UHGV virus genome: UHGV-1493261
Length of the DNA: 64,000 nucleotides
Source of the DNA: a virus
Direction: 5' to 3' (one strand)
Shown here: positions 1 through 64,000 of the stretch, one piece after another
Layout: the number at the start of each line of letters is the position of its first letter
Numbering within the stretch: the stretch's first letter is position 1
Made by a program: the position numbers and the translations under genes
The notes under the pieces: generated by a model
The model's database searches: none
What the model saw: the letters and a program-made list of their open reading frames with translations, nothing else
Told to the model about the DNA's origin: nothing

Positions 1-248
1 GTACGAGCTTCTGGAAGGGCTGGAACTCTTGCACGATGATGTCCAGCATACCCTTGTTACAAGTGGGAACGCTGGCCGACAACGTCACAGGTACAGTGCG
101 CACTTCTGGGTTCCAGAGTTCGGAAACAGAAATTATTGGCGTGACAAAGATGCGACAGCTCGTAAACAAGAGCATCGAGCATGCCAACAACAATCTACTG
201 ATCCCGCGCATCAGGGTCACAAAATATCTCCACAGTAAAGGTGCTATT

Positions 249-761
249 ATGTCCAACGTACAATTTAAGAACGAAAACCCTAATTTCGCGGCGTCCGATA
301 AGTGGCGTCTGACTATCGGAGACCTTGTACTCCTAACCCGTAACATCCATGACTTCAGTATACCAGGGGTGTACTCCGAAGGCATCGATGGTCCGTCTCC
401 TGGCGACGTGTTGGTTTCTATCCCATCAGAGCGTTTAACCTATGATCCCGTCGTATTTACTTTCGTTATCGATGAGGAGTGGAAATCATGGTTACAGATC
501 CACCAATGGATCACCAGCAACGTCGGCAAGGATTTGCCTGTCAGCAAGGACATTACCATTGAATTGCTGGATAACCTCAATCGACCGATTGGCCTCACTC
601 TCGTGCTGGAGGAAGCCCGCCCGACTGCTTTGGACAACGTACTGGTGGACGTAGACGCGGCTGTACCTCAGCTGGTGACGACAGTGACCTTCAAGTTCCA
701 ACAGCTGGTTCCACTATCTGGTGGGAAGGCGATTGATTCTAATCCACGAAATGCGGTATAA
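249..761 (+). CDS. tail tube protein-like (gp19 family); start uncertain
   Basis: Track ORF 36..761 is open in-frame to the window edge. Internal ATG 249 is preceded by AAAGG. From M249 (171 aa) the segment TYDPVVFTFVIDEEWKSWLQIHQW resembles T4 gp19 TFDDWTVTVMNDEAHDARQKFVDW as recalled. Length fits gp19. Confidence 0.45.
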   Translation: MSNVQFKNENPNFAASDKWRLTIGDLVLLTRNIHDFSIPGVYSEGIDGPSPGDVLVSIPSERLTYDPVVFTFVIDEEWKSWLQIHQWITSNVGKDLPVSKDITIELLDNLNRPIGLTLVLEEARPTALDNVLVDVDAAVPQLVTTVTFKFQQLVPLSGGKAIDSNPRNAV

Positions 762-791
762 TTCTATGACATTGACAAGCTGGGATATTTT

Positions 792-1244
792 ATGAAAGAA
801 CAACTACAGACAATGGCTACCGAGGACATCATGAACGAACTGGAGCCGCTGATCACAGTGGACCCAGAAGACATGAACCTTGACCAGATCTCGCTGAAAA
901 TCGGGCGCTCTTGGATGGCTGTACAGCGGCATTATCTGCGCGAGGGGCGTTATCTTGAATTTCTCAACGGGCGCTTCCGCCAGATCGATCTCTATCTGCG
1001 CCGCTACTATGCAGGGGAGTTGCCCCCTAACATCTACGCAGAGCGCCCCCTGAAGGTTCGCCCCCTGAAGTCTGACCTGGATACATGGGTCAAAGCAGAC
1101 GATGACTATGTGGAGTTGTCTGTTCTGTTACAAGAACAAAAAGCAAAAGTCAAGTTCATAGAGACTTGTTTGGATCGCCTGAACAAACTGGGATACGAAG
1201 TGAAAAATGCTATTGAGTGGAGAAAATATATTGATGGTGTATAA
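792..1244 (+). CDS. uvsY: UvsY-like recombination mediator
   Basis: 150 aa. YYAGE and C-terminal KSDLDTWVKADDDY...LQEQ...FIETCLDRLNKLGYEVKNAIEWRK align by eye with T4 UvsY (YYSG ... KSEMKTVLSADKD...LQYW...FCSGALDAIKSRGFAIKHIQDMR). GGGA RBS. Confidence 0.55.
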   Translation: MKEQLQTMATEDIMNELEPLITVDPEDMNLDQISLKIGRSWMAVQRHYLREGRYLEFLNGRFRQIDLYLRRYYAGELPPNIYAERPLKVRPLKSDLDTWVKADDDYVELSVLLQEQKAKVKFIETCLDRLNKLGYEVKNAIEWRKYIDGV

Positions 1245-1259
1245 CGAGGATCACACATA

Positions 1260-2006
1260 ATGGCATCTCTCCAGGATCTACGCAAGCTGAATGACTTCGA
1301 AAACCGTCATTACACATTCCAGCAATACGAACTTCCTCATAAGGAACTGGAGTGTGTTACGACGGAGAACGGTCGTCATTACGTTTCACCGTCTGGTGTT
1401 AAACTGACATCCGTCACGACTATGCTGGGACGCACTGGAGATCATGAATGGCTTGAGTCTTGGAGGAAGAAGCTGGGCGCAGAGGCCGCTGACCTTGAGA
1501 CTATGCGCTGTGCTGACCGAGGGGAGAAGCTGCACCTTGCGTGTGAACTGTATCTAAAGAACCGCCCAATGAAAGAAGTGTTGGAAGCGGCTGGCGAATA
1601 CATGTTCATGTTCAAGCAGCTGTTCCCTTACCTGAACAAGATGACAAAGATCTATGCTCAGGAGATCCCATTATATAGCGAGGTGCTTGGTCTTGCAGGT
1701 CGTGTAGACCTTATCGGGGTTTATGAGGGTAAACCTGCTGTCATCGACTTCAAGACATCGAACACCATGAAGACGCGGGGCATGATCGAGGATTACAGTA
1801 TCCAGCTGTGCTTATATTCGGTCATGTTCCAGCAGATGTTCGGCGTCAAGATCACCCGCCTCATCAACGTGATTGCCAACGAGTCTTCCCCTCTACCAAC
1901 CGTCATTGAGTTCAACCGTGATGACATTCTGACTAAGATGTTTGAGCGTGTTCGTCTGTATCATCGCATGGATAAAGAACAAAACGGAGTCTGGCCGGAT
2001 CACTAA
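1260..2006 (+). CDS. RecB-family PD-(D/E)xK nuclease
   Basis: 248 aa. GRVDLIGV ... AVIDFKTS ... QLCLYSVMF (D, ExK-like and QxxxY motifs). GAGGA RBS. Sits between uvsY and uvsW. Confidence 0.5.
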   Translation: MASLQDLRKLNDFENRHYTFQQYELPHKELECVTTENGRHYVSPSGVKLTSVTTMLGRTGDHEWLESWRKKLGAEAADLETMRCADRGEKLHLACELYLKNRPMKEVLEAAGEYMFMFKQLFPYLNKMTKIYAQEIPLYSEVLGLAGRVDLIGVYEGKPAVIDFKTSNTMKTRGMIEDYSIQLCLYSVMFQQMFGVKITRLINVIANESSPLPTVIEFNRDDILTKMFERVRLYHRMDKEQNGVWPDH

Positions 2007-2034
2007 ATACCCCATAATCCTTGGGAGATTTTGT

Positions 2035-3543
2035 ATGGCAGACATTCAGATTGTTAAGGTTAACGAAGTCCGCATGCGTTGCATCGCAGATCTTTCTATC
2101 AGGGAAGAACTTAATGACTACTTCAAATTCGAAGACCCGAACTTCGTTCCCAACCCCTTCTCTAAATGGGACGGGGTTGTCCGCCTATTTACCAAGTCAT
2201 CTGGTCTAATCGATATCGGTCTGCTGTTTGAGGTATTTAAGTTCTGTAAGAACAACGGATACACCATTGAACTGGATCCGGCACTGAAGTACATTCAGGA
2301 CATCCCAGATGAAGAAATCCGTGACTTCATCGACAGTCTGCATCCAAAGATCCGCACCGAAAATCACGAATATATCGATGCCGAGACTCGTGACTACCAG
2401 TACGACACCATTGCCAAGGCTATGCGTCAAACCAGATGCGTCTGTGAACTGGCTACGAGTGCCGGTAAGTCCTTTATTCTGTATGTCATGGCGCGGTACT
2501 ACAGGCGGCGCAGAGAAGCTCTCGAAAGTCCTCTGAAGACGCTTATCGTGGTGCCGTCAATCCACCTAGTCACTCAGCTGTACGACAACTTCGAAGAGTA
2601 TGCGCATGGCAGTGATTGGAAGCCCGTTGTTAACACCCAGCTGATTTTTGAGGGCGCGACAAAGGATATCAGCAAACCAATCGTCATCAGTACATGGCAA
2701 GGCATTCAAGACCAGCCGAAGGAATGGTTCCACCAGTTCGGTGATATCGTGGTGGACGAAGTGCACACCTCCAAGTCTGAGAAACTGTCTTACATCCTAA
2801 ACAACTGCATCTATGCCGACCAGCGCCTGGGGGTTACAGGTACGCTGGCGAACACCAAAGTTGCCGGGCTTCAGGTGGTGGCTCACTTCGGGGCGTACCA
2901 TAAGATCATCACGGCTCGCGACCTTATCAATCTCGGGTACGCCACTGACATCAAAGTGAAGATGATTCAGCTGAAGCACACTCCGGCGGATGCCGTTGGT
3001 CTGGACGGGGATTATTCCAAGGAAATAGAATACCTTATTACACACCAGTCCCGCAACGAACTGATCGCAAAGATGGCGCTGAATCTGAAAGGAAACGTGG
3101 CCATCATGTTCGAGCGTATTGATGGCCACATGATGGTCGTGTATGATATGCTGAGCGCAGTCAAGCCCAACGTGTTTGTCATCAACGGGGAAGTGAAGAT
3201 CGAAGACCGCCGCCACATACAGAAAGCGATGGAGGACGGAGAGGACATCACCCTGTTAGCATCATACGGAACAATGCAGCAGGGTGTGTCAATCAATAAG
3301 CTGCACCACCTTGTACTGGCACACCCGAGCAAGTCATATATCCGCGTCATACAGACATTGGGTCGTCTGATGCGTCAGCACTCCTCTAAGGACGTTGCGT
3401 GGATATGGGACTTAGTTGATGATGCATCGTATAACGCCAGCACGAACCACGCTCTTAGGCACTCTCATGAGCGTTACAAGTTTTACCTGGCAGAGCGCCA
3501 CCCTGTGGAGTTCATGAAGGTGGCGCTGGGTAATCACGATTAA
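2035..3543 (+). CDS. uvsW: UvsW-like SF2 DNA helicase
   Basis: Start moved to ATG 2035 (GGGAGA RBS) inside track ORF 1942..3543. Walker A ATSAGKS, DEVH box, and C-terminal LHHLVLAHPSKSYIRVIQTLGRLMRQHSSKDVAWIWDLVDD nearly matching T4 UvsW LHHVVLAHGVKSKIIVLQTIGRVLRKHGSKTIATVWDLIDD. Confidence 0.85.
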   Translation: MADIQIVKVNEVRMRCIADLSIREELNDYFKFEDPNFVPNPFSKWDGVVRLFTKSSGLIDIGLLFEVFKFCKNNGYTIELDPALKYIQDIPDEEIRDFIDSLHPKIRTENHEYIDAETRDYQYDTIAKAMRQTRCVCELATSAGKSFILYVMARYYRRRREALESPLKTLIVVPSIHLVTQLYDNFEEYAHGSDWKPVVNTQLIFEGATKDISKPIVISTWQGIQDQPKEWFHQFGDIVVDEVHTSKSEKLSYILNNCIYADQRLGVTGTLANTKVAGLQVVAHFGAYHKIITARDLINLGYATDIKVKMIQLKHTPADAVGLDGDYSKEIEYLITHQSRNELIAKMALNLKGNVAIMFERIDGHMMVVYDMLSAVKPNVFVINGEVKIEDRRHIQKAMEDGEDITLLASYGTMQQGVSINKLHHLVLAHPSKSYIRVIQTLGRLMRQHSSKDVAWIWDLVDDASYNASTNHALRHSHERYKFYLAERHPVEFMKVALGNHD

Positions 3544-3911
3544 TCTTGATTCACATAGGCGGGGGTGGCCTCGCCTTCATCAGATACTACGCCGAACAAT
3601 TTGTCCAGAGAAGCCAGACATTGTGAGTTCAGGTGTTCACTGATCGTATCCTTCAGCATTTGTTCACTACCCAATTTGAATGGCAGAACCTTCGCTTCGA
3701 TGCCGTTTTCAAACGTCACAACGCCGACATACAGACCAACTTTCAGGCCTGTCATCAAGCCAAGGGGGACAAATCGCGGTTCCGATGGTAAGTTCTTGTC
3801 TGACGCCAGCTGTGTCAGATAAACTGGGGTGCTTGTGACAAATTGCCCTGCGGTGAGGATGGCGTCTGGCTTACTGCATCCGACCGCATATAATCCTACG
3901 AACTGTTTCAT
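3540..3911 (-). CDS. hypothetical protein
   Basis: 123-aa minus-strand ORF convergent with uvsW. GAGAG RBS about 9 nt upstream of ATG. Protein-like composition, no recognised motif. Confidence 0.4.
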   Translation of the reverse strand: MKQFVGLYAVGCSKPDAILTAGQFVTSTPVYLTQLASDKNLPSEPRFVPLGLMTGLKVGLYVGVVTFENGIEAKVLPFKLGSEQMLKDTISEHLNSQCLASLDKLFGVVSDEGEATPAYVNQD

Positions 3912-4074
3912 ATATTACTCTCGTGTGTTGGTTAACATGACATACATATTATTTCGCGTGCATGTTTAGACCAAATAAATTAATTTTGCTGTTGAATAAA
4001 AACTGCTTTCTTGTTGAACAATGGCGTGGTATTATACGAGTTGTGAGCGTTAGCGAACAACGAGTATTTGTTTT

Positions 4075-4094
4075 ATGAGCGAAGCGAATAGGAT
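4075..4094 (+). repeat. 20-mer ATGAGCGAAGCGAATAGGAT, copy 1
   Basis: Exact 20-nt match to the reverse complement of 49249-49268. Both copies are directly preceded on the + strand by TATTTGTTTTA. Confidence 0.7.
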
Positions 4095-4101
4095 TAATAA
4101 A

Positions 4102-4140
4102 GATTATTATCTTTAATAAAGGTTATTATCTTTAATAAAG
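4102..4140. repeat. AT-rich tandem direct repeat (2 x 19-20 bp, plus partial third copy)
   Basis: TTATTATCTTTAATAAAG at 4104-4121 and again at 4123-4140; partial copy ATTAATAAAG at 4093-4102. In the 360-bp intergenic region upstream of gp45. Confidence 0.7.
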
Positions 4141-4272
4141 TCCATAAATGCCGAAGGCATTTATTATAACGCGTAGCGCAATTTGCCACTTGTTCTATAA
4201 GCAAAACACAGCGATACTAGATTGCGTCAAACATGACTTGAATCCCCCACTATATTTTGAGGATACATACAA

Positions 4273-4941
4273 ATGCAAGAGATCACTCTCTCCGAACGTA
4301 CACTTCAGTTGCTGGCCAACTTTGAGACCATCAACCCATCTATCGTTCTGACACCGGGCAAGATGCTGCGCAGTATTAATGATTCTTCTACTGTGATCGC
4401 CGTGGCGCAGATCGAAGAAGACTTCCCGTTTGAGTTCCCGATTCTGGACCTGACCAAACTTCTGGCCATCCAGCGCCTACCTTCCTTCAAAGGTGCCAAA
4501 GCCGAATTTCATCAGGACTACATCCTGTTGAAAGGTGAAAGCTCTCAACTGCAGTTCTGGCGCTCCGCCAAAGAACTGACTGTGGTCCCGGCCGACACCA
4601 TCGAACTGCCTTCCGTCGACTTTGAAGCGATCATCACTCCAGAGAAGATGAAAGAACTGACCCGCGCCTGTTCTACCCTCGGACACAAGACTGTGCGCCT
4701 GGTTGCTCAGGGTGGCAAAACACGCCTGGTTGCAACCACCACTACCCTAGACAACTCCAACAACTACACTGTTGAGCTGGGCGAAACCGCACTGCCGGAC
4801 TTCGTAATGCCGCTGGATGTTGCCAACCTGAAAATGATCGAAGGCAACTACACTCTGCGTGCATGTGCTGATCTACAGATGGTGAACTTCCAATCATCCG
4901 ACGCGACGATCAATTACTTCGTCGGCGCACAGATTGAGTAA
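4273..4941 (+). CDS. gp45: sliding clamp (gp45-like)
   Basis: 222 aa, GAGGA RBS. N-terminus LSERTLQLLANFETINPSIVL parallels T4 gp45 LSKDTTALLKNFATINSGIML. Immediately followed by the clamp loader genes. Confidence 0.75.
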   Translation: MQEITLSERTLQLLANFETINPSIVLTPGKMLRSINDSSTVIAVAQIEEDFPFEFPILDLTKLLAIQRLPSFKGAKAEFHQDYILLKGESSQLQFWRSAKELTVVPADTIELPSVDFEAIITPEKMKELTRACSTLGHKTVRLVAQGGKTRLVATTTTLDNSNNYTVELGETALPDFVMPLDVANLKMIEGNYTLRACADLQMVNFQSSDATINYFVGAQIE

Positions 4942-4961
4942 TCAATCTCCAGCCTGATGCT

Positions 4962-5000
4962 ATAATGTGTGGGCGGGGCGTTCCCCGCCTATTTGAAATG
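4962..5000 (+). promoter_or_regulatory. TATAAT / GC hairpin / ATTTGAAAT cassette upstream of gp44
   Basis: TGcTATAAT (4962-4967), hairpin GGGCGGGGCGTTCCCCGCC (4972-4990), TATTTGAAAT (4991-5000), then GAGG RBS and ATG 5022. Confidence 0.5.
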
Positions 5001-5021
5001 ATTCTTCTACACGAGGCTGAA

Positions 5022-6011
5022 ATGTCTAATATCACTATCGTTTCCGACCAGTACGCATGGGAAAACAAGTACCGCCCTGACAACCTGGACGAGATTATCA
5101 TCCCTCAAGACGTCCGCGCTAAAATCCATGGCTACATCACCAGCGGCAACGGCAACATCCCGTCTATGCTGTTCTACTCCCCTCAGCCTGGTACTGGCAA
5201 GACTACCTCTGCTCTGGCCGTGTGTAATGAAATCGGCTGTAAGCAACCACTGATGATCAACGCATCCCTGGACAACAGCATCGACGTTATCCGTGACCGC
5301 GTGATTCAGTACTCTACTGGTGTGAGTGTATTCGGTGGCCGCAAAGTCGTTATTCTCGACGAAGTAGAGCGTCTGTCTATGGCGGCACAGGAGTCGCTGA
5401 AGGGTATTGTGGAGAAAGTCTCCAAGAACTGTTCATTCATCCTGACCACCAACGCCAAGCAACGCGTGAACGAACCTCTGCGCTCTCGTTGCCGTGAAAT
5501 CGACTTTATCTGGAACGAGCAGGAAGCACTGGAAGTTCAGAACAAGTTCTGTTTGCGTTGCGTTGAAATCCTCCGCGCCGAAGGTGTTGAGTTCGTTCCC
5601 CAGGTTCTGGCTGCTATCGTTAAGCGCCATTTCCCCGATAATCGCCGCATTATGGGCACCCTGCAGGATAACGTCACCACCTATGGCAAGATTGACGAAC
5701 GCGCCCTGGCTGTGCTGAAAGCAGGCGATATGGGCACGCTGGTCGGTATGCTGAAGACTGAAGATTGGGCTGGTATGAAGCAATGGGTGACTGACAACCA
5801 GAACTACATCACAGAAGACTTCTATTCTCGCTTCTTCCAATTCTGTGTACCACAGGATAAAGAGAAGCCGACGATGGTTAAGAACGAGTCTATCCCAGAT
5901 CTGGTCTGTGTCTGTGGTCAGTCACAAATCGAACATCGTCAGGTGGGTGATGTGTGGCTTCACGCCGTTTATTTCCTGACCAACGTCATGCTCAACATTA
6001 AGTGGAAGTGA
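5022..6011 (+). CDS. gp44: clamp loader large subunit (gp44-like AAA+ ATPase)
   Basis: Start at ATG 5022 (GAGG RBS) inside track ORF 4965..6011. ENKYRPDNLDEIIIPQD vs T4 EQKYRPSTIDECILPAF; Walker A GTGKTT; ILDE Walker B; SRC-like SRCREI. Confidence 0.85.
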   Translation: MSNITIVSDQYAWENKYRPDNLDEIIIPQDVRAKIHGYITSGNGNIPSMLFYSPQPGTGKTTSALAVCNEIGCKQPLMINASLDNSIDVIRDRVIQYSTGVSVFGGRKVVILDEVERLSMAAQESLKGIVEKVSKNCSFILTTNAKQRVNEPLRSRCREIDFIWNEQEALEVQNKFCLRCVEILRAEGVEFVPQVLAAIVKRHFPDNRRIMGTLQDNVTTYGKIDERALAVLKAGDMGTLVGMLKTEDWAGMKQWVTDNQNYITEDFYSRFFQFCVPQDKEKPTMVKNESIPDLVCVCGQSQIEHRQVGDVWLHAVYFLTNVMLNIKWK

Positions 6012-6015
6012 TACG

Positions 6016-6438
6016 ATGGCCGCTCCTGCACTGTTCGATTTCCGCAACGCGCTCATGGAAACGAAGGAAGATATCCTCCGCACGACTGACCCAGAAGTGT
6101 TGAAGGCATTTGACCCGTTCATGATCCGGCGCTGTTTTGCTCAGAGTAAGGACACACTGGTAACGGCAGAGCAGTTGAATAAACTGCACGCCATCACGCC
6201 ATGGATGCAATGGTCATATGCCTTTTACACCATTCCGGCTCGGAAACGCTACGACAAATGGTCTAAGAAAGGTCCGATTGATCCTGACGTGAAGTTACTC
6301 TCAGAGTACTTCTACATCAGCATGGAGAAGGCATCGGAGTACGTCCGTTTCTTGCCGAAGGAAGTTCTGGCCGAGATACGCGAGAAGATGGGACGTACTG
6401 AGCTGAACGCCAAAGCGAAACCGCGCAAGGCTAAGTAG
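6016..6438 (+). CDS. gp62: clamp loader small subunit (gp62-like)
   Basis: 140 aa directly after gp44. ARKRYDKWSK resembles T4 gp62 RGKRYGKWAK. Synteny 45-44-62-regA. Confidence 0.65.
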   Translation: MAAPALFDFRNALMETKEDILRTTDPEVLKAFDPFMIRRCFAQSKDTLVTAEQLNKLHAITPWMQWSYAFYTIPARKRYDKWSKKGPIDPDVKLLSEYFYISMEKASEYVRFLPKEVLAEIREKMGRTELNAKAKPRKAK

Positions 6439-6467
6439 TTCAAACTATTGTAAAAGGGGAATGAGTC

Positions 6468-6932
6468 ATGGCGCGTAATACGCTAGACATATTGAATATT
6501 TCAGCAGTCAACGATGAGGCCAGCATCGTTGATTGTATGGTTGAAGTTCAATTGAACCAAGATCGGCCAGGTATATTCCTGGGGATCAAGGAAACACTGA
6601 GCCGGATTGGGGTAAACACGCGCCAAGAGCCGAATACTCTGTATCAGACTTGCCATATTCTTCATAAGTGTGGTAAGTATTATATCGTCCACTTTAAGCA
6701 TCTATTTATGCTGGACGGGCATTACAACGGATTTAACCGCGAAGATGTCCTGAGGATGAACCGAATCATCAAGCTGCTGGAGCAGTGGAACATGGTGAAG
6801 GTCATTCATCCCGAGCAGGTCACCGAAGCCGCCGATATGTCACGCATTAAAGTGGTTAAACACGATCAGGTTCCTGAATGGAAGCTGGTCCCAAAATACA
6901 TTATCCGGCCCACAAAGGCCAAAAGCGAATAA
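6468..6932 (+). CDS. regA: RegA-like translational repressor
   Basis: LYQTCHILHKCGKYYIVHFKHLFMLDG and EWKLVPKY match T4 RegA LYQSCHILQKKGLYYIVHFKEMLRMDG and EWKLVPKY. AAGGGGAA RBS. Confidence 0.8.
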   Translation: MARNTLDILNISAVNDEASIVDCMVEVQLNQDRPGIFLGIKETLSRIGVNTRQEPNTLYQTCHILHKCGKYYIVHFKHLFMLDGHYNGFNREDVLRMNRIIKLLEQWNMVKVIHPEQVTEAADMSRIKVVKHDQVPEWKLVPKYIIRPTKAKSE

Positions 6933-6948
6933 CTGGAGTCTCTAAATC

Positions 6949-7821
6949 ATGACAACTACATTTTCTAAGAACGTGAATCTGAATCTGGCTTTCGGTAATG
7001 CAAAGGGCGACGTCACATCGCCTGACTTTGGTAAGATCCGCAATCAGGCGAAACTGGTGCTGGAAGAGACCCGCGAACTGCTGGAAGCGGCGTTCTTTGA
7101 CCATGATGTGAAGGTGGAATTCACTGCAACTCCACGAGTCCTGAAAGAACCTGTTGTTGTCGACATCAAAGGCATTATGCGCCAGATCATGGATGCCCAT
7201 GGCGACATCACAACAGTCAACGACGGTGTGGCTCATATTGCTGGTTTCGACGGTGACGAATGCCTACAGCGCGTGTATGCCTCTAACATGAGCAAGTTCG
7301 TCCGCAATGAAGGTGAAGTTGTTCCAGCGCTGGAGTATTACTACAACAAAGGCTTCCCACGCGAAAGTCTACGCATCGAAGGGGAATTCCCTCAGGCATG
7401 CATCAAAGTGGTGGACACCATCACCGTCGACGGCAAAGAATACCCGGCTGGCAAGTTCCTGAAGAACATGGCAACCTTCAAAGAGCCTGACTTCTCTGAT
7501 ATGTTGACCACCGAGCCTAAGCGCCAGATCACCGAAATCATTCTGACGGGCACGGCTACCCCAGGTCGACTCAGTTCTAACGAACATGCTGGTGTTGCCT
7601 ACGCGCCGTTCGATTTTATTGACGAGATCGTAGGATACACCAAGATGGGCTTCCAGGCGTTCTCTGGTGAAACAATCGAGAGTTATATTCCTGTGTTTGT
7701 TTTCAATGAAGACAACTTCCCAACTCTGCCGTTGATCTGGGGTGAATGGAAAGCCAACGTTCGTATCTATGTGTCCAGCCCAGTACAATCATCTATCACC
7801 CAACTGACCCGTATCGATTAA
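6949..7821 (+). CDS. hypothetical protein; possible N-terminal MazG-like NTP pyrophosphohydrolase motif
   Basis: 290 aa, TGGAG RBS. N-terminal KLVLEETRELLEAAFF resembles the MazG EExxELxEA helix. Remainder unassigned. Confidence 0.5.
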   Translation: MTTTFSKNVNLNLAFGNAKGDVTSPDFGKIRNQAKLVLEETRELLEAAFFDHDVKVEFTATPRVLKEPVVVDIKGIMRQIMDAHGDITTVNDGVAHIAGFDGDECLQRVYASNMSKFVRNEGEVVPALEYYYNKGFPRESLRIEGEFPQACIKVVDTITVDGKEYPAGKFLKNMATFKEPDFSDMLTTEPKRQITEIILTGTATPGRLSSNEHAGVAYAPFDFIDEIVGYTKMGFQAFSGETIESYIPVFVFNEDNFPTLPLIWGEWKANVRIYVSSPVQSSITQLTRID

Positions 7822-7843
7822 GATATACAGTTATTCACTAAAC

Positions 7844-7876
7844 AACAGAGGCTATAATGGCCTCTGTTTTCTTATT
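7844..7876 (+). terminator. rho-independent terminator with TATAATG loop
   Basis: ACAGAGGC / loop TATAATG / GCCTCTGT followed by TTTCTTATTCT, after the stop at 7821. Confidence 0.6.
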
Positions 7877-7889
7877 CTGTGAGGATACC

Positions 7890-9086
7890 ATGAAAGACAA
7901 AGCCCTGGACGTCCCGTACTGCGGTGTCCGCGAAGAAAAGATAAAGTCGGCCAAACCGGTTCTCAGTCCGACCCATACCCGCCTGTCTTACGAATGGATG
8001 CGCGATCGTTATCAGATCCACGTCAAGAAGGACGTCCAGCGCCTTCCTGCTCCTTGGACTGATAATCCCATATTACGCCAGGTTAAATTCTGTAACGTCC
8101 GGAGAGAGCACGACAGGCAGTCTCTCAACCTGATCAATAACATTGTCAAGAACGATGCTCTGGGCATGGCAGACAAGATGTTCAACTGCGTGTTGTTCCG
8201 CATGTTCAACCTCTGGGATCCGATCCAGGCTATCGGCGGCGCGATGACGATCAAAGAATTCGCCAAGATCAACCTCGATGCAACCCGCGAACGACTTCAG
8301 AAGTTCGAGGCCGACGGCGGTAAAGTATTCACCAATGCCTTCAACACGGGCGGTCTGAAGCAATGCCTGGCTTTCCCTGAGATGGTTGTCAACCACAAGG
8401 AGCAGCGCTTCGGTGGGATGATGGTGAATCTGATCTGTAAAGACGGTTCAACCCAGAACATGGATTATAAAGAAGCCAAGGCGATAGCCGAAGCAGAGCC
8501 GGACTTCTACACCATCGAAGGTTGGGAACCGTACATGCCAATGCGTGTCATCCGCTCCCTGAAGGCATTCGTCAACAAGTATCCAAATTATTTCCATGAC
8601 CTGCTGCGCCTTGATACGCCTTTGGAAGTATACCAGCGCATGTACGACGACATCGAAGGGCTTGGTCCATTCCTGGCCTATCAGATCTGGGTTGATTTCA
8701 CGTACATTCCTGGATATCCTTTCAGTGAGAACCACTTCACGGTTGCTGGACCAGGCTGTCGCGCAGGGATTGATCTTCTGTTCCTGAACAAAGACGGTAT
8801 GACCCACGAAGAATGCATCTTCTGGTTGCGGGACAATCAGGACGCAGTTTATGGTCCTCTTGGGTATAACAGGGAAGAATTTTGGTCTGAGGAAGAGCCT
8901 TGGGATCGCCATTTAAATATAATGGCAGGAGAAAATATGTTTTGTGAACTTCAGAAATATACCCGTTGTGTAGAGGCCATACAGCAAGGTAAAAAACCGC
9001 GCGGGAAGGTTGGATACGATGGGGAAGGACGACCTAAAGCGACGACATCTGGTTCTAAAAACCTACTAAATTTATTTAAAAAGTAA
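7890..9086 (+). CDS. hypothetical protein (aromatic-rich, about 399 aa)
   Basis: Start at ATG 7890 (GAGGA RBS) downstream of the terminator hairpin at 7844-7876. Track ORF 7857 begins inside that hairpin. No recognised motif. Confidence 0.55.
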   Translation: MKDKALDVPYCGVREEKIKSAKPVLSPTHTRLSYEWMRDRYQIHVKKDVQRLPAPWTDNPILRQVKFCNVRREHDRQSLNLINNIVKNDALGMADKMFNCVLFRMFNLWDPIQAIGGAMTIKEFAKINLDATRERLQKFEADGGKVFTNAFNTGGLKQCLAFPEMVVNHKEQRFGGMMVNLICKDGSTQNMDYKEAKAIAEAEPDFYTIEGWEPYMPMRVIRSLKAFVNKYPNYFHDLLRLDTPLEVYQRMYDDIEGLGPFLAYQIWVDFTYIPGYPFSENHFTVAGPGCRAGIDLLFLNKDGMTHEECIFWLRDNQDAVYGPLGYNREEFWSEEEPWDRHLNIMAGENMFCELQKYTRCVEAIQQGKKPRGKVGYDGEGRPKATTSGSKNLLNLFKK

Positions 9087-9145
9087 CTTACTTTGTGAGT
9101 TAATAAAGTATATTATAACAGGAACTTTCATTTGGAGTTCCTGTT

Positions 9146-10075
9146 ATGTTTTACGAATTATTGATTTCTAAAGGCGGTAAACCGCATTTTATCAAGAAGT
9201 ATTTGAGGATGATTCAATCTTTCAAATATTCTGATGGTGACTACACTGAATTACACCACATCCTTCCCAAGAGCATGTTCCCTGAATATTCTAAAGATAA
9301 GATCAATTTGGCAAGACTTACTGGCAGGCAACATTATCTTGCCCATGTGTGTTTGGCCTTGGCTTTCCCGAATTCTGATATGGTATATGCTGTTATTTTG
9401 ATGAGCCGTGGGGGTAGGTATACACCAACGGGTATAAAATTTAATTCTCACCTTTACGAAAAGTTAAGGAAAGAATTTGGACAAAGAATATCCAAACTCA
9501 CAAAGGGTGTCTCTAAATGCGTCGGGGCAAACAACCCAATGTATGGGAGAAGAGGAAAGAATAATCCCCAATATAGATATAAGAGAACTCCAGAGCAAGT
9601 CAAGAAAATTACCAAAGGATTGATGAAAATCCATGAAAGGATGGCTTCTGATCCTGAATATAAAAGGCGGGTTTTAGAGAAACGCCGCGCCAACATGGAT
9701 TTAGAACAATTTTCTGAACGTGCCAGGAAAGCTAAACTTGGGGAACTTAATCCAAATCATGGCAAAGATATTACCAACACGTTTACCCCTGAACAACGAC
9801 AGAAACAAATAGAAGGTATTAGAAAAGCCCATTTATCAAAAATGCCCTGGGAGAAACCGCGTTGGTCTGATGAAAAGGACATGTATTGGGCGAAAGCTGA
9901 TAAATTCCTTGAAGCAATGAAAACAATGAAAAGAGCGGAAGCCCTCATGCATGTGTACGGAACAAAGGATTTGAAGGCTTTTAATGCGACAAACAGCATT
10001 ATCGAACGTTTCAATAGAGGGTGGGAACCTTTGAAATGTCCTAAATGGACAGAACGATACGGTTCTTCTGAATAA
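9146..10075 (+). CDS. HNH homing endonuclease with NUMOD-like repeats
   Basis: ELHHILPKSMFPEY...NLARLTGRQHYLAHV (HNH motif); NPMYGRRGKNNPQY and NPNHGK repeats. Visibly AT-rich codons compared with flanking genes. Free-standing between conserved genes. Confidence 0.8.
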   Translation: MFYELLISKGGKPHFIKKYLRMIQSFKYSDGDYTELHHILPKSMFPEYSKDKINLARLTGRQHYLAHVCLALAFPNSDMVYAVILMSRGGRYTPTGIKFNSHLYEKLRKEFGQRISKLTKGVSKCVGANNPMYGRRGKNNPQYRYKRTPEQVKKITKGLMKIHERMASDPEYKRRVLEKRRANMDLEQFSERARKAKLGELNPNHGKDITNTFTPEQRQKQIEGIRKAHLSKMPWEKPRWSDEKDMYWAKADKFLEAMKTMKRAEALMHVYGTKDLKAFNATNSIIERFNRGWEPLKCPKWTERYGSSE

Positions 10076-10138
10076 AGATTCCCTTTACTTCGTTCTTCAA
10101 TAACTCAATCCAGCGTATATTGACCTCACTTAAACGAA

Positions 10139-10178
10139 GCGCCCTGGCAAACGGGGCGCACATTTGAACTGAAACAGG
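10139..10178 (+). promoter_or_regulatory. GC hairpin / ATTTGAA cassette
   Basis: Hairpin GCGCCC-loop-GGGCGC (10139-10159) then ACATTTGAACTGAAAC and GGAAGATTACATCATG 10190. Confidence 0.4.
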
Positions 10179-10189
10179 AAGATTACATC

Positions 10190-12208
10190 ATGTCAGATTT
10201 TAAGTCCTTCGCAGTAGCTGTCAACAATAACGTGCTGGCCATGTCAGCAACTGGTCTGTTCATGACCAACATCGATAAAGATGCTCTGTGGGATCTGTAT
10301 CTGTCTTCTTTCCCTGCTGGCACTAACCCGCTTTATCGTGAGCGTACCGAGCACGACTGCACCTGCTGTAAACAATTCATCCGTAACATTGGCGGTGTGG
10401 TCACCATCGACTCCGACCTGAACGTGATCTCTATCTGGGATAACATTCAGCTGGGTAACGAATACGACGTTGTCTCTGCGGCGCTGTCAGCGTATGTTAA
10501 GCAGCACGCAATCGTCGACGTGTACTTCAACGACACCAAGAAAGTTGGTGTTGAGTCGAATCACGAAATGAAAGACGGTATTGTCCGCACCTACAACCAC
10601 TTCCACACCGACCTGCTGGGTAGCTATGTTCTGCGGGCAGATACCATCGCTTCTAAGAAGGGTGAAATCCGCCAGGCGATTGAAGTGTTTGAGCGCGGCC
10701 TGCGCGAACTGTCTCTGGAATCGGCTGAAATCGTCCTGGAACTGATCGATCAGAATTCTCTGTATCGCGGTGAAGAGCACAAAGCGGCAGTGCAGGCGTT
10801 CGTGGTGAACAAGACCATGTACGAACAAACTGCAGAAGAGAAACGCGCTCTGTGGGCTTGGCGCACTGGCTACCGTGCAAACGGTCATACCCCTCACGGC
10901 ATTCGTAATACCGTGATTGGCTCTCTGCTGGTAGACCTCAATGAAGGCCGGGATCTGGAAACCGCCGTGAAGTCCTTTGAAGCCAAAGTCGCTCCGACGA
11001 ACTACAAGCGCCCGACTGCGCTGGTGACAAAGTCGATGATCGAAAACGCGCAGAAAGAAGTCGAAGCGCTGGGTCTGACTGATTCGCTGGGTCGCCGTTA
11101 TGCCGTGTATGACGATCTGACCATCAACAACGTTCTGTTCGCCGATCTGGCAGCGCAGAAGAAGATGGACCCGTTTGCTCAACTGGCGTCTGAAGTGAAG
11201 ACTCCGACCAAGTCCCTGGATAAGGTTGAAGAGATCACCATCGACGACTTCCTGGCCAACGTGTTGCCAAAGGCGCATTCCATGGAAGTGCTGGTTGAGA
11301 ACTCTCACATTGGCAACCTGATGTCTCTGATCGCTCCGGCGAACCCAGATGCACCTAACCTGTTCAAGTGGAACAACGGCTTCAGCTGGTCATACAACGG
11401 TGAAGTGGCAGACTCCATCAAAGAGCGCGTGAAGACCGCTGGTGGCAACGTTGACAGCTTCCTCCGTGTGTCACTGGCTTGGCATAACAACGACGACCTG
11501 GATCTGAGCCTGAACGATCCTCTTCACAACCACGTGTACTTCCGCAACCGTCGTTCGTCAACAGGTGCAACCCTGGACATCGATATGAACGGTATGGATG
11601 GCATTGACCCAAATCGCCGTCCGGTGGAGAACATCTTCTTCAGCGATGAACGCAAGCTACGTGACGGGAATTATGAGTTCTATGTCACCAACTACAACAA
11701 GCGTGAAACCTGTGACGTTGGCTTCGAAATCGAAGTCGAATACAAAGGCCAGACCAAGCGCTTCTCACATCCTGGTCTGGGTAACAAAGATCGCACGTTG
11801 GCTGTTGTGGTTCAGGTTCGCGCTGGTCAGGTAGTAGACATCCGTTCCACCCTGAAAGACGACGAACGCTCTCAGGAAATCTGGGGTATCAAGACTGCTA
11901 CCTTCCAGAAAGTACAGCTGGTCCTGAATTCACCAAACCATTGGGACGGCGAGCAGACGGGCAACAAGCACGTGTTCTTCATCCTGGAAGGTTGCGCCAA
12001 CCCTGTGGGCACCCGTGGCTTCTACAACGAATATCTGAAGCCGGAACTGGATAAACACCGCAAGGTTTTTGAAATGTTAGGTGGTAAGATTAAAGTACAG
12101 CCAAGCACTGAGCAGCTGTCCGGTCTGGGCTTCTCTACCACCCAACGCAACCACGTGTTCGTGAAGGTGAGCGGCTCGTTCAACCGCACTGTGAAAGTTG
12201 TGTTCTAA
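10190..12208 (+). CDS. hypothetical protein (672 aa)
   Basis: Long ORF with strong initiation context GGAAGATTACATCATG and upstream GC hairpin plus ATTTGAA element. No GHKL motifs, so not rIIA-like. Function unknown. Confidence 0.7.
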   Translation: MSDFKSFAVAVNNNVLAMSATGLFMTNIDKDALWDLYLSSFPAGTNPLYRERTEHDCTCCKQFIRNIGGVVTIDSDLNVISIWDNIQLGNEYDVVSAALSAYVKQHAIVDVYFNDTKKVGVESNHEMKDGIVRTYNHFHTDLLGSYVLRADTIASKKGEIRQAIEVFERGLRELSLESAEIVLELIDQNSLYRGEEHKAAVQAFVVNKTMYEQTAEEKRALWAWRTGYRANGHTPHGIRNTVIGSLLVDLNEGRDLETAVKSFEAKVAPTNYKRPTALVTKSMIENAQKEVEALGLTDSLGRRYAVYDDLTINNVLFADLAAQKKMDPFAQLASEVKTPTKSLDKVEEITIDDFLANVLPKAHSMEVLVENSHIGNLMSLIAPANPDAPNLFKWNNGFSWSYNGEVADSIKERVKTAGGNVDSFLRVSLAWHNNDDLDLSLNDPLHNHVYFRNRRSSTGATLDIDMNGMDGIDPNRRPVENIFFSDERKLRDGNYEFYVTNYNKRETCDVGFEIEVEYKGQTKRFSHPGLGNKDRTLAVVVQVRAGQVVDIRSTLKDDERSQEIWGIKTATFQKVQLVLNSPNHWDGEQTGNKHVFFILEGCANPVGTRGFYNEYLKPELDKHRKVFEMLGGKIKVQPSTEQLSGLGFSTTQRNHVFVKVSGSFNRTVKVVF

Positions 12209-12252
12209 ACCTGATTTGAAATTGTGTCCCATTCATCATTGAGGATAGTAAA

Positions 12253-12624
12253 ATGTTTGATAAAGTAACCCGTCTGAAACTGCGCTTCGAGTCTAACAAA
12301 GGTCTGCTGTCTGTTGAGCAGGTCTGGGACCTGAGCCTGACCGCTCTGAACGAAATGGCGAAAAGCCTGAGCCGTCAGGTGAAGGCAGCGGAAACCGATG
12401 AAGAAGATTTCATTGGCACCAAAAGCAACGTTGACTCCGAACTGCAGCTGCGCTTCGACGTTGTCAAGCACATCATCGGCGTTAAGCTGAAAGAACGTGA
12501 CGACAGCAGAGACGCGGCAGAGCGTAAGGCGAACAACCAGGTTATCCTGGAGCTGATCCAGCGTAAGAAACAGCAAGAGCTGGAAAGCAAATCTGTTGAA
12601 GAACTGGAAGCGCTGCTGAAATAA
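12253..12624 (+). CDS. hypothetical coiled-coil protein
   Basis: 123 aa, GAGGA RBS, followed by a rho-independent terminator at 12647-12675. The overlapping minus ORF 12205..13050 looks antisense. Confidence 0.55.
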   Translation: MFDKVTRLKLRFESNKGLLSVEQVWDLSLTALNEMAKSLSRQVKAAETDEEDFIGTKSNVDSELQLRFDVVKHIIGVKLKERDDSRDAAERKANNQVILELIQRKKQQELESKSVEELEALLK

Positions 12625-12646
12625 CCCTGTTGGCCTCGGCCTGAGC

Positions 12647-12675
12647 AACCCCGCCATGTGCGGGGTTTCTTTTGG
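12647..12675 (+). terminator. rho-independent terminator
   Basis: CCCCGC / loop CATGT / GCGGGG then TTTCTTTTGG, after the stop at 12624. Confidence 0.6.
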
Positions 12676-12684
12676 ACAAAGAAT

Positions 12685-13059
12685 ATGAAACCTGTTATAT
12701 GTGATTACTGTGGCCTCCCAGCCGAATTCGTCGGTGGTGATGTTCTCTACCCTCATCGCCCTGACCTCCGTAATCTGAAGTTCTGGGTTTGCACCCCGTG
12801 TGATGCCCGTGTCGGTTGCCATGCCCATGGCGGCGGCAGACAACCTTTGGGAAGGATGGCGAATGCCGCTCTCCGTGCCGAGAAGCAAAATGCCCATAGA
12901 TCGTTTGACCCATTGTGGAAAAGCGGAGAGAGGAGCAGGAGCGACGCTTACAGTTGGCTGGCGCATAAGCTGGGGATAAAGAAGCGTGAGTGTCATATTG
13001 GTTTGTTCGATATCGACATGTGCCGTAAAGTAGTGGAGGTCTGTAAACAAATATCATAG
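12685..13059 (+). CDS. zinc-finger protein (Cys-rich)
   Basis: Start at ATG 12685 inside track ORF 12658. CDYCG...CTPCDARVGCH Cys/His cluster. Weak RBS. Confidence 0.45.
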   Translation: MKPVICDYCGLPAEFVGGDVLYPHRPDLRNLKFWVCTPCDARVGCHAHGGGRQPLGRMANAALRAEKQNAHRSFDPLWKSGERSRSDAYSWLAHKLGIKKRECHIGLFDIDMCRKVVEVCKQIS

Positions 13060-13067
13060 GATAACAC

Positions 13068-13940
13068 ATGACAAATCGTACTGGCATAAAACTCACTCCT
13101 GAAGTCCTGAAGTCACATATCGCTGAGGTGATTTACGAAGACCGCGAAGTCGGCGGTCACCGGGCTATCACTTGTCATTTCAAGATGGATAACGGCTTCG
13201 TCGTTCACGGCACCAAGCCCAGCACATCCATAGACCCGGCCAACTTCGATGAAGCCCTGGGCAAAGAGATTTCCTACAATAACACCTTCGACCAGCTGTG
13301 GCAGCTGGAGGCGTACCGGGCGCTTGTTGAACAAGATCTGTTGGCCAAAGCCACGGAAACGGCAGAGATACAGATCGATCAATACGCTGTTGAACGTAGC
13401 GCCCTCTGTCCGGCCTATCACCTCGGCTTCAATGTGATGGTTCAGGAAGTGATGTTCAAAGCGGAAAATGGTGAGCGCTTCTTGGCATCTTTCGTTTGTG
13501 GGCCGGATGACATGGAACTTGTTGTTGAATCTCACAACGCCAAATCTCGTAAGGCTGTTAGTGATTTCCTGCGCGCCAACTCCAAACTCGATCTCACTTA
13601 TTCGCCATTGGTTCTGCGCATCGCCAAGATTTGTCATGAAGCCAACCGCGCATACTGCAAGTCTATTGGTGACGACTCTCAACTGCCTTGGGAACAATCT
13701 CCGGCCTGGCAGCGTGAGAGCGCTTGCAAAGGTGTTATCTTCCATCTCACTGGTGATCGTAAGCCCAGCGAATCGCATGAGAGATGGATGGCGGAGAAGG
13801 AGTCTGAGGGATGGGTGTATGGCCCAGTCAAAGACCCTCAGACCAAGCAACACCCTTGCATGGTTCCGTATGGAGAACTCCCGGTACAACAACGCTCCAA
13901 AGATTATATTTTCAAATCCATTGTAGACTCCTTTAAATAA
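13068..13940 (+). CDS. RyR-domain protein
   Basis: C-terminal HERWMAEKESEGWVYGPVKDPQTKQHPCMVPYGELPVQQRSKD matches the ryanodine-receptor (RyR) repeat pattern (W..GW.YG...D...K.HP.L.PY..L). N-terminal 200 aa unassigned. Confidence 0.6.
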   Translation: MTNRTGIKLTPEVLKSHIAEVIYEDREVGGHRAITCHFKMDNGFVVHGTKPSTSIDPANFDEALGKEISYNNTFDQLWQLEAYRALVEQDLLAKATETAEIQIDQYAVERSALCPAYHLGFNVMVQEVMFKAENGERFLASFVCGPDDMELVVESHNAKSRKAVSDFLRANSKLDLTYSPLVLRIAKICHEANRAYCKSIGDDSQLPWEQSPAWQRESACKGVIFHLTGDRKPSESHERWMAEKESEGWVYGPVKDPQTKQHPCMVPYGELPVQQRSKDYIFKSIVDSFK

Positions 13941-13974
13941 GCTCTGAATAATATTTCAACCTGTCAATAATATA

Positions 13975-14010
13975 ATGCCCGGTTATATTCAATCGGGCAT
14001 TTTTATTATA
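13975..14010 (+). terminator. rho-independent terminator
   Basis: ATGCCCG / 12-nt loop / CGGGCAT then TTTTATTAT. Preceded by TATAAT at 13971-13976. Confidence 0.55.
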
Positions 14011-14090
14011 TTAATTGGCATCAATACCGCCTGTCGTAATATAATAGTCCCATGTTGAAATAGTTGGGAAATATAACTCACGAGAGCCTG

Positions 14091-14267
14091 ATGACCGACA
14101 ACAAATTAAAACGCGCCGGACTTGATTGTCTTGACAATTCATTCCGCCCCAGTGATGTTCTGGTCGCCCAAATGGAAAACAACCGGGATTTCATTGAAAC
14201 TATGCTGGAGAACGCCGACGCGAACTCCAAACACTCCAAAGCCCAAAAAGGTCAAAACGATGATTGA
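14091..14267 (+). CDS. small hypothetical protein (58 aa)
   Basis: ATG 14091 after GAGAG; charged helical peptide; stop overlaps the start of the vWA gene by 8 nt. Below the 60-aa cut-off from this start. Confidence 0.3.
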   Translation: MTDNKLKRAGLDCLDNSFRPSDVLVAQMENNRDFIETMLENADANSKHSKAQKGQNDD

Positions 14268-16461
14268 GTCATTAACATTTAAGAATGCGGTTGCGACCGT
14301 CGCGCCGTCTAACCATGTAATCGTTGTGGATATCTCCGGTTCCATGTATCGTTCACTTCCAGAAGTCCGTAAGCATCTGAAGGAGAACCTGCCTTCCCTG
14401 GTGAAACCCGAAGATACTGTGAGCATCCTTTACTTTTCATCTCGCGGTGATTTCGGAACGGTATTTGCCGGACGTCAGATCGGTGTCGCATCTGACCTGA
14501 GCGAGCTGAATAAGCTGATCGACCGTTTCCTGCAACCATCCGGCTGTACTGGTTTTGTTGAGCCATTGAAACTGGCGATGGATACTGCGCGCGGCCTGAA
14601 GAAACCCGGCTACGTCAACAACCTGGCATTCATGACCGATGGTTATGACAACTGCTGGCGCTCCAATGAAATCCTGGATACCGCCGAAAAACTTCCTTCC
14701 GCGTTCGACAACGTTACATTCATCGAATACGGCTGGCACTGTAACCGTGAACTGCTGGCGCAGATGGCCGAACGCTCTGGTGCAACCCACGTTTTCGCCG
14801 AAGGTCAGACTGAATATCAGACCGAGCTGGAAAACGTGCTGAAGTCATCAGTGCCGAAGGTGAAAGTTGATGTCCCAGTCATCTACACCCATGCCATCTA
14901 CGTCGAAAACGGTGTGGCAACAGTACTGGCGGTGCAGGACGATGACGCTCACCCGGTCGGTTATGTGAGCATCCCTGAGAGCGTCACCAAGCTGTGGGTT
15001 GTAAACCCTAACATGATCGACCAGATGGATAGCCTGACGGACATCCAGGCGGCATACGTGCTGGCGTTCTACGGCGTACACACTATGGACGCAGATCTGG
15101 TTTGGGCTGCGCTGAAGAAGACGGGCGACGTTCGCTTCATCAAACAGTACAGCAACTGCTTCACCAAGCAGGACTACTCCAACATCAAGAACGATCTGAC
15201 CCAGGCCATCGTTGATGACCAGCTGCGCGGCGTTGACGGTATTGACTATGACCTGGTTCCAGCTGAAGATGCGACCACCGTCGTTGATGTGCTGACGTAC
15301 CTGGCTGAAGCTGGTGTGCCTGTTGCTACCAAGCATCCGATGTTCTCCTATAAGAGTATCGGGCGCGGTACGGTTCAGAAAACCGACGACACCGAAGACA
15401 AGCTGGCAGAACAGATCGCGAATGCTCAGTCCAAAGAAGAGCGTAAAGCCCTGGCTCTCAAGCTGGCAGAACACGAAGAGTGGAACCCGACGTTCGAACC
15501 TACCAACGACCTGGGTGTTGTGCCAATCAGCGATTTGGTCTATAATTCCGAACGCCCGAACATCAGTGTGCGTACAATTCAACACGGTACTGTGGCTGTG
15601 CCTGAATTCGCACAGAAGAAGTTTGGCCTGCCTGAAGAACTGGATACTTTCCAGTGGCGCAACTACACCATCGTCAAAGATGGTATCATCAACGTGAAGA
15701 CCCTGCCGTTCAAGGCTGATATCGAAGTTGTACAGAAGCTGATCGAAATGGGCGTCCACGTGTTTGGTGGTCCGGAAGTGTTCATCTTGAACCTGGAAAG
15801 CGTACCGCTGGTCAACCGCGCCATGGTCAAGAACATCAGTGCTGCTCAGTTCTTTGCGGATAATGTCCGTCTGGAAGCCCTGAAAGGCAAGCAGAAGGTG
15901 CTGAAGTTCTATCGAGACGCCCTGGTTGGTAAGGGTAACGCCAAAGGCCTGGCAGTACAGTACGGCGCTGAGGCGGCCGAGTTCCTGTCCTCCTATGGCA
16001 TCCGCGATTACGGCTTCTCACCGAAGACTGAGACCAAAGAGTCTACCGACTTCTACATGAGCCGTGAGCTGAACGTGAAGATCGCTGGCGCTTCTTCTCT
16101 ACCGTCTATCGCAGCGGTACAGAAGAAGATAGCCGAGAACAAGAAACTCAATGCTGGTGACTTGTTCATCGCCAATGCGCTGAAGGAGTACGAAGCATTC
16201 GTGAAGTCTCCTATGATCACTGCCGTGCCTGAAGCCTTACAGAAACATCTGATCGAAAACTGGATCGACGCTGCTGCCAAGGCGGCCATCACCGAAGTCC
16301 GTGCTCTGAACAAGACGCTGTCTAAAGTGGTGTATGGTATCGTTGCTGGTCATGGCTGGTTCACCGACCTCGACCTGGAAGAGTCCACCATGGAAGTTGA
16401 AGTGGATGGGGTGAAGTACAAGGTCACTGCCGAACTGGCAGAGAAAGAAATCAAAATCTAA
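14260..16461 (+). CDS. vWA-domain protein (MIDAS motif), 733 aa
   Basis: Start at ATG 14260 (AAAGG RBS) inside track ORF 14122. N-terminal VIVVDISGSM...ILYFSSRGD...FMTDG fits a von Willebrand A fold with DxSxS MIDAS. About 500 aa C-terminal unassigned. Confidence 0.7.
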   Translation: MIESLTFKNAVATVAPSNHVIVVDISGSMYRSLPEVRKHLKENLPSLVKPEDTVSILYFSSRGDFGTVFAGRQIGVASDLSELNKLIDRFLQPSGCTGFVEPLKLAMDTARGLKKPGYVNNLAFMTDGYDNCWRSNEILDTAEKLPSAFDNVTFIEYGWHCNRELLAQMAERSGATHVFAEGQTEYQTELENVLKSSVPKVKVDVPVIYTHAIYVENGVATVLAVQDDDAHPVGYVSIPESVTKLWVVNPNMIDQMDSLTDIQAAYVLAFYGVHTMDADLVWAALKKTGDVRFIKQYSNCFTKQDYSNIKNDLTQAIVDDQLRGVDGIDYDLVPAEDATTVVDVLTYLAEAGVPVATKHPMFSYKSIGRGTVQKTDDTEDKLAEQIANAQSKEERKALALKLAEHEEWNPTFEPTNDLGVVPISDLVYNSERPNISVRTIQHGTVAVPEFAQKKFGLPEELDTFQWRNYTIVKDGIINVKTLPFKADIEVVQKLIEMGVHVFGGPEVFILNLESVPLVNRAMVKNISAAQFFADNVRLEALKGKQKVLKFYRDALVGKGNAKGLAVQYGAEAAEFLSSYGIRDYGFSPKTETKESTDFYMSRELNVKIAGASSLPSIAAVQKKIAENKKLNAGDLFIANALKEYEAFVKSPMITAVPEALQKHLIENWIDAAAKAAITEVRALNKTLSKVVYGIVAGHGWFTDLDLEESTMEVEVDGVKYKVTAELAEKEIKI

Positions 16462-16465
16462 TCCA

Positions 16466-16493
16466 ACGGGCGGGTTGCCCCGCCTTTCTTTGG
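16466..16493 (+). terminator. GC hairpin with T-tract between vWA and ACP-like genes
   Basis: GGGCGGG / TTG / CCCCGCC then TTTCTTTGGG. Same hairpin family as the cassettes at 4972 and 17206. Confidence 0.45.
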
Positions 16494-16503
16494 GAGAAGT
16501 AGC

Positions 16504-16830
16504 ATGAGCAGTAAACCAACATATGTTGAAGTCATGCGTCATCTGGCTCAGTACGCCACTGACAATTTGAACTTAGATGCAGATGAGGTGAAATACCCAG
16601 ACGTCAAGAAAATGATTGACGGCGAAGTTGTCATAGACGATGCGTTGGACAAGTTTGCAGGCCTCCGCACCAAGAAAGATCTGGGTGGTGACGAACTCGA
16701 TACCATCGAAATCGTGATGGACCTGGAAGAAGAGTTCAACGTCGAAATCGACGACGGTTGGCTAGGTAGTAAAGGCGATGACCCGACCATGGGTGAACTC
16801 GCTGAACTCGTGGTTGCCCTGCGCAAATAA
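16504..16830 (+). CDS. acyl-carrier-protein-like protein lacking the phosphopantetheine serine
   Basis: DLGGDELDTIEIVMDLEEEFNVEID aligns with E. coli ACP [25 protein letters not shown] but has DELD in place of DSLD. GGGAGA RBS. Terminator at 16837-16866. Confidence 0.6.
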   Translation: MSSKPTYVEVMRHLAQYATDNLNLDADEVKYPDVKKMIDGEVVIDDALDKFAGLRTKKDLGGDELDTIEIVMDLEEEFNVEIDDGWLGSKGDDPTMGELAELVVALRK

Positions 16831-16836
16831 CAGAAG

Positions 16837-16866
16837 TCCCCAACAAACGTTGGGGATTTTTACTTT
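16837..16866 (+). terminator. rho-independent terminator
   Basis: TCCCCAAC / AAAC / GTTGGGGA then TTTTTACTTTT, after the ACP-like gene. Confidence 0.65.
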
Positions 16867-16872
16867 TAGGGG

Positions 16873-16902
16873 GTTTACTTCCTCTAAGGAATGTCCTATT
16901 AT
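16873..16902 (+). promoter_or_regulatory. sigma70/T4-early-like promoter (GTTTAC-N18-TATTAT)
   Basis: GTTTAC at 16873-16878, TATTAT at 16897-16902, upstream of gene 16954. Confidence 0.45.
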
Positions 16903-16953
16903 TCAATAACTGGCGAACGATGGGTTCACCGGGTTGAAAGGTAAGATTATATC

Positions 16954-17193
16954 ATGAAGAACAAAATGGTCGAAACTTCAGTAGAGATTGATCGCAATTG
17001 GGGATTGCTCCGCGCTAAAGGGTTCCGTCGTGTGTATGCGACCAAAGAAGTCTACGCACAGCGCCGTGACGTTATCATCAGCAAGAAAGGCAAAGAGTGG
17101 GTTGCTGAAGAAGTTGATGTCGAGACAGGCATCGTAGGAAAGGTAAAGGCCAAGGCCGTGATCCTCTTCGCTCTTCTGAAGCACATCAGTTAA
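16954..17193 (+). CDS. small basic hypothetical protein
   Basis: 79 aa. Initiation context AAGATTATATCATG. Upstream GTTTAC-N18-TATTAT promoter-like element. Confidence 0.5.
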   Translation: MKNKMVETSVEIDRNWGLLRAKGFRRVYATKEVYAQRRDVIISKKGKEWVAEEVDVETGIVGKVKAKAVILFALLKHIS

Positions 17194-17196
17194 TTC

Positions 17197-17240
17197 TATA
17201 ACTTTGGGCGGGGTATGATTACCCCGTCTATTTGAAATGC
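17197..17240 (+). promoter_or_regulatory. TATAAC / GC hairpin / ATTTGAAAT cassette
   Basis: TATAAC (17197-17202), hairpin GGGCGGGGTATGATTACCCCGTC (17206-17228), TATTTGAAATG (17229-17239), then AGGAACTATACCATG. Confidence 0.5.
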
Positions 17241-17252
17241 AGGAACTATACC

Positions 17253-17759
17253 ATGACCGATCAACAAATTCAAGATTTATTTTACCTCGTCCATGATAAG
17301 TCCCACATCATGCGCCCCGGTACTGTTTCCCCTGCCGTCCGTGATCTGGTGCAAGAATTGCGCGAACCACAGACGACCACACTTTATCGCGGGTTGCCTA
17401 AAGAGGACGTTGCGCGTTTAGAGATGATGTTTGAACGAGGCGACATGTTCCAGACATGGGATTCTTGCCTTAGCTTCAGTGAACTGAAGCATGTGGCCAA
17501 AAAATTTTCTAAATCGTACGGAACCCAAGCTGTTGCCCGCATTTGTTACAAACATCGAAACAGACTCCCGGAGGGGCTTAATGTCTATGGTTCTCTAGAA
17601 AAATTTGTGAACAAAGGCGATGAATCAGAAATGGATATGCTGGACTTGGCGTCCATGGAGAAAGAATGGATATTCTGCCAGCCTCGCGTCATACCAGTTT
17701 CAAGAAAAATGGCAACAGACGGGACGATGGTTTTTACCGTATCACTTGTTACTCTATAA
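17253..17759 (+). CDS. hypothetical protein
   Basis: Start at ATG 17253 with context AGGAACTATACCATG. Track start 17232 is a TTG inside the ATTTGAAAT element. 168 aa. Confidence 0.55.
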   Translation: MTDQQIQDLFYLVHDKSHIMRPGTVSPAVRDLVQELREPQTTTLYRGLPKEDVARLEMMFERGDMFQTWDSCLSFSELKHVAKKFSKSYGTQAVARICYKHRNRLPEGLNVYGSLEKFVNKGDESEMDMLDLASMEKEWIFCQPRVIPVSRKMATDGTMVFTVSLVTL

Positions 17760-17760
17760 C
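17732..17760 (+). promoter_or_regulatory. promoter-like element (TTTTAC-N17-TATAAC)
   Basis: TTTTAC 17732-17737 and TATAAC 17755-17760 with 17-nt spacer, inside the 3' end of gene 17253..17759, 5 nt before hairpin 17765-17786. Confidence 0.4.
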
Positions 17761-17764
17761 CCAC

Positions 17765-17796
17765 GGCGGGGTATGATTACCCCGCCCATTTGAAAC
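17765..17796 (+). promoter_or_regulatory. GC hairpin / ATTTGAAAC cassette
   Basis: Hairpin GGCGGGGTATGATTACCCCGCC (17765-17786) and CATTTGAAAC (17787-17796), then GAGACTATATCATG. Confidence 0.5.
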
Positions 17797-17810
17797 CAAG
17801 AGACTATATC

Positions 17811-18185
17811 ATGAAAAAGTTAATCCTCGCTGTTGCCCTGCTGGGCGCTTCCTTTGCTGCTGTTTCCGCTCCTCCTGTCATTACCGGGGTGTCTACCAAC
17901 GGTGTTTATGCTTTCAAGGCGTATGGTCAAGACCTCGTTCTGTATAAGAACGGGAAGATGATTGAGCGCTGCGTATCAGAAGACGTGAATCGTGGGATCG
18001 ACAATCAGGGTAGCCCATACGTCCTGGACATCTATGCCTGCTCCAACGGGACGAAGTCCTTTGGTGTCAAGACCTTTGGCAACGTCGCCGTCGGCGGCTG
18101 GGGCTTCATGATCGAAACCCGCAACCACCAACCGGTCAAGACCATGCAAGAAGAGTTCTTGATCTCTGTCGGGGGTACGTTATGA
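17811..18185 (+). CDS. exported small protein (signal peptide)
   Basis: Start at ATG 17811 (GAGACTATATCATG). MKKLILAVALLGASFAAVSA then PPV: typical Sec signal peptide with AxA site. Two Cys in mature part. Confidence 0.55.
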   Translation: MKKLILAVALLGASFAAVSAPPVITGVSTNGVYAFKAYGQDLVLYKNGKMIERCVSEDVNRGIDNQGSPYVLDIYACSNGTKSFGVKTFGNVAVGGWGFMIETRNHQPVKTMQEEFLISVGGTL

Positions 18186-18469
18186 CACCATCAGAGAGAA
18201 GTTCTATCAAGGAGATGATCAGAGACAAGGCGTGTGTTGGCCATACTCAGTCAGAGAACATCTTGCGCCTGATGGTAATAAAGAACGATATCGATAACAG
18301 CCGATTCCAAACAGCGTTGTATGGCATGCTGGAGTTTATATCGCGGTCATCTGATCTTGGCACGGTCCGATATCTTGATGATCTAACCAAGCTGTTGAAC
18401 ACGGGCGGGGAAACTTTCGACACCGCTCGTATCCTGATTGACGGTGGACCTGAAGAAGACGAGGTATAA
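18182..18469 (+). CDS. hypothetical protein
   Basis: 95 aa. ATGA start/stop overlap with the upstream gene. Confidence 0.45.
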   Translation: MTPSERSSIKEMIRDKACVGHTQSENILRLMVIKNDIDNSRFQTALYGMLEFISRSSDLGTVRYLDDLTKLLNTGGETFDTARILIDGGPEEDEV

Positions 18470-18470
18470 T

Positions 18471-18629
18471 TTGGATAAAGAATTGGTTTGGGAAATTGTG
18501 AAGGGTGTCCTAGTGATAATTGCGGTGGTTTTCATCTTGGGTGGGAACTTCTTCTATTGGTTATTCCGATCCGACCAGAAACGTCGCGAACGCAAGGAGA
18601 AAGAGAGAAAGGATCGATGGATGCGCTAA
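18471..18629 (+). CDS. small single-pass membrane protein (TTG start, tentative)
   Basis: In-frame TTG 18471 is 8 nt after GACGAGG. Peptide VWEIVKGVLVIIAVVFILGGNFFYWLF followed by a basic tail. Under 60 aa from this start. Confidence 0.3.
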   Translation: MDKELVWEIVKGVLVIIAVVFILGGNFFYWLFRSDQKRRERKEKERKDRWMR

Positions 18630-18661
18630 CTAAGGGATAACCCTATATCCCGAGGTGTGTC

Positions 18662-19111
18662 ATGTTCCTTACATCCTTTATTGACTGGTTGAACATCATT
18701 AACGGCCTGAGGATCCCTGTTGGGAACCTCGGGCTTTCTCGTTCTTCTATGCCGCAAATCGATGCCGACAAACAAGAAGATTTTCACAAATATCTTGAAG
18801 ACAACGGCGTGTCCATAGATGCTGCGCAAGTGCCCATCAAAATGCTTCGTCTTACCCAGAACGAAATCAACAAGATGAAGGTCTGGAAGATTATGAAGCA
18901 GATCAGAAATAAGAAACCTATGGGTCGAGTTTGGGTGTCTTCTGACAATTACGTTGTTGACGGTTCTCACCGATTTGTCGCTGCGTTGAACATGGACGGC
19001 AAACAGCGCATGAAGGTCTACAAAGTTGATTTACCAGCGATGGAATTTGTTAAACTCGCTAAACAGTTTCAGGGTGTGCGATACAGAACGGTCAGCGATA
19101 CCCGTTTCTGA
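18662..19111 (+). CDS. ParB/Srx-like nuclease domain protein
   Basis: VPIKMLRLTQ ... YVVDGSHRFVAALN matches the ParB N-terminal domain (DGxHR) signature. GAGGTG RBS. Confidence 0.5.
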   Translation: MFLTSFIDWLNIINGLRIPVGNLGLSRSSMPQIDADKQEDFHKYLEDNGVSIDAAQVPIKMLRLTQNEINKMKVWKIMKQIRNKKPMGRVWVSSDNYVVDGSHRFVAALNMDGKQRMKVYKVDLPAMEFVKLAKQFQGVRYRTVSDTRF

Positions 19112-19190
19112 ATACGATAGTTTATTGAATCCCTTTACTCATCATGGTGAGCCGCCTATCATTTCATCCAATGAAATAAGGAGAATCACC

Positions 19191-19877
19191 ATGAAACGTT
19201 TAATCCTCGGGGTTGTGCTGGCTGGTCTGGCATTACCCGCCGCTGCCAAGCTGAACTCCACAGGTGATAAACTGTGGTCCGACCTTTCCTATTGTGCTGG
19301 GTTCTCCCAGGCGGTTGCTATCGACAAGTCTGGTTCCATAGAGAACTTCGCTGAACTCTGGAACACAGGCAACGTCTCCACCGCTGTCATCAATGCCGGA
19401 ATTGAGTTCAACCGTTACAAACAGGGAGCCTATAACCTCAAGGGCTACCTCAATGACGACGAATTTAACCGTGGAGGCATGGAGGCTGGCGATTTGATCA
19501 TGACTGGGCGTATGGGCACCCAAGGCCGAATGACCGTAAGACAGTGCCGTTCGCTCCCTTCTCCGGCATTACAGAAGGGTGTGCAGATAGGCCGCCGTCA
19601 CCTGAACCTCATCAACGATGGCAACCAGTGCATCAAAGTATTCGAATACAGCGCTACGCAGACCTCTGATCGCGTCCTGAAGAAGGAATGGCGCACTCGC
19701 GCTCTCGGTCTCAGAGCCTGGCTGGTTGAGAACGATTATTACTTTGAAGACAGGGTTCAGAACGGTCTGAAAGACCTGGCCACGAATCTGAGCGTGAACC
19801 TTGATGATCCTCGCATGTCGCGCGAACTCCAGCAGACTCGTGTTGACTGCGACAATATGATGAAGGAGAACGAGTGA
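19191..19877 (+). CDS. exported protein (signal peptide)
   Basis: Start at ATG 19191 (AAGGAG RBS) inside track ORF 19026. MKRLILGVVLAGLALPAAA then KL signal peptide. Confidence 0.55.
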   Translation: MKRLILGVVLAGLALPAAAKLNSTGDKLWSDLSYCAGFSQAVAIDKSGSIENFAELWNTGNVSTAVINAGIEFNRYKQGAYNLKGYLNDDEFNRGGMEAGDLIMTGRMGTQGRMTVRQCRSLPSPALQKGVQIGRRHLNLINDGNQCIKVFEYSATQTSDRVLKKEWRTRALGLRAWLVENDYYFEDRVQNGLKDLATNLSVNLDDPRMSRELQQTRVDCDNMMKENE

Positions 19878-20203
19878 TGAAATGTAAAATCCTGCTCTTG
19901 TTGGTACTGATAGCCGGGTGTGTAAACGCCGCGCCACCGTCCAAACTGAACACATGTGTGGCATGGATGGAGACGTATCAGCAGTTCCACCCAGATGACA
20001 AAGATACATCTATCCTCTTGTCTGACTTCGAGGGAGAGCTGAAGCGCCTTGATCTGTTCAGTGTTGATCAGATAGAGAATGCGCTGGATCTTCCCATGAT
20101 GCTGACTGCGGCTGACAACAGTTCACAAACGAAGAAAGACCTGATGTATTGCCGGGGGATTGCCCAGGACTTTGTCGGATTTCAAAATAAAGTTTCGGGT
20201 TAA
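19877..20203 (+). CDS. lipoprotein (lipobox LIAGC)
   Basis: ATG 19877 overlaps the upstream stop (TGATG), AAGGAG RBS. MKCKILLLLVLIAGC: signal peptide ending in a lipobox cysteine. Confidence 0.55.
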   Translation: MKCKILLLLVLIAGCVNAAPPSKLNTCVAWMETYQQFHPDDKDTSILLSDFEGELKRLDLFSVDQIENALDLPMMLTAADNSSQTKKDLMYCRGIAQDFVGFQNKVSG

Positions 20204-20243
20204 AATTTTAGCTCTACATTGTGAACTGAAGGAATACACTGTG

Positions 20244-21110
20244 ATGCTCCTGACCAAAACAATCGCTGCAGCGATTATCGAAAAGAATAAGGCTTTTGCC
20301 CCCAACGCAGCCAAAGTTATGTTGGTACACGAAGACGCTCGCGTGATCTTCGCCGAGAAGTTCGAGATGGGCGCGAAGTTCTGGTATGCCGACAACTTAC
20401 GTGAGAGCAAACTTCAGGGTATCATCCACAAACTGACTCTGGTCGCCAAGCGTAATGACCAGGGTGACTGGGTCGGCGTTTCTGACTTCAGTACGAAGAT
20501 CACCCCAAAGGCTCCACTTTCTCGTCAAGAGCGCATTCTGGAAGCCCAGGAAAAGCTGCGTGCGGCTCGGAGTACCCCAAAGGCGAAACCAGATGCAAGC
20601 CCTGTCATCAAGCCAGCGGTTGTTCCTAAGTCCAAATACCTCCCGCCCGTGAGTCAAAAGGCTGTGGAGCAATTGGTTGAGAAGCGCAAGGGTGACGTTG
20701 TGATGAAGTCTGACTCTTCAGTGGAGCCGTTCAAGCCGGATCCAGCAGAAGTACAGGCGCTGGCAGAAAAGGTAAAGAATTCACAATTCATTTCCCTGCG
20801 TGAACTTGAACCGCCTACTCGCCGTCGTATCGCCAACGAGCTGTTTGTGTCGTTCAGGTCGGATGGCAAGATCGTCCTGTGCAAAGCCCTGCGCGATGCA
20901 ATCCCTTGGACAACTCTGAACATGATGGTCACTCGCGACTTCAAGCGTTTTGGTATCATGCAAGGCAAGGACTACAACGTGAACCAGAGTGGGACTTATG
21001 TTAATCGCGCCATGTGTGACAAACTGACCTTCCCAGAAGATACTGGAACGATCCGTGTCGTTCTGAATTGGGACGACAAGCTGAACATGTATGTTGGCGA
21101 TTTCCAATAA
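20244..21110 (+). CDS. hypothetical protein
   Basis: Start at ATG 20244 (AAGGAA RBS) inside track ORF 20160. 288 aa, Pro/Lys-rich linker in the middle. Confidence 0.5.
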   Translation: MLLTKTIAAAIIEKNKAFAPNAAKVMLVHEDARVIFAEKFEMGAKFWYADNLRESKLQGIIHKLTLVAKRNDQGDWVGVSDFSTKITPKAPLSRQERILEAQEKLRAARSTPKAKPDASPVIKPAVVPKSKYLPPVSQKAVEQLVEKRKGDVVMKSDSSVEPFKPDPAEVQALAEKVKNSQFISLRELEPPTRRRIANELFVSFRSDGKIVLCKALRDAIPWTTLNMMVTRDFKRFGIMQGKDYNVNQSGTYVNRAMCDKLTFPEDTGTIRVVLNWDDKLNMYVGDFQ

Positions 21111-21121
21111 TCAATAACCTC

Positions 21122-21160
21122 GGGCGGCTTATCATAAAGCTGCCCTTTCATTTGAGTGAC
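21122..21160 (+). promoter_or_regulatory. GC hairpin / ATTTGAG cassette
   Basis: Hairpin GGGCGGCTTATCATAAAGCTGCCC (21122-21145) and TTCATTTGAGTG, then ACTATATCATG 21167. Confidence 0.4.
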
Positions 21161-21166
21161 TATATC

Positions 21167-21829
21167 ATGGAAAAACTTTATTCTATTATCGTCGGTCCTG
21201 ATCCTGACGGATTATTCTTCGCCCCGTTGTCTTATATTGCCCACGCCCGTATCGGCAGCCATTACGCATATTGCACACGTGGCCACGACGGTTCCAATAT
21301 CCTCCATTATAGCCGCCTGAACGATTTCCTGGCACTTCAACCAGAAGATGTTGTGCTGGCGCGTCGCGTGTTCATCGACTTCAACGCTATGCACAACAAC
21401 GAAATTGACGCTCGCTATCATGCCATGCGTTCTATGGAAGGGGGAGACTGCATTTATCGTATCGACCATTTTAGTGAGTTTACCCAATCTATTGATTGGT
21501 TCGTTTCAGAAAAGACGTTGGGTGAAAGAATCGTCACAACTCCGTGGGCACATGCGGAACAACTTCGTGTGTCTACCGATGCGTACAAAGAAGTCGACAA
21601 TCTGTGCAACAAGTTCCGCATCTCTGTGACCTGTAATCAAGACCCGGGCGAAGAGATACAATGGACAGCCGAGTCTCCTCATTTCAGTGGCCTGGTGATG
21701 ACGGCCGAAACCCGTTCCCGTGCTGTTGTCCAGTTAGTACTCTGGGCGTTCTACCAGCGCACCCCGTTCTCATACATGGGACAGAAAGAGATTGATGAAC
21801 TCCTGAAGTCTCACGCGGTGGAGGTGTGA
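21167..21829 (+). CDS. hypothetical protein
   Basis: Start at ATG 21167 with context GACTATATCATG, preceded by a GC hairpin and ATTTGAG element. 220 aa. Confidence 0.5.
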   Translation: MEKLYSIIVGPDPDGLFFAPLSYIAHARIGSHYAYCTRGHDGSNILHYSRLNDFLALQPEDVVLARRVFIDFNAMHNNEIDARYHAMRSMEGGDCIYRIDHFSEFTQSIDWFVSEKTLGERIVTTPWAHAEQLRVSTDAYKEVDNLCNKFRISVTCNQDPGEEIQWTAESPHFSGLVMTAETRSRAVVQLVLWAFYQRTPFSYMGQKEIDELLKSHAVEV

Positions 21830-21830
21830 T

Positions 21831-22268
21831 ATGGCTGGCGTATGGTGTGATGTCTTGCTGGTTCGTTACAGCGTAAATGGGAGCACGCAAGTGTGTTCTG
21901 CTTTCTATCCGGTCCCGTTCTCTTCCGGTGGCCTGACGGTTCAGCGAGTTCTTGATATTGAGGCAGATCTGAACACGAAGCCATATATCGGTGATACACA
22001 AGTGTTGGGATACGATCTTCTGAACGAAATGTTGATCGATGAAGATCGTGTAGAAACCATTGTTAGCCGTCAAGAAATGGAGGTCTTGATGAAACCGGAA
22101 GGCACCGAAAAGACTGAAGTTCAAACGATGTCTGTGCCTGTCGCGCCAACACAGGAACGCCTTGATGCCATTGCTGGATTATTCACGTATGGATTTTGTG
22201 ATGATCGCATGGCTCGTGGTATCTATGCCGCCGCACTGGGCGTTGAGAAACAAACGGAGCAAATATGA
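21831..22268 (+). CDS. hypothetical protein
   Basis: 145 aa, GGAGG RBS. Confidence 0.45.
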   Translation: MAGVWCDVLLVRYSVNGSTQVCSAFYPVPFSSGGLTVQRVLDIEADLNTKPYIGDTQVLGYDLLNEMLIDEDRVETIVSRQEMEVLMKPEGTEKTEVQTMSVPVAPTQERLDAIAGLFTYGFCDDRMARGIYAAALGVEKQTEQI

Positions 22269-22534
22269 GCACAAAGACTGTAATCGTGTGGGGAGTCGGT
22301 ATGGGGCGTTGTTGTCCTCACAAGACGATCACATTCACACAGGATGACCGTGTAGAAATCTCTCGCATCGAGACAGCCGAAGCACCTGTTGGGGATTCAA
22401 TGATCAGAACTCCGGTGTCCCGTGTGCAGGTATTGCGCCCAGTAGTTGAGGTCATTTGCGAAGATTGCGGACAGCGCGGCACCATGATGTTGGAAGAGAA
22501 TTCTGATGAAGAAATCGTGGTGAAAGGCTATTAA
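22265..22534 (+). CDS. small Cys-containing hypothetical protein
   Basis: 89 aa. ATGA overlap with the upstream gene. CC...CEDC pattern suggests a possible zinc ribbon. Confidence 0.4.
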   Translation: MSTKTVIVWGVGMGRCCPHKTITFTQDDRVEISRIETAEAPVGDSMIRTPVSRVQVLRPVVEVICEDCGQRGTMMLEENSDEEIVVKGY

Positions 22535-22624
22535 TTCCGCTTTATTCAATATGTTTTGTTAGTTAAACTGTAGTCCTCTTGTAGTGAACATGAAAGTAAA
22601 CATTAACCCAACGGAGAAATCCAG

Positions 22625-22903
22625 ATGAATCGTACTGAATTTGTTGCCCACATTGCTTCGACCCAGAATATCACCAAAGGCGAAGCGGAGAAAGTGGTGG
22701 CATCCTTTATCGACGGTGTTAAAACTGCAGTTGCTGCAGGCGCATCTGTACAGCTGGTCGGCTTCGGTGCGTTCGAAGTGAAACACCAAGAAGCGCGTGA
22801 AGGTCGCAACCCTCTGAACGGCCAGACCATTCAGATCGCGGCGAAAAACGTTGTGAAATTCAAAGTGGGCGAAGGTCTGAAGAACGCTGCCAACGGCAAG
22901 TAA
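22625..22903 (+). CDS. HU/IHF-family DNA-binding protein
   Basis: 92 aa. ITKGEAEKVV...VQLVGFGAFEVKHQEAREGRNPLNGQTIQIAAKNVVKFKVGEGLK closely parallels E. coli HU ([45 protein letters not shown]). Terminator at 22953-22985. Confidence 0.85.
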   Translation: MNRTEFVAHIASTQNITKGEAEKVVASFIDGVKTAVAAGASVQLVGFGAFEVKHQEAREGRNPLNGQTIQIAAKNVVKFKVGEGLKNAANGK

Positions 22904-22952
22904 TTCTATCTGACGCGCGGCCAGGCTCTGCAATCAGGGCATGGCAAAAGAG

Positions 22953-22985
22953 AAAGCCGGAGTACAATGCTCCGGCTTTTTCGTT
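22953..22985 (+). terminator. rho-independent terminator
   Basis: GCCGGAG / TACAATG / CTCCGGC then TTTTTCGTT, after the HU-like gene. Confidence 0.65.
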
Positions 22986-23031
22986 CTTGGGGATCGGGTA
23001 AACTATAGGCAAATCCCATAGGAGGAAGAAA

Positions 23032-24750
23032 GTGACAGCATTCAACCAATATACCAAGGCGCTTGACGGCGTCGGACCAGTCAGCATAGACCGCATCAAG
23101 TCTCTTGCCACTGAGTTCTTCCCGTATGACACCGCCAACCCCGGCCAGATGGAATGCATCGTTGAAGCCATTGATGCCCTTGTGAATAAGAAATTCAAAC
23201 ACGTGATCATCGAGGCTCCGACTGGTGTAGGTAAATCCCTCATCGGCACTACCATCCATAACGTGCTTCGCCATTTGGTTCTTGAGCACAACCCGTATGG
23301 TCAGTTCCGCACGTCTATCACGACGCCGACCAAAGGTTTACAGGATCAGTATGCAGCAGAGAAAGCCGTGGCGATAGACATCCTGAAGGGCAAGAAGAAC
23401 TACCGTTGCCACATCAGTCCCGACCTATACTACAACGCCATTCAGTGCCGTATGGCATGCCGTGATGGCCACTGTAGTAAGAATCGTTGCCCATATGTTC
23501 AGGCGCGTCGACAGTGGACCGACGTCTCCTCCTTGCGCTGCACCAACGCCGCCATGATGGTGGAGATGTGCACGACGATCTGTATGAAGCCGGAAAACCG
23601 CGCCGATATGCTGATCCTTGACGAGTGTCATAAGATGCCCTCTACGCTCCTAGAGCATACTATCATGGAATACAACACAAAGGCTGTGGAAGGGCTGCTT
23701 ACGATCCCCGAGGGAGTGCCTATCGTGGAGACCATCAAGGATATCATCATCCGCACAGAGAACTATGAATTGGGCAAGCTGTATTCCCTGTCTGGTGAGA
23801 TGCATGCGATATTTGATGAACTGCACGGCAAGGTTGAAGCCCTGTTGGAAACTCTTGAGGAACTGGTAGAGGACGAGCGCCTGACTGAAGCCCAGGTGAT
23901 GAAGCTGTCTGATATTATTGATACTCTTCACAACCTCAGCGACTACTGTGGTATCATGGGGCAGACCAACGCCAGCACTTTCATCGTACAGGAGAAGGAC
24001 AAGGGTATGATTCAGTTCAAGCCTGTCATCGCCTCTGATGTATCCCAGTTCGGTCTGTTCCGCAAGGGTGACTACCACGTCCACATGTCGGCGACCATTT
24101 GTGGGATTGACTCGTACGCCCGGTCACTGGGTATCCGTGAGGGTGAGTACCACAAGATACAGATCGGCAACCCTATCCCGATTGAGAACCGGAAAGTCAA
24201 CTACATGCCCATCATGAAGATGACGGCGAACATGGGTGACTACGAGATGAAGAAGCTGGCTGAATACGTGGATGAGATTATCGCGTTCCACCCTGGACAG
24301 TCTGGCATCATTCACACAGTCAGTTATGACCGCGCCCTGGCTCTACAGAAGTTCAGTAAGTACCGGAATATGATTCACGTTCCTCGTACTCGTAAGGCTC
24401 TGATGGACATCATGGAACACGCGTTCAGGACGAAGACGCCTTGTGTCATCGCCAGTCCGGCCATGGAAGAGGGGTATGACTTCAAAGGCGATTATAGTCG
24501 ATTTCAGATCTTGATCAAGGTGCCATACGATTACCTTGGTGATCCTCTGGTGGCCCACGTCAACAGTGTGGACCCATCGGCGTACTTCAGGATGGCGGTA
24601 CTGCGTATCGTTCAGATGTGTGGGCGTTCTGTCAGGGGCGTGAATGACTGGGCTGCGACATACATCCTTGATTCTTCTTTTGAATCACTGATGATGCGCA
24701 ACCCAGAGTTCTTCCCCGCTTGGTTCACTGATGCCGTGTTTGAGGTTTAG
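23032..24750 (+). CDS. DinG/XPD-like Fe-S helicase
   Basis: GTG start after AGGAGGAA. Walker A EAPTGVGKS, DECH box (LILDECH), four-Cys cluster (C...C...C...C) between motifs. Confidence 0.7.
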   Translation: MTAFNQYTKALDGVGPVSIDRIKSLATEFFPYDTANPGQMECIVEAIDALVNKKFKHVIIEAPTGVGKSLIGTTIHNVLRHLVLEHNPYGQFRTSITTPTKGLQDQYAAEKAVAIDILKGKKNYRCHISPDLYYNAIQCRMACRDGHCSKNRCPYVQARRQWTDVSSLRCTNAAMMVEMCTTICMKPENRADMLILDECHKMPSTLLEHTIMEYNTKAVEGLLTIPEGVPIVETIKDIIIRTENYELGKLYSLSGEMHAIFDELHGKVEALLETLEELVEDERLTEAQVMKLSDIIDTLHNLSDYCGIMGQTNASTFIVQEKDKGMIQFKPVIASDVSQFGLFRKGDYHVHMSATICGIDSYARSLGIREGEYHKIQIGNPIPIENRKVNYMPIMKMTANMGDYEMKKLAEYVDEIIAFHPGQSGIIHTVSYDRALALQKFSKYRNMIHVPRTRKALMDIMEHAFRTKTPCVIASPAMEEGYDFKGDYSRFQILIKVPYDYLGDPLVAHVNSVDPSAYFRMAVLRIVQMCGRSVRGVNDWAATYILDSSFESLMMRNPEFFPAWFTDAVFEV

Positions 24751-25514
24751 TAACCCGCAACGAAGGACAGATGGCACTTGACATTCGGTTCCAACGACGT
24801 CACAGAAACCGTCATATTGTCCGTATCTTGGCTGAAGTCAATGGTGGCGAGAGGTTTGGTCTGAATATGGTTATAGACACTGTAGATCAGATCCTCGCCA
24901 CGATACCCTACCTTCCCATCGGTGTCTTGCCAATGACCCAGTGTCTCATCGTAGACATGCACTCTGAACTCGATCATATGGAAGAGTGCCTTGGGGATGT
25001 CCTTGAGTACGCTGGTGCCAACCACGGGAATCTCTATACTGGAATCATTGGAGTTCCCTTCATAGACCGAAGCCCATGCAAAGGTAGGATCACCCCCAGC
25101 AACAGGGGTTCGCTTCCAGTATTGGAATTCTGGGTTGCCCGAAGCGTTCTTCTGAAGTAGAATGACCTCACCACCTTTGAAGTTCGAGGTATCGATGTCG
25201 CCTCGCTGAAGTTCATCTGCTGGAGATCCAATAAATTTCCAACCTTCGCGATCCAGTAAAGACTTATAATAGTCGGTGAACACGTTGCTGTCTTCTGCAT
25301 CGTTGATGGCATCTTTGAGACCTTGGCCTGTCACCATCTCGTTGAGCTTCAACCACATGTTCTTGACAGCAGACGCTGCTGCGACTTGTCCAGCAGTCCC
25401 ACCTGCAGCATAATCATAGATGATATCTTCTGACTTGATAGCATCATAGATAGAGAGGAGCAATTGCTCAATCTGCGGGGCGGTGAGACTGAAACGATAT
25501 GCGCGGGGTGCCAT
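24747..25514 (-). CDS. late-expressed virion structural protein (unassigned)
   Basis: Start at minus ATG 25514 (AGAGGA RBS) inside track ORF ending 25673. Exact TATAAATA late promoter 35 nt upstream on the - strand. 256 aa, Gly/Ser/Thr-rich. Confidence 0.55.
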   Translation of the reverse strand: MAPRAYRFSLTAPQIEQLLLSIYDAIKSEDIIYDYAAGGTAGQVAAASAVKNMWLKLNEMVTGQGLKDAINDAEDSNVFTDYYKSLLDREGWKFIGSPADELQRGDIDTSNFKGGEVILLQKNASGNPEFQYWKRTPVAGGDPTFAWASVYEGNSNDSSIEIPVVGTSVLKDIPKALFHMIEFRVHVYDETLGHWQDTDGKVGYRGEDLIYSVYNHIQTKPLATIDFSQDTDNMTVSVTSLEPNVKCHLSFVAGY

Positions 25515-25549
25515 AGTTTCATTCCTCTTTCTATAAAACCAGTTTGGGA

Positions 25550-25557
25550 TATTTATA
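25550..25557 (-). promoter_or_regulatory. T4-type late promoter TATAAATA
   Basis: Exact TATAAATA on the - strand, 35 nt upstream of the ATG at 25514. Confidence 0.6.
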
Positions 25558-25559
25558 TC

Positions 25560-26087
25560 ATGATAGAAATTTATTCTGACGGGGGTTCTAACCCGAAGAC
25601 CAACCAGGCCGCAGGCTGGGCATTTGTCATCAGGCCAATAACGGGTATGCAATGGAAGGTGTTCTTCGGCCATCTACCTCCCCCGTCCACCAACAATATC
25701 GCCGAGTTGTTGGGCGTGACCAACGCATTGAAGCTACTGTGGGCATTCTCAGGAAAGGGTGAGCGCAGAATACCAAAGGCAACAATTTGGTCTGACAGCC
25801 AATACACCATCAAGAGTGTCACCGAATGGCGAACGAAGTGGGAGTATCAGGGGTTCCCAGAAAAGAACGTTGAACTCATCAAAGATCTGTTCAGAATCTA
25901 TGATCTCGTTTGTTCAATCTGTGAAGTTGAACTAAAATGGGTTAAGGGTCATGCGGGGCACGAAGGCAACGAACTTGCCGATGACTGGGCCACAGCAGCC
26001 AAAAACGACAGCAACTTCCTGATTGAGAATGACAATATCTCGGTGAAGAAGGTTGTTGGATCTTTTGATGAATTTATCGGTATCTGA
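25560..26087 (+). CDS. RNase HI-type ribonuclease H
   Basis: Start at ATG 25560 inside track ORF 25464. IEIYSDGG...WSDSQY...WVKGHAGHEGNELADDWA match E. coli RnhA motifs (TDGS, TDSQY, VKGHAGHPENERCDELA). Confidence 0.85.
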   Translation: MIEIYSDGGSNPKTNQAAGWAFVIRPITGMQWKVFFGHLPPPSTNNIAELLGVTNALKLLWAFSGKGERRIPKATIWSDSQYTIKSVTEWRTKWEYQGFPEKNVELIKDLFRIYDLVCSICEVELKWVKGHAGHEGNELADDWATAAKNDSNFLIENDNISVKKVVGSFDEFIGI

Positions 26088-26098
26088 GGGCTATCATA

Positions 26099-26890
26099 AT
26101 GGGAATGAACTTCGTGGACAGAGGGGAGAATGTCGTCAAATATTTCACAGACGAAGATAACGAGCGTGTCATCAGCATCCTGCGTGATTGGATCCCTGCT
26201 CGTAAGAAGGCTCTGGCTGAAGGCACCAGGCTTCCAAAGATCCCCAACTATGTTGCTCTACAGGTCCAGCGCATCATCACCAAGATGAGCACCCGCTACA
26301 ACTATCGCGACTATCCCTTCCGTGAAGACATGGTCTCTGAAGCAATAGTCAACATATTGCGCTACCTCCACACATTTGACGTCGAACACATTGGAAAGAA
26401 AGGGAAGATCAACTTCTTCTCTTGGGTGACCATGTGTGCTGATCGATCATTTGCTCGTAAACTGAACATCGAAGAAGAGCACACGTACATTAAATTGCGC
26501 TCATTTGAAGAGGCGGGTGGGTTCGCAGGCCTGGCAGACGACCCCGACTTCCAACAAGAGATCTTTGTTGACGCGACAGGGATTGGTATGGACTTCCGTG
26601 AGCGTATCGGCAACTTTGAGAACAAAAAGGACGCTCAAAGACAGAAGGAGCGAGAGAAGGTGGAGGCAGCTCGTCTCGCAGAATCGAATAAAAAGATTGC
26701 GAAAGGCATACTTCAATACATGGCGCAGGCTAAGAATACGGTAACAGCGCAGGCCGAAGACAATTCAGATCAGGACTTTGGCAAAACCCAATTCAATCTG
26801 GAAGATGATATCTGTGCGATGGAACCAGATTGGGAAGCCCTCAAACAAAGATTAGAAGAACGGGAGAAAAAGAATAATGGCGATTGCTAA
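26099..26890 (+). CDS. gp55: late sigma factor (gp55-like), tentative
   Basis: 263 aa immediately upstream of gp47/gp46, as in T4. Weak resemblance to the gp55 core (F..Y...M...LH.FD spacing). Exact TATAAATA late promoters in the window make a gp55-type factor plausible. Confidence 0.45.
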   Translation: MGMNFVDRGENVVKYFTDEDNERVISILRDWIPARKKALAEGTRLPKIPNYVALQVQRIITKMSTRYNYRDYPFREDMVSEAIVNILRYLHTFDVEHIGKKGKINFFSWVTMCADRSFARKLNIEEEHTYIKLRSFEEAGGFAGLADDPDFQQEIFVDATGIGMDFRERIGNFENKKDAQRQKEREKVEAARLAESNKKIAKGILQYMAQAKNTVTAQAEDNSDQDFGKTQFNLEDDICAMEPDWEALKQRLEEREKKNNGDC

Positions 26891-27992
26891 AATCGGCGAT
26901 CTGCATATCGGGAGCCGTAATGGTTCCCGTTACGTTCGCGACTTCATCAAGAACTACCTCATCAATTATTTCATCCCTGAACTTGCCGACTCTGATATCA
27001 AAGAGGTCTGGCAGTTCGGTGATACGTTTGATGTCCGCAAATTCATGTACGGTCGTGACAAAGACTGGCTGAAGGATGAACTCACCCCTGCGTTGAAAGC
27101 GGCTGGTATCAAGTGGAATGGCATCGTGGGCAACCATGACATCACCCTGGAAGAGTCCAACCGCATCAACTGGCCATCCTACCTGAACGAACTCGACCCG
27201 GATGTGTACTGCTATTACAGCGAACCGACCGAAGTGATGATCGAGGGTGTCAAGACTCTGCTGCTGCCTTGGATCAACAAGGAGAACTATGATGCGTCTA
27301 TTAAAGCGATACAGGATACAGACGCCGAGTACTGTTTTGCGCATCTGGAGCTGGCGGGGTTCAAAATGTACCAGTCTTCTACTTGTGATCACGGTCAGAT
27401 CGACGTTGCGCTGCTTTCCAAGTTTACCAGGGTCGACACGGGGCATTTCCATACCCGTTCGATGGAAGGTAACATTCAATATATTGGGACTCCGTATCAC
27501 CTGAACTGGGAAGACTACAAAGACGGGACCAATCGTGGCTTCTATGTAGACGACATGCGTGGTGGTGAGATCTTTATCCCGAACGCCGAGCACCAGACGC
27601 TGTTCCGCTATGTGGAATATGATTACACCAAGTTGTCCTCTGATGAAGAAGGTAATTGGATCGACCCGGAATGGTTGAACACAGGCTTGGGTATTGAAGG
27701 GCAAATCGTTAAGGTTATTGTACAGAACCGTGACAATGCTAAGCATTATGAAAAGTTCTGTGATGCCATGAAGCGATGCAAGTGTATTGACTACAACTTC
27801 ATCGACCGGACGATTACTGTTGCTGCCGAGAAGGTTGAGGTCACCGAAGAGATGGTGGCGACCGATGCGGTGGAAGTCCTGAAGAAGGATATCCGCGCCG
27901 GGAACAACATTCAGCGCCCCGACAACGTCTGTAAACTGGCAGAGCACTTCTATAATGCTGCCCAACAACGCCTGAACAAACTGGATGCATAA
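26877..27992 (+). CDS. gp47: Mre11-like nuclease (gp47-like, SbcD family)
   Basis: Metallophosphatase motifs GDLHIG, GDTFD, GNHD. GGAGAA RBS. Followed directly by the Rad50-like gene. Confidence 0.85.
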   Translation: MAIAKIGDLHIGSRNGSRYVRDFIKNYLINYFIPELADSDIKEVWQFGDTFDVRKFMYGRDKDWLKDELTPALKAAGIKWNGIVGNHDITLEESNRINWPSYLNELDPDVYCYYSEPTEVMIEGVKTLLLPWINKENYDASIKAIQDTDAEYCFAHLELAGFKMYQSSTCDHGQIDVALLSKFTRVDTGHFHTRSMEGNIQYIGTPYHLNWEDYKDGTNRGFYVDDMRGGEIFIPNAEHQTLFRYVEYDYTKLSSDEEGNWIDPEWLNTGLGIEGQIVKVIVQNRDNAKHYEKFCDAMKRCKCIDYNFIDRTITVAAEKVEVTEEMVATDAVEVLKKDIRAGNNIQRPDNVCKLAEHFYNAAQQRLNKLDA

Positions 27993-30330
27993 CATGACTC
28001 AGAGCACAGATATCTTGACCAAATTTGGTAATCTTTTGAAGGAAGCCGACGCCCCGGTCGAGGTTGAAGTCCCATTTGAAGTGCGTAACGTTGTTACACA
28101 CAAACTGACCTTCCGCAAAGGCCGCGCCAAGAACTTCCGCTCCATCGGCAATCAGTTCATGGAGATTGATTATCAGCGCAACCCGGCCACCCTTGTCACT
28201 TCTGATGACAACGGCGCGGGTAAATCCACTATGCTGGTATGGCTGCTGTTTTTCGTACTGTACAACGACACGTACAGTAAGAAGGAGAAGAAGGCAGGCC
28301 TGGTTAACTCACAAAGCCGCAAGGAATGTGTGGGTGAGGTGGAGTTTGCCTGCCGTGGTAGCGAATGGAAGGTTCGCCGTGGCATTAAACCTGACTTTGT
28401 TGAAGTCTACCAGATGGTGGACGGCAAGTGGTTGAAGATCGATAACGAAGCAGCCAAGGCCGACATGAACAAGTACATCGTGAACCTCATCGGTGTAGAC
28501 CAGAAGATGTTTGAGAACTCTCTGGTGCTGGGTAAAGAGAAGTTCATTCCGTTTACGGAGATGTACACTGCCGACCGTCGCGCCATGGTGGAGACAATTT
28601 GGGACTTGGGCTTCTTCAGCCTGATGAACGAAGATGTCAAGGCCGCCATCAAAAAGGCAAATGCAACGCTGGACTCCATATCTAACGAATGCGCACTGAA
28701 GGTTATTGACCACACCAACAAGAAGACGCAGCTTCAGCAGATCGAGCAATCCAACGCCCTGATCCAACAGCAGTCGGCCGATATCCTTGTACAGCAACAG
28801 GAAGCCCTGAATTCCCTGGATGCTGACATCGCTTCCCAGAACGAAGAGCGCACCCGCCTCACTGCGGTTGAGTTAGAAGCCACCCAGGAAATGAAGACGG
28901 TAGAAAACCGCCTGCATGATGAATCCATGGTGGAGATCGAGGCTGTCAAGAAAGACTTTGATACCAAGATCCAGGCGGTGAAGGACGCCGCGCAGGACAA
29001 GGCTGACGATTATGAGCGCATCGAAGTGTCTACTGCGGAGCATGATCTTCAGGTCTTGCGTGACCGCGCCTTTACAGTGGCCGAACGCAAGAACACCCTG
29101 CTGACCGAGCGCAACACAAACCTGGACGCTCTGAACGCTGCTATTCAGCGCCGCCAGCAGGGTGAGAACTTCCGCATCAAGTTCCAGACCGAAATGGATG
29201 GCCACCAGTCGGCCATCAAGCGCTTCCACGACATGGGGACTTGCCCAACATGTACCCAACTGGTGTCTGATGACACCAAGGCGCGGATTGAGAGTGAGTA
29301 CAATCCTCAGATCCAGGAACTACAGTCGAAGTTAGATCAACTGGACAAAGTTACCGCCGATATCAATGTCCTGATCGATGACCACAAAGCCCAGGACGAC
29401 AAGTTGGTTGCTGACATTGCTGTGTTGGATGCTGAACTGGATGCAATGCGCAAGCAGGCCGACGAAATCGTTGACAACATCAAGCAGCTGCGCCGTGATA
29501 TTCAAGGTTTTCATGATGCCGCCACGATTGAGTGTAATTCGCTGAACCGTGAATGCCAACAGAAGATCCTTGACATCCGTAAGGCACTGAACGTTCGTTT
29601 TGAAGACATCACTGCGTCACTACAACAAACGCGAGAGAATGCCGTCAGCGGGATTAAAGCCGTCGATGATAAGATCGCCGAGCTGAAAGCCCGTCGTGCT
29701 CCTCTCGTGGCGTCTATTGCCGATCTGGAGCGTAAACTGGCTGTACAGCCAACACCTACCACCGACCTAGAGAACTCTATCGCTGCGTTGGAGGGTGAAC
29801 TGGAGGATCTATACCAGCGCCGCGAGGATGCCGACCAGGAACTCCAGGACTTACAGCACCTGCTGTTCTTCTTGAAAGATGACCAGACCAAGGCGCGTAT
29901 CATCGCCCTGTATCTGCCATTCCTCAATAGCAAGATCAACGAGTATCTTGAAGCCCTCAACATGTTCTTGGACATCGTTGTTGACGATACCTTTGAGATC
30001 ACCATGAGCGCAGCAGGCCGCAAAGGACAGAGTATCTTCTCCCTGTCTACTGGTCAGCGCAGTCGTCTGAACCTGGCTGTGACATTAGCCCTGCGCGATG
30101 TGGCTAACCTCAAGGCGTCTGTACAATGTAACCTGTTCGTGCTGGACGAGATCCTTGAGAACATGAGCGAGCGCGGGGTGCAGGAATCGGTTGAGATGTT
30201 GAAGCATAAGTTCGGCGGGAACAACCTGTTTGTCATCAGCCAGCGTGAGCAGGAGTTCCAGGAATACTTCCAACACAATATTCGCTATGGCCTGCGCAAC
30301 GGCCTGACCGAAGTTATCAAGAAGGATTGA
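27985..30330 (+). CDS. gp46: Rad50-like ATPase (gp46-like, SbcC family)
   Basis: Walker A DDNGAGKST, long coiled coils, CPTC zinc hook, signature LSTGQRSRLNLA, Walker B FVLDE. Alternative start at ATG 27994. Confidence 0.85.
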   Translation: MHNMTQSTDILTKFGNLLKEADAPVEVEVPFEVRNVVTHKLTFRKGRAKNFRSIGNQFMEIDYQRNPATLVTSDDNGAGKSTMLVWLLFFVLYNDTYSKKEKKAGLVNSQSRKECVGEVEFACRGSEWKVRRGIKPDFVEVYQMVDGKWLKIDNEAAKADMNKYIVNLIGVDQKMFENSLVLGKEKFIPFTEMYTADRRAMVETIWDLGFFSLMNEDVKAAIKKANATLDSISNECALKVIDHTNKKTQLQQIEQSNALIQQQSADILVQQQEALNSLDADIASQNEERTRLTAVELEATQEMKTVENRLHDESMVEIEAVKKDFDTKIQAVKDAAQDKADDYERIEVSTAEHDLQVLRDRAFTVAERKNTLLTERNTNLDALNAAIQRRQQGENFRIKFQTEMDGHQSAIKRFHDMGTCPTCTQLVSDDTKARIESEYNPQIQELQSKLDQLDKVTADINVLIDDHKAQDDKLVADIAVLDAELDAMRKQADEIVDNIKQLRRDIQGFHDAATIECNSLNRECQQKILDIRKALNVRFEDITASLQQTRENAVSGIKAVDDKIAELKARRAPLVASIADLERKLAVQPTPTTDLENSIAALEGELEDLYQRREDADQELQDLQHLLFFLKDDQTKARIIALYLPFLNSKINEYLEALNMFLDIVVDDTFEITMSAAGRKGQSIFSLSTGQRSRLNLAVTLALRDVANLKASVQCNLFVLDEILENMSERGVQESVEMLKHKFGGNNLFVISQREQEFQEYFQHNIRYGLRNGLTEVIKKD

Positions 30331-30332
30331 TC

Positions 30333-30497
30333 ATGAACTACGAACAAATTAAACTCGCAATCCTGGTCTTTGCATGCATCATTGACATCGTTGCGTTTTC
30401 TCGTGAAGTCGAAAGGAAAAACTACCTGAAAGCACTGGGGTATCTCGGGTTCTCTGTCTGGTTCTGTTATCTACTTGCAGGTCAAATCCTGAAATGA
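30333..30497 (+). CDS. small membrane peptide (54 aa)
   Basis: ATG 30333 just after the gp46 stop. MNYEQIKLAILVFACIIDIVAF...LGFSVWFCYLLAGQILK: two hydrophobic segments. Stop overlaps the next ATG as ATGA. Not in track (under 60 aa). Confidence 0.4.
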   Translation: MNYEQIKLAILVFACIIDIVAFSREVERKNYLKALGYLGFSVWFCYLLAGQILK

Positions 30498-30823
30498 AAG
30501 TCGTCCACTTCAAGAAGGAGCCATATGACGTCTACATTGGTCGGCCTGGTAAATGGGGGAACCCGTTTGAGGTCAAAGACCATGGACGAGGCGTCTGTAT
30601 CGAACTGTTTGAGGACGACCTGTATGTGCGCCTGATTGAAGGGGATATCACTGAGGATGAACTCCTTGATCTTGACGGGAAGGTATTGGGGTGCTGGTGT
30701 AAGCCGCGCCCCTGTCACGGAGATGTTTACGTCAAAGTCATTGGTCGTATTAAACTATTCCGCAAGCTGGGTAAATCCTTTACCGAACACCTGAGACAAA
30801 CGTATGTCAGAAAACAAAGATGA
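30494..30823 (+). CDS. DUF4326-like protein
   Basis: GRPGKWGNPF ... LGCWCKPRPCHGD matches the DUF4326 signature (WGNPF ... CWC.P..CHGD). Confidence 0.55.
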   Translation: MKVVHFKKEPYDVYIGRPGKWGNPFEVKDHGRGVCIELFEDDLYVRLIEGDITEDELLDLDGKVLGCWCKPRPCHGDVYVKVIGRIKLFRKLGKSFTEHLRQTYVRKQR

Positions 30824-31088
30824 AATTCAGGAATCCTGTGACATTGCTGTGGAGATATGGAATCGCAGGAATCCTCATTACCAAGTGACCGTCACTCTGA
30901 ATCGTTATCTTGAGCAGGGCGGCCTGATTGTGGTTGATGCTGTACTCGCTTTCAACAAGTACCAAGATATGCAGATCCTGGACGGCAACTTTACCGTCGC
31001 GACCAAGACGGCATGGGATGACCCTCTACAGTTCGTCTATGGCTGGCTGGAGTGTATCGAGGAATCCTACCACCTCATCTACGAATGA
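30804..31088 (+). CDS. hypothetical protein
   Basis: 94 aa. Overlaps the upstream gene by 20 nt. Terminator at 31095-31129. Confidence 0.45.
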   Translation: MSENKDEIQESCDIAVEIWNRRNPHYQVTVTLNRYLEQGGLIVVDAVLAFNKYQDMQILDGNFTVATKTAWDDPLQFVYGWLECIEESYHLIYE

Positions 31089-31094
31089 GGCTGA

Positions 31095-31129
31095 AGGGCA
31101 CTAAATATCACGTGCCCTTTATCTTTTAA
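31095..31129 (+). terminator. rho-independent terminator
   Basis: AGGGCAC / 10-nt loop / GTGCCCT then TTATCTTTT. Confidence 0.55.
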
Positions 31130-31184
31130 CCCCTGTCAGGAGGCTCAATCGAGCTGCAAGTCGACAAACATAAGGAACGCCATC

Positions 31185-31799
31185 ATGACGATGACAACGT
31201 TGAAGGCCATGGCCTTGTCCGTGACCTTTACCATTGCCAGCGGGAATGTGCACGCTTCCCAAAATACAAGTCAATGTGGTTATAATTTCTCCGAGCAACA
31301 ACTTAATACGATGGCAACCGCCTATCACGTAGGCAAGACACAAGATCTTGGCTACACTCTGGCCGCCATATCTTGGCGAGAGAGCCGCGCTGGTGAAGAT
31401 GTAGTGTCAATGCGATACGGCCTCAAGGCGGCCAACATGGGAGCCTTTCAGAACAAGGTGAAGACAGTTGGTGATCGCGAAGGTTGTAAGAATCGCAAGT
31501 GCTATGCCAATGTCGCCATAAAGTTGCTGACCGACCAAGAATATGCCGCGCAAGCCGCCCTCGATGAGATGCAGTTCTGGCTGACCTATCACAATCAGAA
31601 TATCCGCAAATCCCTCTCCTCTTACAATGCTGGCTTCGCCCGTAATCCTGCATCGAACGCTTATGCTGCCGACGTCGTGAAGAAAGCTAAATATCTTCAG
31701 AAATGTGTGTCTTTCGAAGGCCGGACCATCTCCGAGGTAGATCCTCAGGTGATCGCCATGAACAAGCACACAATAGAGAAACTGAAGAGGACAAGATAA
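31185..31799 (+). CDS. exported protein, possible lytic transglycosylase-like
   Basis: Signal peptide MTMTTLKAMALSVTFTIASGNVHA. ISWRESRAG ... GAFQ ... SYNAG loosely resemble SLT motifs (ES...GA.GLMQ, AYNAG). AAGGAA RBS. Confidence 0.45.
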   Translation: MTMTTLKAMALSVTFTIASGNVHASQNTSQCGYNFSEQQLNTMATAYHVGKTQDLGYTLAAISWRESRAGEDVVSMRYGLKAANMGAFQNKVKTVGDREGCKNRKCYANVAIKLLTDQEYAAQAALDEMQFWLTYHNQNIRKSLSSYNAGFARNPASNAYAADVVKKAKYLQKCVSFEGRTISEVDPQVIAMNKHTIEKLKRTR

Positions 31800-32437
31800 T
31801 GAACATCACTCCATCTCAGGCCGGATATGAACATATCTTGGTCTTCATTGCTCTACAGGGTGCGAAGGAAGGCATCATCGTATCCGAGTACTCAGGCACG
31901 GTTCGCCTTGCTGATTATGTCGCACCGGAGGCATTTATCAAGAAGTGTATTGACGCATGGTGCCTCTATGCCCTCAGCACATACCCTGCTCCTCCTGATG
32001 GCGAGCTGTTGTTTACTGTACCGACTCCAGCTGCTGGCGATACGGACGCGATCTTTGCCGATATGCTGGCCAAGGGGTATCTGGTGTATGACCTCACCCA
32101 CGATGTCTACTCCTTTACTTCGCTGAACACCGTGTTTGGATTCACCATCACATCTGAAGCCAACATCCCTGACTGGGGTATCTTGGCATGGGGTGTTGAC
32201 GGCCTGGGTGCAACCTACGCATCTTCTGACGTCGGTGCAGTTCTGATTGATGAGGGTGTCACCATGGAGCAGTACCTTGCCCAGTTCCCTCAGCACAATA
32301 TCACAGGCAGCGACATCATTTTGGTCCAGCCTGGCGCTATCGCTCTCCCCCGTTTGGTGGGTGGATGGAATCCTCGGCTGAAGGACATCATCGCAGGTAT
32401 TCGATCCCACATTCCGGTTGTGAATCCGACGCCGTAA
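31799..32437 (+). CDS. hypothetical protein
   Basis: Start at ATG 31799 (GAGGA RBS, TAATG overlap) inside track ORF 31703. 212 aa. Confidence 0.5.
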   Translation: MNITPSQAGYEHILVFIALQGAKEGIIVSEYSGTVRLADYVAPEAFIKKCIDAWCLYALSTYPAPPDGELLFTVPTPAAGDTDAIFADMLAKGYLVYDLTHDVYSFTSLNTVFGFTITSEANIPDWGILAWGVDGLGATYASSDVGAVLIDEGVTMEQYLAQFPQHNITGSDIILVQPGAIALPRLVGGWNPRLKDIIAGIRSHIPVVNPTP

Positions 32438-32451
32438 AAATAATTCAATAA

Positions 32452-32478
32452 AAGGGGCTTTCGCCCCTTTACTTCTTC
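32452..32478 (+). terminator. rho-independent terminator
   Basis: AAGGGGC / TTTC / GCCCCTT then TACTTCTTC. Confidence 0.6.
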
Positions 32479-32544
32479 AATATCCTTCCCTATACTTCAT
32501 TCCATAAGCAGTACGACACCAACTTGAAAAGCAGGAACTATATC

Positions 32545-32862
32545 ATGACACAACTCAAGAACTTCACAGCCGATGACATGTTTGCCTTCCAGGGTGCTGA
32601 GCACTTTGCTGACGGCTCCGTACCTCGCATCTACTACTTCTCCGACGAAGAGATGGAAGCGTTCTTCGACCTGATGGAAAAGGACTACGAACCAGGCGAC
32701 TTCGTTTATATCATCCATCACGCTGAAGGACTGACCTTGGGTTGGACGGCCAACAACGAACCAGAAGAAGTAAACTTCCCTGAAGGTATCATGTCAGAGC
32801 GCGTCGAATATCTACTGGAAGCCCTGGACCCCACACCCTCCCGCTCTGGGCGATGTCTGTAG
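32545..32862 (+). CDS. hypothetical acidic protein
   Basis: Start at ATG 32545 with context AGGAACTATATCATG. 5' leader homologous to that of gene 46262. Confidence 0.5.
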   Translation: MTQLKNFTADDMFAFQGAEHFADGSVPRIYYFSDEEMEAFFDLMEKDYEPGDFVYIIHHAEGLTLGWTANNEPEEVNFPEGIMSERVEYLLEALDPTPSRSGRCL

Positions 32863-32954
32863 CCCAAGTTCAAAAATAAGATAAGGGGGCTGACGCTCCC
32901 TTTTGGTTTCGCTAATTAGAAGAAACCGCCGTTAATTCAGTCAGGAGATATAAA

Positions 32955-35669
32955 ATGTCAAAGCTAAGTTTCCTCCAGTTCATGCAGGAAAGAGATCAGT
33001 TGGACGAAGCGTTCAACTCCGCTCCGTATGAGCTGACTATGGGTAAGAAGAACGCAGGCGATGTGTTCTTCACCTTCGTCGACGAAGATGAAAAGGAATA
33101 CCGTATTCAGTTCTATACCCCTCAGGGGCTGGGCAAGAGCGTTCGTCAGGTTTTCATCGGTCAGAAGCGCGGCTCCGTCTATCCTGACGCCATCGCTCGC
33201 TTCAAGAACCCAATGCGCGTTATCGCTTCCATGATCGAAGCGACCAAACAATTCATGGCGACTCCTCTGGGCAAGACCATCGATGGCTTTGCTGTCAACT
33301 TCTCGAAGAAAGCGCTGGATCGCGGTATGACCCTAATTCCTAAGATCATCCGCCAGTCCGGCCTGAAACAAAAACTGAATGTCATGGACCTGACCTACGC
33401 GCCTGTCCCTGACCGTGGTTATGTGTGGCTGGTCCGCAAGGGTAAAGATCCGGCTCAGGTATTCGACGGTCCGAAGATGCAGGGTATCACCTGGGATGAT
33501 CCAGACAAGGTCGGCGACGTTCCGGTTCAGAATAATACTTCGGATGTGGGAGTTGGGGCTGGTTCTTCTGAAATCGAAGTCAACCGCGAGTGGTACAACA
33601 GCTCGGACACTGGTCTGGAGTTGAAGAGCGGGCGAGACCCGATTCGTGGAAACTACGTCCGCCTGATAAGCGGTTCGAAAGAAGTAGCCGCATTCTATGG
33701 TTATGATTTTGACAAATATCCAGACGGGACTGAGGTATCTTGGAATATGAAGCGCGGCTTCACCAACCAAGACTTGGTCGGTGCGTCCATGACCAAACAG
33801 AAGAAAGGCATGTACGATCAGTACACTTTCAAGAAAGGTGCTCAGATAATTCTGGTGGTGGACGTTGACACCAGCAATGACACCAGCAATGACACCAGCA
33901 ATGACAACGGTTGGAAACTCACAAAAGCCGATGCCACTCAACCAATGTTAGTATGGGCGGGGAAAGAAAAAGGTCGCTTAGTCACGGCAAATATCGCTCC
34001 CCACTACAATGAGCCGGGCGTGTATGTTGGCGCATACATGAATGAGAAACCTGTGCGTGGGCAAAGTGCTGATTTCATTGCTCGTCAGTTGAAATTACCA
34101 CAAGTCCCTATCAGTATCCTGAATGATTTCACCACGGCGTCCACAAAATTTTGGAAAGGTTCTCAGCAGAAGTCCGCGCCAGCTGACTCTAACACCACAA
34201 TCGGGGCAACCAGTATCGATCAATTGCGTGACAGCGGTTTCATCGCTCGTGTTCTGGGTATCATTGATGCCAACATTGACCAGAAAGCAAGCCATCTCCC
34301 AGGGGAAAGCATTAAGAAGATCGGACAGGCACGTTATCAAACTAAAGGTGGTCTGGTGATCATCGTCAGCTTCGATTCAGTCGATGGCAAGAATCTGACC
34401 TACAACGTGTTCTCTGAAATCGAAACTCAGCCTGGTGTCATCTCTGGCGATGCTCGTCTGGTGGCAAACAAAATCATGGAAACGATCACACACGTGGCCA
34501 AACATCAGTACACTGGCAAATGGGAAATTAGCGCAGTGCCAACAAGCGCTCCATACCCTATCAAAGCCATTCGCCGTTCTCGGGGCTGGGGTTATGTGGA
34601 AACCGCAAACTGGACTCTGAAAGTGTCCGACGCTGTCCTGAATCGTGTGAAGCCAGGGAACACTGCTCTGCTGGAACTCATCAAAGAACCTCCTCGTGGC
34701 AAGCACCTGCTGGTAATCATCCCAGAGAAGGGCGACAAGACCCTGATGCTGAAAGATCGTATTAGCGGGGCCATCTATGGTTCTATCGACCTGAATGCCC
34801 AGGGTGCTGATATGGTCAACTCTGGAACCCTGAAGATGCCACGCAACGCCATGGTGTTTGGCGAGACTGTCAACGGTATGTCTATCACTTGGTCTGGAAT
34901 CAATTTCCCGAAAACTGGGAAGTATGATGGTGCTGTATTGACCACGAATGTGACCTATTACTACGACAAAGGAAAAGTCGCGTTCACACCGATGATCTCC
35001 CAGAAAGGGCGGCTGCTGAACAATCCGAAGACATATGAACTTCCTTTGAATAAAGACATTGTTCAGGCATTGATCGATGAAATTTCTTCTAAAATGGAAA
35101 TGATATCTCGGAATATGCAAACTCTGAAAAGCACGTCGCATAATCCGAAACAAGTATTTTTGGACGACATTTCTGTTGACAACAACGGTTCAGTCCTTTG
35201 GCGCGGGTACGACATGGCGGATCGCCGCACTAATGATTTTATGTTGGGTATCCTGTCCAAAGAAACCGAGAGACTGGAGAAAGAGTCGAGTACTGCGAAG
35301 AAGACTGGTGCCGACCTTGCGGCATACGCCGACTCCATCCGCGACAACGCACCAAAAGGTCGCGACCTGGATTGGCAGATCTATGCAAGCCGTGATGGTC
35401 AGACTCTGAACGTGGACTGGGATATCACCTTCCGCCGCAACACAACTGAAGGGGCATATCGCGAGTTCAAAGCTCAGATTGACCGCGCCAACCAGTACCT
35501 GCAGACTCTGTACCGGGATGCGAAGTCCAAGGGTTACAACCCGACTGAACCAAACCTGATGACTCTGGCTAGCGCCCAGCAGTCTGACCAGTGGTCACAA
35601 GACAACGGGGAAAGCGCATACAGCGAGTACGAGCAGTCCCTGGGTGGAAACATGCAGATCAAGATCTGA
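32955..35669 (+). CDS. large hypothetical protein (904 aa) with internal DTSN tandem repeat
   Basis: AGGAGA RBS. No recognised catalytic motif. Perfect 12-nt x3 DNA repeat at 33867-33902 encoding (DTSN)3. Confidence 0.7.
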   Translation: MSKLSFLQFMQERDQLDEAFNSAPYELTMGKKNAGDVFFTFVDEDEKEYRIQFYTPQGLGKSVRQVFIGQKRGSVYPDAIARFKNPMRVIASMIEATKQFMATPLGKTIDGFAVNFSKKALDRGMTLIPKIIRQSGLKQKLNVMDLTYAPVPDRGYVWLVRKGKDPAQVFDGPKMQGITWDDPDKVGDVPVQNNTSDVGVGAGSSEIEVNREWYNSSDTGLELKSGRDPIRGNYVRLISGSKEVAAFYGYDFDKYPDGTEVSWNMKRGFTNQDLVGASMTKQKKGMYDQYTFKKGAQIILVVDVDTSNDTSNDTSNDNGWKLTKADATQPMLVWAGKEKGRLVTANIAPHYNEPGVYVGAYMNEKPVRGQSADFIARQLKLPQVPISILNDFTTASTKFWKGSQQKSAPADSNTTIGATSIDQLRDSGFIARVLGIIDANIDQKASHLPGESIKKIGQARYQTKGGLVIIVSFDSVDGKNLTYNVFSEIETQPGVISGDARLVANKIMETITHVAKHQYTGKWEISAVPTSAPYPIKAIRRSRGWGYVETANWTLKVSDAVLNRVKPGNTALLELIKEPPRGKHLLVIIPEKGDKTLMLKDRISGAIYGSIDLNAQGADMVNSGTLKMPRNAMVFGETVNGMSITWSGINFPKTGKYDGAVLTTNVTYYYDKGKVAFTPMISQKGRLLNNPKTYELPLNKDIVQALIDEISSKMEMISRNMQTLKSTSHNPKQVFLDDISVDNNGSVLWRGYDMADRRTNDFMLGILSKETERLEKESSTAKKTGADLAAYADSIRDNAPKGRDLDWQIYASRDGQTLNVDWDITFRRNTTEGAYREFKAQIDRANQYLQTLYRDAKSKGYNPTEPNLMTLASAQQSDQWSQDNGESAYSEYEQSLGGNMQIKI
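33867..33902 (+). repeat. perfect 12-nt x3 in-frame tandem repeat (GACACCAGCAAT)
   Basis: Encodes DTSN-DTSN-DTSN inside the 904-aa ORF. Confidence 0.8.
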
Positions 35670-35676
35670 TCATCGA

Positions 35677-35694
35677 AAGCCCCTTCGGGGGCTT
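35677..35694 (+). terminator. terminator-like hairpin abutting late promoter
   Basis: AAGCCCC / TTCG / GGGGCTT directly followed by ATAAATAA (TATAAATA at 35694-35701). Confidence 0.45.
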
Positions 35695-35701
35695 ATAAAT
35701 A
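35694..35701 (+). promoter_or_regulatory. T4-type late promoter TATAAATA
   Basis: Exact TATAAATA on the + strand, 25 nt upstream of ATG 35726, abutting the terminator hairpin of the 904-aa gene. Confidence 0.5.
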
Positions 35702-35725
35702 ACTGAAATCCCCGAGGAGATTAAG

Positions 35726-36031
35726 ATGAAACCGTTTATCGAATATTTTAAAGAACAAGCCGCTAAACCTCAGACCCATGCTGGTGTCCAGGGTAAGACC
35801 GTATCCATCACCAAGCAAGCTGACGGCACCCAGTGGTGTTCCGGCGCTACCGTGACCCAGATCACTCCTGACAATCAGGCGGATGTCTACAACCTGGAGT
35901 TAACCAACGGCAACACCATCAAGGTGAAGCTGACCCCAGACCAGACTCACGGTATCTCCCAAGGTCAGGAAGTCGTTGCTGTCCATGACGGTTTCGAATT
36001 CTTCTTTGGCAAGCCTGCCGACAAAGACTAA
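35726..36031 (+). CDS. hypothetical protein, probably late-expressed
   Basis: 101 aa, GAGGAG RBS. Exact TATAAATA on the + strand 25 nt upstream. Confidence 0.5.
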   Translation: MKPFIEYFKEQAAKPQTHAGVQGKTVSITKQADGTQWCSGATVTQITPDNQADVYNLELTNGNTIKVKLTPDQTHGISQGQEVVAVHDGFEFFFGKPADKD

Positions 36032-36061
36032 GTGAAACCATCAAGATGACTCTTGATCATA

Positions 36062-36093
36062 ATCCCCCTAAATACAGGGGGATTTCTTTTTCT
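36062..36093 (+). terminator. rho-independent terminator
   Basis: ATCCCCC / loop / GGGGGAT then TTCTTTTTCTG, between stop 36031 and ATG 36106. Confidence 0.6.
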
Positions 36094-36105
36094 GAGGACA
36101 ACATC

Positions 36106-36459
36106 ATGGTCAATGCGAGTATTTTCATCAACCGTGGACTGCTTGCTATAGCCCACTCTCATGCCTTGCACTTCGTTACAACGTCCTATGCCAAGCACAA
36201 GGCACTCGGGGAGTTCTACGGGGATCTAGAGGACTTGCTGGACACGTTTACCGAAGCATACATCGGTGCAGGTGGTCAGTATGTTCCATCATTCGAGAAT
36301 ATCAAATTGTACAACCCAGACCCTATCTCCTATATTAACAGTGTGGTGATAGACGTCGATGGCATCTACAAGCAGTGTGACTCCCACCTTCAGAGCACTC
36401 TTGACGATATCAAGACACTGTGCTATCAGACGATCTACAAACTGAAGCAGCTGTCGTAA
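36106..36459 (+). CDS. hypothetical protein, possible ferritin/Dps-like helical fold
   Basis: Start at ATG 36106 (GAGGACAACATCATG) downstream of the terminator at 36062-36093. HSHALHFVTTSYAKHKALGEFYGDLEDLLDTFTEAYIGAGG loosely resembles Dps helix A/B. Confidence 0.45.
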   Translation: MVNASIFINRGLLAIAHSHALHFVTTSYAKHKALGEFYGDLEDLLDTFTEAYIGAGGQYVPSFENIKLYNPDPISYINSVVIDVDGIYKQCDSHLQSTLDDIKTLCYQTIYKLKQLS

Positions 36460-36516
36460 GTCAATACGAAATAAAGGCATATAATTTTGCTCATTATTCA
36501 CCAAAAGGAAAGGACA

Positions 36517-37128
36517 ATGAGCAAAATCTTTATCCCGTCACACCGCGAAGGATGTGAAATCGCGGCCAACTACCTGCGCGGTCGCATGAACTGCGGCGCT
36601 GTCTTCATCGAGCCAAATTCGTTTGACAACAAAGAATCACCTGATGCCATCGGGTTCCGTTCCGGCGGTTGCTCTATCCTGATGGAAGTGAAGGTGTCTC
36701 GCTCTGATTTCCTTACCGACAAGAAGAAGCCTCATCGCATGGATCCGACGACGGGCATGGGCGCATACCGCTTTTATGTCTGCCCTCAGGACGTGATCAG
36801 GGTTGAAGACCTACCACCGAAGTGGGGGCTGTTCTACTTCACACCCCGCAAGTCCCTGATGCCAGTTCATGTGCCAGACATGCGGTACTCTTTATTGTCA
36901 TCACCAGATCATTATCAGAAGTACCTTGATGAACAGATCAAGAGAGGAAGAACCGTTACTCGGCATATGCGCAGCTACATGGAACTCCTCGAAGGCTTCG
37001 CCCACTTTGAGCGCAACACTGCCGGGGAGCAGAATATCCTGTATGGGGCTTGGCGCCAACTGTGTATAGCTCAAAGTCGTGGTGTAGACTATACTGTGAC
37101 CGAAGTGTTCCAGAGGCCGAAGATCTAA
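36517..37128 (+). CDS. hypothetical protein, possible PD-(D/E)xK nuclease
   Basis: Start at ATG 36517 (AAGGAAAGGA RBS). PDAIGFRSGGCSILMEVKVS gives a D...E.K arrangement. Stop overlaps the HNH gene start (TAATG). Confidence 0.45.
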   Translation: MSKIFIPSHREGCEIAANYLRGRMNCGAVFIEPNSFDNKESPDAIGFRSGGCSILMEVKVSRSDFLTDKKKPHRMDPTTGMGAYRFYVCPQDVIRVEDLPPKWGLFYFTPRKSLMPVHVPDMRYSLLSSPDHYQKYLDEQIKRGRTVTRHMRSYMELLEGFAHFERNTAGEQNILYGAWRQLCIAQSRGVDYTVTEVFQRPKI

Positions 37129-37784
37129 TGAACTATCAAAAAATTCATGACGCTATAATAACCAGAGCCAGGGATAGAATTTTAACTGGTTACAAGGAAA
37201 AACACCACGTCATCCCTCTATCTCTTGGTGGTGAAGACAGGAACTACAATAAAGTTTCTCTCACAGCATCTGAACATTATATTATTCATCTTCTGTTGGC
37301 AAAAATTCACGGCGGGGTAATGGTCAGCGCATTTAAAAAGATGCGCCACTTGACCTCTAATCCTCCAAACAATAAAGAATTTGCCGCCAGGAGGGAATTG
37401 TTGTGTACGACAGCCGGAGAGAAAGCGAAAGATCCACAAAAACGGAAAAATCATTCTCTGAAAATGAAGGGTAGAAACCATACAGAATCTACCAAATTGT
37501 CAATATCTAATTCCATGACTGGGGAGAATAACCCAATGAAGGGGATACCTGCATGGAGGAATCCGACCAACATCAGCCGAGGAACCCATAAAAATTGGTT
37601 GGCGGCTGGAGAAATTTATGACTTGTACATCACAGGGAAATTTTTAAGAGTTATCGACCTCTTCAATGCTTGCAAATTGCCGACATCATACGGAACGGTT
37701 TCCACCATAAAAACAAAATTGGAATTGGGTTGGAAACCAAGGAAAGACGCGGATTGGTTGCAATTCTATGAGGAACACAAATGA
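37128..37784 (+). CDS. HNH homing endonuclease
   Basis: Start at ATG 37128 inside track ORF 37050. HHVIPLSLGG...N...SEHYIIHLL (HNH); GENNPMKG NUMOD-like. AT-rich codons. Inserted immediately upstream of the primase gene. Confidence 0.75.
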   Translation: MNYQKIHDAIITRARDRILTGYKEKHHVIPLSLGGEDRNYNKVSLTASEHYIIHLLLAKIHGGVMVSAFKKMRHLTSNPPNNKEFAARRELLCTTAGEKAKDPQKRKNHSLKMKGRNHTESTKLSISNSMTGENNPMKGIPAWRNPTNISRGTHKNWLAAGEIYDLYITGKFLRVIDLFNACKLPTSYGTVSTIKTKLELGWKPRKDADWLQFYEEHK

Positions 37785-38839
37785 AATTTCTCGACGAACA
37801 ATTCATAAATTACGTTGCTCCCAGACTCGATAAATTCAAGTGGGAACGTGTTGGGTCTGTCGCAAATTTTAGATGCCCGCTTTGTGGAGATTCTCTCAAA
37901 AGTGCTAATAAGCGACGCGGTTATTTTTTCTTCGATCGAGATAATGATTGCTTTCGGTTCAAATGTCATAATTGCCATAACATGAATGGCTGGTCATTTG
38001 AGTTCTGGCTGAAGAAGTTCGACGAACGCCTCTCAACAGAGTACAACATGGAGAAGTTCCGTCTGCTGGGTGATACTTCGGGCAGACCACTTCCTTCCCT
38101 GAAGCCGTTGCCAAAGCTGACACAGACCGCCCGTATTGGCTCAGTGGCGGCAAAACGCGACGAGAGCCTCCTCGGCAATATGCTACGACTTGATCTGCTA
38201 CCGCCTGACCATAAGGCTCGACAGTACGTACAGTGGCGTGGACTGCCGGATAGCACTTTGTCCCTCCTGTATTACACACAGCACTTCCGCCAGGATCTAC
38301 TCCAGTTCGAAACGAACCCTGAGAAGCAGCTGAAAATTCCCGATGACGAGCGCCTGGTAATCCCATTCTGGACTCAGGATGGTCGCATGAAGATCGTTCA
38401 GGGGCGTGCATTCGACAAGAATGCGACACTGCGCTACGCAACAGTCAAGCCCAAGGATGAAGACACTAAGGTCTATGGTGAAGACCGGGTGAACATTCAC
38501 AAAACCAAGCTGGTTGTGGAAGGTCCGATTGACAGCCTGTTCCTACCCAACTGTCTTGCATCGGCCGACGCTGATCTACTGAGCGTGAAGGGTGACATTT
38601 ATATCCCTGATAATCAGTACCGGAACCCGCAGGTATGTGATGGCATTCAGAAGATGATAGATAAAGGTGTCAAGGTCGTCCTCTTCCCGCCGAATATTCC
38701 GTGGAAGGACATCAATGATATGGTCATGCCTTCGAAGGGTAACATGGCCATACGAGACCTCCTGAAGCTGATCGCCCAGAACGTCTACCAGGGGATGGCT
38801 GCATCACTGCAATTTGCTGAACTGAGGAAAGTGAGATGA
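37781..38839 (+). CDS. gp61: DNA primase (gp61-like)
   Basis: FRCPLCGDS zinc ribbon; LVIPFW, KVYGEDRV, VEGPIDSLF match T4 gp61 (RCPVCGDS, LVIPIYN, KIYGVERV, LEGPIDSLF). GAGGAA RBS. Confidence 0.85.
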   Translation: MKFLDEQFINYVAPRLDKFKWERVGSVANFRCPLCGDSLKSANKRRGYFFFDRDNDCFRFKCHNCHNMNGWSFEFWLKKFDERLSTEYNMEKFRLLGDTSGRPLPSLKPLPKLTQTARIGSVAAKRDESLLGNMLRLDLLPPDHKARQYVQWRGLPDSTLSLLYYTQHFRQDLLQFETNPEKQLKIPDDERLVIPFWTQDGRMKIVQGRAFDKNATLRYATVKPKDEDTKVYGEDRVNIHKTKLVVEGPIDSLFLPNCLASADADLLSVKGDIYIPDNQYRNPQVCDGIQKMIDKGVKVVLFPPNIPWKDINDMVMPSKGNMAIRDLLKLIAQNVYQGMAASLQFAELRKVR

Positions 38840-39042
38840 CATTAGAAGAACTGAACAAACTGGACGACGGGGAGATCGTGCGGGGGTACTTGAAATCTCG
38901 TGAGGGGTATGTCCTATCTGGGGAAGAGTCTCCGAGTTTCATCCACGGCTGGAAGAATGGTCAGGTGGACTTCCATGGGGTTCCCATCAGTGCTGAGCAG
39001 GCCGAATTGGCTCGCGAGTTTGTAAGATTTCGCCCGAACTAA
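38836..39042 (+). CDS. hypothetical protein
   Basis: 68 aa. ATGA overlap with primase. Terminator at 39071-39095. Confidence 0.4.
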   Translation: MTLEELNKLDDGEIVRGYLKSREGYVLSGEESPSFIHGWKNGQVDFHGVPISAEQAELAREFVRFRPN

Positions 39043-39070
39043 AACTTTTTACTTCACATTACTTCCCTCC

Positions 39071-39095
39071 AGGCCTCGTCGAATGAGGCCTTTTA
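39071..39095 (+). terminator. rho-independent terminator
   Basis: AGGCCTC / GTCGAAT / GAGGCCT then TTTTAAAAT. Confidence 0.6.
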
Positions 39096-39133
39096 AAATA
39101 CTTCAAAAATATTTTAAAAAATTATTGAAAAGA

Positions 39134-39166
39134 CTTTACTATTCAATAATAGCGCACTATTATAAT
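39134..39166 (+). promoter_or_regulatory. sigma70/T4-early-like promoter (CTTTAC-N18-TATTATAAT) with A/T-rich UP region
   Basis: AAAATATTTTAAAAAATTATTGAAAAG then CTTTAC (39134-39139) and TATTATAAT (39158-39166), followed by GC hairpin 39175-39191. Confidence 0.5.
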
Positions 39167-39235
39167 TCACATAGGGCGGTAACACACCGCCGAATGAAAG
39201 TGAAACGCACCAACTACATTATGAGGAATTACATC

Positions 39236-39724
39236 ATGGCTACTACCAAAACTCTGATCACCAACGGCACCATCTCTTTCGAACTGAACACCGAAGTTGC
39301 TAAAGTTGAAATGTTCCGCATAGCTCAGGCAGCTGGCTTCACTGGTGGCAAAACTTCCTTCATGAACCTACTGAACGGTAAAGTGAAAGCGACTAACGGC
39401 TTCACCCTGGTAGAGCAGGTTGTGGTTGATAAAGCTGTGGTTGCTAAGACTGCCGACAAAGTTGGTATGCTGAAAAGCCTGGGCCACGACATCCGCATTG
39501 TCGAAGCAAACACCGAAACTTACGGCACCATCGTAGTCGGTAAAGGTCGCATCCAGCTGAACCCGCTGAACAACGGTTCCTTCTCTGTGATGGTCTTCCC
39601 TAAGAAGGGCTACGACAACACCGACATCGTGAAAGCTGCTGGTGGCGAAGCAAAAGCTCAGTACGTCAAAATGGGTAAACTGAGCGCCGACGCAGTTGAA
39701 GCTCTGGTGAGCAAACTGGCGTAA
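39236..39724 (+). CDS. hypothetical protein with strong expression signals
   Basis: Start at ATG 39236 with context GAGGAATTACATCATG. Upstream CTTTAC-N18-TATTAT promoter, A/T-rich UP region and GC hairpin. 162 aa, Ala/Gly/Val/Lys-rich. Confidence 0.55.
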   Translation: MATTKTLITNGTISFELNTEVAKVEMFRIAQAAGFTGGKTSFMNLLNGKVKATNGFTLVEQVVVDKAVVAKTADKVGMLKSLGHDIRIVEANTETYGTIVVGKGRIQLNPLNNGSFSVMVFPKKGYDNTDIVKAAGGEAKAQYVKMGKLSADAVEALVSKLA

Positions 39725-39732
39725 CCGGTGAC

Positions 39733-39765
39733 GGGGGAGGTGACTCCCCTCCTTTCAGGTTTTTG
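39733..39765 (+). terminator. rho-independent terminator (GGGGGAGG-GTGA-CTCCCC hairpin)
   Basis: Hairpin immediately after stop 39724, then CCTTTCAGGTTTTTGG. Near-identical hairpin at 62672-62689. Confidence 0.55.
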
Positions 39766-39778
39766 GTAGGAGACCATC

Positions 39779-39967
39779 ATGTCACAAGCAATTATCCACC
39801 CCTCTTCAGGCGCTCTCTGGGTAGCCAGCCGCATTCCTAACAAAGTCTTCCCTCAGTTCCAAGAGGAGCTAGAGCAAGCGATGTTGTCCGTGTTGGAAAA
39901 ATACGGATACGACACTGAAGTTCGTGCTTCCTTTGGTGAAATCATGCCCGTGGTGGTGACCCGATGA
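39779..39967 (+). CDS. small hypothetical protein
   Basis: 62 aa, GGAGA RBS, follows the terminator at 39733-39765. Confidence 0.35.
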   Translation: MSQAIIHPSSGALWVASRIPNKVFPQFQEELEQAMLSVLEKYGYDTEVRASFGEIMPVVVTR

Positions 39968-40164
39968 AACTGACTCTAGATCAGTTGGCCAGAGCCTCTT
40001 GCGCCCATCTCAAAGAAGTGACGGGTAAAGTATGGACACCATCCGTAATCACTTCTGCTGGGATGATCATGCTAACATCTGAGTCTTCCGTTCTGACTCT
40101 GTTTTATAGGGAACGAGAAGGTAGTTGGGCAGCTCGGCCTAGTGACAAAACCAAAGAAGAGTGA
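39964..40164 (+). CDS. small hypothetical protein
   Basis: 66 aa. ATGA overlap with the upstream ORF. Confidence 0.35.
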   Translation: MKLTLDQLARASCAHLKEVTGKVWTPSVITSAGMIMLTSESSVLTLFYREREGSWAARPSDKTKEE

Positions 40165-40275
40165 ATCCGCTGTTGGTGCTTATAACGCCATGAAGCGTGA
40201 CTTTGGTCCGATGATAGCCAAGTACAACACCATGCTGGAATCTATGTAGTCTCAACCCCTATGAGAGGAAACAAA

Positions 40276-40578
40276 ATGTTACACGGCAGCGAACAATCAA
40301 CCAAGATCGCAAAAGATGCAGCTCAGCAATTGGAAGCCCATACCTCCAAGGAATGGAAGGTCGTGGGTAACTCATTCTCTCAAATCACTCTGATGAACGG
40401 GAACGTCTACGTCGACCACCTGATTTCTACTGGTGCTTGGCGAGCAGGGATTCAGGATTTCTGGATCGAAGACCTCGCTGGCGAGTACCTGAGTTCTCCG
40501 ATTGAGGCTTATGACAGCCTGAAAGTCGCTGTCAAAGAACATCTGAAAGAACTTCAAGAAGTTTCAGACAGTCTGTAG
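40276..40578 (+). CDS. hypothetical protein
   Basis: Start at ATG 40276 (GAGGAA RBS) inside track ORF 40261. 100 aa. Confidence 0.45.
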   Translation: MLHGSEQSTKIAKDAAQQLEAHTSKEWKVVGNSFSQITLMNGNVYVDHLISTGAWRAGIQDFWIEDLAGEYLSSPIEAYDSLKVAVKEHLKELQEVSDSL

Positions 40579-40643
40579 TACCGCAATTCCTCAAGTTCAC
40601 TTTCACTTTAAATACCTCTGCATTCATTGTGGAGGTATTTCTT

Positions 40644-41438
40644 ATGGCCATTCTAAAACTTGGCAACCGTGGCACTGAAGTGAAGGCACTTCAGAATAGC
40701 CTCAACAAAATCGGCTTCACCCTCGTCGCTGATGGTATCTTTGGCAAGGCAACAGAGAACGCTGTCAAGACTGTTCAGGCGGGTGCGGGGCTTGTCATTG
40801 ATGGTATCGTGGGTCCAAAGACCTCCTATGCTATTCGCAACGCCGGAGACGCCCATCAGGATCATCTAACTGAGTCAGACCTGATTGATGCTGCTAACGA
40901 TCTGGGTGTTGACCTCGCCTCTGTCAAGGCGGTGAATCAGGTTGAGTCACGCGGTACGGGCTTCACCAAGTCAGGTAAGATCAAGACATTGTTTGAGCGC
41001 CACATCATGTATAAGAAGCTGACGGCGAAGTTCGGGCAGGCTCGGGCGAATGCCATGGGACATATGTACCCGACGTTGGTCAGCCCTTCCGCAGGCGGGT
41101 ACACGGGTGGCGACGCGGAGTTGGATCGACTTCATGCAGCGATCAACATCGACGAGGATTGTGCGTACGAGAGTGCCTCATACGGCCTCTTTCAGATCAT
41201 GGGCTTCAACTGCCAGGTCTGTGGGTATGCCAACGCCAAGGAGATGTTCAACGACTTCCTGACAGGCGAACGCGCTCATTTGATGGCATTCGTGAAGTTC
41301 ATCAAGGCTGACGCCAAGCTCTGGCAGGCTCTGAAGGACAAGAACTGGGCTGAGTTTGCGCGGCGCTATAATGGTCCGGCATATGCCAAGAACCAGTACG
41401 ACACGAAGCTCGCTGCTGCATACCGCAGCTTCAGTTAA
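40644..41438 (+). CDS. endolysin: peptidoglycan-binding domain plus N-acetylmuramidase-like domain
   Basis: Start at ATG 40644 (GGAGG RBS). N-terminal LKLGNRGTEVKALQNSLNKIGF...DGIFGKATENAVK...DGIVGPKT (PG_binding_1 repeat). C-terminal VNQVESRGTGF ... YGLFQIMGFN muramidase-like motif. Terminator at 41443-41470. Confidence 0.7.
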   Translation: MAILKLGNRGTEVKALQNSLNKIGFTLVADGIFGKATENAVKTVQAGAGLVIDGIVGPKTSYAIRNAGDAHQDHLTESDLIDAANDLGVDLASVKAVNQVESRGTGFTKSGKIKTLFERHIMYKKLTAKFGQARANAMGHMYPTLVSPSAGGYTGGDAELDRLHAAINIDEDCAYESASYGLFQIMGFNCQVCGYANAKEMFNDFLTGERAHLMAFVKFIKADAKLWQALKDKNWAEFARRYNGPAYAKNQYDTKLAAAYRSFS

Positions 41439-41442
41439 CTCA

Positions 41443-41470
41443 AAGGCCGGAAACGGCCTTTTCTTTATCC
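41443..41470 (+). terminator. rho-independent terminator
   Basis: AAGGCCG / GAAA / CGGCCTT then TTCTTTATCC, after the endolysin gene. Confidence 0.65.
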
Positions 41471-41539
41471 AATCCTCAGGTATGCTGGGTTGTCACCTTA
41501 ATTAGAGGTGATGACACCCTGAGATATAGGAAGGTTCCC

Positions 41540-42382
41540 ATGCAATCTGCCACCAAAGTTGTAAGTAAGAAGCCAGCGGGCAAGACCAAGTCAGCACGTA
41601 AGAAGGAGACAATCCAGAAAGAAGATGACTGGATGAAGTTCTCTAAAGGTGACTTCAGAATCGCTCCGTTCAATGGCCTCTCAGAAAATCAGAACCTCGC
41701 GTATCAATCTGCTCTTGAAGAAAACCTCACCATCGCAATCGGTCCGGCAGGCACAGGTAAATCGTACTGTGGTGCCTCAGCCGCCGCCAAGCTCCTGATC
41801 GATAAAGTAGTCAGCAAGATCGTCATCACGCGCTCTCCGCTACCAACAGGCCAGACTGCAGGCTTCCGCCCTGGCGACACATACGAAAAGCTGATGCCAT
41901 ATCTGATGCCCCTGATTCAGACGCTGAAGAAGGTGCTGAAGACTGACACAGGTAGCGACGGTTTCTTCAACTATCTGTGGGAGAAGCGGATCATTGAGAT
42001 CCAGGATCTGGAGACCATCAAGGGGATGACCTTCGACGACACCTTCCTGATCATTGAAGAAGCGCAGGAATGTGATATGGAGCAACTGAAGAACCTACTG
42101 ACCCGCGCATCCGACTCGACTTACATCTTTGTCAACGGTGACATCAAACAGTCTAACAAGCGCCTGCGTGAAAGCGCCCTGGAAAAGTACGTCAGTTCCT
42201 TCCGCGACTTCAACACCAAGCTGGAGGCCGGAACCCTGAAGATCGATGGTGTTGGCGTCGGTGATGAGTACCCTGAATGGGTTCAACCGTTCAGTATCAT
42301 CGAGTTCGACAAGTCTGACCGCAACGGGCGCGGCGACTTCACCCGCCTGATGCTGGAAGTCAACGATCTGTACGACATTTAA
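41540..42382 (+). CDS. phoH: PhoH-like ATPase
   Basis: Walker A GPAGTGKS, PhoH-like GFRPGD...EKL, IIEEAQ Walker B-like. Confidence 0.8.
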   Translation: MQSATKVVSKKPAGKTKSARKKETIQKEDDWMKFSKGDFRIAPFNGLSENQNLAYQSALEENLTIAIGPAGTGKSYCGASAAAKLLIDKVVSKIVITRSPLPTGQTAGFRPGDTYEKLMPYLMPLIQTLKKVLKTDTGSDGFFNYLWEKRIIEIQDLETIKGMTFDDTFLIIEEAQECDMEQLKNLLTRASDSTYIFVNGDIKQSNKRLRESALEKYVSSFRDFNTKLEAGTLKIDGVGVGDEYPEWVQPFSIIEFDKSDRNGRGDFTRLMLEVNDLYDI

Positions 42383-42465
42383 GTAACTCGCCAACCCTCC
42401 CCGCCGCCTTCAATCTACGAGGGCGGCGTATAATAAAACCTGCGTAAACAAACCCGAGGAACACC

Positions 42466-44748
42466 ATGATTAACGTTATAAAACGTGACGGATCTTCTGT
42501 CCCATTTGATATTGAGAAACTACACGCAGTCGTAGACCGCGCATGTGATGGCTTGCCTGGTGTATCAATGTCAGAGGTGATCGCTGCATCGAAGATTCAG
42601 TTCACCGACAACATGAGAACAGATCGCATTCAGGATATCCTCATCCAGGCTGCAGCTTCACTGATCTCTGTAGAGAAACCCAACTACCAGTATGTGGCCG
42701 CTCGCCTGAAGTCATATGATCTGCGCAAGGCTGTCTATGGCCAGTACAAGCCGCCTCACCTGCTGGATATCTTCGTCAAGAACATCAAACAGCGCGTGTA
42801 TGATCGTGAGTTCCTTGATCTCTACACGACCGAAGAGTTCAACGAACTGAACGATGTTATCAACCACAAACGTGACAAGAACTTCACCTGGGCGGCCATG
42901 GGTCAGCTGACAGAGAAGTATCTGCTGCGTGACCGTTCCAAGAAGGACAGCAAGATCTTCTACGAAACCCCTCAGGTCATGTACATGGGCATCGCCATGG
43001 CGTTGTTCTCTAACTGGGACAGAGACAGCCGCCTGGAAATGGTTAAGAAGTTCTATGAATATGCCAGCACAGGCAAGTTCAGTCTTCCAACCCCGATTAT
43101 GGCAGGCGTTCGTACTCCTACCCGTCAGTTCAGTTCCTGCGTGTTAATCAAGACTGATGACACCCTGAACTCTATCAACGCAACAGCCAAGACCATCGTT
43201 GACTATGTGTCCAAACGTGCGGGTATCGGCTTCGACGTCGGGGCTATCCGTGGGATTGGTAGTCCTATTCGCGGCGGAGAAATGGTTCACACAGGCCTGA
43301 TCCCGTTCATCAAGTACCTCACTGGCGCACTGAAGTCGTGCTCTCAGGGCGGCATTCGTGGTGGTGCGGCAACAGCATACATCCCTCTGTGGCATTACCA
43401 GTTCGATGACGTCGTTGTTCTGAAGAACAACCGTGGTACTGAAGAAAACCGCGAACGCCGTATCGACTATGGCATTCAGATCAACCGCGTGATGTTTGAG
43501 CGCCTGGTTGCCAAGCAGCCTCTGTATCTGTTCGACCCGAAAGACAACCGCGAAATGTATGAAGCATACTTCGCTGACGTTGACAAGTTCCGTACTCTGT
43601 ATGAGAACATGATCAAGGCCGCTGATGCTGGTTTGGTTCGTGCTAAAAAGTTGCAGGCAGAAGAGGTGTTCCAGATGCTGTTAGACCAGCGTTCAGACAC
43701 AGGCCGCATCTACATCGCATTTGTCGATCACATGAATGAATACAGTCCATTCAACCTAGACACGATTTATTCTTCAAATCTTTGTTTAGAAATCGCCCTG
43801 CCGACCCGTGAGTTTGAGCAGTACAACGATGAAAACGGGCGCGTGGCTCTGTGCACCCTGGCTTCCTTCAACCTGACAGCGTTCGAAGATCCTACGGAAA
43901 TGGAAGACGTGGCGTTCGTGTTGGTGTCTGCGCTGGACATGCTGTTGGAATATCAGGACTATCCAGCGATTCAGGCTCGTAAAGCTGTTGAAGACTATCG
44001 TCCTCTGGGTGTTGGTATCGTGAACGTGGCTCACTTCCTGGCCAAGAACTTCACGGGTTATGGCTCACCAGCTGGTCTTGAAATGCTGGATGCGTGGATG
44101 GCACACCTGCACTTCTATCTGGTCAAGGCGTCCAACCGTCTGGCTATGAAGTTCGGTGCTTGCAAACGCAGAACCATCCACAATAATGGGCAGGTCACCG
44201 CCGACCTTCAGCCGCTTCCACTTGATATCCTACCAAATGGCAAGAAGCCGGAAGGGATGGCATACGGGCTGGATTGGGATGAGTTGAAGGATAATCTGAA
44301 GACCTATGGTATCCGCAACGCCACTCTGCTGGCAGTAGCCCCTACCGAAAGCTCCTCACAGGTCCTCAACGCAACGAACGGTATTGAGCCACCGAAGGGC
44401 TTGGTGAGCATCAAGGGTAGCAAGGACGGCACTTATAAGCAGGTCGTCCCGGACGTTGAGACCCTTGGACCGATGTATGACCTCAAGTGGGACCTGGACT
44501 GTATTGAGTACCTGAAGACCGCTGCTGTCATCCAGCGCTGGGTTGACCAGTCCATCAGTACCAACACGTGGTATGACCCAGAGAAGTACCCTGACAGCAA
44601 GATCCCTCGCGCCAAGATGATGCAGGATATCCTGTCGTTCTATATGTGGGGTGGCAAGACTCTGTATTACAACACAAACAAGGACGCCAAGGAAGACGAA
44701 GAGCTGAAGCAGGCTGAGGAAACTCAGTGCGATAGCTGTGTTGTATAA
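42466..44748 (+). CDS. nrdA: ribonucleotide reductase large subunit (class Ia NrdA)
   Basis: 760 aa. N-terminal ATP-cone (VIKRDGS...FD..K), active-site region NLCLEI and C-terminal Cys pair CDSC. Length and layout as E. coli NrdA. Confidence 0.9.
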   Translation: MINVIKRDGSSVPFDIEKLHAVVDRACDGLPGVSMSEVIAASKIQFTDNMRTDRIQDILIQAAASLISVEKPNYQYVAARLKSYDLRKAVYGQYKPPHLLDIFVKNIKQRVYDREFLDLYTTEEFNELNDVINHKRDKNFTWAAMGQLTEKYLLRDRSKKDSKIFYETPQVMYMGIAMALFSNWDRDSRLEMVKKFYEYASTGKFSLPTPIMAGVRTPTRQFSSCVLIKTDDTLNSINATAKTIVDYVSKRAGIGFDVGAIRGIGSPIRGGEMVHTGLIPFIKYLTGALKSCSQGGIRGGAATAYIPLWHYQFDDVVVLKNNRGTEENRERRIDYGIQINRVMFERLVAKQPLYLFDPKDNREMYEAYFADVDKFRTLYENMIKAADAGLVRAKKLQAEEVFQMLLDQRSDTGRIYIAFVDHMNEYSPFNLDTIYSSNLCLEIALPTREFEQYNDENGRVALCTLASFNLTAFEDPTEMEDVAFVLVSALDMLLEYQDYPAIQARKAVEDYRPLGVGIVNVAHFLAKNFTGYGSPAGLEMLDAWMAHLHFYLVKASNRLAMKFGACKRRTIHNNGQVTADLQPLPLDILPNGKKPEGMAYGLDWDELKDNLKTYGIRNATLLAVAPTESSSQVLNATNGIEPPKGLVSIKGSKDGTYKQVVPDVETLGPMYDLKWDLDCIEYLKTAAVIQRWVDQSISTNTWYDPEKYPDSKIPRAKMMQDILSFYMWGGKTLYYNTNKDAKEDEELKQAEETQCDSCVV

Positions 44749-44780
44749 ATTGGTCTAAACCTACTACCGTTATATCATCA

Positions 44781-44806
44781 GGGGTGAGAGATCACCCCTT
44801 ATTAAT
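44781..44806 (+). terminator. terminator-like hairpin after nrdA
   Basis: GGGGTGA / GAGA / TCACCCC then TTATTAATC. Confidence 0.45.
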
Positions 44807-44818
44807 CAGGAAAGAAAC

Positions 44819-45922
44819 ATGAGCGAACAGAAACAATTCTCCGTATTCGACCCAAGCTCGGACAACACTGGTCTACCGTTCTTCGGTGACCCAGTGAGCA
44901 TCCAGCGTTACGATGTCGTGGCCTGGCCATTCGTACAGAAGTGGTATGAGAAAGGTCTCAGTCAATTCTGGCGTCCTGAAGAGGTGGACATCACCAAGGA
45001 CAAGGCAGACTTCGCTACTCTGAACGAAGCAGAGAAACATGTCTACTTCAGCAACCTGAAGCGCCAGACCATGCTGGACTCTATCCAGGGTGCGGCTCCG
45101 TTCGAGGCGTTTGGTCCATGGGCGTCTACCCCTGAAATGCAGTTTGCTGTCCTTGAATGGACGCGCCAGGAAGCCATTCACTCTTTATCGTACACCCACA
45201 TTTTGCGCAATACTGTGAACGATCCAGGTATCGTGTTTGACCACGTACTGGATGTTGTGGAGATCGTGGACTGTGCTCACCAGATCAGTGTGTACTACGA
45301 TGACATGGTACAGTACAGTGGCATGCGTATGGCCGGACGCATCTTCACCCGAGAAGATCTGATGAATGCCAAACGCGCATTCTGGCGTGCTCTGTTTGCT
45401 GCCAACACACTGGAAGGCATCCGCTTCTACGTGTCCTTTGCATGCTCTTGGGCATTCACACAGTTCCAGAAGAAGATGGAAGGCAATGCCAAAATCATTC
45501 GACAGATCGCCCGTGATGAGCAGGATCACCTGATCCTGACCCAGACGCTGCTAAACCGCCTGCCTGGTATGGACCCCGACTTTGCAATCATCCGTGAGGA
45601 ACTGCGTGGTGAGATGACCCAGATGTTCCTGGACGTGGTCCATCAGGAGAAGGAGTGGGCGAACTACCTATTCAAAGACGGTTCCATCCTGGGGCTGAAC
45701 GCCAAGATCCTTCATCAGATGGTAGACTGGCTGGCAACCCACCGGATGGGCGCTATCGGGCACCCATATCCCGGTGAACCTCGCAAGGAGAACCCAGTCC
45801 CATGGATTAATGACTGGCTAGATAATAAGGCAATGCAGTACGCGTTGCAGGAAGCGGAAGCTCCTGATTATCTGATGGGTGTACTGACTGGTTCGGTATC
45901 CGATGGCCTCAAATTCGCTTAA
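44819..45922 (+). CDS. nrdB: ribonucleotide reductase small subunit (NrdB)
   Basis: 367 aa. Iron-ligand helices (EAIHS..Y, EGIRFY, DEQDH), as in class Ia R2. Confidence 0.9.
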   Translation: MSEQKQFSVFDPSSDNTGLPFFGDPVSIQRYDVVAWPFVQKWYEKGLSQFWRPEEVDITKDKADFATLNEAEKHVYFSNLKRQTMLDSIQGAAPFEAFGPWASTPEMQFAVLEWTRQEAIHSLSYTHILRNTVNDPGIVFDHVLDVVEIVDCAHQISVYYDDMVQYSGMRMAGRIFTREDLMNAKRAFWRALFAANTLEGIRFYVSFACSWAFTQFQKKMEGNAKIIRQIARDEQDHLILTQTLLNRLPGMDPDFAIIREELRGEMTQMFLDVVHQEKEWANYLFKDGSILGLNAKILHQMVDWLATHRMGAIGHPYPGEPRKENPVPWINDWLDNKAMQYALQEAEAPDYLMGVLTGSVSDGLKFA

Positions 45923-45931
45923 AGGTGAGAA

Positions 45932-46156
45932 ATGATTACGATCTATTCCAAACAAGGTTGCGCTCAGTGTGTAACAGCCGAAAATCTGTGCAAAATGAAA
46001 GGGCTGGAACACAAGATCCTCAAGCTGGACAAAGATTACCGGCTGGAAGAACTTCAGCAGTTGACGGGTAAGCCGCGCGTGTCGATGCCTGTAATCGTCC
46101 TCGCTGACCAGACCGTGACCGACGTTAATGGACTCGCCGCCAGCCTTAAACGCTGA
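45932..46156 (+). CDS. nrdC: glutaredoxin-like NrdC
   Basis: 74 aa. MITIYSKQGCAQC with CxxC active site. Directly downstream of nrdB. Terminator at 46163-46190. Confidence 0.7.
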   Translation: MITIYSKQGCAQCVTAENLCKMKGLEHKILKLDKDYRLEELQQLTGKPRVSMPVIVLADQTVTDVNGLAASLKR

Positions 46157-46162
46157 CAAGCC

Positions 46163-46190
46163 AAAGCCCCTCATTGAGGGGCTTTACTTC
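46163..46190 (+). terminator. rho-independent terminator
   Basis: AGCCCCTC / ATT / GAGGGGCT then TTACTTC, after nrdC. TATAAT at 46191-46196 follows. Confidence 0.6.
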
Positions 46191-46261
46191 TATAATCCCT
46201 GCGCTTATACTTCCCAGTAATTCATTGGCATTCGCCACAAATTGAAAGCGGGAACTATATC

Positions 46262-46723
46262 ATGACAAACAAAGTACTCACCAACCCACTGCACAACTTC
46301 GGTTACATTCAACTCCCTCTGGTGATCGACACCCTGTACGCCGACGACAAAGAAGAGATCTGCTGGTCACCCACCGCACTGATTGAACGCGAAATCTTCA
46401 AGTCTGTTGTTGATGTCATGTTCCGTATCGGTCGCAATGGACCTCTGGTCTACCTCGGCAAGGTGACTGAGTTGAAGACAAGCCACAACGAACGCTTCCT
46501 TCGTATCGATACAACGGGGTGCTCTCAGCAGGACTTCAACACACTACGTAACTATGTACTGATCAACCGTCCGGTCAGCCAGCACCGCCCGTACCTGACG
46601 TCAATGCACATCGACAATTTCATCACCGACGTGCACCTCCGCGCCGAAACCCTTCATGAAGAGGAAACAGGCCGAGCTATCGACACAGTCTTAAATATGG
46701 TTGTGATCACCCTGGCGGAGTAG
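46262..46723 (+). CDS. hypothetical protein
   Basis: 153 aa. Initiation context GGGAACTATATCATG. Confidence 0.5.
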   Translation: MTNKVLTNPLHNFGYIQLPLVIDTLYADDKEEICWSPTALIEREIFKSVVDVMFRIGRNGPLVYLGKVTELKTSHNERFLRIDTTGCSQQDFNTLRNYVLINRPVSQHRPYLTSMHIDNFITDVHLRAETLHEEETGRAIDTVLNMVVITLAE

Positions 46724-46728
46724 TCCTC

Positions 46729-47079
46729 ATGCAAGATTACAAAGAGCTGAGCATGCAGCTGGCAGTCCCCATACCCGACAAAGATTTATACCAGAACCTG
46801 CATCATCTGATGTCTGAAGGACACATGCTGTCATTGCAGTCTGAGGATGGAACTCAGATCGGTTATGCCACCAGTTGCGTGGTCTACGACAAACCAGGAG
46901 ACGAAGAGCGCGGACAGGTCAGTGTGGGTTCCAGATTTGTGTTGAACAAGAAGCTGGAGGGATCAGTGGTTGACGTCAGGCCGATGATTATCCTCTACCA
47001 CTTCAACGGTAAAGAGATGTTCAGGTTATTGAGCCACTTCATGTTAGTCGTGGCTCCGGCATTCAGGACGAAATTCTAA
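46729..47079 (+). CDS. hypothetical protein
   Basis: 116 aa, GGAG RBS. Converges on the gp25-like gene. Confidence 0.45.
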   Translation: MQDYKELSMQLAVPIPDKDLYQNLHHLMSEGHMLSLQSEDGTQIGYATSCVVYDKPGDEERGQVSVGSRFVLNKKLEGSVVDVRPMIILYHFNGKEMFRLLSHFMLVVAPAFRTKF

Positions 47080-47456
47080 TTCGTCCTTTTCAACCACACG
47101 GTGTCTGTTATTGGATCTGGATTGTTGACCACATAGAATGTGATGGTAACGCCCAGAGAATGGTAATCCTCTGACAGACTCACCGTGACTTCTTCTACCT
47201 CTGCTCTGGGTTCATACAGGGCGATAGCGTCCTCTACTTTGTTCCTCACGTCTACCTGGATAGTCGGTGTCGTGTTTTCGCCCAGCAGCCCATAAAGCCC
47301 CGCGCCGATCCCAGGATAAGTAGGCCAATCCCCAACCGAAGACATGACGATATTCCGCACGGATTGTAAGACAGCATACACACCTGATTTCATGGTGACA
47401 TCTTTGGTCACCGGATGCATGCCGAACTTCAGATCGACATCTTTATACTCTTTCAT
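47076..47456 (-). CDS. gp25: baseplate wedge protein (gp25-like, GPW family)
   Basis: 126 aa. GDWPTYPGIGAGLYGLLGENTTP...ALYEPRAEVEEV...FYVVNNPDPI parallels T4 gp25 (GSRPFDPEFGCDLSDQLFENMTP...RNYEPRIDKLAV...FSVIDNPDDI). GAGAGGA RBS. Confidence 0.75.
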   Translation of the reverse strand: MKEYKDVDLKFGMHPVTKDVTMKSGVYAVLQSVRNIVMSSVGDWPTYPGIGAGLYGLLGENTTPTIQVDVRNKVEDAIALYEPRAEVEEVTVSLSEDYHSLGVTITFYVVNNPDPITDTVWLKRTN

Positions 47457-47529
47457 TTCGCGATCCTCTCAGGATGCCTATAAGGAGCAGAGAGACGTGC
47501 TGCCCCTCTGCCACCAAACTTATACCAAC

Positions 47530-49140
47530 TTACTCTTTGGTGCCGAAATTACCACCATTGTCTTTTAATTCTGCCTTGATGTCAATCTCACCCGGACCCG
47601 TAGGGGATGCAGGGGTTGCACCTGACAGAGAAGAAGCGCGACCAGCACCTTCGGCATATATGATGTTACCATTGATCGTCTGAGCGACAGTCAGTTTGTC
47701 AGCGATTATCTCAGTCGTTAGAATCTTAGGAACCTTCAATGTCCCGCCGACCTCCAGAGTCTCGCAGATAATGCGCAGAATATTCTGCGCTTGCATTTCC
47801 GCTAGGTCACTGAATTTCATCAGCGCTGTGCCCGCAACCACATTTGAGTAGTTGTTGGAATGCAAATGATAGACCTCACCTGTCTTGCGCTGAACTTCAG
47901 TTCCTTTGACCGTCAGGTTGTGGTCCCCGCCGACATAATAACGCTTGTTGAACATCGTCAGGTCATAGTGGTCTTTGACGGACTTGTTGACCACATCACC
48001 ATCCGGCAACATTTGCTTGTAAGACCCAGACTTATGCATCCAATGAAGACGTTCACCACCAGGGGTGTCATCCACTTCCATAATATGCCCAGCTCGGGAC
48101 ACCATGACGTTATTGTACGGGTATTTGGAGCCACCCGCAGCCGGAACTATGGTCTCTCCAGTGTTGTCAATATCCCGCACTCGCCCAGTGGGAGCCGGAG
48201 TCGGTTGTTCCTTTGGAGTACGATCTGGGATAGGTTCTGACCATTTACCATTCTGCTGAGCAGGCAAGGCTGTGGCTGTGTTAGCAGGACCAGGCCAACG
48301 ATACCCCAAGACCGAAGAACGTCTGAAACGACTGACCTTCACTGAATCGGATTGGTTGCCACCAATACACCAGACATAGTTTTCATCGAACTTCTGTACA
48401 AACGCCACGTGTCCAAATGTAGGGTTGTTACCACGCCGGAAGACTACGATAGCACCATATTGTGGTGCTGACAGTGGAGTGCCCCATGTAAGGTAAGATC
48501 GGGCAAGAGCGGAGCGTGTAGACGTGTATCCAGCCTGTATCATAACCCAACCCACGAACGCCGCACACCACGACACTTCATCTTCAGAAGCACCAAGGGA
48601 GGTTGTCTTGTGATATTCTATAATGCGCGGGTTGTTGTTGAACTTTCCGGCATACTCCTTGATACCCAATTCGCCACGAGCGATTGTCATCCACTTCTCT
48701 GGATCATACCCACCAACAGGTGGTTGTGGATCTGGTTGTGGTTCGTCTTCTTGTTTCACAGGAACGTCAGTGACAGCGTTGTACGCCTGACGTTCTACAG
48801 ATTGAACGACCTGCCCGAGAGCCAGCGGGTTTGTGTCGGCGCCATCAGTAGGGCTTGAACCAGTCCAAGTCCAGGTGATGCGTAAATTCTGGTATGCTTC
48901 GTCAAGGGCGAACCCCATAACCTCAGTGCCAGGAATGATACCCGTTGGAGACCAACCTAAACCAGCAGAGGAGGCATTTGAAGCAGGCATCAGTACCTTC
49001 GCCCATGGGAGTTTGTCTGTAGGCAGGAGGACGGGATCGTCGGTGTGTACGCCATATATGCGGACGGCGACGCGCCCGTTTTGGTCTGGATCGTTGACAT
49101 CTTCAACGGTGCCGTAAAACCATCTCATATTGTCTAACAT
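47530..49140 (-). CDS. gp5: baseplate hub / tail-associated lysozyme-like protein (gp5-like)
   Basis: 536 aa. N-terminal OB-like FYGTVEDVNDPDQNGRVAVRIYGVH; central peptidase/lysozyme-like block (EYAGKFNNNPRIIEYH...SWCAAFVGWV...GHVAFV); C-terminal repetitive region. CATAAATA 35 nt upstream of ATG on the - strand. Confidence 0.75.
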   Translation of the reverse strand: MLDNMRWFYGTVEDVNDPDQNGRVAVRIYGVHTDDPVLLPTDKLPWAKVLMPASNASSAGLGWSPTGIIPGTEVMGFALDEAYQNLRITWTWTGSSPTDGADTNPLALGQVVQSVERQAYNAVTDVPVKQEDEPQPDPQPPVGGYDPEKWMTIARGELGIKEYAGKFNNNPRIIEYHKTTSLGASEDEVSWCAAFVGWVMIQAGYTSTRSALARSYLTWGTPLSAPQYGAIVVFRRGNNPTFGHVAFVQKFDENYVWCIGGNQSDSVKVSRFRRSSVLGYRWPGPANTATALPAQQNGKWSEPIPDRTPKEQPTPAPTGRVRDIDNTGETIVPAAGGSKYPYNNVMVSRAGHIMEVDDTPGGERLHWMHKSGSYKQMLPDGDVVNKSVKDHYDLTMFNKRYYVGGDHNLTVKGTEVQRKTGEVYHLHSNNYSNVVAGTALMKFSDLAEMQAQNILRIICETLEVGGTLKVPKILTTEIIADKLTVAQTINGNIIYAEGAGRASSLSGATPASPTGPGEIDIKAELKDNGGNFGTKE

Positions 49141-49174
49141 ATTGAGTTCCGGTTGTCAAACAAGGATTTGAAGG

Positions 49175-49182
49175 TATTTATG
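49175..49182 (-). promoter_or_regulatory. late promoter-like CATAAATA
   Basis: 7/8 match to TATAAATA on the - strand, again exactly 35 nt upstream of the gp5-like ATG at 49140. Confidence 0.45.
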
Positions 49183-49248
49183 CGCAGCTGATTTTGCCTT
49201 ATATACTATAGGAAGCTCTGCTTCCGTTCATTTTATTTGTTTTATTCG

Positions 49249-49268
49249 ATCCTATTCGCTTCGCTCAT
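49249..49268 (-). repeat. 20-mer ATGAGCGAAGCGAATAGGAT, copy 2 (inverted)
   Basis: Reverse complement of 4075-4094, located in the 510-bp intergenic region between the gp5-like and zinc-ribbon genes. Confidence 0.7.
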
Positions 49269-49486
49269 CAAACCGCCCTATGCGGGCAGCACCATTCCAA
49301 TGCCATGGAGGCATAAGGGCGAGGCAATAACTGTACACCCCAGAACACTCCTTGAAAAATGGTATTTTACTGACAATCTGATTCAAAACAAACAAACACC
49401 AACAAATGACTCGGGAACAAGCCCATTATAGCAATTTCAGGTAAAGAGAGTGCGTGTTAACCGATTTTACAGTTAAGCCAATAAAA

Positions 49487-49504
49487 ATCCCGCCGAAGCG
49501 GGAT
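49487..49504 (-). terminator. rho-independent terminator (minus-strand orientation)
   Basis: ATCCCGC / CGAA / GCGGGAT with A-run 49483-49487 on the + strand, i.e. U-run on the - strand downstream of the minus gene ending 49653. Confidence 0.55.
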
Positions 49505-49652
49505 TACTGTTTCTTAGACAACCTGACCTTGAGGGCTTCGGTTAACAAGTCAAGATGCCATGGCATCGACTCGTTGATTTCAAATATGCTATAGCCGTGT
49601 AACTTCAATTCATCACACATCACGAAGTAGGATAATAAATCAGTTTCAAACA

Positions 49653-50459
49653 TTAAATGAAAATTTCATTAATACTATTGAATTCGATTTTGTGCTCCTT
49701 ACCACATTTCGGACACTTGATCGAACTCTTGTAGTGGATGCGCGGTATTTTGTGGAAGAAGTTCTTCGTAATGCTGTCAATAACATCTGATTCGATGTTA
49801 TCCTTCACCCACTCAACAAACGCTTCTTTCACACGGCGGCGCTCAGTAGCCTCTTCCGGAGTGATTCCGATTTCTTCAGGATTCTCAACCTTCCACACCT
49901 GACCGTCATCATCGTACAGACAGTCGATAAAGGTGGCCAGCATCATCTCAACGCTTGCAGCATCAGACAGTGCCGTAGCGTCCGAGAAGGAAGGTTGGCG
50001 CATCTTGAGGTGATATCCACCTGGCAAGTCAAACGTCTCCCGGAAGCCGTCCTGAGCAATGCATTTGACGTTGTTCAACGGGATAGGTAGAGTCAGTTCC
50101 TGCTCACAGGGAACCATCTGACGCTTTTCTTGACCATCTCCCAGATCGATCGTTTCTTCAATCTGATTATTGCACTTATAACGAATCTTCATCAATTCAC
50201 CGATGGAGATCATGCGCATGCGGATGAACACTTCCTCAACAACGCCGATTGGCAGTTTACTGAAAGGTGCGCCTGCATTTACACACTCGCTAAAGAGACT
50301 CTCCATCATGGCCGCGCGTTCTTCAATCGGCGTTTGCGGATCTGACACCTGAAGTAATAAAGTTTGTTGCCCCGCAGTAAAGGCGCGATATTTGATCACA
50401 GTAGGCCAAAAGTCGCTTTTATATGTCTTTTCTGTTCTGGGCAATGATGGTAAATTCAT
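49653..50459 (-). CDS. hypothetical protein with C-terminal zinc ribbon; possible baseplate hub component by position
   Basis: Start at minus ATG 50459 (GGAGAT RBS) inside track ORF ending 50573. C-terminal CPKCGKEHKIEF. Adjacent to gp5/gp25 on the same strand. Terminator at 49487-49504. Confidence 0.45.
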   Translation of the reverse strand: MNLPSLPRTEKTYKSDFWPTVIKYRAFTAGQQTLLLQVSDPQTPIEERAAMMESLFSECVNAGAPFSKLPIGVVEEVFIRMRMISIGELMKIRYKCNNQIEETIDLGDGQEKRQMVPCEQELTLPIPLNNVKCIAQDGFRETFDLPGGYHLKMRQPSFSDATALSDAASVEMMLATFIDCLYDDDGQVWKVENPEEIGITPEEATERRRVKEAFVEWVKDNIESDVIDSITKNFFHKIPRIHYKSSIKCPKCGKEHKIEFNSINEIFI

Positions 50460-50508
50460 AATGTATCTCCACGGTATATTGTAAGAGTAATTATAACGAG
50501 GAATGAAA

Positions 50509-51033
50509 ATGCGCGGATTTTGTTTTAGTGAAATAGGCAAAGAACTGTCTATACAATATCCCGATCCCAACACAGACTTCTTTATCTTCCTGACCGATTA
50601 TGCCAAGAAAGAGAATATCCTCCATGTGGCAATGAAACACGAAGATTATAAGTTCTGTCGGCTGGGTGTCAAAGACCTGCTGCGTTATGGTCTACAAGTG
50701 GTCATCGTAGACCCATACTACAGCCCTATCGACGATGAAGAAGTTCTACCCGTATATGTTCACCGCAACATCAATACATTGGACAAGCATTATCCAGATT
50801 GTATTGTCATCGGCGAACTCATCTCGTATTATCATCGTGTGCGAAAGCTAGAACAGATTAAAAGTTATTTTCAAGAGGGTGTTGGTCAATATAAGATGAA
50901 TGCCCTTAGTAGTGGATGGATGGTGCTGTCTTCAGCAGGCAGTGCTGACTATATTAAGATGCGTGTCTACCAATACGTTGTGGAGCGCGATTATGAACTG
51001 GAGAAAAGTAATGCAAAACGAAAAACCCGTTGA
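50509..51033 (+). CDS. hypothetical protein
   Basis: ATG 50509 is 6 nt after GAGGAA. Divergent from the minus gene at 50459 across a 49-bp promoter region containing TTATAAC. Confidence 0.45.
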   Translation: MRGFCFSEIGKELSIQYPDPNTDFFIFLTDYAKKENILHVAMKHEDYKFCRLGVKDLLRYGLQVVIVDPYYSPIDDEEVLPVYVHRNINTLDKHYPDCIVIGELISYYHRVRKLEQIKSYFQEGVGQYKMNALSSGWMVLSSAGSADYIKMRVYQYVVERDYELEKSNAKRKTR

Positions 51034-51502
51034 ACGTGCTCCGATTGAGGAAGTACAACAACACGTCCTGGACCTTATGAAACACACAGTTTCTGATGCC
51101 GAAGGTAAAGTGCCGGATGAGTTCATCGGTGCGTTCGATCAGGTGGCTTTCGATACCGAAGGAGTTCCTTTGATCCAGACGATCGCTGGTATGGTTTTGT
51201 TTGAACCAAAAGCAGTAGAAAATGGCGTAATCGTCTACTCAGCCAACATCGGTGTGGACGGTGAGTCCCTGTCTCTCGAAGTTAGCAACATTGCTAAGTA
51301 CCTGATCAAGTGTGGTTATGATCTGCAGGTTGTGTCAGCCCACTACATCGATCCTCAGGGGCAGATCTCCTACGGTGATGAAGCGCGCAAAGTGAAACGC
51401 CACATTGACACTACCGTGATCCTGCAGAGTATCCAACAGATGCAGAAGAACCTGGACCACCCTGGTCTGATCCTGCCTGATAGCAAAATCATCACCCGTT
51501 AA
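51011..51502 (+). CDS. hypothetical protein
   Basis: Start at ATG 51011 (GGAGAA RBS) inside track ORF 50900. 163 aa, acidic. Confidence 0.45.
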   Translation: MQNEKPVERAPIEEVQQHVLDLMKHTVSDAEGKVPDEFIGAFDQVAFDTEGVPLIQTIAGMVLFEPKAVENGVIVYSANIGVDGESLSLEVSNIAKYLIKCGYDLQVVSAHYIDPQGQISYGDEARKVKRHIDTTVILQSIQQMQKNLDHPGLILPDSKIITR

Positions 51503-51553
51503 CCCGGCGTAAATAGCCCATACACCAATGAAACTTCGTTATGGGCTATTTAC

Positions 51554-52144
51554 ATGAAATATTGCGGAATCGACTACTCCTATGGCTGTCCATCCCTGTG
51601 CTTCTGGGATGATAAAGACCCTCTTGATTTTGATCATCTGCGCTTCTACGCATATTATACTGTGGAGAAGTACTGCACTCAGATTCGTCAGAACATCCTT
51701 ATCATGAAGCAACCGAAGTGGGAGACCCCAGAAGAACGCTTCTATAACATCTGTAAATGGGCTGAGGCTGTCCTGTTGACTGAGAAGCCGGATGCGATCA
51801 CTCTTGAAGGGTATGCTATGGGCAACTCTAAGAACTCCAACAACATATGCCAGACCGCAGAGAATACCTCTCTGTTGAAGCAAGCCCTGCGCCGTAACAA
51901 TTTCGACTTCCAGATCGTGACGCCATCCCATGTGAAGAAGATGTTCACCGACAAGGGCAACGCGGATAAACACGCCATGATCGCTCACTTCGAGTCACTG
52001 TTCAATGTTAGCATGCGCGGTATAATGGATATGTTGGAAGTTAAGGATCCTAAGCCAATCGATGACCTCGTGGATTCGTTTGCGATAATGGCTTGTGGCT
52101 CTTACTTCATTGAGAATAATCCAGACTTCAACAGAGGTGTATGA
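51554..52144 (+). CDS. RuvC-like Holliday junction resolvase (tentative)
   Basis: N-terminal CGIDYSYG (RuvC GIDPG-like Asp), central ITLEGYA (Glu), C-terminal DDLVDSFAIMA (RuvC DxxDAxA-like). Confidence 0.5.
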   Translation: MKYCGIDYSYGCPSLCFWDDKDPLDFDHLRFYAYYTVEKYCTQIRQNILIMKQPKWETPEERFYNICKWAEAVLLTEKPDAITLEGYAMGNSKNSNNICQTAENTSLLKQALRRNNFDFQIVTPSHVKKMFTDKGNADKHAMIAHFESLFNVSMRGIMDMLEVKDPKPIDDLVDSFAIMACGSYFIENNPDFNRGV

Positions 52145-52455
52145 TGGTCGATTATTGGTTGTTGGCGAACTTCCTGACGTTCGCCTTGTTGTTAGTGGTT
52201 GTCTTGGTCTGGGTGAAGTCGTTCTTCACTCTGGTTCATGCGTATGTGTACCAGATCAACTTCTACACACTGTCCCCACATCGTGACACGAACGTTCGTG
52301 CCGATCAACAGGCCGAGGCTATCCTCTCATATCAGTTCATCCACATGCGCGATAAAATGATCAAGCGTGTAGTGTTTTCTACAGTGATGTTGCTGGTTAT
52401 CATTATGGTACGTTTCGTGCTGACAACCGTGGGGGTGTTCCATGCCGCTGTATGA
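52141..52455 (+). CDS. small membrane protein (two predicted TM helices)
   Basis: ATGA overlap with the upstream stop. LLANFLTFALLLVVVLVWV and VVFSTVMLLVIIMVRFVLTTV hydrophobic segments. Confidence 0.45.
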   Translation: MMVDYWLLANFLTFALLLVVVLVWVKSFFTLVHAYVYQINFYTLSPHRDTNVRADQQAEAILSYQFIHMRDKMIKRVVFSTVMLLVIIMVRFVLTTVGVFHAAV

Positions 52456-52687
52456 TTATCAATGCAAGGGCTGTGGTAACGAGGTGACACTGCGTAAATC
52501 TATTGCAGATCGCCATGAGCCTGAATCCAACCCCTGCACTGAGTGCGGAGGGGAGATTAAAATGATCGTGGGTGCTCCCAAGATTGTCTCTGGGGTGAAG
52601 GGACCACAATCAGCTCCAGACGGCTTCAAGGACGTCTTGCGTACGATAAAGAAGGGTTCGGGTAAGGGGAACACAATCGATGTCTGA
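52442..52687 (+). CDS. FmdB-family zinc-ribbon protein
   Basis: MPLYDYQCKGCG ... CTECGG: CxxC...CxxC zinc ribbon with the FmdB-like MP.Y.Y.C N-terminus. Confidence 0.5.
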   Translation: MPLYDYQCKGCGNEVTLRKSIADRHEPESNPCTECGGEIKMIVGAPKIVSGVKGPQSAPDGFKDVLRTIKKGSGKGNTIDV

Positions 52688-52925
52688 CGAAAAACAGCCA
52701 GCGCTTGTGATGACACCAGAATTATTTTCTGAAATCGTCCTACTACGCGCCGCCCAAACCAAGGATAGTATCCTTGAGACTCTGGCAGCTGTCTGTGAAG
52801 AGAACGACATAGACGAGACCAAAGTCAAAAAGATGATTACAGCACCATTGTTGTCACGACTGACAGCTGAGTGCTCCGATGCGCGCCTGATCAAAGACGC
52901 GCTAAAGTCCAAGAAATTAGTGTAG
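52680..52925 (+). CDS. hypothetical protein
   Basis: 81 aa, overlaps the upstream ORF by 8 nt. Confidence 0.4.
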   Translation: MSDEKQPALVMTPELFSEIVLLRAAQTKDSILETLAAVCEENDIDETKVKKMITAPLLSRLTAECSDARLIKDALKSKKLV

Positions 52926-52932
52926 GTCTATT

Positions 52933-53172
52933 ATGAGCAAAGAATCAATTTACAGCGCAATGAAAGCTGCCGAGTTTCTTCCTGGCGCAATGCGCTGGCG
53001 TGTGGGTAGCCTGAACGAGAATGCTGACCAGACGGATCGTATTCGTTACGTTACCCCTGATGGTCGCTCATATGTCGTTGAGTATCACACGCACGACGAA
53101 GGCAAGAAGACGTTTTCGGACGTGTTCGACATTATTGAAATTGACCCAGCAAATCAAGTGCTTAAAGGTTAA
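52933..53172 (+). CDS. hypothetical protein
   Basis: 79 aa. Followed by the long gp32 leader. Confidence 0.4.
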   Translation: MSKESIYSAMKAAEFLPGAMRWRVGSLNENADQTDRIRYVTPDGRSYVVEYHTHDEGKKTFSDVFDIIEIDPANQVLKG

Positions 53173-53271
53173 TTCAATGTAAAATCGGGGTATAATTACC
53201 CCGCTTTGTAGTAAACTGAAAATACATGCAACAGAATAGCCCTGAGGGGCGGAAATAGAGGAAATTAAGAA

Positions 53272-54288
53272 ATGGGTAATTTATTCGAACGTCTGAAAGC
53301 GTCCCGTGGTCAGCAAACTGAAGCAATGCAGGCGCGTCTTGCACAGCAAGGCCAGAAATCCGGTTTCCAGAAGGATCCTCGCATCTGGAAATGGACTTGG
53401 AACAAAGATGGTATCTCCGAGAACATCATCCGCTTCCTGCCAGTCCCGCTGGTAGATCTCAAGGCACAGGAAGAAGGAACGATCGATAAAGATCAGATCC
53501 TCACCCCTTGTGCCATGATCATGAAGCATCAGTTCCAGGGACCTGGTGGTTGGTACATTGAGAACTCACCTCAGACGTTCGGCAACGACGATCCGGTGCG
53601 CGACCATGACCGTCCGCTGTGGGCGCAGCAGAAAGAAACAAACGACGAAAAGCTGAAGGACATCCTGAAGAAACGTCTGCCCGACACCAAATACTACGCT
53701 AACATCCTGGTGATTAAAGATGTCAACGTACCGGAAAACAACGGCAAGGTCTTCCTGCTGGAATTTGGTAACGCCATCAAGAAAATCCTGGATCAGGCAC
53801 AGAATCCTAAGTTCCCAACCGACCCTAAATTCGATCCGTTCGATCTGTGGGAAGGTGCCAACCTGAACCTGAAGCTCTTTGGCGAGCAGAAGAAGTTTGG
53901 GAACTGGGAAGGTCTGGTGGCAAACTTCAGTAAGGTGGTGTGGGAGAACCCTGCCCCGCTGAGTGATGACGAAGCGTATATGGAAGACGTCTGGTCTCGC
54001 GAGCACAGCCTGTTTGAATTCTTCAATCCGGCTAACTTCAAAGACTACGACACCCTGGAAAAGCGCCTGCGCAAAGTTCTGGCAATCCCTGATGACCAGC
54101 CTCTGGTTGAAGGTGGTGCAGCCACGATGGCTCATGCTCCTAGCACCCAGACTACACATCAGCCAACTGCTCAAGACAGCCTGAAACAGCAACAGGCCGC
54201 GCCGTCGCAGGCTCAGACTCAGTCTCAACCAGATGCCAGAAACACGGCTTCCATTGACGACTTCGAGCGGTATCTCAAGTCTAACTGA
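53272..54288 (+). CDS. gp32: single-stranded DNA-binding protein (gp32-like)
   Basis: IRFLPVP, ANILVIKDVNVPENNGKVFLLEFG and WEGANLNLK parallel T4 gp32 ([40 protein letters not shown]). Acidic C-terminal tail. 100-nt leader with hairpin. Confidence 0.85.
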   Translation: MGNLFERLKASRGQQTEAMQARLAQQGQKSGFQKDPRIWKWTWNKDGISENIIRFLPVPLVDLKAQEEGTIDKDQILTPCAMIMKHQFQGPGGWYIENSPQTFGNDDPVRDHDRPLWAQQKETNDEKLKDILKKRLPDTKYYANILVIKDVNVPENNGKVFLLEFGNAIKKILDQAQNPKFPTDPKFDPFDLWEGANLNLKLFGEQKKFGNWEGLVANFSKVVWENPAPLSDDEAYMEDVWSREHSLFEFFNPANFKDYDTLEKRLRKVLAIPDDQPLVEGGAATMAHAPSTQTTHQPTAQDSLKQQQAAPSQAQTQSQPDARNTASIDDFERYLKSN

Positions 54289-54293
54289 TCAAC

Positions 54294-54320
54294 AAGCCAT
54301 CTTCGGATGGCTTTTTATTT
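54294..54320. terminator. bidirectional rho-independent terminator
   Basis: AAGCCATC / TTCG / GATGGCTT then TTTATTTT, between the convergent gp32 (+) and late gene (-). Confidence 0.65.
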
Positions 54321-55259
54321 TCCCATCACGTCTTTCAATATCCCCAACAGGCTTGTCTTCTCCGTCGCCGTCAGGTTATCGTTGCCCATGATGTCGCGAG
54401 AGATACCCACCGAGATGCGCTCGAAGTCCTGTATACTGATCCCAGCCAGGTTGTTTACAAGTTTGTCAAGCTGTTTGTAAGCCAGGAGAGCCTCTCCTGT
54501 GAAGTTCCCTTCTTTCACCTTGCGATAAAGCTGTCCAGCTTTTGAGGCCGCAGTTTCCCAGTCACCACTGGTAAGAGCGTCAGCAATGCCGAGAGGAAGA
54601 AAATCGCTGGAAAGGCTGCGTGTTTCATATTCTGTCTCCGAAAGCACTTTGTTGTAAGAGAAAGAAATGTTGTACTGGTTGAACTGGTCTGTGGCGCCTT
54701 TATCCAGCTCAATAGAACTGAAATTTATTGGGTGAGCCTCGACGATGTAGACGCGGTGGACCACTTGATCTTCGGTGTCAAGCTGTTCAATGCATATGTC
54801 AGTCACGAAGTCTTCGTAATATCCCATTTTGGTGGTGTGTGGATCAAAGATCAGACTCTTCCACTTGTCCATCACAGACTTCTCATAATAGTCATTGGCT
54901 AATAAGAATGACAAGTCGAGGTCGACGTTGGACTTGTTGTTCGGCATCTTGATGTGATTACCGTTGTTTGTCATTGGAGTGGTGTCGATACCAACCCCTG
55001 GCAATGAGGCAACCATACACATCATCTGAAGGGAACGGGACGTCTGGTTTGTCCCTCCAAAGAAAGCGTTTACAATACGGGCTGACTGCTTAAACAAGTC
55101 ACCAAAAGATGAATTGGTTCTGTACGCCTTTCCGTCATTAGCCAGAGTGGCATTGGAGTCAAAGATCCCTGGTGGTAGAGGGATGGTCACTCTGAAGCGG
55201 TTCTTGCGCGACAAGCCCCGCTGTAATATCTGTGTGATAAAATTGCGATAGTCTTCCAC
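54315..55259 (-). CDS. late structural protein, tail-tube/baseplate-tube-like (gp19/gp48/gp54 family), tentative
   Basis: GTG start 55259 after GGAG. Exact TATAAATA 35 nt upstream on the - strand. N-terminal RKNRFRVTIPLPPGI resembles the tube-protein N-terminus (RPNLFQVEI...ALPAGI in T4 gp19). Confidence 0.5.
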   Translation of the reverse strand: MEDYRNFITQILQRGLSRKNRFRVTIPLPPGIFDSNATLANDGKAYRTNSSFGDLFKQSARIVNAFFGGTNQTSRSLQMMCMVASLPGVGIDTTPMTNNGNHIKMPNNKSNVDLDLSFLLANDYYEKSVMDKWKSLIFDPHTTKMGYYEDFVTDICIEQLDTEDQVVHRVYIVEAHPINFSSIELDKGATDQFNQYNISFSYNKVLSETEYETRSLSSDFLPLGIADALTSGDWETAASKAGQLYRKVKEGNFTGEALLAYKQLDKLVNNLAGISIQDFERISVGISRDIMGNDNLTATEKTSLLGILKDVMGK

Positions 55260-55293
55260 GGTGAGGACTCCACTTAAATAAAATAACTGTTAT

Positions 55294-55301
55294 TATTTAT
55301 A
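55294..55301 (-). promoter_or_regulatory. T4-type late promoter TATAAATA
   Basis: Exact TATAAATA on the - strand, 35 nt upstream of the GTG start at 55259. Confidence 0.6.
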
Positions 55302-55312
55302 GGAGTTGACAA

Positions 55313-56017
55313 ATGGCAAAGAATGCAGCTGGCGAAGAAGATCCGTTGCTGTTTCCGGCCGAGATGGACGCCCCCGAGCTGGTCAAGCGTTACATCCGCA
55401 AGTACCGTCAACACTTCGGTCCAGAGGCGAAGCGTAACATCCGCCGTTCACATGTGTGGTTCATGGAGCGTGTGTCTAAGGACGCCAACCTGAGTCCCAA
55501 CCATATGAAACAGGCATTCGCTGATCATAAACGTCCGGTACAAGGTGTGCGGTATATAGTCGGGCGTATGTTCTATTTCAAATATGATGCTCTGACGAAG
55601 AATGAACTACCCTACTGGGATATGTACCCTCTGGTGTTCTTCTTCAACTTTGTCAAGGGTGATGGTATCACCTTTGGAGAGAAGGGTGTGACATACCTCT
55701 GGGGGCTCAACATGCACTACCTGCCACCGAAGCTCAGGCTGTTGGTGTTTGAGGATCTGATCAAGTTGCGTAACGAACGGGCATACCGCTCAAAGACGCG
55801 TCTGAAGCTCACCTGGGAAGCCCTGAAGCGCTTCGCCAACCATCCGCTGTACAATCACTGTGTGAAGCTGTACCGTGCCGATCAGTTCCGTTCACAGCTT
55901 TACGAGATTGAGCCACAGTACTGGGAGATCGTTCTCTTCATGCGCACTGCCCGCTTCCAGAAACAGAGCCAGATGTCTGTGTGGAAAGATGCACGTCGTA
56001 TGCATAAGAAGAAATAG
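55313..56017 (+). CDS. hypothetical basic protein
   Basis: 234 aa, AGGAG RBS. Divergent from the late gene at 55259. Confidence 0.5.
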   Translation: MAKNAAGEEDPLLFPAEMDAPELVKRYIRKYRQHFGPEAKRNIRRSHVWFMERVSKDANLSPNHMKQAFADHKRPVQGVRYIVGRMFYFKYDALTKNELPYWDMYPLVFFFNFVKGDGITFGEKGVTYLWGLNMHYLPPKLRLLVFEDLIKLRNERAYRSKTRLKLTWEALKRFANHPLYNHCVKLYRADQFRSQLYEIEPQYWEIVLFMRTARFQKQSQMSVWKDARRMHKKK

Positions 56018-56079
56018 TTCTATAACCCGTTCCGAGGGATAATTCGTGAACAGGTAATCCTAAATGATGAGGCTATAAC

Positions 56080-56829
56080 ATGTCACAAATTTATCGTATG
56101 TTCGGGTTAGAGTTTACCCCAGCTCGCCTTGATATGAAACTCCCAAATTTTGAAAAGAGTGGATTCGAAGTCGGTTGTGTTCTGGGTTTCGACCGAAACG
56201 GCAGATCCGTTCGTGAACAAAATATTTTCGATGTTCTGGGTGTGAAACCGGACAGTGAAACAGCAATCCGCTTCGAAGAGGACATCCGTTTTGGTCATTC
56301 CGACCTGTACGATTATGTCCGTGATGTGATCGCTGGTTATGAACACGCTAAAGCACACATGAAGATGGCCACCGATGCATGCCTGAAACTGGCGCATTGT
56401 CTGTACTTCTTTGGTCGTAAACATCAGAATCTCGATATGGTATTCCCATCGGAACTACTTGAACGCTTCTCTGAAACCGAATTCCTGCTGAAGCAAGCCG
56501 ACGGAGTTGCTGTCAAATCTAGTGAAGTATTCAAATACCCGATAAATCTGGTGTCTGGACATCTGCTGGTAGGGCGTGATCAGGTCGACCTGGCGATTCA
56601 TCCGGATATGGAGTATGATCAGAACTCCTGTCGTGCCATCCACAACTACGTAGGTGTCATTCTAGAAAACTTGTACTCAGCCATGGAAGAAGTGATGGCA
56701 GCAGAACAACAGGAAGATGTGATTCGTCGTATCCGCGAAGATATCGAAGGGAAGGTGAAACAGGATGTTCTGGTGGGATATCTACCAGAGCATTTCCCTG
56801 AAGTTCCAAACTTCTATCTGTCCAAATAA
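56080..56829 (+). CDS. hypothetical protein
   Basis: 249 aa. TATAAC immediately before the ATG; GAGG RBS. Confidence 0.5.
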   Translation: MSQIYRMFGLEFTPARLDMKLPNFEKSGFEVGCVLGFDRNGRSVREQNIFDVLGVKPDSETAIRFEEDIRFGHSDLYDYVRDVIAGYEHAKAHMKMATDACLKLAHCLYFFGRKHQNLDMVFPSELLERFSETEFLLKQADGVAVKSSEVFKYPINLVSGHLLVGRDQVDLAIHPDMEYDQNSCRAIHNYVGVILENLYSAMEEVMAAEQQEDVIRRIREDIEGKVKQDVLVGYLPEHFPEVPNFYLSK

Positions 56830-56849
56830 CTCCACTGTGAGAGGTGTGT

Positions 56850-57125
56850 ATGAAACGTTATCTGAAGCTGACGACTGTCCTTGAGTCGATCATAGAATAT
56901 TTCATCATGCAACACCTCCGCGCTGACAACATGCATTTAGACGGTTGCCTGACGTATGACCACAAGATCATTGTCCATTCTGTTGAAGTGGTGGATGATG
57001 ATCTGATGATTGCAAATGTAGAACACTGTCTGTTTGATGAGTCGGTTGATGCGTACTGCCAACCACGGTTCGCAAAAGTCGAGCTAACAAATTGTTGGCC
57101 GCCGGAAATGGTTTTTCTATATTGA
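56850..57125 (+). CDS. hypothetical protein
   Basis: Start at ATG 56850 (GAGAGG RBS) inside track ORF 56844. 91 aa. Confidence 0.4.
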   Translation: MKRYLKLTTVLESIIEYFIMQHLRADNMHLDGCLTYDHKIIVHSVEVVDDDLMIANVEHCLFDESVDAYCQPRFAKVELTNCWPPEMVFLY

Positions 57126-57216
57126 CGTAGAAAGTTAATATTCACGCAAGTTCGCGCTCCGCTTGGTCGCGCACCTTATAACACTAAGGTGTTAACTTTC
57201 TTTTCAATAAAAAGTA

Positions 57217-57244
57217 GTTTACATCTATGAAAATGCAGTATATT
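57217..57244 (+). promoter_or_regulatory. sigma70/T4-early-like promoter (GTTTAC-N16-TATATT)
   Basis: GTTTAC at 57217-57222, TATATT at 57239-57244, A-rich stretch AATAAAAAGTA upstream. About 70 nt upstream of gene 57315. Confidence 0.5.
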
Positions 57245-57314
57245 ATGTTCTCACTACACAGTCAGAACAACAATATGCCGCGGATACGGTCTTAATAACG
57301 AAAGGGTTTTTATT

Positions 57315-58154
57315 ATGTCATATATTCTTCATGTGGATTCTGGAACCAAAATTGAAATTGAAGGCAAAGACGTTGCGGCTATCCAGGCTGAAATCAAAGA
57401 AGCAGGTCTGATCATCGGAAACGTTACCCTGCGCCGTATGGTTGAAGGTGTTCTTCAGGCTGCCAACGGCTTCGAACTGATTGAAGGTCTGAGCGCCGAA
57501 GAGAAGGAAGAAACTCAGCAGGCTCTGGCGCAAGCCCAAGAGCAAGCCCAAGCTGAAGTATCCCTGAAAGTCGCTGAAACCGTTGATGCTGAAGCACCGA
57601 TCTCTGCCGATGCATGTGAAGCCCCAGTAGTGTCCGACGCCCCGGTAGACGCGGTTAAAGATGCAGTCAACGCGGCGCTGGAAGAAGGCAATCAGCCGTC
57701 CGACGCGAAAATCGGTTCCTTAGCGTCTTCTATGCTGAAAGAAGCATCGAAGGGTAAGACCCTGACCCCGCAGGCAGCGCTGGTAGAGCGTAAACGCCGT
57801 CACACCAAACGTGAGGAAATGGTTGACTTGGCTCGCGCTTCTAATCACGGTCCGGTCTTGGCGGCGATTGAAGCTGGTGTTGTCCCCGGTGTGTTCCTGA
57901 GCTATGTGAACCCAGACATGCGTTGGTTCCAGTTCCCGGTCACCGAACTGGCTAACCCTGAAAACCTTCACGCCCGCACCAATACGTATGTCGACGTTGC
58001 GCCTATCGTTTCCGGTGGCTGGGGCTTCAGTCTGTACGTGAACGGCAAGTCCTTCACCAAACGTCAGAAGATCAAAGAGTCTGATGCTGAGTCTCTGGTT
58101 AAGGCGATTAATGAATGGCTTCCACAGGCTCTGGCTGAAGCGAAAGCTGTGTAA
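57315..58154 (+). CDS. hypothetical protein with acidic Ala/Glu-rich linker
   Basis: 279 aa, AAAGGG RBS. Own GTTTAC-N16-TATATT promoter with A-rich upstream region at 57217-57244. Terminator at 58186-58217. Confidence 0.55.
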   Translation: MSYILHVDSGTKIEIEGKDVAAIQAEIKEAGLIIGNVTLRRMVEGVLQAANGFELIEGLSAEEKEETQQALAQAQEQAQAEVSLKVAETVDAEAPISADACEAPVVSDAPVDAVKDAVNAALEEGNQPSDAKIGSLASSMLKEASKGKTLTPQAALVERKRRHTKREEMVDLARASNHGPVLAAIEAGVVPGVFLSYVNPDMRWFQFPVTELANPENLHARTNTYVDVAPIVSGGWGFSLYVNGKSFTKRQKIKESDAESLVKAINEWLPQALAEAKAV

Positions 58155-58185
58155 ATTTAAGTTCAGAAACTGTTCAATAGATGAA

Positions 58186-58217
58186 GGGCTGCTATAATAG
58201 CAGCTCCTTTTGTTTTA
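58186..58217 (+). terminator. rho-independent terminator with ATAAT loop
   Basis: GGGCTGCT / ATAAT / AGCAGCTC then CTTTTGTTTTAT. TATAAT spans the stem-loop junction. Confidence 0.55.
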
Positions 58218-58229
58218 TCGGAGCAGTTT

Positions 58230-58889
58230 ATGTCCTACTCCCTGAAGGGGCTGATGAAGCGCCCCGTCCACACATTCTTTAAACCACCCGTCGTAAAGGG
58301 GATCTACCCAGCACGAGGGCAAATCTACTACGTCAAAGGCTCCAATGGTAGCGGTAAATCCACTGTGCCGTCTCAGCTGGCGGAGAGGGATCCTCAGGCG
58401 TATGTCGTGACCCATAACGGCAAGGTAATGCTGACTGTCTGTCCTTCGTTCAACGTGGTCTGTATCGGTAAATATGACAAGTCGAAGTCCAAGGGGGTTG
58501 ATTCCCTGAAGGACACTGAGCAGATGTTGTTCGCGTTGTCTATTGCTGACCAACCAGAATACTTGAAATATGATGTGATTTTCGAAGGTATCATTCCATC
58601 CACATTATTGAGTTCTTGGATCCCCCGTCTGACACGCCCACCACGTGAATTGGTTGTGCTCTTTATGGACACTCCTCTTGAAACGTGTATCACCCGCGTT
58701 AAATCACGTAACGGCGGTGTGGACTTCAATGAAAGTCTGGTGGTCGAGAAGTGGGAGAGAGTTCATGACCATCGTCAACGACATAAAGACTTGTTCCCTA
58801 CGGTGGCTGCGGGTATGATGAAGTCTCACGGCCTAACAGTAGACCAGGCTGTGATGGCATTCCTCTGTCGTGATTTTGGGAGTATCTGA
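58230..58889 (+). CDS. P-loop NTPase / putative kinase
   Basis: Walker A GSNGSGKST; hydrophobic strand then EG (VIFEG). Immediately upstream of and overlapping the TS-fold gene. Confidence 0.55.
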   Translation: MSYSLKGLMKRPVHTFFKPPVVKGIYPARGQIYYVKGSNGSGKSTVPSQLAERDPQAYVVTHNGKVMLTVCPSFNVVCIGKYDKSKSKGVDSLKDTEQMLFALSIADQPEYLKYDVIFEGIIPSTLLSSWIPRLTRPPRELVVLFMDTPLETCITRVKSRNGGVDFNESLVVEKWERVHDHRQRHKDLFPTVAAGMMKSHGLTVDQAVMAFLCRDFGSI

Positions 58890-59935
58890 TGGAAATCAAA
58901 GCAATAAACAACAATGACATGCTGAAACAGGCTGTCTTGGCTATCCGTGAATTCGGGATCGAATCTGATCCTGGTAATGCTGAAATCAATACTGATAGCA
59001 CCCGCTTCCTTGATGGCGTGACCATAACCGTCGCCGACATCCGTGACCGCTGGCTATCCGTTGAAGGTCGTAACTCATCGGCTATCGCCGCCATCGGCGA
59101 GACCTTCTGGGTTCTGTCCGGGCGCGATGACGTTCGCTTCCTGTCCCGCGTGTTGCCCCGCGCCGCCAACTTTTCCGACAACGGCCACACATGGCGAGCT
59201 GCTTATGGTCCGCGTCTGTACGCTCATGGTCAGCTGGATAGCGTTATCAACCGCCTGCGCAAGAATCCAAACACTCGCCAGGCGTACCTCACCATCTATG
59301 ATCCGGCTCTGGATTCAGATGCTGGTCTGGCGAAGTTCAGTGAGAGTGGCGAAGCAAAGACCAAGGACATGGTGTGTAACCTGGCTCTGTTGTTCGCCAT
59401 CGTTGAAGGTCGCCTGAACCTGACGGTTATCAATCGCTCACAGGATGTTCTGTGGGGTATGAGTTCAATCAACTTCATTGAGTTCTCTATTCTTCAGGAA
59501 GTGATTGCTCGGGTGTTGGATGTTGACGTCGGCCAGTACAAGCTCTTCTCCAACAATCTTCATTACTACAACAATGAAGTCAGCCAGAAGCAGCTGGGCA
59601 AGATCACGAAGGACACCAAAGTAGAAGCTGGGTTCATCAACTCCATGATCCACTTCACGAACGTGACCAACCAGAACCATATCCGCGATCTGTTCACTGG
59701 CGTGCTTGTTCATTGTGACTTCGGTAGCCCTTGGGAAACTGTTGTTGCCTTCCTGAAGGAGTATGATGCGGATCGCGGTCTGATTGTGCAGATGGCATAC
59801 TGCCTGCACTGCAAATTGAATAACAAGCTCATTAACCTGGACCTGATTCAGGATCATGGATTGAACACCGCGCTCACCCATTCTCCGGTTGACCGCAAGA
59901 TCGTTGATCCTAAGTTCCTGGAAGGTGTAGTATGA
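58889..59935 (+). CDS. thymidylate synthase-fold enzyme (TS or pyrimidine hydroxymethylase)
   Basis: NPNTRQAYLTIYDP (TS NPxSRR..xxxWNP-like) and MVCNLALLFAIVEGRLNLTVINRSQDVLWGMSSINFIEFSILQEVIA paralleling TS PPCHALCQFYV...[25 protein letters not shown]. 348 aa, longer than ThyA or T4 gp42. Confidence 0.75.
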   Translation: MEIKAINNNDMLKQAVLAIREFGIESDPGNAEINTDSTRFLDGVTITVADIRDRWLSVEGRNSSAIAAIGETFWVLSGRDDVRFLSRVLPRAANFSDNGHTWRAAYGPRLYAHGQLDSVINRLRKNPNTRQAYLTIYDPALDSDAGLAKFSESGEAKTKDMVCNLALLFAIVEGRLNLTVINRSQDVLWGMSSINFIEFSILQEVIARVLDVDVGQYKLFSNNLHYYNNEVSQKQLGKITKDTKVEAGFINSMIHFTNVTNQNHIRDLFTGVLVHCDFGSPWETVVAFLKEYDADRGLIVQMAYCLHCKLNNKLINLDLIQDHGLNTALTHSPVDRKIVDPKFLEGVV

Positions 59936-60501
59936 TGTACCCAAATCTTGAATTCTTTACGGGGCGCAAGCGTTCCGGTAAGGACTTCTGTTTGGAGTCC
60001 CTCATCAGATATCACCAACTACAGGGTGATATGGACATCCAGCGCCTTTCGTTCTCAGATGAACTGCGCCGGGTTGCCAACTTCATCTATCCATGGCTGC
60101 CAGCGGAGGTAGAGGATGCCGTGAAGGACGTTCCTTACGACCACCCTGATAACCCCAAGGGCTTAACCCCACGGCAGATCTGGCTTCATCTAGGCAGCGA
60201 TACGGGCTTACGTTACGTACAACCCGATCTGTTCCTGGCGTTCTTCAAGCGCTTCCAGCTTCCTCTGGTAGAGCAGAACCCCCACGTCCATTATATCGTG
60301 AGCGATCTGCGTACCCCTCAGGAATATGAATGGGCGCTGAGTACGAAATGTCCTATCACCCGTATTTCAAAGGCCGATCGTGCTGGTATCATAGAGGACG
60401 ATATAGAGGCTTTCATTGACCAAATGAAAGTGGACTACGAATTCCTCAATCCATTTGATGGTTGGGAACCGTTCGTTAAATTCTACGGAGAACGTAAATG
60501 A
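59932..60501 (+). CDS. deoxynucleoside monophosphate kinase (gp1-like)
   Basis: N-terminal FFTGRKRSGKDF matches T4 gp1 FLSGVKRSGKDT. 189 aa. ATGA overlap with the upstream gene. Confidence 0.6.
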   Translation: MMYPNLEFFTGRKRSGKDFCLESLIRYHQLQGDMDIQRLSFSDELRRVANFIYPWLPAEVEDAVKDVPYDHPDNPKGLTPRQIWLHLGSDTGLRYVQPDLFLAFFKRFQLPLVEQNPHVHYIVSDLRTPQEYEWALSTKCPITRISKADRAGIIEDDIEAFIDQMKVDYEFLNPFDGWEPFVKFYGERK

Positions 60502-61052
60502 TCACAGCAGGGCATATCAAAAGCCTGCTCGAACTCCAAAAGGCCACTAACGTGGCCTACTTTGGGGAAGAGTGGAAGAATGTATGGAGTCAGAACGCAG
60601 TTATCAACTCCATCTATCGTGAGTGGGCAGAGTTCCTTGATGAAACCACCCGTGACTGGAAGGTCTATGGCAACGACATCGGGTTTGACCATACGAACGC
60701 AGTTTATGAACTGGTGGACGTGGTACACTTCATGTTGTGCTTCATCCTTGTGGACCGCACCAAAGGTGAGATCGAAGAAGAATTTGAAGTCCTGAGTAAT
60801 CGCGAATTCACCCCATCTGCTTTGGGTGTTGTAGGGCATCGCAATGTTACGTACCGCCTTGGGCAATTCATGAACGATCCTTGCGTTGAGACTCTCATGT
60901 TCTTCCTGTCGTCTGCGTGTTCTTATATGGAGATCGACATTGAGACTTACATACTGGCGCACAAACGCAAGAACGATCGCAATCGTCTGCGTGCTTCTGG
61001 TGGTGCGGATTACGACAAGTCCGCAGAAACCCCTCTGACCCTGGAGTTCTAA
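60498..61052 (+). CDS. dCTPase/dUTPase-like all-alpha NTP pyrophosphatase (gp56-like)
   Basis: YELVDVVHFMLCF matches T4 gp56 FELVDIFHFVLNMF. EWAEFLDE acidic helix typical of MazG-like enzymes. Confidence 0.5.
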   Translation: MITAGHIKSLLELQKATNVAYFGEEWKNVWSQNAVINSIYREWAEFLDETTRDWKVYGNDIGFDHTNAVYELVDVVHFMLCFILVDRTKGEIEEEFEVLSNREFTPSALGVVGHRNVTYRLGQFMNDPCVETLMFFLSSACSYMEIDIETYILAHKRKNDRNRLRASGGADYDKSAETPLTLEF

Positions 61053-61594
61053 TGTTTACAGTCGTCGTTTCATACCATGCGGAGAACGCTGCTCAGGCAT
61101 CCTCCAAATTCGCCGAGCACATCATCGGCGGCGGCCATAATGTATTCCTTACCGAATACAACAGGCCTGTTAAACCGGGCGACGGTCTTTCGGCGACTGT
61201 TACGCATAAGATCGCCAGCGAGCAACCAGAGTCTCTGTTCAGAATGATCGAAGAGTATGCCAGTGGTGGCATCAAGATACCAGATGAACTGGTAGACGTT
61301 TATTTTGAAGGCTCGATCTATTATATCCACGCTATGCCAAAGGATGTAACCATTGAACAGATGATGTATATCCTGAATATAGCACTGAACACTGCGTGCA
61401 TCAACCGCACGAACTACAACAATCTGCGCAATATGTACCTAACCGACCGACATAATGAAGCACCGTCACCTATTGAGACGATGTCCCTGAAGAGCATCCA
61501 AGAGGCGGTTAACATTTTGTCCCAGAAGGTTATGGGTGTAGACTTACTAACGACGATTAACAACAAAGAGGAAGTGAAATGGCCAGTTCATTAA
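61052..61594 (+). CDS. hypothetical protein
   Basis: 180 aa. TAATG overlap with the upstream gene. Overlaps the uvsX start by 16 nt. Confidence 0.45.
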   Translation: MFTVVVSYHAENAAQASSKFAEHIIGGGHNVFLTEYNRPVKPGDGLSATVTHKIASEQPESLFRMIEEYASGGIKIPDELVDVYFEGSIYYIHAMPKDVTIEQMMYILNIALNTACINRTNYNNLRNMYLTDRHNEAPSPIETMSLKSIQEAVNILSQKVMGVDLLTTINNKEEVKWPVH

Positions 61595-62664
61595 TGGACC
61601 GCATGCTGAAGGTTGCTAAGAAACACGATGACCAGGCTTCAGTGCTGTCCCAATCAGACGCTCTGGAACCGTCTATCATCTGTTCTACTGGTATTCCCCT
61701 GATCGACATCGCATGGTCTGGGCGTATTGACGGCGGCCTGATCTCCGGTATCAAGATGATGGTGGGTGATTCCCGTACCTTCAAAACGATGTTCGGTCTG
61801 GTGGACGTCAAGGCGTACATGGACAAGTTCCCTGACGCTATCTGTGTATTTGCTGACTCGGAAAAGGGTGCCAACGCCGATTACTGGACCTCTATGGGCA
61901 TTGACATGGACCGCGTCCTGTACGTACCGATCGACAACGTTGAACAGACCAAGATCCGCTTGCTGCAGATCCTACAGGAAGTCAAGAAAGGCGACCATGT
62001 TATAATCTTCATCGACTCTATCAGCCAACTTCCCTCCACCAAGGAAGTTGAAGATGCGATCAAAGGGAACGACACTCAAGACATGACCCGCGCCCGTGCC
62101 CTCAACAGCTTCTGGCGTGTCATGACTCCCGAAATCAACAGCAAAAATCTCGTGTGTGTTTGGATCAACTCCTATTACGATGAGATCGGCAACCAATATG
62201 CCGAGCCTAACATCAAAGGTGGCAAACAGGGCTTCTTATCCTCCAACTTGATCTGGTTTATCACCCGTTCTCAGGTGAAGGAAGACAAAGATCTGCTGGG
62301 CTGGAACTTCAACATAAGCATCATGAAAGGTCGCCATGTCAAAGAGAAAGCCAAGCTCCCTGTGACGGTACTGTACAACGGTGGTATTGATCGCTGGAGC
62401 GGCCTGCTTGAGATCGCTCGTGCTCTGGGTTATGTTGATATGCCGTCTTCCGGCTGGTATGTGCGTACAGCCAAGGGTGGTTTCGATCCTGAGAAGGAAA
62501 AGAAATATCAGAAGCGTCAGATGGGTGATGATTTCTGGTATCCGCTGCTGGAGAATGTCAACTTCGCCGATGACGTGAAGAAAATGTTCGGTGTTTCTAA
62601 CGGTACTGTTATGCCTGCTAACATGCTGGAGCAAATGGACCATGTTATTAACACAAGCGAATAA
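61579..62664 (+). CDS. uvsX: UvsX-like RecA-family recombinase
   Basis: GDSRTFKT (T4 GPSKSFKS), VIIFIDSISQLPSTKEVEDA (T4 VVVFIDSLGNLASKKETEDA), DMTRARALNSFWR, VKEKAKLP. GAGGAAG RBS. Confidence 0.9.
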   Translation: MASSLMDRMLKVAKKHDDQASVLSQSDALEPSIICSTGIPLIDIAWSGRIDGGLISGIKMMVGDSRTFKTMFGLVDVKAYMDKFPDAICVFADSEKGANADYWTSMGIDMDRVLYVPIDNVEQTKIRLLQILQEVKKGDHVIIFIDSISQLPSTKEVEDAIKGNDTQDMTRARALNSFWRVMTPEINSKNLVCVWINSYYDEIGNQYAEPNIKGGKQGFLSSNLIWFITRSQVKEDKDLLGWNFNISIMKGRHVKEKAKLPVTVLYNGGIDRWSGLLEIARALGYVDMPSSGWYVRTAKGGFDPEKEKKYQKRQMGDDFWYPLLENVNFADDVKKMFGVSNGTVMPANMLEQMDHVINTSE

Positions 62665-62971
62665 CAGTGGAGGGGGAGGAGACTCCCCCAATAACTACAC
62701 AATCATCGACCCTGGTGCTGATCAGCTGGCGATTATCAAGATCACTTCTGGCAAATTCCGTGGAGTTCAATTCCGGTTCGGCAAGGTGGCCATCAACGAA
62801 GTGGACGGCGAACCCCGCCTGTCTTTCGTGACTGATATATTGAAGAAACCATTGCGTCTGATGTTTGTGAATTTGAAAGAAAATGACTTGTTCACTGAGG
62901 TGTCAGGGGATATCCTTGTAGATCTCATGCAGCGTAATGCTCAGGAATATAATAAATTTTTGGTGGGGTAG
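62642..62971 (+). CDS. hypothetical protein (ambiguous; may instead be leader of the helicase gene)
   Basis: ATG 62642 overlaps the uvsX 3' end. Would encode 109 aa with a Gly-rich N-terminus whose codons form the GC hairpin at 62672-62689. Sits where T4 gene 40 lies between uvsX and 41. Confidence 0.25.
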   Translation: MLLTQANNSGGGGDSPNNYTIIDPGADQLAIIKITSGKFRGVQFRFGKVAINEVDGEPRLSFVTDILKKPLRLMFVNLKENDLFTEVSGDILVDLMQRNAQEYNKFLVG

Positions 62972-62977
62972 TGGCCA

Positions 62978-64000
62978 ATGTTACTCGAATCTGTCGTGCT
63001 TTCACAGTTGATTTACAATGAAGATTACCAAAGAAAGATCCTGCCGTACCTGAAAGCCGATTATTTTGACAACGAAGGCGAAAAGGTCATCTTTGGTCTG
63101 ATTGACAGTTATACCTCAGAGTACAATGCCCGCCCGTCTGTCGAAGCACTATCTATAATTCTTGAACGGACAAAGCTGAACGAATATGTGTTTGACCAGG
63201 CGGTATCTGCCCTGGAGAACATCAACGACAACACCTTCAATGAAGAGTGGCTGGCGAAGGAAACCGAGGCTTGGGCGCGGCAAAAGGCCGTACACAACGC
63301 AATCAAGACCGCCGTCAACATCTACGGTGACGAGAAGCGCAAGGACGAGATGAACAACATCCCGACCATGTTGCAGGAAGCCCTGGCGATCCGGTTTGAT
63401 TCATACCTCGGTCACATCTATTGGGAGATGGCGGCAGAGCAGTATGACCACATGAACTCCAACGAGGCCAAGATCCCGTTCGCAGTTGAGATATTCAATA
63501 AGGCGACACGTGGTGGCGTTGGTAAGAAGACACTGAACATCGTAACAGGCGCGATCAACGCAGGTAAGACCACAACGCTGATTGACCTGACCGCAGGGTA
63601 CTCGGAGCAGGGGCTGAACGTCTTTGTCTTCACCCTTGAAGTGGCTGAGAACGTCTGGCGACACCGCCTTGATGCCCGTATCATGCGTCGCGACTTTGAG
63701 TCTTTAGAGAAACTCACAAGGCACGAGTATATTGCAACGATAGAGAAGCTCCGCAGTCGCCAAGATGGTGCGCCCAAGGGTGATATCGTCATCAAGGAAT
63801 ATCCTTCCGGTACTGGACACACAGGTTTATTCCGCCGCGATATCCTTGAGTACATCCAGGCAACTGGTCGTGCTCCCGATGTTATCGTTATTGACTATCT
63901 TGGCGAAGCTGCTTCCTCGCGCCTGCCTGCCCACCTGATGCAGAACACGAACGTCTATTACACGTCTGTGGCTCGTGAGTTTCGTGCGCTGGGATTTGAG
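62978..64000 (+). CDS. gp41: replicative DNA helicase (gp41-like, DnaB family), 3' truncated by window
   Basis: Open to window end (341 codons). GAINAGKTT Walker A, VIDYLG Walker B-like, overall layout matching T4 gp41. Not in the ORF track because no stop is reached. Confidence 0.85.
   Translation, partial: MLLESVVLSQLIYNEDYQRKILPYLKADYFDNEGEKVIFGLIDSYTSEYNARPSVEALSIILERTKLNEYVFDQAVSALENINDNTFNEEWLAKETEAWARQKAVHNAIKTAVNIYGDEKRKDEMNNIPTMLQEALAIRFDSYLGHIYWEMAAEQYDHMNSNEAKIPFAVEIFNKATRGGVGKKTLNIVTGAINAGKTTTLIDLTAGYSEQGLNVFVFTLEVAENVWRHRLDARIMRRDFESLEKLTRHEYIATIEKLRSRQDGAPKGDIVIKEYPSGTGHTGLFRRDILEYIQATGRAPDVIVIDYLGEAASSRLPAHLMQNTNVYYTSVAREFRALGFE

Follow-up and report, generated by a model that had tools for sequence, protein, structure and literature searches.

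The analysed stretch of DNA (64 kb, hereafter the window) carries on its plus strand an open reading frame (ORF) of the HU/IHF (DNABII) family, which is the sole HU gene of the window. Indeed, a profile scan of the window for HU gave an E-value of 6e-41 for this ORF and of about 1 for the runner-up. The ORF given in the original prediction proved exact in position, strand and length, and the peptide quoted there, GFGAFEVKHQEAREGRNPLNGQTIQIAAK, corresponds to residues 46-74 of the protein. The window belongs to a ViI-like phage of the Aglimvirinae/Agtrevirus type of Ackermannviridae; T4, the initial frame of reference, is therefore not appropriate, as the phage is not T4-like. The features of the HU locus and of the distant nucleotide module are collected in Table 1.

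Table 1. Features discussed in the text, with their positions in the window
Feature	Position	Strand	Basis or remark
Conserved upstream block (GCTTTATTCAATA ... TTGTTAGTTAAACTGTAGTCCTCTTGTAGTGAAC)	22539..22589	+	alignment of 8 phages from 6 genera; long invariant runs
Leader motif ATGAAAGTAAAC	22590..22601	+	present in the HU 5' leader
Shine-Dalgarno GGAG	22613..22616	+	8 nt before ATG; kept in 7 of 8 aligned leaders
HU/IHF (DNABII) family ORF	22625..22903	+	92 aa
First 3'-UTR hairpin	22920..22945	+	between stop codon and terminator; predicted in 8 of 8 phages, sequences differ
Intrinsic terminator AAAGCCGGAG/CTCCGGCTTT	22950..22988	+	stem 22953-22962/22970-22979, loop 22963-22969, T-rich tail
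DinG/XPD-type helicase gene	23032..24750	+	Pfam Helicase_C_2, ResIII, DEAD; PHROG 2488
Motif ATGAAAGTGAAAC	39194-39206		leader of gene 39236; resembles ATGAAAGTAAAC in sequence
5-hmdU DNA kinase (orthologous to ViI gp67)	58230..58889	+	PF18748, E=1.6e-108; 87.7% identity to the Vi01 copy
Thymidylate-synthase-family enzyme, presumed dUMP hydroxymethylase	58889..59935	+	PF00303, E=1.5e-15; adjoins the kinase
dNMP-kinase-like ORF	59932-60501	+	weak Pfam match
dUTPase_2-family NTP pyrophosphatase	60498-61052	+	clear Pfam match

The Pfam profile Bac_DNA_binding (PF00216) matches the protein over profile positions 1-90 of 90, with an E-value of 6.1e-30 and a score of 103.8 bits (curated cut-off, 22.4 bits), and PHROG 379, annotated 'DNA binding protein', matches it with an E-value of 4e-36. 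Matches in the PDB include the HU of B. anthracis (8e-20), E. coli HU-alpha (1e-15) and TF1 (4e-11). The AlphaFold (AF2) model, with a pLDDT of 95.7, adopts the HU topology, with helices at residues 3-14, 18-37 and 83-89 and strands at residues 42-44, 48-55, 58-61, 68-71 and 74-81. It thus displays the two N-terminal helices, the sheet with a beta-ribbon arm and the short C-terminal helix that characterize the DNABII fold, and a Foldseek search with this model returned HU-DNA and IHF-DNA structures with TM-scores of 0.85-0.90 and a probability of 1.00. The residues of the GFG/F50 core (G46, F47, G48, F50) and of the R-x-G-R-N-P arm (R58, G60, R61, N62, P63) are all present, these positions being invariant or nearly so among 63 homologues; P63 is the DNA-intercalating proline, whose mechanism is described for the HU/IHF family (PMC2475624). 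The protein is small and basic, with a net charge of +4 and a pI of 9.7, the same as E. coli HU. Collectively, the Pfam and PDB matches, the modelled fold and the Foldseek hits confirm the initial description of an unmistakable HU/IHF homolog, which is almost certainly an HU-family DNA bender.

The HU gene forms a monocistronic unit: it is preceded by its own conserved element and a good Shine-Dalgarno sequence and followed by a strong terminator. The conserved upstream block probably represents a gene-specific promoter or regulatory region, as suggested by its alignment across genera. Read as a sigma-70-like promoter, it fits best as TTTATT-17 nt-TAAACT, whose hexamers are weak, and the sigma-70 scan called no promoter upstream of the HU gene, the block remaining below threshold. 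No recurrence above chance was seen in the window for the upstream elements GTWAARCTRTAR and GCTTTATTCAATA, so that common promoters do not assign the HU gene to a temporal class. The annotation of phage Marshall places a ribosome-binding site at the position equivalent to the Shine-Dalgarno sequence. An Rfam search of the leader and of the 3' UTR, including its first hairpin, gave no credible match. The proposal that the gene has its own terminator is substantiated by the hairpin at 22953-22979 with its T-rich tail, by the annotation of the terminator in Marshall and by covariation, the structure being kept through compensatory stem changes in 8 phages of 6 genera. This terminator was called by the scan on the minus strand and is able to work bidirectionally.

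The original prediction also drew attention to a leader motif resembling one in the leader of gene 39236. Both motifs are present and similar, but their similarity is not significant and the link is weak: at no more than one mismatch, the ATGAAAGTAAAC-type motif has 4 matches in the window against 0.88 expected, and one of 100 shuffles also gave 4. Moreover, ATGAAAGTAAAC is kept in the HU leader only within Aglimvirinae and in the mosaic phage Marshall, and its ATG is absent in Kuttervirus CBA120 and in Taipeivirus (that is, in CBA120, T765 and IME250). In the 39236 leader, ATGAAAGTGAAAC is invariant over three genera, as is almost that whole leader. We therefore rejected the motif of the HU leader as an upstream ORF or as a shared regulatory element and regard it as no more than a weak lead.

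The helicase gene lies immediately downstream of the HU gene in all 6 genera compared, and the locus sits in a block of genes for replication, recombination and late transcription, which includes RNase H, a gp55-like sigma factor and a gp46/47-like nuclease. Upstream of the locus lie small genes whose annotations are superinfection exclusion, lipoprotein or spanin, and no structural block is found there. Each of about 270 Ackermannviridae records has HU as a single copy, and PMC10892097 (Table 5) lists it as a core gene of Vi01-like phages. Divergent homologues occur in SH-Ab 15599, the Acinetobacter member, and in K452, a ViI-like Vibrio phage. The gene is already known: hundreds of Ackermannviridae genomes carry it under the annotation 'DNA-binding protein HU' or 'transcription factor 1'. 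A literature search found no transcriptome or infected-cell proteome of ViI-like phages, and no discussion of HU or TF1 in them.

The gene evolves under purifying selection, with a dN/dS of 0.10-0.14, and dS is saturated (at least 1) between genera. The protein is 40-41% identical to E. coli HU-alpha and HU-beta and 53% identical to the nearest cellular HUs, those of Flavobacteriia. A recent host-derived copy, named at the outset as a finding that would speak against a role dedicated to modified DNA, is excluded by the low identity to host HU and the saturated dS, and the normal GC content likewise excludes a compositionally foreign gene. The frequency of optimal codons (Fop) is 0.78, the highest of the 70 ORFs of the window (0.56 +/- 0.08). 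The HU gene is thus probably among the most highly expressed non-structural genes of ViI-like phages.

The position of the gene downstream of superinfection-exclusion, lipoprotein or spanin genes and outside the structural block could fit a protein whose main target is the host nucleoid or host HU, for example by displacement or by forming non-functional heterodimers, with the host chromosome being remodelled or shut down early in infection. Phages are known to target host HU, SPO1 Gp46 being an HU inhibitor (PMC8892312). Such a host-directed takeover nevertheless appears improbable, because the protein has the residues of a normal functional HU both at the dimer interface and in the arm, the fixed neighbours are replication and recombination genes, the sequence indicates no dominant-negative design, and, with no more than 40% of residues identical to E. 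coli HU, heterodimer formation is uncertain. A small, basic and probably abundant DNA binder could also be a DNA-condensing protein that is packaged in the virion and injected along with the genome, in the manner of internal or histone-like proteins known from some viruses; African swine fever virus (ASFV), for instance, packages the HU-like pA104R (PMC12945001). We regard this as most improbable, since HU is missing from about 60 proteins identified by LC-MS/MS in CsCl-purified Sajous1 virions, among which several other DNA-associated proteins were detected (PMC10892097, Table 6), and the gene lies outside the structural module. It seems rather probable that the phage HU is abundant inside the cell, acts there on phage DNA and is not a virion protein.

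This DNA is very probably modified. The nucleotide module expected at 58.2-61.1 kb was recovered by Pfam and opens with the orthologue of ViI gp67, whose activity as a 5-hmdU DNA kinase is verified biochemically (PMC8989533). Judged by this orthology, the kinase gene is a marker of post-replicative thymidine hypermodification. The adjoining enzyme of the thymidylate synthase family is presumed, likewise from orthology, to be a dUMP hydroxymethylase and not a thymidylate synthase; its orthologue in CBA120 groups with the dUMP hydroxymethylases of SPO1, PhiW-14 and YuA, and the same order of module genes is described for CBA120 (PMC3184105). The same order is also annotated in Vibrio phage K452 and in PhiW-14. 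In the DNA of ViI and CBA120, 5-NeOmdU replaces about 40% of thymidines, and the modified base has been shown chemically in virion DNA of ViI, CBA120, CBA6 and 1.255.O (PMC5889632), the modification genes being reported as conserved family-wide (PMC11721090). Two further genes of this pathway, for the serine:DNA transferase (aGPT-Pplase2, ViI gp247) and the PLP decarboxylase (ViI gp226), probably lie beyond the window. The ViI gp67 orthologue and the putative hydroxymethylase, together with 5-NeOmdU in relatives, make the modified pyrimidines originally predicted for this phage very probable.

To what extent HU is linked to this modification is less obvious. In enterobacterial Ackermannviridae, the numbers of records with HU and with the 5-hmdU kinase are nearly 1:1 (Salmonella 168/161, Klebsiella 44/45, Dickeya 19/19, Serratia 10/10), and the co-occurrence reaches the Acinetobacter member, which has alpha-dapT DNA (PMC13458397), and Vibrio K452. 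Among the matches listed, all Firmicute myoviruses with an SPO1-type dUMP hydroxymethylase carry a TF1-type HU 2-3 kb downstream of it, and the remaining Herelleviridae are absent from the HU matches listed. TF1 itself is essential and prefers hmU DNA (Grove 1996; Sayre & Geiduschek 1988, as cited in PMC3969353 and PMC10531801). The phage HU could accordingly be an architectural protein or a regulator dedicated to modified DNA, a functional analogue of SPO1 TF1, that binds 5-hmdU or 5-NeOmdU DNA preferentially by sensing its changed flexibility or charge. It would then tell phage from host DNA, repress or activate classes of phage transcription, or give the modified chromosome its shape. In agreement with such a role, DNA-facing positions are changed throughout the family (R55Q and K83E, together with L64), E83 being found also in TF1 and CP-51.

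Several observations argue against this dedicated role, which we consider possible but rather unlikely. PhiW-14, with alpha-putrescinylthymine in its DNA, and an M6-like Pseudomonas siphovirus possess both kinase and hydroxymethylase but no HU: since tblastn is insufficient to decide on the presence or absence of HU (it missed the divergent K452 homologue), these key negatives were established by whole-genome profile scans, which gave best E-values of only 0.67 and 0.1, respectively, versus 1e-25 and 6e-41 for positive controls. Likewise, none of the 54 kinase-positive Pseudomonas records is among the HU matches. Conversely, of the 538 phage records found by tblastn to carry a DNABII protein, about half belong to kinase-less groups, namely Ralstonia phages (94 records), SPbeta-like Bacillus phages, Burkholderia and Flavobacterium phages. 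The co-occurrence itself comes down to only two phylogenetically independent groups, whose HU genes are possibly of common origin; SH-Ab 15599, SP-10, CP-51 and SPO1 were dropped as separate lineages, as taxonomy gives two families only. The protein lacks any feature of the TF1 clade. E. coli HU has the same net charge and pI, which rules out an adaptation by charge, with fewer basic residues to suit aminated DNA. Thus, of the dedication to modified DNA proposed originally, the perfect tracking of the hmU pathway in two groups stands, but two hmdU-hypermodifying lineages are devoid of HU and most other HU-bearing phages are devoid of the pathway, so that the genomic link between HU and modified DNA is suggestive only.

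The co-occurrence in two groups would also fit a broader reading, in which HU proteins are recurrent, required companions of hmU-based DNA in large virulent myoviruses and the Ackermannviridae HU is a second, structurally distinct 'TF1' preferring modified DNA. On this reading, HU is retained in the ViI-like and in the SPO1-like group alike as a universal gene with high expression. A phage-tuned minor-groove bender would be needed since 5-substituted uracils alter the flexibility and charge of DNA; it could organise, replicate or transcribe such DNA, mark it as self, or gate the post-replicative modification enzymes. This gated access would help to account for 5-NeOmdU at no more than about 40% of sites. 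We hold this broader reading to be unlikely.

The best explanation, which we favour with some reserve, is that of a canonical HU-type (DNABII) architectural protein of the phage's own. The substituents at position 5 of pyrimidines point into the major groove, and the HU arms contact the minor groove. A protein of the HU type is therefore intrinsically compatible with 5-NeOmdU DNA, and no special adaptation to the modification need be assumed. The phage HU would be made in large amounts during infection, an abundance deduced from codon usage only, and would act as a homodimer that binds the minor groove and kinks DNA via its two prolines. As a phage-own nucleoid-associated protein on replicating phage DNA, it would come into play when phage DNA far exceeds the supply of host HU, and might assist at replication or recombination intermediates, in late transcription or in condensation before packaging. 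Host HU is already abundant, and a purely generic role leaves the benefit of a phage copy unexplained.

As no more than an HU of the phage's own, the protein would be an ordinary finding. For Salmonella, E. coli O157, Klebsiella and Dickeya, however, ViI-like phages are widely used in biocontrol and diagnostics, and their family represents the best-characterised system of post-replicative thymidine hypermodification. Should the protein prefer 5-NeOmdU DNA, it would be the second, independent case after TF1 of an architectural protein reading a base modification through the minor groove and DNA mechanics, and it could serve as a tool for selective binding of hypermodified DNA.

Comparison with bacterial HUs (HupA/HupB, HBsu, Anabaena HU) revealed proteins of a similar size of about 90 aa, with TM-scores of 0.85-0.88 and the same core and arm residues. 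Most of them are homodimeric, and the single phage HU gene likewise implies a homodimer. Identity to E. coli and Bacillus HU is only 40-45%. Relative to E. coli HU, R55 is replaced by Q, K83 by E and Q64 by L, and the two family-wide losses of a basic residue, R55Q and K83E, could reflect an altered DNA preference. Unlike its bacterial counterparts, the phage HU is encoded by a virulent phage and kept as a phage core gene. IHF (E. coli IhfA/IhfB) shares the fold, with a TM-score of up to 0.90 (1ihf_A), and the R-x-G-R-N-P arm, but its identity to the phage protein (28-30%) is below that of HU, and it is an alpha/beta pair, whereas the phage HU is encoded by a single gene at one place per genome. 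Other DNABII proteins carried by mobile elements, such as SPbeta YonN, the HUs of Ralstonia, Burkholderia and Flavobacterium phages and ASFV pA104R, are 30-40% identical to the phage HU; these other phage HUs come mostly from temperate phages without an hmdU pathway, and none shows the synteny with the helicase.

The TF1 clade (SPO1 TF1, CP-51 gp103, SP-10 BS_SP10_190) likewise consists of DNABII proteins of large virulent myoviruses with hmU-based DNA, encoded by monocistronic genes within a replication block, and E at position 83 is common to the phage HU, TF1 and CP-51. TF1 is HU-like yet has preferred sites. The phage HU is 38% identical to TF1 and has R at position 61, where the TF1 clade has F or Y, and E instead of K at position 59. 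Its GFG motif is intact, whereas the TF1 clade carries GFL, GFW or GLM. It ends, at 92 aa, 2 residues beyond the end of HU-alpha, and the TF1-clade proteins extend to 99-106 aa with a C-terminal tail of 9-14 residues. The genomic settings differ as well: in SPO1, SP-10 and CP-51, the HU gene lies between dUMP hydroxymethylase/replication genes and the DNA polymerase gene, just upstream of the latter, while the gene described here is followed by a DinG-like helicase and separated from the hydroxymethylase by about 35 kb. In a neighbour-joining tree built on 91 columns, the phage HU falls outside the TF1 clade (97% bootstrap); the deep nodes are all without support, and for this reason the tree is compatible with an independent capture of HU by Ackermannviridae and by the TF1 clade as well as with a common origin. 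The suggested likeness to TF1 thus does not extend beyond the shared family, as R61, the intact GFG, the absence of a tail, the position outside the TF1 clade and the other gene neighbourhood indicate. By these sequence features, the protein is a canonical HU and not a TF1 orthologue.

The 92-aa protein had been proposed as an HU/IHF homologue, and its open reading frame is present as described. Pfam PF00216 (Bac_DNA_binding) covers it end to end (profile positions 1-90 of 90, E=6.1e-30, 103.8 bits for a cut-off of 22.4), and PHROG 379 also matches. By sequence, the protein matches the solved structures of B. anthracis HU (8e-20), E. coli HU-alpha (1e-15) and SPO1 TF1 (4e-11). An AlphaFold2 model, obtained with 63 homologues as input, has the HU topology (mean pLDDT 95.7) and TM values of 0.85-0.90 to HU, IHF and HBsu structures in Foldseek. 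No second HU turned up in the window when all six frames were scanned with the profile. The best Foldseek match was 9a4h_B, an integrative model of the B. subtilis ACP-HBsu complex; in Kuttervirus Marshall, the annotation includes a gene for an acyl carrier protein at 126-452, about 4.3 kb upstream of HU, which is probably a coincidence.

The HU region matches Escherichia phages vB_EcoM-ZQ1, A221 and AV101 and Enterobacter phage fGh-Ecl02 at 97-98% identity. ZQ1 is classified in the Ackermannviridae, subfamily Aglimvirinae, so that the T4 frame of the original prediction has to be abandoned; it arose because these ViI-like phages have core genes in common with T4. The GC content of the window is 49.3%, uniform from gene to gene. 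The nucleotide module encodes a 5-hmdU DNA kinase (PF18748, E=1.6e-108), which is 87.7% identical to that of Vi01, as well as thymidylate-synthase-family, dNMP-kinase-like and dUTPase_2-family proteins. In ViI, gp67 was verified biochemically as a 5-hmdU DNA kinase and, together with gp247 (serine:DNA transferase) and gp226 (PLP decarboxylase), makes 5-(2-aminoethoxy)methyl-dU, or 5-NeOmdU (PMC8989533). In ViI, CBA120 and CBA6, 5-NeOmdU stands in for about 40% of the thymidines (PMC5889632), and the modification genes are conserved family-wide in Ackermannviridae according to a review (PMC11721090). Orthology thus lends good support to the predicted modified pyrimidines. Directly upstream of the kinase, a 279-aa frame (PHROG 3905, third-highest codon optimisation, no Pfam match) could encode one more component of the nucleotide or modification module.

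Features of the HU locus and of related loci in the window
Feature	Position	Strand	Remarks
Upstream block	22539-22589	+	long invariant runs GCTTTATTCAATA ... TTGTTAGkTAArCTGTArTCCTCTTGTAGTGAAC (8-phage alignment)
Leader motif, HU copy	22590-22601		ATGAAAGTAAAC
Ribosome-binding site	8 nt 5' of HU ATG	+	GGAG, read from sequence
HU gene	22625-22903	+	92-aa product MNRTEFVAHIASTQNITKGEAEKVVASFIDGVKTAVAAGASVQLVGFGAFEVKHQEAREGRNPLNGQTIQIAAKNVVKFKVGEGLKNAANGK
First 3' hairpin	22920-22945		between HU stop and terminator
Intrinsic terminator	22953-22979		classical; second hairpin after HU stop, with T-rich tail
Terminator loop	22963-22969		7 nt, TACAATG
Gene 39236	39236-39724		162 aa, PHROG 3764, Fop 0.745
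279-aa frame	57315-58154		upstream of 5-hmdU DNA kinase
Nucleotide module	58.2-61.1 kb		4 ORFs

Of 50,697 phage records, 538 gave an HU in tblastn; about 270 of them are Ackermannviridae with at least 60% identity and one copy per genome. Identity to the window protein is 100% in ZQ1, PC3 and Marshall, 96.7% in Limestonevirus, 84.8% in CBA120 and most Kutterviruses, 74-75% in Taipeivirus, 51% in Miltonvirus, 47% in Nezavisimistyvirus and 37% in the Acinetobacter member SH-Ab 15599. In six of six genera, a DinG/XPD-type 572-aa helicase (Helicase_C_2, ResIII and DEAD domains) lies directly downstream of HU, and beyond it come RNase H, the late sigma factor of gp55 type and nucleases resembling gp46/47. 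A comparative study counts a "putative DNA binding protein" adjoining the helicase in the Vi01-like core set (PMC10892097). Another member of that set, named "putative histone like protein" (PMC10892097, Table 5), is encoded near rIIB and topoisomerase in Vi01, outside the window; tblastn, with one HU place per genome, does not identify it as an HU. The HU gene shows a dN/dS of 0.10-0.14, with dS of at least 1 between genera, and a GC content of 0.513 versus 0.493 +/- 0.028. With a fraction of 0.78 of its codons optimal for E. coli, it ranks first among 70 ORFs (mean 0.56, sd 0.08).

A recent host-derived copy, the origin that would have spoken against a dedicated protein, is ruled out by the low identity to E. 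coli HU-alpha (40%) and HU-beta (41%; reference sequences verified). In a database of 5.8 billion proteins, moreover, the phage clade (at least 72% identity) is followed by a gap and then by Flavobacteriia HUs at 50-53%. The arm and C-terminal strand, TIQIAAKNVVKFK, are identical in the window protein and these nearest cellular relatives, despite the Enterobacteriaceae host. Separately, Kutterviruses Marshall and Maynard carry an Aglimvirinae-type segment, their HU being identical to that of the window versus 84.8% in other Kutterviruses; window positions 21000-25000 and Marshall 4001-6800 share 98.7% nucleotide identity over 70% of the region, which points to inter-genus recombination.

The HU locus was aligned across eight phages of six genera (Agtrevirus-type, Limestonevirus, two Kuttervirus, two Taipeivirus, Nezavisimistyvirus and Miltonvirus). 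The upstream block has no further copy elsewhere in the window and received no call in a sigma-70 scan; it is best read as a putative weak sigma-70-like promoter, TTTATT-17-TAAACT. Early promoters of CBA120's family were likewise not identified by the CBA120 authors (PMC3184105). Two hairpins follow the HU stop codon, and the second bears out the predicted terminator, its stem varying between genera through compensatory substitutions (AAAGCCGGAG, GAAGCCGAGG, GAAGCCGGGG, AAACCCCGC). Taken together, the upstream block, the GGAG and the terminator indicate that HU is a separate transcription unit; the Marshall annotation, with both a ribosome-binding site and a terminator, agrees. The first hairpin is kept by structure, not sequence, in 8 of 8 phages and has no Rfam match. 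The terminator loop is inverted in Marshall (CATTGTA, about 4762-4770) on identical stems, a hairpin-loop flip.

A motif in the HU leader had been noted to resemble one in the leader of gene 39236. Both motif copies are indeed present, the second being ATGAAAGTGAAAC, but the degenerate motif with at most one mismatch has 4 matches in the window versus 0.88 expected, a number reached in 1 of 100 shuffles, and its ATG is missing from the HU leaders of CBA120 and both Taipeiviruses, where only a loose GTAAAC remains. The gene 39236 leader, motif included, is almost invariant across three genera (Agtrevirus-type, Kuttervirus, Taipeivirus). Since the two leaders have a second common element, CTTTAyT..TTCAATA, and HU and gene 39236 rank first and second in codon optimisation, they could possibly use a shared expression signal. 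The gene 39236 product, in which no Pfam domain was found, is probably very highly expressed; within the region 39060-39724, the leader of the gene carries GAATGAAAGTGAAAC and a GGGCGGT..CCGCC hairpin, besides TTTACT-17-TATTAT, which makes a good sigma-70-like promoter.

HU and kinase records are nearly 1:1 in enterobacterial Ackermannviridae (Salmonella 168/161, Klebsiella 44/45, Dickeya 19/19, Serratia 10/10). HU is also present in SH-Ab 15599, which has alpha-dapT DNA (PMC13458397), and in ViI-like Vibrio phage K452 (profile E=2e-12, or 1e-25 once added to the profile). The K452 protein (42145-42420, minus strand), missed by tblastn at E below 1e-5, is very divergent, with an arm without the R-N-P motif (ERAYPIPNKPGEF), and its gene adjoins a sigma-factor gene, not the helicase. 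An SPO1-type hydroxymethylase (at least 49% identity) occurs in 37 Firmicute myovirus records (SPO1-likes, CP-51/JL/Shanette, S4-1, C30-1, Exiguobacterium and Lysinibacillus phages, Nachito, YungSlug, SP-10, Goe26); among the matches listed, every such phage has a TF1-type HU 2.1-2.7 kb downstream of it, and other Herelleviridae are absent from the HU matches. The association of HU with modification is striking but rests on two phage groups. On the other hand, whole-genome profile scans found no HU in Delftia phage PhiW-14 (kinase and hydroxymethylase; alpha-putrescinylthymine; best E 0.67) or M6-like Pseudomonas phage WP2 (best E 0.1), none of the 54 Pseudomonas kinase-positive records is among the HU matches, and about half of the HU-positive records fall in groups without the kinase (Ralstonia 94, SPbeta-like, Burkholderia, Flavobacterium). 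Hypermodified-T DNA therefore neither requires HU nor is HU confined to such DNA.

In the best supported role, an abundant homodimer would bend DNA via the minor groove. It would give the phage a nucleoid-associated protein of its own, which acts on replicating phage DNA as part of the programme of replication, recombination and late transcription. C5 substituents occupy the major groove, whereas the HU fold binds the minor groove, so this fold should inherently tolerate C5-substituted DNA. Packaging of HU in the virion is disfavoured by its absence from the LC-MS/MS protein list of purified Sajous1 virions (PMC10892097). Since hundreds of genomes already have an annotation for the gene and its family is well known, it offers little novelty; its modest interest lies in the functional question and the perfect co-occurrence with the hmU pathway in two phage groups. 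The literature searched contained no discussion of HU or TF1 in ViI-like phages.

The TF1 sequence used for comparison was 100% identical to SPO1 tf1, and residue numbers follow HU-alpha. The window protein keeps the canonical G46-F47-G48, F50, R58, G60, R61, N62 and intercalating P63, invariant or nearly so among 63 homologues, and equals E. coli HU in net charge (+4) and pI (9.7), with the family-specific changes R55 to Q, Q64 to L and K83 to E. The TF1 clade (TF1, CP-51 and SP-10 proteins) is marked by F or Y at 61, by K59, by a GFG that has degenerated and by a C-terminal tail of 9-14 residues; the window protein has none of these. The proposed analogy reaches as far as an HU-family protein occurring in a myovirus with hmU-DNA and does not extend to clade membership. 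A specialised TF1-like role on modified DNA is possible but rather unlikely. The hmU preference of TF1 has been tied to DNA flexure, not direct base contacts (Grove et al. 1996, by its title as cited in PMC3969353), so by analogy a canonical HU could in principle prefer modified DNA too. In a neighbour-joining tree, the enterobacterial Ackermannviridae HU clade (99% bootstrap) and the TF1 clade (97%) are well supported; deeper nodes lack support, and the tree would fit either separate capture of HU by the two phage groups or a common phage ancestor. The gene context also differs. The window HU adjoins the helicase, about 35 kb from the hydroxymethylase. In hmU-type Firmicute myoviruses (SP-10, CP-51, SPO1), the TF1-type HU invariably comes immediately before DNA polymerase and follows the hydroxymethylase at a distance of 2-3 kb, a linkage kept in genera whose hosts are Bacillus, Exiguobacterium and Lysinibacillus.

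Follow-up and report, generated by a model that had tools for sequence, protein, structure and literature searches.

Probable gp55-dependent late promoters in an Agtrevirus-like phage of the Ackermannviridae

Late promoters of T4 and Aeh1, and predictions for the Ackermannviridae

The late promoters of phage T4 carry the octamer TATAAATA at positions -13 to -6, and their activity depends on gp55, gp33 and gp45. Nolan et al. (2006, PMC1524935) reported a different late promoter consensus, CTAAATA from -12, for Aeromonas phage Aeh1, and found C only rarely at this position in the other four T4-like genomes studied. For the Ackermannviridae, the CBA120 paper (2011) stated that the late-promoter sequence of the family was unidentified, and the words promoter, transcription and sigma are all absent from a 2024 review of the family. 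A literature search for transcript-start mapping or time-course data found none for any Ackermannviridae phage. The late promoters given for Shigella phage AG3 (Anany et al. 2011) and for Dickeya phage LIMEstone1 (Adriaenssens et al. 2012; HE600015) are in-silico predictions, as are those described here.

The window analysed here is a 64,000-nt stretch of the virus genome UHGV-1493261, and it is ~98% identical to the complete genome of Escherichia phage A221 (Ackermannviridae, Aglimvirinae). Its gene model was obtained by mapping A221 proteins onto the window, followed by correction by hand. A greedy longest-ORF model was discarded because it got several genes wrong, gp47, RNase H and gp55 among them.

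An initial annotation of the window flagged four T4-like motifs. These are very probably late-gene promoters of an Agtrevirus-like phage that work in the T4 manner and depend on gp55. This reading is preferred because of the placement of the motifs, the late or virion character of the downstream genes, the presence of gp55, gp33 and gp45, and conservation across genera. The sites look like real and ordinary late promoters, and had been predicted in silico in the close relatives AG3 and LIMEstone1. The TATAAATA sites are a T4-looking minority within a larger set of TAAATA promoters, of which the following candidates lie in the window.

2003-2009, plus strand: CTAAATA, 25 nt before ATG 2035 of the UvsW helicase gene, overlapping the end of the preceding gene
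25550-25557, minus strand: TATAAATA, 35 nt before ATG 25514
35694-35701, plus strand: TATAAATA, 24 nt before ATG 35726
36068-36074, plus strand: CTAAATA, in the loop of the terminator hairpin 36061-36084, 31 nt before ATG 36106
40608-40614, plus strand: TTAAATA, in the 5' arm of hairpin 40610-40640, 29 nt before the endolysin ATG 40644
49175-49182, minus strand: CATAAATA, 34 nt before ATG 49140
50488-50495, minus strand: TATAATTA, one mismatch against the T4 consensus, 28 nt before ATG 50459 of gp26
51509-51515, plus strand: GTAAATA, in the 5' arm of hairpin 51509-51553, 38 nt before ATG 51554 of a RuvC-like resolvase gene
55274-55280, plus strand: TTAAATA, 32 nt before ATG 55313 of gp2, in the same 53-nt intergenic region as the 55294 site
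55294-55301, minus strand: TATAAATA, 34 nt before GTG 55259

A CTAAATA in a hairpin loop at 31101-31107 was considered as an eleventh candidate and dropped, there being no start codon within the next 50 nt.

Placement of the motifs

A scan of the window confirmed every motif coordinate in the initial annotation: exact TATAAATA occurs three times, at 25550-25557 and 55294-55301 on the minus strand and at 35694-35701 on the plus strand, and CATAAATA lies at 49175-49182 on the minus strand. The list was incomplete, with about six more candidates in the window, including the TATAATTA before gp26.

Taken alone, the count of TATAAATA is weak evidence, since shuffled sequences hold a mean of 0.67 copies and reach three or more in 4 of 100 shuffles. 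This count, together with the higher A+T content of intergenic DNA and the mild upstream enrichment of several A/T hexamers, is what would be expected if the motifs were functionless products of chance. Placement speaks strongly against chance. All three exact copies are intergenic and are followed by a same-strand start codon at a distance of 20-45 nt; the upstream zone so defined makes up 1.8% of positions in the window (binomial P = 5.9e-6). In A221, 4/4 copies are likewise intergenic and correctly oriented.

The hexamer TAAATA behaves in the same way, with 9 of its 21 window copies in this zone in the sense orientation and 0 in the antisense orientation (P = 4.5e-11). In A221, 23 of 54 copies lie in the zone (P = 1.9e-27), whereas control hexamers of the same composition are far less enriched there, with a share of at most 9/86. 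Seven groups of loci from related contigs were compared in the same way: in their structural modules the share of TAAATA copies that fall in the zone is 27-60%, compared with 7-14% for the pooled controls. Given, in addition, that the motif stays constant across genera at orthologous sites where adjoining bases change, a chance origin is highly improbable.

The core that is conserved across the family is TAAATA, a hexamer commonly preceded by C (aCTAAATA). CTAAATA is the commonest form in A221 (20 copies, 14 of them intergenic); TA or CA before TAAATA is less frequent, and yields the T4-like octamers flagged initially. A scan of Ackermannviridae genomes for the T4 octamer thus catches only a minority of late promoters, and a better model is a strand-aware search for TAAATA or CTAAATA 20-45 nt upstream of start codons.

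The motifs might instead be -10 elements of host sigma-70 promoters, early or constitutive and independent of gp55. TATAAA agrees with TATAAT at 5/6 positions, and TATAAT is itself enriched upstream of genes (6/44 copies in the window, 14/81 in A221), so that sigma-70-type promoters do exist in this genome. The TAAATA core, however, lacks the terminal T of the sigma-70 -10 hexamer. Nor is there any -35-like conservation among the 23 A221 sites, where each of 14 positions upstream of the hexamer holds at most 0.28 bits. A scan of positions 24000-37000 for a TTGACA-like -35 located 16-18 nt upstream of a TATAAT-like -10 returned 14 pairs, against 12.9 expected from shuffles, and none coincided with the 25550 or 35694 motif. 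The downstream genes, moreover, have virion, lysis and late-recombination functions and are not early, which leaves a sigma-70 origin improbable. In accordance with a T4-type start, the sixth base after the motif is preferentially A (15/23 A221 sites).

Distance to the start codon

The initial annotation held that the motifs lie exactly 35 nt upstream of their genes and that this fixed spacing marks a conserved late leader. Counted as nucleotides between motif and start codon, the gaps are 35 (ATG 25514), 34 (GTG 55259), 34 (ATG 49140) and 24 (ATG 35726), so the common figure was off by one; CATAAATA does precede the gp5-like gene, at a spacing that is close to that of the 25550 site without being identical to it (34 versus 35 nt). 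The plus-strand copy at 35694-35701 does stand ahead of gene 35726, at 24 nt. The gene starts on which two of these counts depend are supported by full-length PHROG profile matches (1-255/255 for 24747-25514 and 1-313/313 for 54315-55259) and are kept in relatives.

A leader of fixed length with a function of its own, added to late promoter activity, would account for three of the four sites lying at 34-35 nt and for 6 of the 23 A221 candidate sites lying at 34-36 nt. The variation in spacing contradicts it. The three similar gaps are not identical and the fourth is 24 nt; over the 23 A221 sites the spacing ranges from 23 to 42 nt, with a median of 32; and among orthologues of the RNase H-adjacent site it drifts between lineages, being roughly 31, 33, 35 and 39 nt by hand count. 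No shared sequence was seen when the leaders were read side by side, and the four leaders, when folded, were not significantly structured (z between -0.9 and +0.9); in the surroundings of the leaders, the terminator hairpin before 35694 was the only significant structure. A conserved late leader was accordingly rejected, and its probability is judged to be slight.

Genes downstream of the candidate promoters

The genes that adjoin the candidate promoters are given below.

24747-25514, minus strand: 255-aa protein, phrog_3833 (profile 1-255/255, E = 4e-160), served by the candidate promoter at 25550
25560-26087, plus strand: RNase HI gene, divergent from the preceding one (Pfam RNase_H from residue 3, E = 5e-25)
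35726-36031, plus strand: 101-aa gene, phrog_4048/33165
36106-36459, plus strand: DUF5856 gene, downstream of the CTAAATA at 36068
47076-47456, minus strand: gp25-like wedge protein
47530-49140, minus strand: gp5-like baseplate hub with a CHAP domain
49504-49653, minus strand: 49-aa ORF, phrog_9633
49653-50459, minus strand: gp26-like baseplate hub, 268 aa (Pfam T4_baseplate E = 1e-46; phrog_150)
54315-55259, minus strand: gp54-like baseplate tail-tube initiator (phrog_3629, 1-313/313, E = 2e-176)
55313-56017, plus strand: gp2 DNA end protector gene (phrog_429, E = 1.6e-67)

The proposed late or virion character of the minus-strand genes was supported: they encode the gp54-like protein, gp5 and gp25, and an orthologue of a LIMEstone1 virion protein confirmed by mass spectrometry. 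In LIMEstone1, gp54, gp5 and gp25 are confirmed structural proteins, as is ORF093, which is 92% identical to the product of 24747-25514 and is noted as a 'confirmed structural protein'. For the 101-aa gene, the product of the orthologue ORF080 (189 aa) has been confirmed in the virion, and the orthologue of the 36068 site lies upstream of ORF078, another 'confirmed structural protein'. Late expression and a place in the virion are probable for the products of 24747-25514 and 35726-36031. From the gene layout, gp5 and gp25 (47076-49140) probably form one late transcription unit. Together, the downstream genes parallel late functions of T4: gp54, gp5/gp25, gp26, gp2, endolysin, UvsW and resolvase.

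The back-to-back layout described initially for the 25550 motif and the RNase H gene is correct, with 2 nt between the end of the motif at 25557 and ATG 25560, and this compact divergent region is conserved family-wide. As an aid to annotation, the candidate promoters assign an orientation and a timing class to several genes without an assigned function. The start codons of four genes (gp54, gp26, RNase H and DUF5856), wrongly annotated in close relatives, are corrected as well.

Conservation and earlier predictions in relatives

At the orthologues of the 25550 site in 23 related loci, TATAAATA or TATAAGTA is kept while the flanks diverge; the loci with TATAAGTA form one large set, which is taken to be Kuttervirus. 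The CATAAATA of the gp5 site is invariant in 20 Ackermannviridae loci with diverged flanks. The 55294 motif is also conserved in 20 loci, and is replaced by TATAAGTA in LIMEstone1 only. The 35694 motif abuts the 3' arm of a terminator-like hairpin (35677-35694), and its orthologous sites read TATAAATA, CTAAATA or CTAATTA in the same place after the hairpin. These three forms thus interchange at one orthologous position.

The LIMEstone1 annotation contains 'putative late promoter' features orthologous to the sites at 25550, 35694, 36068, 40608, 49175, 50488, 51509, 55274 and 2003. Both the RNase H-adjacent site (68385-68390) and the 35694 site (59383-59388) are thereby covered. The 50488 orthologue reads TATAAATA there, and the 55274 site is conserved. 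In the gp54/gp2 region only the gp2-directed motif was annotated, because the gp54-directed copy reads TATAAGTA. For AG3, the gp54 and gp5 sites are published: Porf072 (tctttgccatttgtcaactcctataaata) is identical to window positions 55294-55322 on the minus strand, and Porf084 is the gp5 site at 49175. Porf072 is assigned there to gp2, whereas the motif actually points at gp54.

Comparison with T4 and Aeh1

The likeness to T4 lies in an identical octamer at three window sites, with one base different at the CATAAATA and TATAATTA sites, in a single -10-type element without a -35, and in the homologues of gp55, gp33 and gp45 encoded in the window. The candidate promoters, furthermore, serve baseplate, virion, lysis and late-recombination genes. 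Unlike in T4, conservation in the Ackermannviridae is limited to the final six bases, TAAATA, and C precedes them in 11/23 A221 sites. Most head and tail genes of the family carry CTAAATA, CTAAGTA or CTAATTA, and the T4 octamer is not the family consensus; T4 specificity is therefore not simply transferable. The general picture of late transcription in the T4 superfamily is unchanged by this result.

Aeh1 belongs to a different phage lineage. It is resembled in the CTAAATA that stands before the sheath, tube, scaffold, portal and capsid genes of diverged family members, and in the two window candidates of this form, at 2003 (UvsW) and 36068 (terminator loop). In contrast, the four flagged sites have A rather than C before TAAATA, and this A is kept across genera at three of the four.

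Late-transcription machinery and proposed mechanism

The window encodes counterparts of the three T4 late-transcription factors.

26099-26890, plus strand: gp55-type late sigma factor (phrog_234 'late sigma transcription factor', E = 3.4e-52)
52680-52925, plus strand: gp33-type late-transcription co-activator (PF16805 Trans_coact E = 8.5e-18; phrog_254)
4273-4941, plus strand: gp45-type sliding clamp (phrog_223 'DNA polymerase processivity factor', E = 1.1e-64)

The tentative initial assignment of 26099-26890 to a gp55-like sigma factor is supported by this profile match; in the A221 annotation the gene starts at the second ATG, 26105. The 263-aa product is very diverged, too much so for detection by a single sequence among PDB chains, where a search gave only spurious matches at E <= 1. 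Its homology is based on PHROG profiles and on tblastn, which matched gp55 genes of cyanophages and vibriophages at 25-36% identity. The gp33 product matches the T4 Gp33 chains 3tbi and 7d7d weakly. The gp45 product is 100% identical to an A221 protein annotated 'sliding clamp', and its match to Pfam gp45-slide_C (18.6 bits) falls below the cut-off. Coupling to the clamp is treated as an assumption, because no shared C-terminal clamp-binding motif was seen by eye in gp55, gp33 and the A221 DNA polymerase.

On the T4 model, the phage sigma factor gp55 would bind the core of the host RNA polymerase, which would then recognise the single -10-type element without needing a -35, with assistance from the co-activator gp33 and from the sliding clamp gp45 loaded on replicating DNA. 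Under the T4 rule, transcripts would begin about 6 nt past the final A of the motif, at ~25544, ~49169 and ~55288 on the minus strand and ~35707 on the plus strand. The predicted leaders are 19-30 nt long and would contain an ordinary ribosome-binding site. In the window, the T4-like and near-T4 forms would serve baseplate and virion genes grouped in small islands, which run antisense within the plus-strand block of replication genes; this position explains why every island would have a promoter of its own, set in a very short intergenic region between divergent genes.

Each site holds A or C across lineages, except that upstream of the 35726 gene, which switches class. A more elaborate scheme, which is considered unlikely, is that gp55 reads TAAATA while the two preceding bases sort the promoters into two site-specific classes that have persisted since the genera diverged. 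The T4-like class (TA or CA before TAAATA) might serve the antisense islands, namely the RNase H-adjacent gene, gp5 and gp54, and the Aeh1-like class (aC before TAAATA) might serve the head, neck and tail module. The two might differ in strength or timing. If this were true, the two classes, the hairpin-embedded promoters and the overlapping, face-to-face gp54/gp2 pair would make up a richer late programme than a single class with a single consensus.

Candidate promoters embedded in hairpins

The 3' arm of the hairpin at 40610-40640 contains the Shine-Dalgarno sequence of the endolysin gene, and the hairpin at 51509-51553 ends at the resolvase start codon. Both are strong (z = -4.1 for endolysin and -4.5 for resolvase) and occlude the ribosome-binding site or the start codon. 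A transcript begun 6 nt past the motif would lack the 5' arm of the hairpin at either gene, a geometry that fits a T4-type start. A comparable arrangement is described for the T4 genes e, 49, soc and I-TevI, in which a hairpin blocks translation of read-through transcripts, and a late promoter inside the hairpin gives rise to transcripts free of this block (Uzan and Miller 2010, PMC3014915).

In this respect the window genes for endolysin and resolvase, with a predicted promoter inside the hairpin, resemble T4 e and 49. The enzymes themselves belong to different Pfam families: T4 lysozyme as against a window muramidase with a peptidoglycan-binding domain, and T4 endonuclease VII as against a RuvC-like resolvase. 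Hairpin gating is not described in the available parts of the AG3 and LIMEstone1 papers, and in both phages the lysin hairpin is labelled simply as a terminator. Both hairpins are conserved among relatives, with wobble and compensatory changes.

Placement of the candidate late-promoter motifs

The window holds exactly three copies of the T4-type late-promoter 8-mer TATAAATA, at the coordinates given in the initial annotation, and the near variant CATAAATA is found upstream of the gp5-like gene.

Flagged motifs and the genes downstream
25550-25557, minus strand, TATAAATA; 35 nt to ATG 25514 of a gene with no named function (24747-25514; phrog_3833; LIMEstone1 orthologue ORF093)
35694-35701, plus strand, TATAAATA; 24 nt to ATG 35726 of a gene with no named function (35726-36031; phrog_4048; LIMEstone1 orthologue ORF080)
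49175-49182, minus strand, CATAAATA; 34 nt to ATG 49140 of the gp5-like hub protein with a CHAP domain (47530-49140), which gp25 follows
55294-55301, minus strand, TATAAATA; 34 nt to GTG 55259 of the gp54-like tail-tube initiator (54315-55259)

The count of TATAAATA is weak by itself (shuffle mean 0.67, with at least three copies in 4 of 100 shuffles). Its placement is more telling: all three copies are intergenic, in sense and 24-35 nt upstream of a start codon, which gives a binomial P of 5.9e-6 because the upstream zone used in the test (20-45 nt before a same-strand start codon) spans just 1.8% of strand positions. The complete genome of Escherichia phage A221 (Ackermannviridae, Aglimvirinae) was scanned as well; A221 matched 24000-32000 at 98.1% identity over the full query in a megablast search; other Agtrevirus-like phages, including Shigella phage AG3, matched at 93.8%. 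All four A221 copies are placed as in the window once the gp54 start is corrected. Judged from profile coverage, the annotation of Dickeya phage LIMEstone1 and conserved upstream starts, A221 annotation places the gp26, gp54 and RNase HI starts 50, 81 and 29 codons too far downstream.

The start codons of 24747-25514 and 54315-55259 are sound, with end-to-end PHROG profile alignments and starts kept in relatives. The compact divergence from RNase H also holds, the motif at 25550-25557 lying 2 nt away from the RNase HI ATG at 25560 (gene 25560-26087, plus strand); the Pfam domain of this ORF starts at residue 3. The GenBank note 'confirmed structural protein' stands on LIMEstone1 ORF093, ORF080, gp54, gp5, gp25 and gp26, with orthology established from loci of the 152,427-bp LIMEstone1 contig. 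The proposal that the minus-strand genes are late or virion genes is supported by gp54, by gp5/gp25 and by the confirmed structural orthologue of 24747-25514.

The 101-aa product of 35726-36031 matches just positions 1-100 of the 189-position phrog_4048, and LIMEstone1 ORF080 is 189 aa. As a short-form family, phrog_33165 (104 positions), exists beside phrog_4048, the product may represent a naturally short form rather than a truncated protein.

TAAATA as the family consensus

In A221, the sheath, tube, neck, scaffold, gp6, gp48, tail-spike and other structural genes are preceded by CTAAATA, not TATAAATA; CTAAGTA precedes the capsid gene and CTAATTA the portal gene. Of the 20 CTAAATA copies in A221, 14 fall between genes; intergenic DNA makes up 13% of this genome. 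For TAAATA in A221, 23 of 54 copies lie in sense 20-45 nt upstream of a start (P = 1.9e-27), and control hexamers of the same composition (n=14) place at most 9/86 in this zone. The window has 9 of 21 copies in the zone in sense and none in antisense (P = 4.5e-11). In the structural modules of seven locus groups, tested without a gene model, 27-60% of TAAATA copies fall in the zone vs 7-14% for pooled controls.

The base before TAAATA at the 23 A221 sites is C in 11, A in 6, T in 4 and G in 2, and no position upstream of the hexamer is informative. C is favoured two bases past the motif, and the sixth base past it, the T4-type transcript start position, is A in 15/23. CTAAATA is also the late-promoter consensus reported for Aeromonas phage Aeh1, whose gp55 is diverged, as is that of the window (PMC1524935). 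As a useful refinement, the T4 8-mer proves to be a minority form of a TAAATA element that is mostly CTAAATA.

Conservation across related phages

Among 23 related loci, the RNase H-adjacent site reads TATAAATA or, in one large group, TATAAGTA, between diverged flanks. The TATAAGTA group, in which the site lies upstream of the phrog_3833 orthologue, comprises loci L012-L019 and L025, which we take to be Kuttervirus. Before gp5, 20 loci with diverged flanks all retain CATAAATA; before gp54, LIMEstone1 alone departs from TATAAATA, reading TATAAGTA. Upstream of the 35726 gene, directly after a conserved hairpin, the site reads TATAAATA, CTAAATA or CTAATTA depending on the phage; CTAAATA and CTAATTA alternate likewise before the tail-tube gene. 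Because these forms replace each other at orthologous positions, the alignments indicate one element with a conserved core TAA(A/T)TA. A or G seems to be tolerated at the fourth hexamer base, since TATAAGTA replaces TATAAATA in L012-L019 and L025 and CTAAGTA serves the A221 capsid gene. Chance occurrence of the motifs is very unlikely given this conservation and the strand specificity of TAAATA in the window.

The gap to the start codon varies, from roughly 31 to 39 nt (manual count) across loci at the RNase H-adjacent site and 23-42 nt among the 23 sites of A221. The motifs of the initial annotation are real and their T4-type reading is well supported. Its spacing of exactly 35 nt is off by one, the gaps of the four flagged sites being 35, 34, 34 and 24 nt, and its fixed-length, conserved late leader is not supported.

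Locus L115 (IMGVR_UViG_3300045988_107072) shares ~99% identity with the window across neighbouring genes but carries a different segment directly upstream of the 35726 orthologue, where CTAATTA follows another hairpin and the preceding gene ends differently. This suggests a recombination junction right at the terminator/promoter.

Late-transcription machinery and earlier predictions

The window encodes homologues of the T4 late sigma factor gp55 (phrog_234, E = 3.4e-52), the co-activator gp33 (Pfam PF16805, E = 8.5e-18; weak matches to T4 Gp33 chains 3tbi and 7d7d) and the sliding clamp gp45 (phrog_223, E = 1.1e-64). The gp55-like assignment, initially tentative, is supported by this profile match and by tblastn, which matched gp55 genes of cyanophages and vibriophages (25-36% identity). 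The protein is very diverged, and a single-sequence search against PDB gave no genuine match.

Placement, conservation, gene identities and the presence of these three homologues make it well supported that the flagged motifs are T4-type late promoters. Sequence features, statistics, conservation, gene identities and the presence of the factors were established directly; the mechanism is drawn from T4: gp55-core polymerase would recognise the -10-type element with no need of a -35 element, initiation would be coupled to replication by gp33 and the clamp, and transcripts would start ~6 nt past the motif. Use of the sites as sigma-70 promoters is unlikely, because they have no -35 element, the core has no terminal T, a consensus scan of 24000-37000 gave no match on the 25550 and 35694 motifs, and the downstream genes are not those expected behind early promoters.

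As a feature this is ordinary, and earlier work on close relatives had predicted it. The AG3 paper (2011) describes homologues of gp55, gp33 and gp45 and, at up to one mismatch, 17 matches to TATAAATA. Among the entries of its Table S2 are Porf072, equal in sequence to the window gp54/gp2 site, and Porf084, the orthologous gp5 site with one base different upstream of the motif. There, TATAAATA of the gp54/gp2 region is assigned to gp2, whereas the motif points at gp54. The LIMEstone1 paper (2012) reports 33 late promoters. The LIMEstone1 GenBank record (HE600015) marks TAAATA hexamers at orthologues of nearly all candidate sites, including the RNase H-adjacent one, where LIMEstone1 equals the window over the 71 nt compared. 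The CBA120 paper described the family's late-promoter sequence as not yet identified. No transcript mapping was found in the literature after the CBA120, AG3 and LIMEstone1 papers, and the words promoter, transcription and sigma are all absent from a 2024 family review.

Further candidate promoters

Six candidates were absent from the initial annotation.

Additional candidate late promoters
50488-50495, minus strand, TATAATTA; 28 nt before the true gp26 start, ATG 50459 (gp26, 49653-50459); LIMEstone1 orthologue reads TATAAATA
55274-55280, plus strand, TTAAATA; 32 nt before gp2 (DNA end protector, 55313-56017), in the same 53-nt intergenic region as the gp54 promoter
2003-2009, plus strand, CTAAATA; before UvsW
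36068-36074, plus strand, CTAAATA; within the loop of the 36061-36084 terminator hairpin, 31 nt upstream of ATG 36106
40608-40614, plus strand, TTAAATA; before the endolysin gene
51509-51515, plus strand, GTAAATA; before the RuvC-like resolvase gene

Opposite-strand late-promoter motifs are paired in divergent intergenic regions of 50-53 nt at gp54/gp2 (window 55260-55312) and gp48/gp4 (A221 108731-108780, locus L002). Their predicted starts lie ~2-5 nt apart, and therefore each motif falls within the other's initial transcribed region; polymerase could hardly occupy both motifs of a pair simultaneously.

CTAAATA also lies in the loops of two terminator-like hairpins, 36061-36084 and 31094-31119, both on the plus strand. 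In the former, the 3' arm contains the predicted start; late transcripts initiated by the 36068 candidate would therefore avoid this terminator and cover the DUF5856 gene with ATG 36106 as its start codon. A221 annotation starts this gene at a downstream TTG. No gene start occurs within the 50 nt following CTAAATA at 31101-31107.

Hairpins at the endolysin and resolvase genes

Read-through RNA of the endolysin gene (Pfam Muramidase and PG_binding_1) is predicted to fold into a 13-bp hairpin at 40610-40640 on the plus strand (dG = -16.2 kcal/mol, z = -4.1), with TTAAATA in the 5' arm and part of the promoter sequence paired with the Shine-Dalgarno GGAGG in the 3' arm. Late transcripts from the predicted start would lack the 5' arm, and RNA beginning just past this position is unstructured on folding. 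The resolvase hairpin, at 51509-51553 on the plus strand (dG = -22.9 kcal/mol, z = -4.5), similarly has GTAAATA within the 5' arm and extends to the AUG; the stretch 51509-51556 shows no obvious Shine-Dalgarno sequence.

Both hairpins are kept in relatives, with variable loops and wobble changes in the stems; the endolysin hairpin is conserved in 19 Ackermannviridae loci, and the resolvase hairpin has a paired, compensatory insertion and an A-U pair changed to U-A. The same arrangement is documented for T4 genes e, 49, soc and I-TevI, whose early read-through transcripts are not translated, unlike those begun at a late promoter within the hairpin (PMC3014915). The endolysin case parallels T4 gene e (lysozyme), which is gated at the level of translation, and the resolvase case parallels gene 49 (endonuclease VII). 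As modelled, the geometry at both genes would lend independent support to the predicted start position. AG3 and LIMEstone1 annotation labels the endolysin hairpin merely as a terminator.

Gene layout

G+C is ~49% throughout the window. Most genes lie on the plus strand and serve replication and nucleotide metabolism, and baseplate and virion genes form a few minus-strand islands. By tblastn, no annotated A221 protein maps to ORFs in the stretches ~12625-14090, 17194-17810, 22269-22624, 36460-37980 and 39725-40640, 36487-37128 and 37050-37784 being two examples of such ORFs. Insertions (homing-endonuclease genes, for instance) could account for them, or genes that A221 annotation omits.

Follow-up and report, generated by a model that had tools for sequence, protein, structure and literature searches.

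[quoted passage not shown] To our knowledge, no role has been defined in T4 for its N-terminal region. [quoted passage not shown] MuF and polyvalent head-packaged effectors, including P1 DdrB, likewise combine an N-terminal head-association module with interchangeable C-terminal modules (Iyer et al. 2017; 2022), and both Alt and DdrB are head-internal proteins (PMC9026906; PMC9024508; PMC5512222). In T4 Hoc and other Ig-like capsid decoration proteins, an anchor domain is joined to a string of ~100-aa modules of variable number.

Phages of the Ackermannviridae are in wide use for biocontrol and therapy. The 64,000-nt stretch of DNA analysed here, which we call the window, is an Agtrevirus-like Ackermannviridae genome, and it encodes a 904-aa protein whose orthologues are among the most abundant particle proteins of this family, yet are annotated as 'hypothetical' or, without visible basis, as 'tail completion protein'. 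Our analysis points, with a probability of roughly 55%, to an abundant particle component built on the plan of Alt without its ART domain, which would be packaged in the capsid and probably ejected. This link to Alt-type packaging architecture gives a concrete idea of the place of the protein and of its route there.

Modular architecture and the DTSN repeat

The gene is divided into a leader, an N domain, two cassettes separated by the repeat-containing linker, a core and a C-terminal domain:

32955..35669, + strand: coding sequence of the 904-aa protein (phrog_3867), ATG start, module order N-A-B-K1-K2-Z
32955..33008, + strand: leader MSKLSFLQFMQERDQLDE, aa 1–18, predicted helix ending L16-D17-E18/A19
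33009..33533, + strand: N domain, aa 19–193, alpha/beta fold of GNAT-like type, remotely homologous to the N-terminal domain of T4 Alt by profile comparison
33534..33866, + strand: optional cassette A, aa 194–304, mostly beta
33867..33908, + strand: A-B linker with (DTSN)3, aa 305–318, predicted disordered
33909..34184, + strand: optional cassette B, aa 319–410
34185..35294, + strand: core K1-K2, aa 411–780, several small alpha/beta sandwich domains
35295..35666, + strand: C-terminal Z domain, aa 781–904 (WDITFRRNT...AYSEYEQSLGG), no Pfam match

The reading frame is the longest in the window (the runners-up have 781, 779 and 760 aa), and sequence searches with the whole protein returned only a sub-threshold T4SS-DNA_transf match in Pfam, no match among PDB sequences and, in PHROGs, only a family of unknown function. 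An earlier note on this DNA had described it as the largest frame without a recognizable motif, which is correct for its size and for Pfam, PDB sequence and PHROG function but not for profile and fold comparisons, which place the N-terminal domain as described below.

The same note had pointed to a perfect 36-nt tandem repeat in this gene, and here direct reading and Tandem Repeats Finder agree, the latter reporting an array at 33866–33906 with a period of 12, 3.4 copies, 100% matches and no indels. Within this array, three copies of GACACCAGCAAT at 33867–33902 encode DTSNDTSNDTSN (aa 305–316), that is, (DTSN)3, and a perfect 41-nt periodic match in 64 kb cannot be chance. Relatives carry 1, 2 or 3 DTSN units, with DTSSN variants also present, so the copy number does vary among them, with an in-frame effect only: because the 12-nt unit is a multiple of three, slippage alters the length of the linker while the frame is kept, and no on/off switching results. 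We considered whether the repeat could nevertheless be a contingency locus at which slippage switches or tunes the function of the protein, a reading that the perfect 12-nt × 3.4 array and the variation in unit number and sequence among relatives would favour. Contingency loci, however, have a unit that is not divisible by three or lie in a promoter, whereas this short array of three copies is in frame and inside a linker predicted to be disordered (pLDDT <50 at residues 304–317 of the predicted structure). Its position also coincides exactly with a cassette junction, and the linkers that relatives have there are similar in composition but unrelated. We regard a contingency function as highly improbable.

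Beyond the N domain, the family consists of strings of optional cassettes of ~75–115 aa with low-complexity linkers between the parts, and we observed 28 architectures among 121 homologues, in agreement with the diversity and fast change of T-even internal proteins (PMC3012670). The K1-K2 core is kept in most enterobacterial Ackermannviridae, the LIMEstone1 version being largely missing or diverged, and the Z domain recurs elsewhere, both as a small protein by itself and combined into other architectures.

Relationship of the leader and N domain to T4 Alt

The first ~190 aa show hardly any variation across the Ackermannviridae and are confidently predicted to form a GNAT-like alpha/beta fold (pLDDT 88). 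When a profile of 50 N-domain sequences was compared by hhalign with an alignment of the T4 Alt N-terminus, the two matched over 158 columns with Prob 92.1% and E 6e-7 (Prob 93.8% and E 2e-7 with a trimmed alignment), compared with 0.1–0.2% for reversed controls. This alignment, which pairs residues 14–177 of the 904-aa protein with Alt 2–178, establishes remote homology between the two N-terminal domains at the level of profiles. L16-D17-E18 falls on I4-T5-E6 of Alt, and ITE-6 is an experimentally known gp21 cleavage site (PMC5694885). In Pfam, the entry PF26846 is listed on Alt N-terminal fragments, T4 Alt itself being unmatched by PF26846 in the scan used.

The leader has a pLDDT of ~63, versus >90 for the domain right after it, and its sequence makes it a candidate capsid-targeting propeptide with a prohead-protease site. 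Across 50 homologues the leaders range from 6 to 45 aa, and the junction has L or I at P3 in 44/49, E at P1 in 49/49 and A or S at P1' in 47/49. The L-x-E-A-F motif also begins the conserved fold, so structural reasons could account for its conservation. Depletion of [LI]xE sites elsewhere in the 904-aa protein, looked for as a mark of protease-exposed cargo, was not seen (6 observed vs 5.0 expected).

The 904-aa protein and Alt thus have in common a homologous ~170-aa N-terminal domain preceded by a short leader ending in [LI]-x-E, and both occur in the virions of phages whose heads assemble in the T4 manner. They differ in that the leader has 18 aa in the 904-aa protein vs 6 in Alt, that the 904-aa protein is modular and unrelated to Alt beyond the N domain, and that the Alt C-terminal LTE-619 site has no counterpart near its C-terminus. 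T4 Alt matches the ADP-ribosyltransferase domain PF03496 (R-S-E type) in the Pfam scan, whereas the 904-aa protein does not. The estimated abundance of the 904-aa protein is apparently above the ~40 copies of T4 Alt, which counts against the Alt-like reading.

When 1.84 billion proteins were searched with a profile, the N domain was found N-terminally in ~75 otherwise unrelated ones, three of which carry PF03496 / phrog_802 Alt-like ART domains and six a phrog_2299 domain with homology to the C-terminal metallopeptidase of P1 DdrB; a word-indexed search returned only 7 proteins for the N-domain profile and only 10 for the Alt N-terminus. Both ART and DdrB-type zincin domains are hubs of polyvalent proteins, and among N-domain proteins they occur in distant homologues only. 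The 904-aa protein itself contains neither, nor a MuF, portal or other recognized polyvalent-protein domain, and its cassettes have no assigned activity; polyvalent proteins are defined by at least two effector domains, and Pfam recognized none in it. The link to Alt further suggests that the N-terminal region of Alt is portable, a module that different types of cargo have in common. If this is true, foreign proteins could be packaged into such phages with the leader and N domain as a handle, and the cassette region would be a place to seek new host-takeover or anti-defence activities.

Orthologues in virions of related phages

According to published proteomes, purified particles of Vi01, LIMEstone1 and Sajous1 contain orthologues of the 904-aa protein and of three neighbours. 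In CsCl-purified Sajous1 virions, gp214, gp215, gp216 and gp217 gave 196, 32, 20 and 10 spectra, respectively, gp214 ranking third behind the capsid protein and VriC (PMC10892097). Comparison with gp214 confirmed the orthology, at 86% over the N domain and 46% over the remainder. LIMEstone1 ORF81/82, 80, 78 and 85 are annotated as 'confirmed structural protein', and of these the orthologue ORF81 was covered to 55% by 23 peptides, with ORF82 detected too. In Vi01, the orthologue 094c as well as 093c and 096c are annotated as 'phage associated protein'. Three independent virion proteomes therefore support the earlier suggestion that the 904-aa protein is virion-associated, and the three observations named in advance as speaking against it (an invariant repeat, absence from virions and no fold-level match) were each the opposite of what we found. 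Relatives also possess a T4-type prohead protease and scaffold (PMC10892097, Table 6).

A 'Ferrojan horse' tail-entry operon has been proposed for gp214–217 (PMC10892097), which we did not adopt, its basis being low-coverage Phyre matches; moreover, its authors found the single host that they tested to show no dependence on that iron-uptake pathway.

Packaging model and alternatives

We propose a family plan in which a short leader ending in L-x-E/A is followed by the conserved ~170-aa N domain and then by variable 'cargo'. The leader and N domain would direct the protein to the scaffolding core inside a T4-type prohead, a gp21-like prohead protease would cut off the leader after Glu18, and the mature protein would remain in the filled head until its ejection, together with the DNA, into the cell. 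Ejection is known for Alt, and we infer it for the 904-aa protein. In place of the ART domain, the cargo here comprises combinatorial cassettes (A and B), the small alpha/beta core and the conserved C-terminal domain, and might contribute to host takeover or anti-defence; (DTSN)3 is the A-B linker, its length drifting by replication slippage. The small gene downstream would supply another particle protein from its own late promoter. If the leader is removed at Glu18, the semi-tryptic peptide AFNSAPYELTMGK should appear as the N-terminus, whereas the uncut form would give the intact tryptic peptide QLDEAFNSAPYELTMGK. The plan resembles that of the T-even internal proteins in attaching diverse, rapidly replaced cargo to a common N-terminal signal cut after Glu. 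Unlike the internal proteins, however, which are small (8–20 kDa) and basic and have a CTS of 10 aa but lack a conserved domain, the 904-aa protein has a mass of 100 kDa and a folded 170-aa domain after the leader.

It is also conceivable, though we think it distinctly less likely, that the protein sits on the outside of the particle, with the N domain as its anchor on the neck, the tail or the surface of the capsid and the cassettes facing the environment, where they would diversify to serve adhesion or immune evasion. Exchangeable cassettes of ~100 aa joined by flexible linkers are likewise a typical trait of decoration proteins displayed on the surface, and the virion protein T4 Hoc offers a parallel in its anchor domain and variable number of modules; an external location would suit a Hoc-like decoration or fibre and would cover the label 'tail completion protein' that some records and one paper give to orthologues. 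However, the fold matches to tail terminators are accompanied by generic alpha/beta sandwiches in the hundreds whose Z is equal or higher, the gp15- and gp3-type completion genes are separate (Sajous1 gp146, LIMEstone1 ORF127), and LIMEstone1 has its own Hoc, ORF6. Neither an Ig-like fold nor any other adhesion domain was found in Pfam and fold comparisons, the modules instead looking alpha/beta, and an external protein would leave the Alt homology of the N domain and the ART and DdrB-type fusions unexplained. Identity with the T4 tail completion/terminator proteins gp15 or gp3, which would call for homology to either of them in the sole such gene of the genome, was considered in its own right and rejected.

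The GNAT-like fold would also suit an active GNAT-type acyltransferase, that is, a packaged enzyme acylating a target from host or phage, either once injected or while the particle is being assembled. GNAT Pfam models gave zero matches at E ≤ 1 against 50 family members, and a by-eye reading of the N domain revealed no evident CoA pyrophosphate-binding motif A (Q/R-x-x-G-x-G/A); we judge an active enzyme to be improbable. Even further from our expectation is a non-structural replication/repair accessory that co-purifies with particles. Its gene would then be at home between the gp46/47 nuclease and gp61 primase genes, where it lacks a late promoter of its own, and LIMEstone1 virions do contain traces of ligase, PhoH and gp44. 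But these contaminants are represented by one peptide each at <5% coverage, far below the figures for ORF81, the rank of gp214 in CsCl-purified Sajous1 is out of keeping with a contaminant, and the Alt-type N-terminus would be left without a reason.

Extending the Alt-like packaged protein to a general scheme, we tentatively speculate that the domain common to the 904-aa protein and T4 Alt is a previously undescribed head-delivery module of T4-like and Ackermannviridae phages, MuF-like in function, with a GNAT-like fold, a cleavable leader and interchangeable cargo (ART, DdrB-type peptidase or cassettes). The 904-aa protein could then be among the most abundant ejected Ackermannviridae proteins, and cassette shuffling the record of an arms race with host defences.

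Flanking genes and the predicted downstream late promoter

The following elements flank the 904-aa gene:

31799..32437, + strand: DUF7270 gene, 212 aa, orthologues virion-associated (LIMEstone1 ORF85, Vi01_096c)
32883..32902, + strand: terminator-like hairpin with T-rich tail, 3' of the upstream 112-aa gene
35677–35694, + strand: GC-rich hairpin AAGCCCC-TTCG-GGGGCTT just 3' of the 904-aa stop codon, −13.1 kcal/mol, z = −3.3, conserved in relatives
35694..35701, + strand: exact copy of the T4-type late-promoter motif TATAAATA, 25 nt upstream of the small-gene start codon
35726..36031, + strand: small gene, 101 aa (phrog_4048), matching the first 100 aa of a 189-aa orthologue that is a virion protein in relatives
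36061..36084, + strand: intrinsic terminator with CTAAATAC in the loop, 3' of the small gene
36106..36459, + strand: DUF5856 / Dps-ferritin-like gene, 117 aa from the ATG at 36106, orthologue virion-associated

The 904-aa gene lies within a replication/repair block, and no late-promoter motif was found between the hairpin at 32883..32902 and its start. From 30,300 to the start of the gene, a search for TATAAATA, exact or with one mismatch, found only the one-mismatch TAAAAATA at 32435, which overlaps the DUF7270 stop codon ~520 nt upstream of the 904-aa gene. The missing nearby late promoter and the replication/repair neighbourhood were both counted against a packaged protein.

Downstream of the gene, the hairpin at 35677–35694 shares one base with TATAAATA, as expected from the earlier description of a terminator fused to a late promoter. 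The hairpin is followed by AUAAAUAACUG, however, and since it has no U-tract and is not listed by the terminator scan, the name 'terminator' fits only by half. TATAAATA at 35694 fits a T4-type late promoter of the small gene, with GAGGAG at 35714–35719 ahead of the ATG. Hairpin and motif are identical in Agtrevirus and Limestonevirus relatives (Aglimvirinae), and the LIMEstone1 record has a late promoter annotated at the corresponding spot. This conservation upholds the assignment of the predicted promoter to 35726..36031 and, together with the presence of the neighbours' orthologues in virions, the view that the block is late or structural. The window contains three exact copies of TATAAATA, each ahead of a virion-protein gene.

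A virion-associated protein family beside replication genes

The largest ORF of the window, 32955..35669 (+), encodes a 904-aa protein of phrog_3867 (function unknown) and is flanked by gp46/47 nuclease genes and the gp61 primase gene, in a genome that over 22 kb is ~96–97% identical to Agtrevirus-like Ackermannviridae such as YX22, RPN242, A221 and CECAV_050. The family is already known as an 'unknown structural protein' of ViI-like phages, and the suggestion in the earlier note that the protein is virion-associated is supported by orthologues in three published particle proteomes, those of Sajous1, LIMEstone1 and Vi01. For the CsCl-purified Kuttervirus Sajous1, the authors list gp214, with 196 spectra, as one of the five best-represented proteins; by the Table 6 counts it ranks third, behind the capsid protein (924) and VriC (311) (PMC10892097). 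The Sajous1 protein gp214 is the orthologue of the 904-aa protein (86% identity in the N-terminal N domain, aa 19–193, and 46% in the remainder), and the GenBank record places gp214–217 at the syntenic position; gp215, gp216 and gp217 gave 32, 20 and 10 spectra (PMC10892097), gp215 being the orthologue of the small gene downstream. In LIMEstone1, ORF81, ORF82, ORF80, ORF78 and ORF85 are 'confirmed structural', ORF81 with 23 unique peptides and 55% coverage (PMC3296691); a frameshift in the record divides the orthologue of the 904-aa protein into two halves, ORF82 and ORF81. For Vi01, 41 particle proteins were reported (PMC3184105), and 'phage associated protein' is the product name that its GenBank record gives to 094c, 093c and 096c.

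Nothing evident justifies calling gp214 a 'tail completion protein'; in Sajous1, the protein that truly resembles gp15 is gp146. In older GenBank records, the orthologue appears as 2–3 ORFs in AG3 (FJ373894; locus stretch L003, 4001–6380) and LIMEstone1 (HE600015; locus stretch L006, 7416–9012), with frameshifts at ~aa 157 and ~aa 104, respectively. It is intact in the AG3-like phage Gloob (809 aa), and in LIMEstone1 MS found the products of both halves; sequencing errors probably account for the splits. The DUF5856 Dps/ferritin-like (36106..36459 (+)) and DUF7270 (31799..32437 (+)) proteins are virion-associated in relatives too, so that the 'replication' block hides a cluster of particle proteins, four to five in number and none with an assigned role.

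Modular architecture of the family

Residues 1–193 are nearly invariant across homologues, and length ranges from 563 to 1208 aa among the 120 listed of 276 word-indexed homologues. Mapping defined segments on 121 sequences gave 28 architectures of the form N-[C][A][B][D]-K1-K2-[E]-[Z], where K1-K2 is the core, Z the C-terminal domain and A to E optional cassettes, from N-K1-K2-Z (~700 aa) to N-C-A-B-D-K1-K2-E-Z (1208 aa). The 904-aa protein is N-A-B-K1-K2-Z, its nearest genomic relatives are N-B-D-K1-K2-Z, and the LIMEstone1 orthologue clearly retains N and Z only. This combinatorial turnover resembles that of the T-even internal proteins.

The (DTSN)3 repeat noted earlier, encoded by GACACCAGCAAT x3 (residues 305–316), was recovered by Tandem Repeats Finder as the sole tandem array of the region (33866–33906, period 12, 3.4 copies, 100% identity). 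It forms the linker following cassette A and is predicted by AlphaFold to be disordered. Its copy number does vary among relatives, which carry DTSN x1, x2 or x3, DTSN-DTSSN-DTSSN, DTSN-DTGN-DTSD and others; length thus differs among lineages, but every variant keeps the reading frame and sits where two domains meet.

Relation of the N domain to T4 Alt

When 1.84 billion representative proteins were searched by profile, 140 matches emerged, in two independent sets: ~75 proteins of 300–1390 aa that share the N domain alone, always N-terminal, and ~70 mostly small proteins that share the Z domain alone (FRRNT...YSEYEQSLGG). Outside the core family, 59 N-domain proteins include three with a T4 Alt-type ADP-ribosyltransferase (ART) domain (PF03496, 1e-18; phrog_802, 1.8e-36, profile positions 361–641) and six with a phrog_2299 domain, a homologue of the C-terminal metallopeptidase region of P1 DdrB; in P0154, the one representative inspected, the phrog_2299 domain has an HExxH motif. 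Vibrio Ackermannviridae (VP-1, MH363700; locus stretch L007, 6989–12680) have a tandem pair of N-domain paralogues at the syntenic position; a DdrB-like HExxH metallopeptidase domain forms the C-terminal end of the second, which is 1207 aa long. T4 Alt is packaged in the head and then ejected (PMC9026906), and DdrB is a P1 head protein (PMC9024508; PMC5512222).

Because of the ART fusions, we compared the N-domain profile (50 sequences, mean identity 31%) with T4 Alt N-termini. Using hhalign, residues 14–177 matched Alt 2–178 (probability 92.1%, E 6e-7, 158 columns; 93.8% with a trimmed alignment), and reversed-sequence controls scored 0.1–0.2%. The absence of any recognisable motif claimed earlier holds for Pfam and PDB sequence searches, which found no domain and no relative, but profile comparison does place the N domain. 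The alignment superposes L16-D17-E18|A19 on Alt I4-T5-E6|L7, the ITE-6 site at which gp21 cleavage removes six residues from Alt (PMC5694885). Across the family this junction has L/I at P3 in 44/49, E at P1 in 49/49 and A/S at P1' in 47/49, after leaders of 6–45 aa. With the same 50 sequences, AlphaFold predicts a leader helix at lower confidence (residues 6–19) and a well-defined alpha/beta domain (residues 21–185; pLDDT 87.7, pTM 0.80 overall).

In T4, diverse proteins enter the prohead core by means of short N-terminal propeptides, which the protease afterwards cuts off (PMC3012670; PMC9026906). By analogy, we infer that the leader and N domain would bring the 904-aa protein into the prohead, that the leader would be cut at E18, and that a mature protein of ~98.5 kDa (100.7 kDa less a 2.2-kDa leader) would be retained in the head and leave it together with the DNA. 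The main rival, an externally exposed decoration or tail-associated protein, would fit the modular design too; it leaves the homology to the Alt N-terminal domain and the ART and DdrB-type fusions unexplained. The internal [LI]xE sites of the protein are not depleted, its cargo cassettes have no assignable activity, and no late promoter of its own was found upstream. Taken together, the Alt relation, cleavage-type junction, ART/DdrB-type fusions and cassette combinatorics, for which a literature search found no description, make the family a variant of the Alt/internal-protein kind. The earlier observation is confirmed and its interpretation supported.

A probable late promoter for the small gene

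Features of the hairpin region and exact TATAAATA copies
35677–35694 (+): GC hairpin directly 3' of the 904-aa stop codon (-13.1 kcal/mol, z = -3.3)
35694–35701 (+): exact TATAAATA before the small gene; its first base is the hairpin's last
35726..36031 (+): small gene, 101 aa, with GAGGAG, then ATG, downstream of TATAAATA
36061–36084 (+): canonical terminator (terminator scan), 3' end of the small gene
25550–25557 (-): TATAAATA before the 255-aa ORF 24747..25514(-)
55294–55301 (-): TATAAATA before the 314-aa gp54-like tail tube/baseplate ORF 54315..55259(-)

The proposed fusion of a terminator to a late promoter stands in that the hairpin overlaps the exact TATAAATA, but the hairpin lacks a U-tract and is not among the terminator scan's predictions, so the word 'terminator' is justified only in part. 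The hairpin and TATAAATA are identical in CECAV_050, RPN242, AG3 and LIMEstone1, whose authors annotated a late promoter at the same spot; Kuttervirus has GGGGCTAAATAC at the TATAAATA position. The window holds three exact copies (0.67 expected), all 25–43 nt upstream of particle-protein gene starts; the 255-aa ORF shares 83% identity with Sajous1 gp203, which gave 39 spectra and is labelled a 'putative structural protein' (PMC10892097). This conservation, annotation and placement support the late-promoter reading for the small gene.

Three GC-rich hairpins contain or abut a TAAATA core (31097–31118, GGGCAC-TAAATATCAC-GTGCCC; 35677–35701; 36061–36084, CCCCC-TAAATA-CAGGGGG), recalling the ViI-like motif CTAAATAcCcc; it seems that terminator hairpins are systematically paired with late-promoter-like cores. 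The small gene product has 101 aa in the window and RPN242 versus 189–190 aa in AG3, CECAV_050, Vi01 and Sajous1, and hence its C-terminal half is missing in the window; its N-terminus, MKPFIEYFKE, is in the style of a T4 capsid-targeting sequence, and it has a weak TOBE-domain match (E 0.004).

Other genes nearby

The 244-aa ORF 37050..37784 (+), which lies between the gene at 36487..37128 and that for the primase, looks from its NUMOD3 motif (Pfam E 1.5e-6) and HHVIP...N stretch like a free-standing homing endonuclease; RPN242 has no counterpart at that site, and LIMEstone1 has F-LimV there. The 204-aa protein of 31185..31799 (+) begins with a stretch resembling a signal peptide and weakly matches SLT transglycosylase (E 4e-4), and its relatives carry conflicting annotations as RegB, RNA endonuclease or Vs.1.
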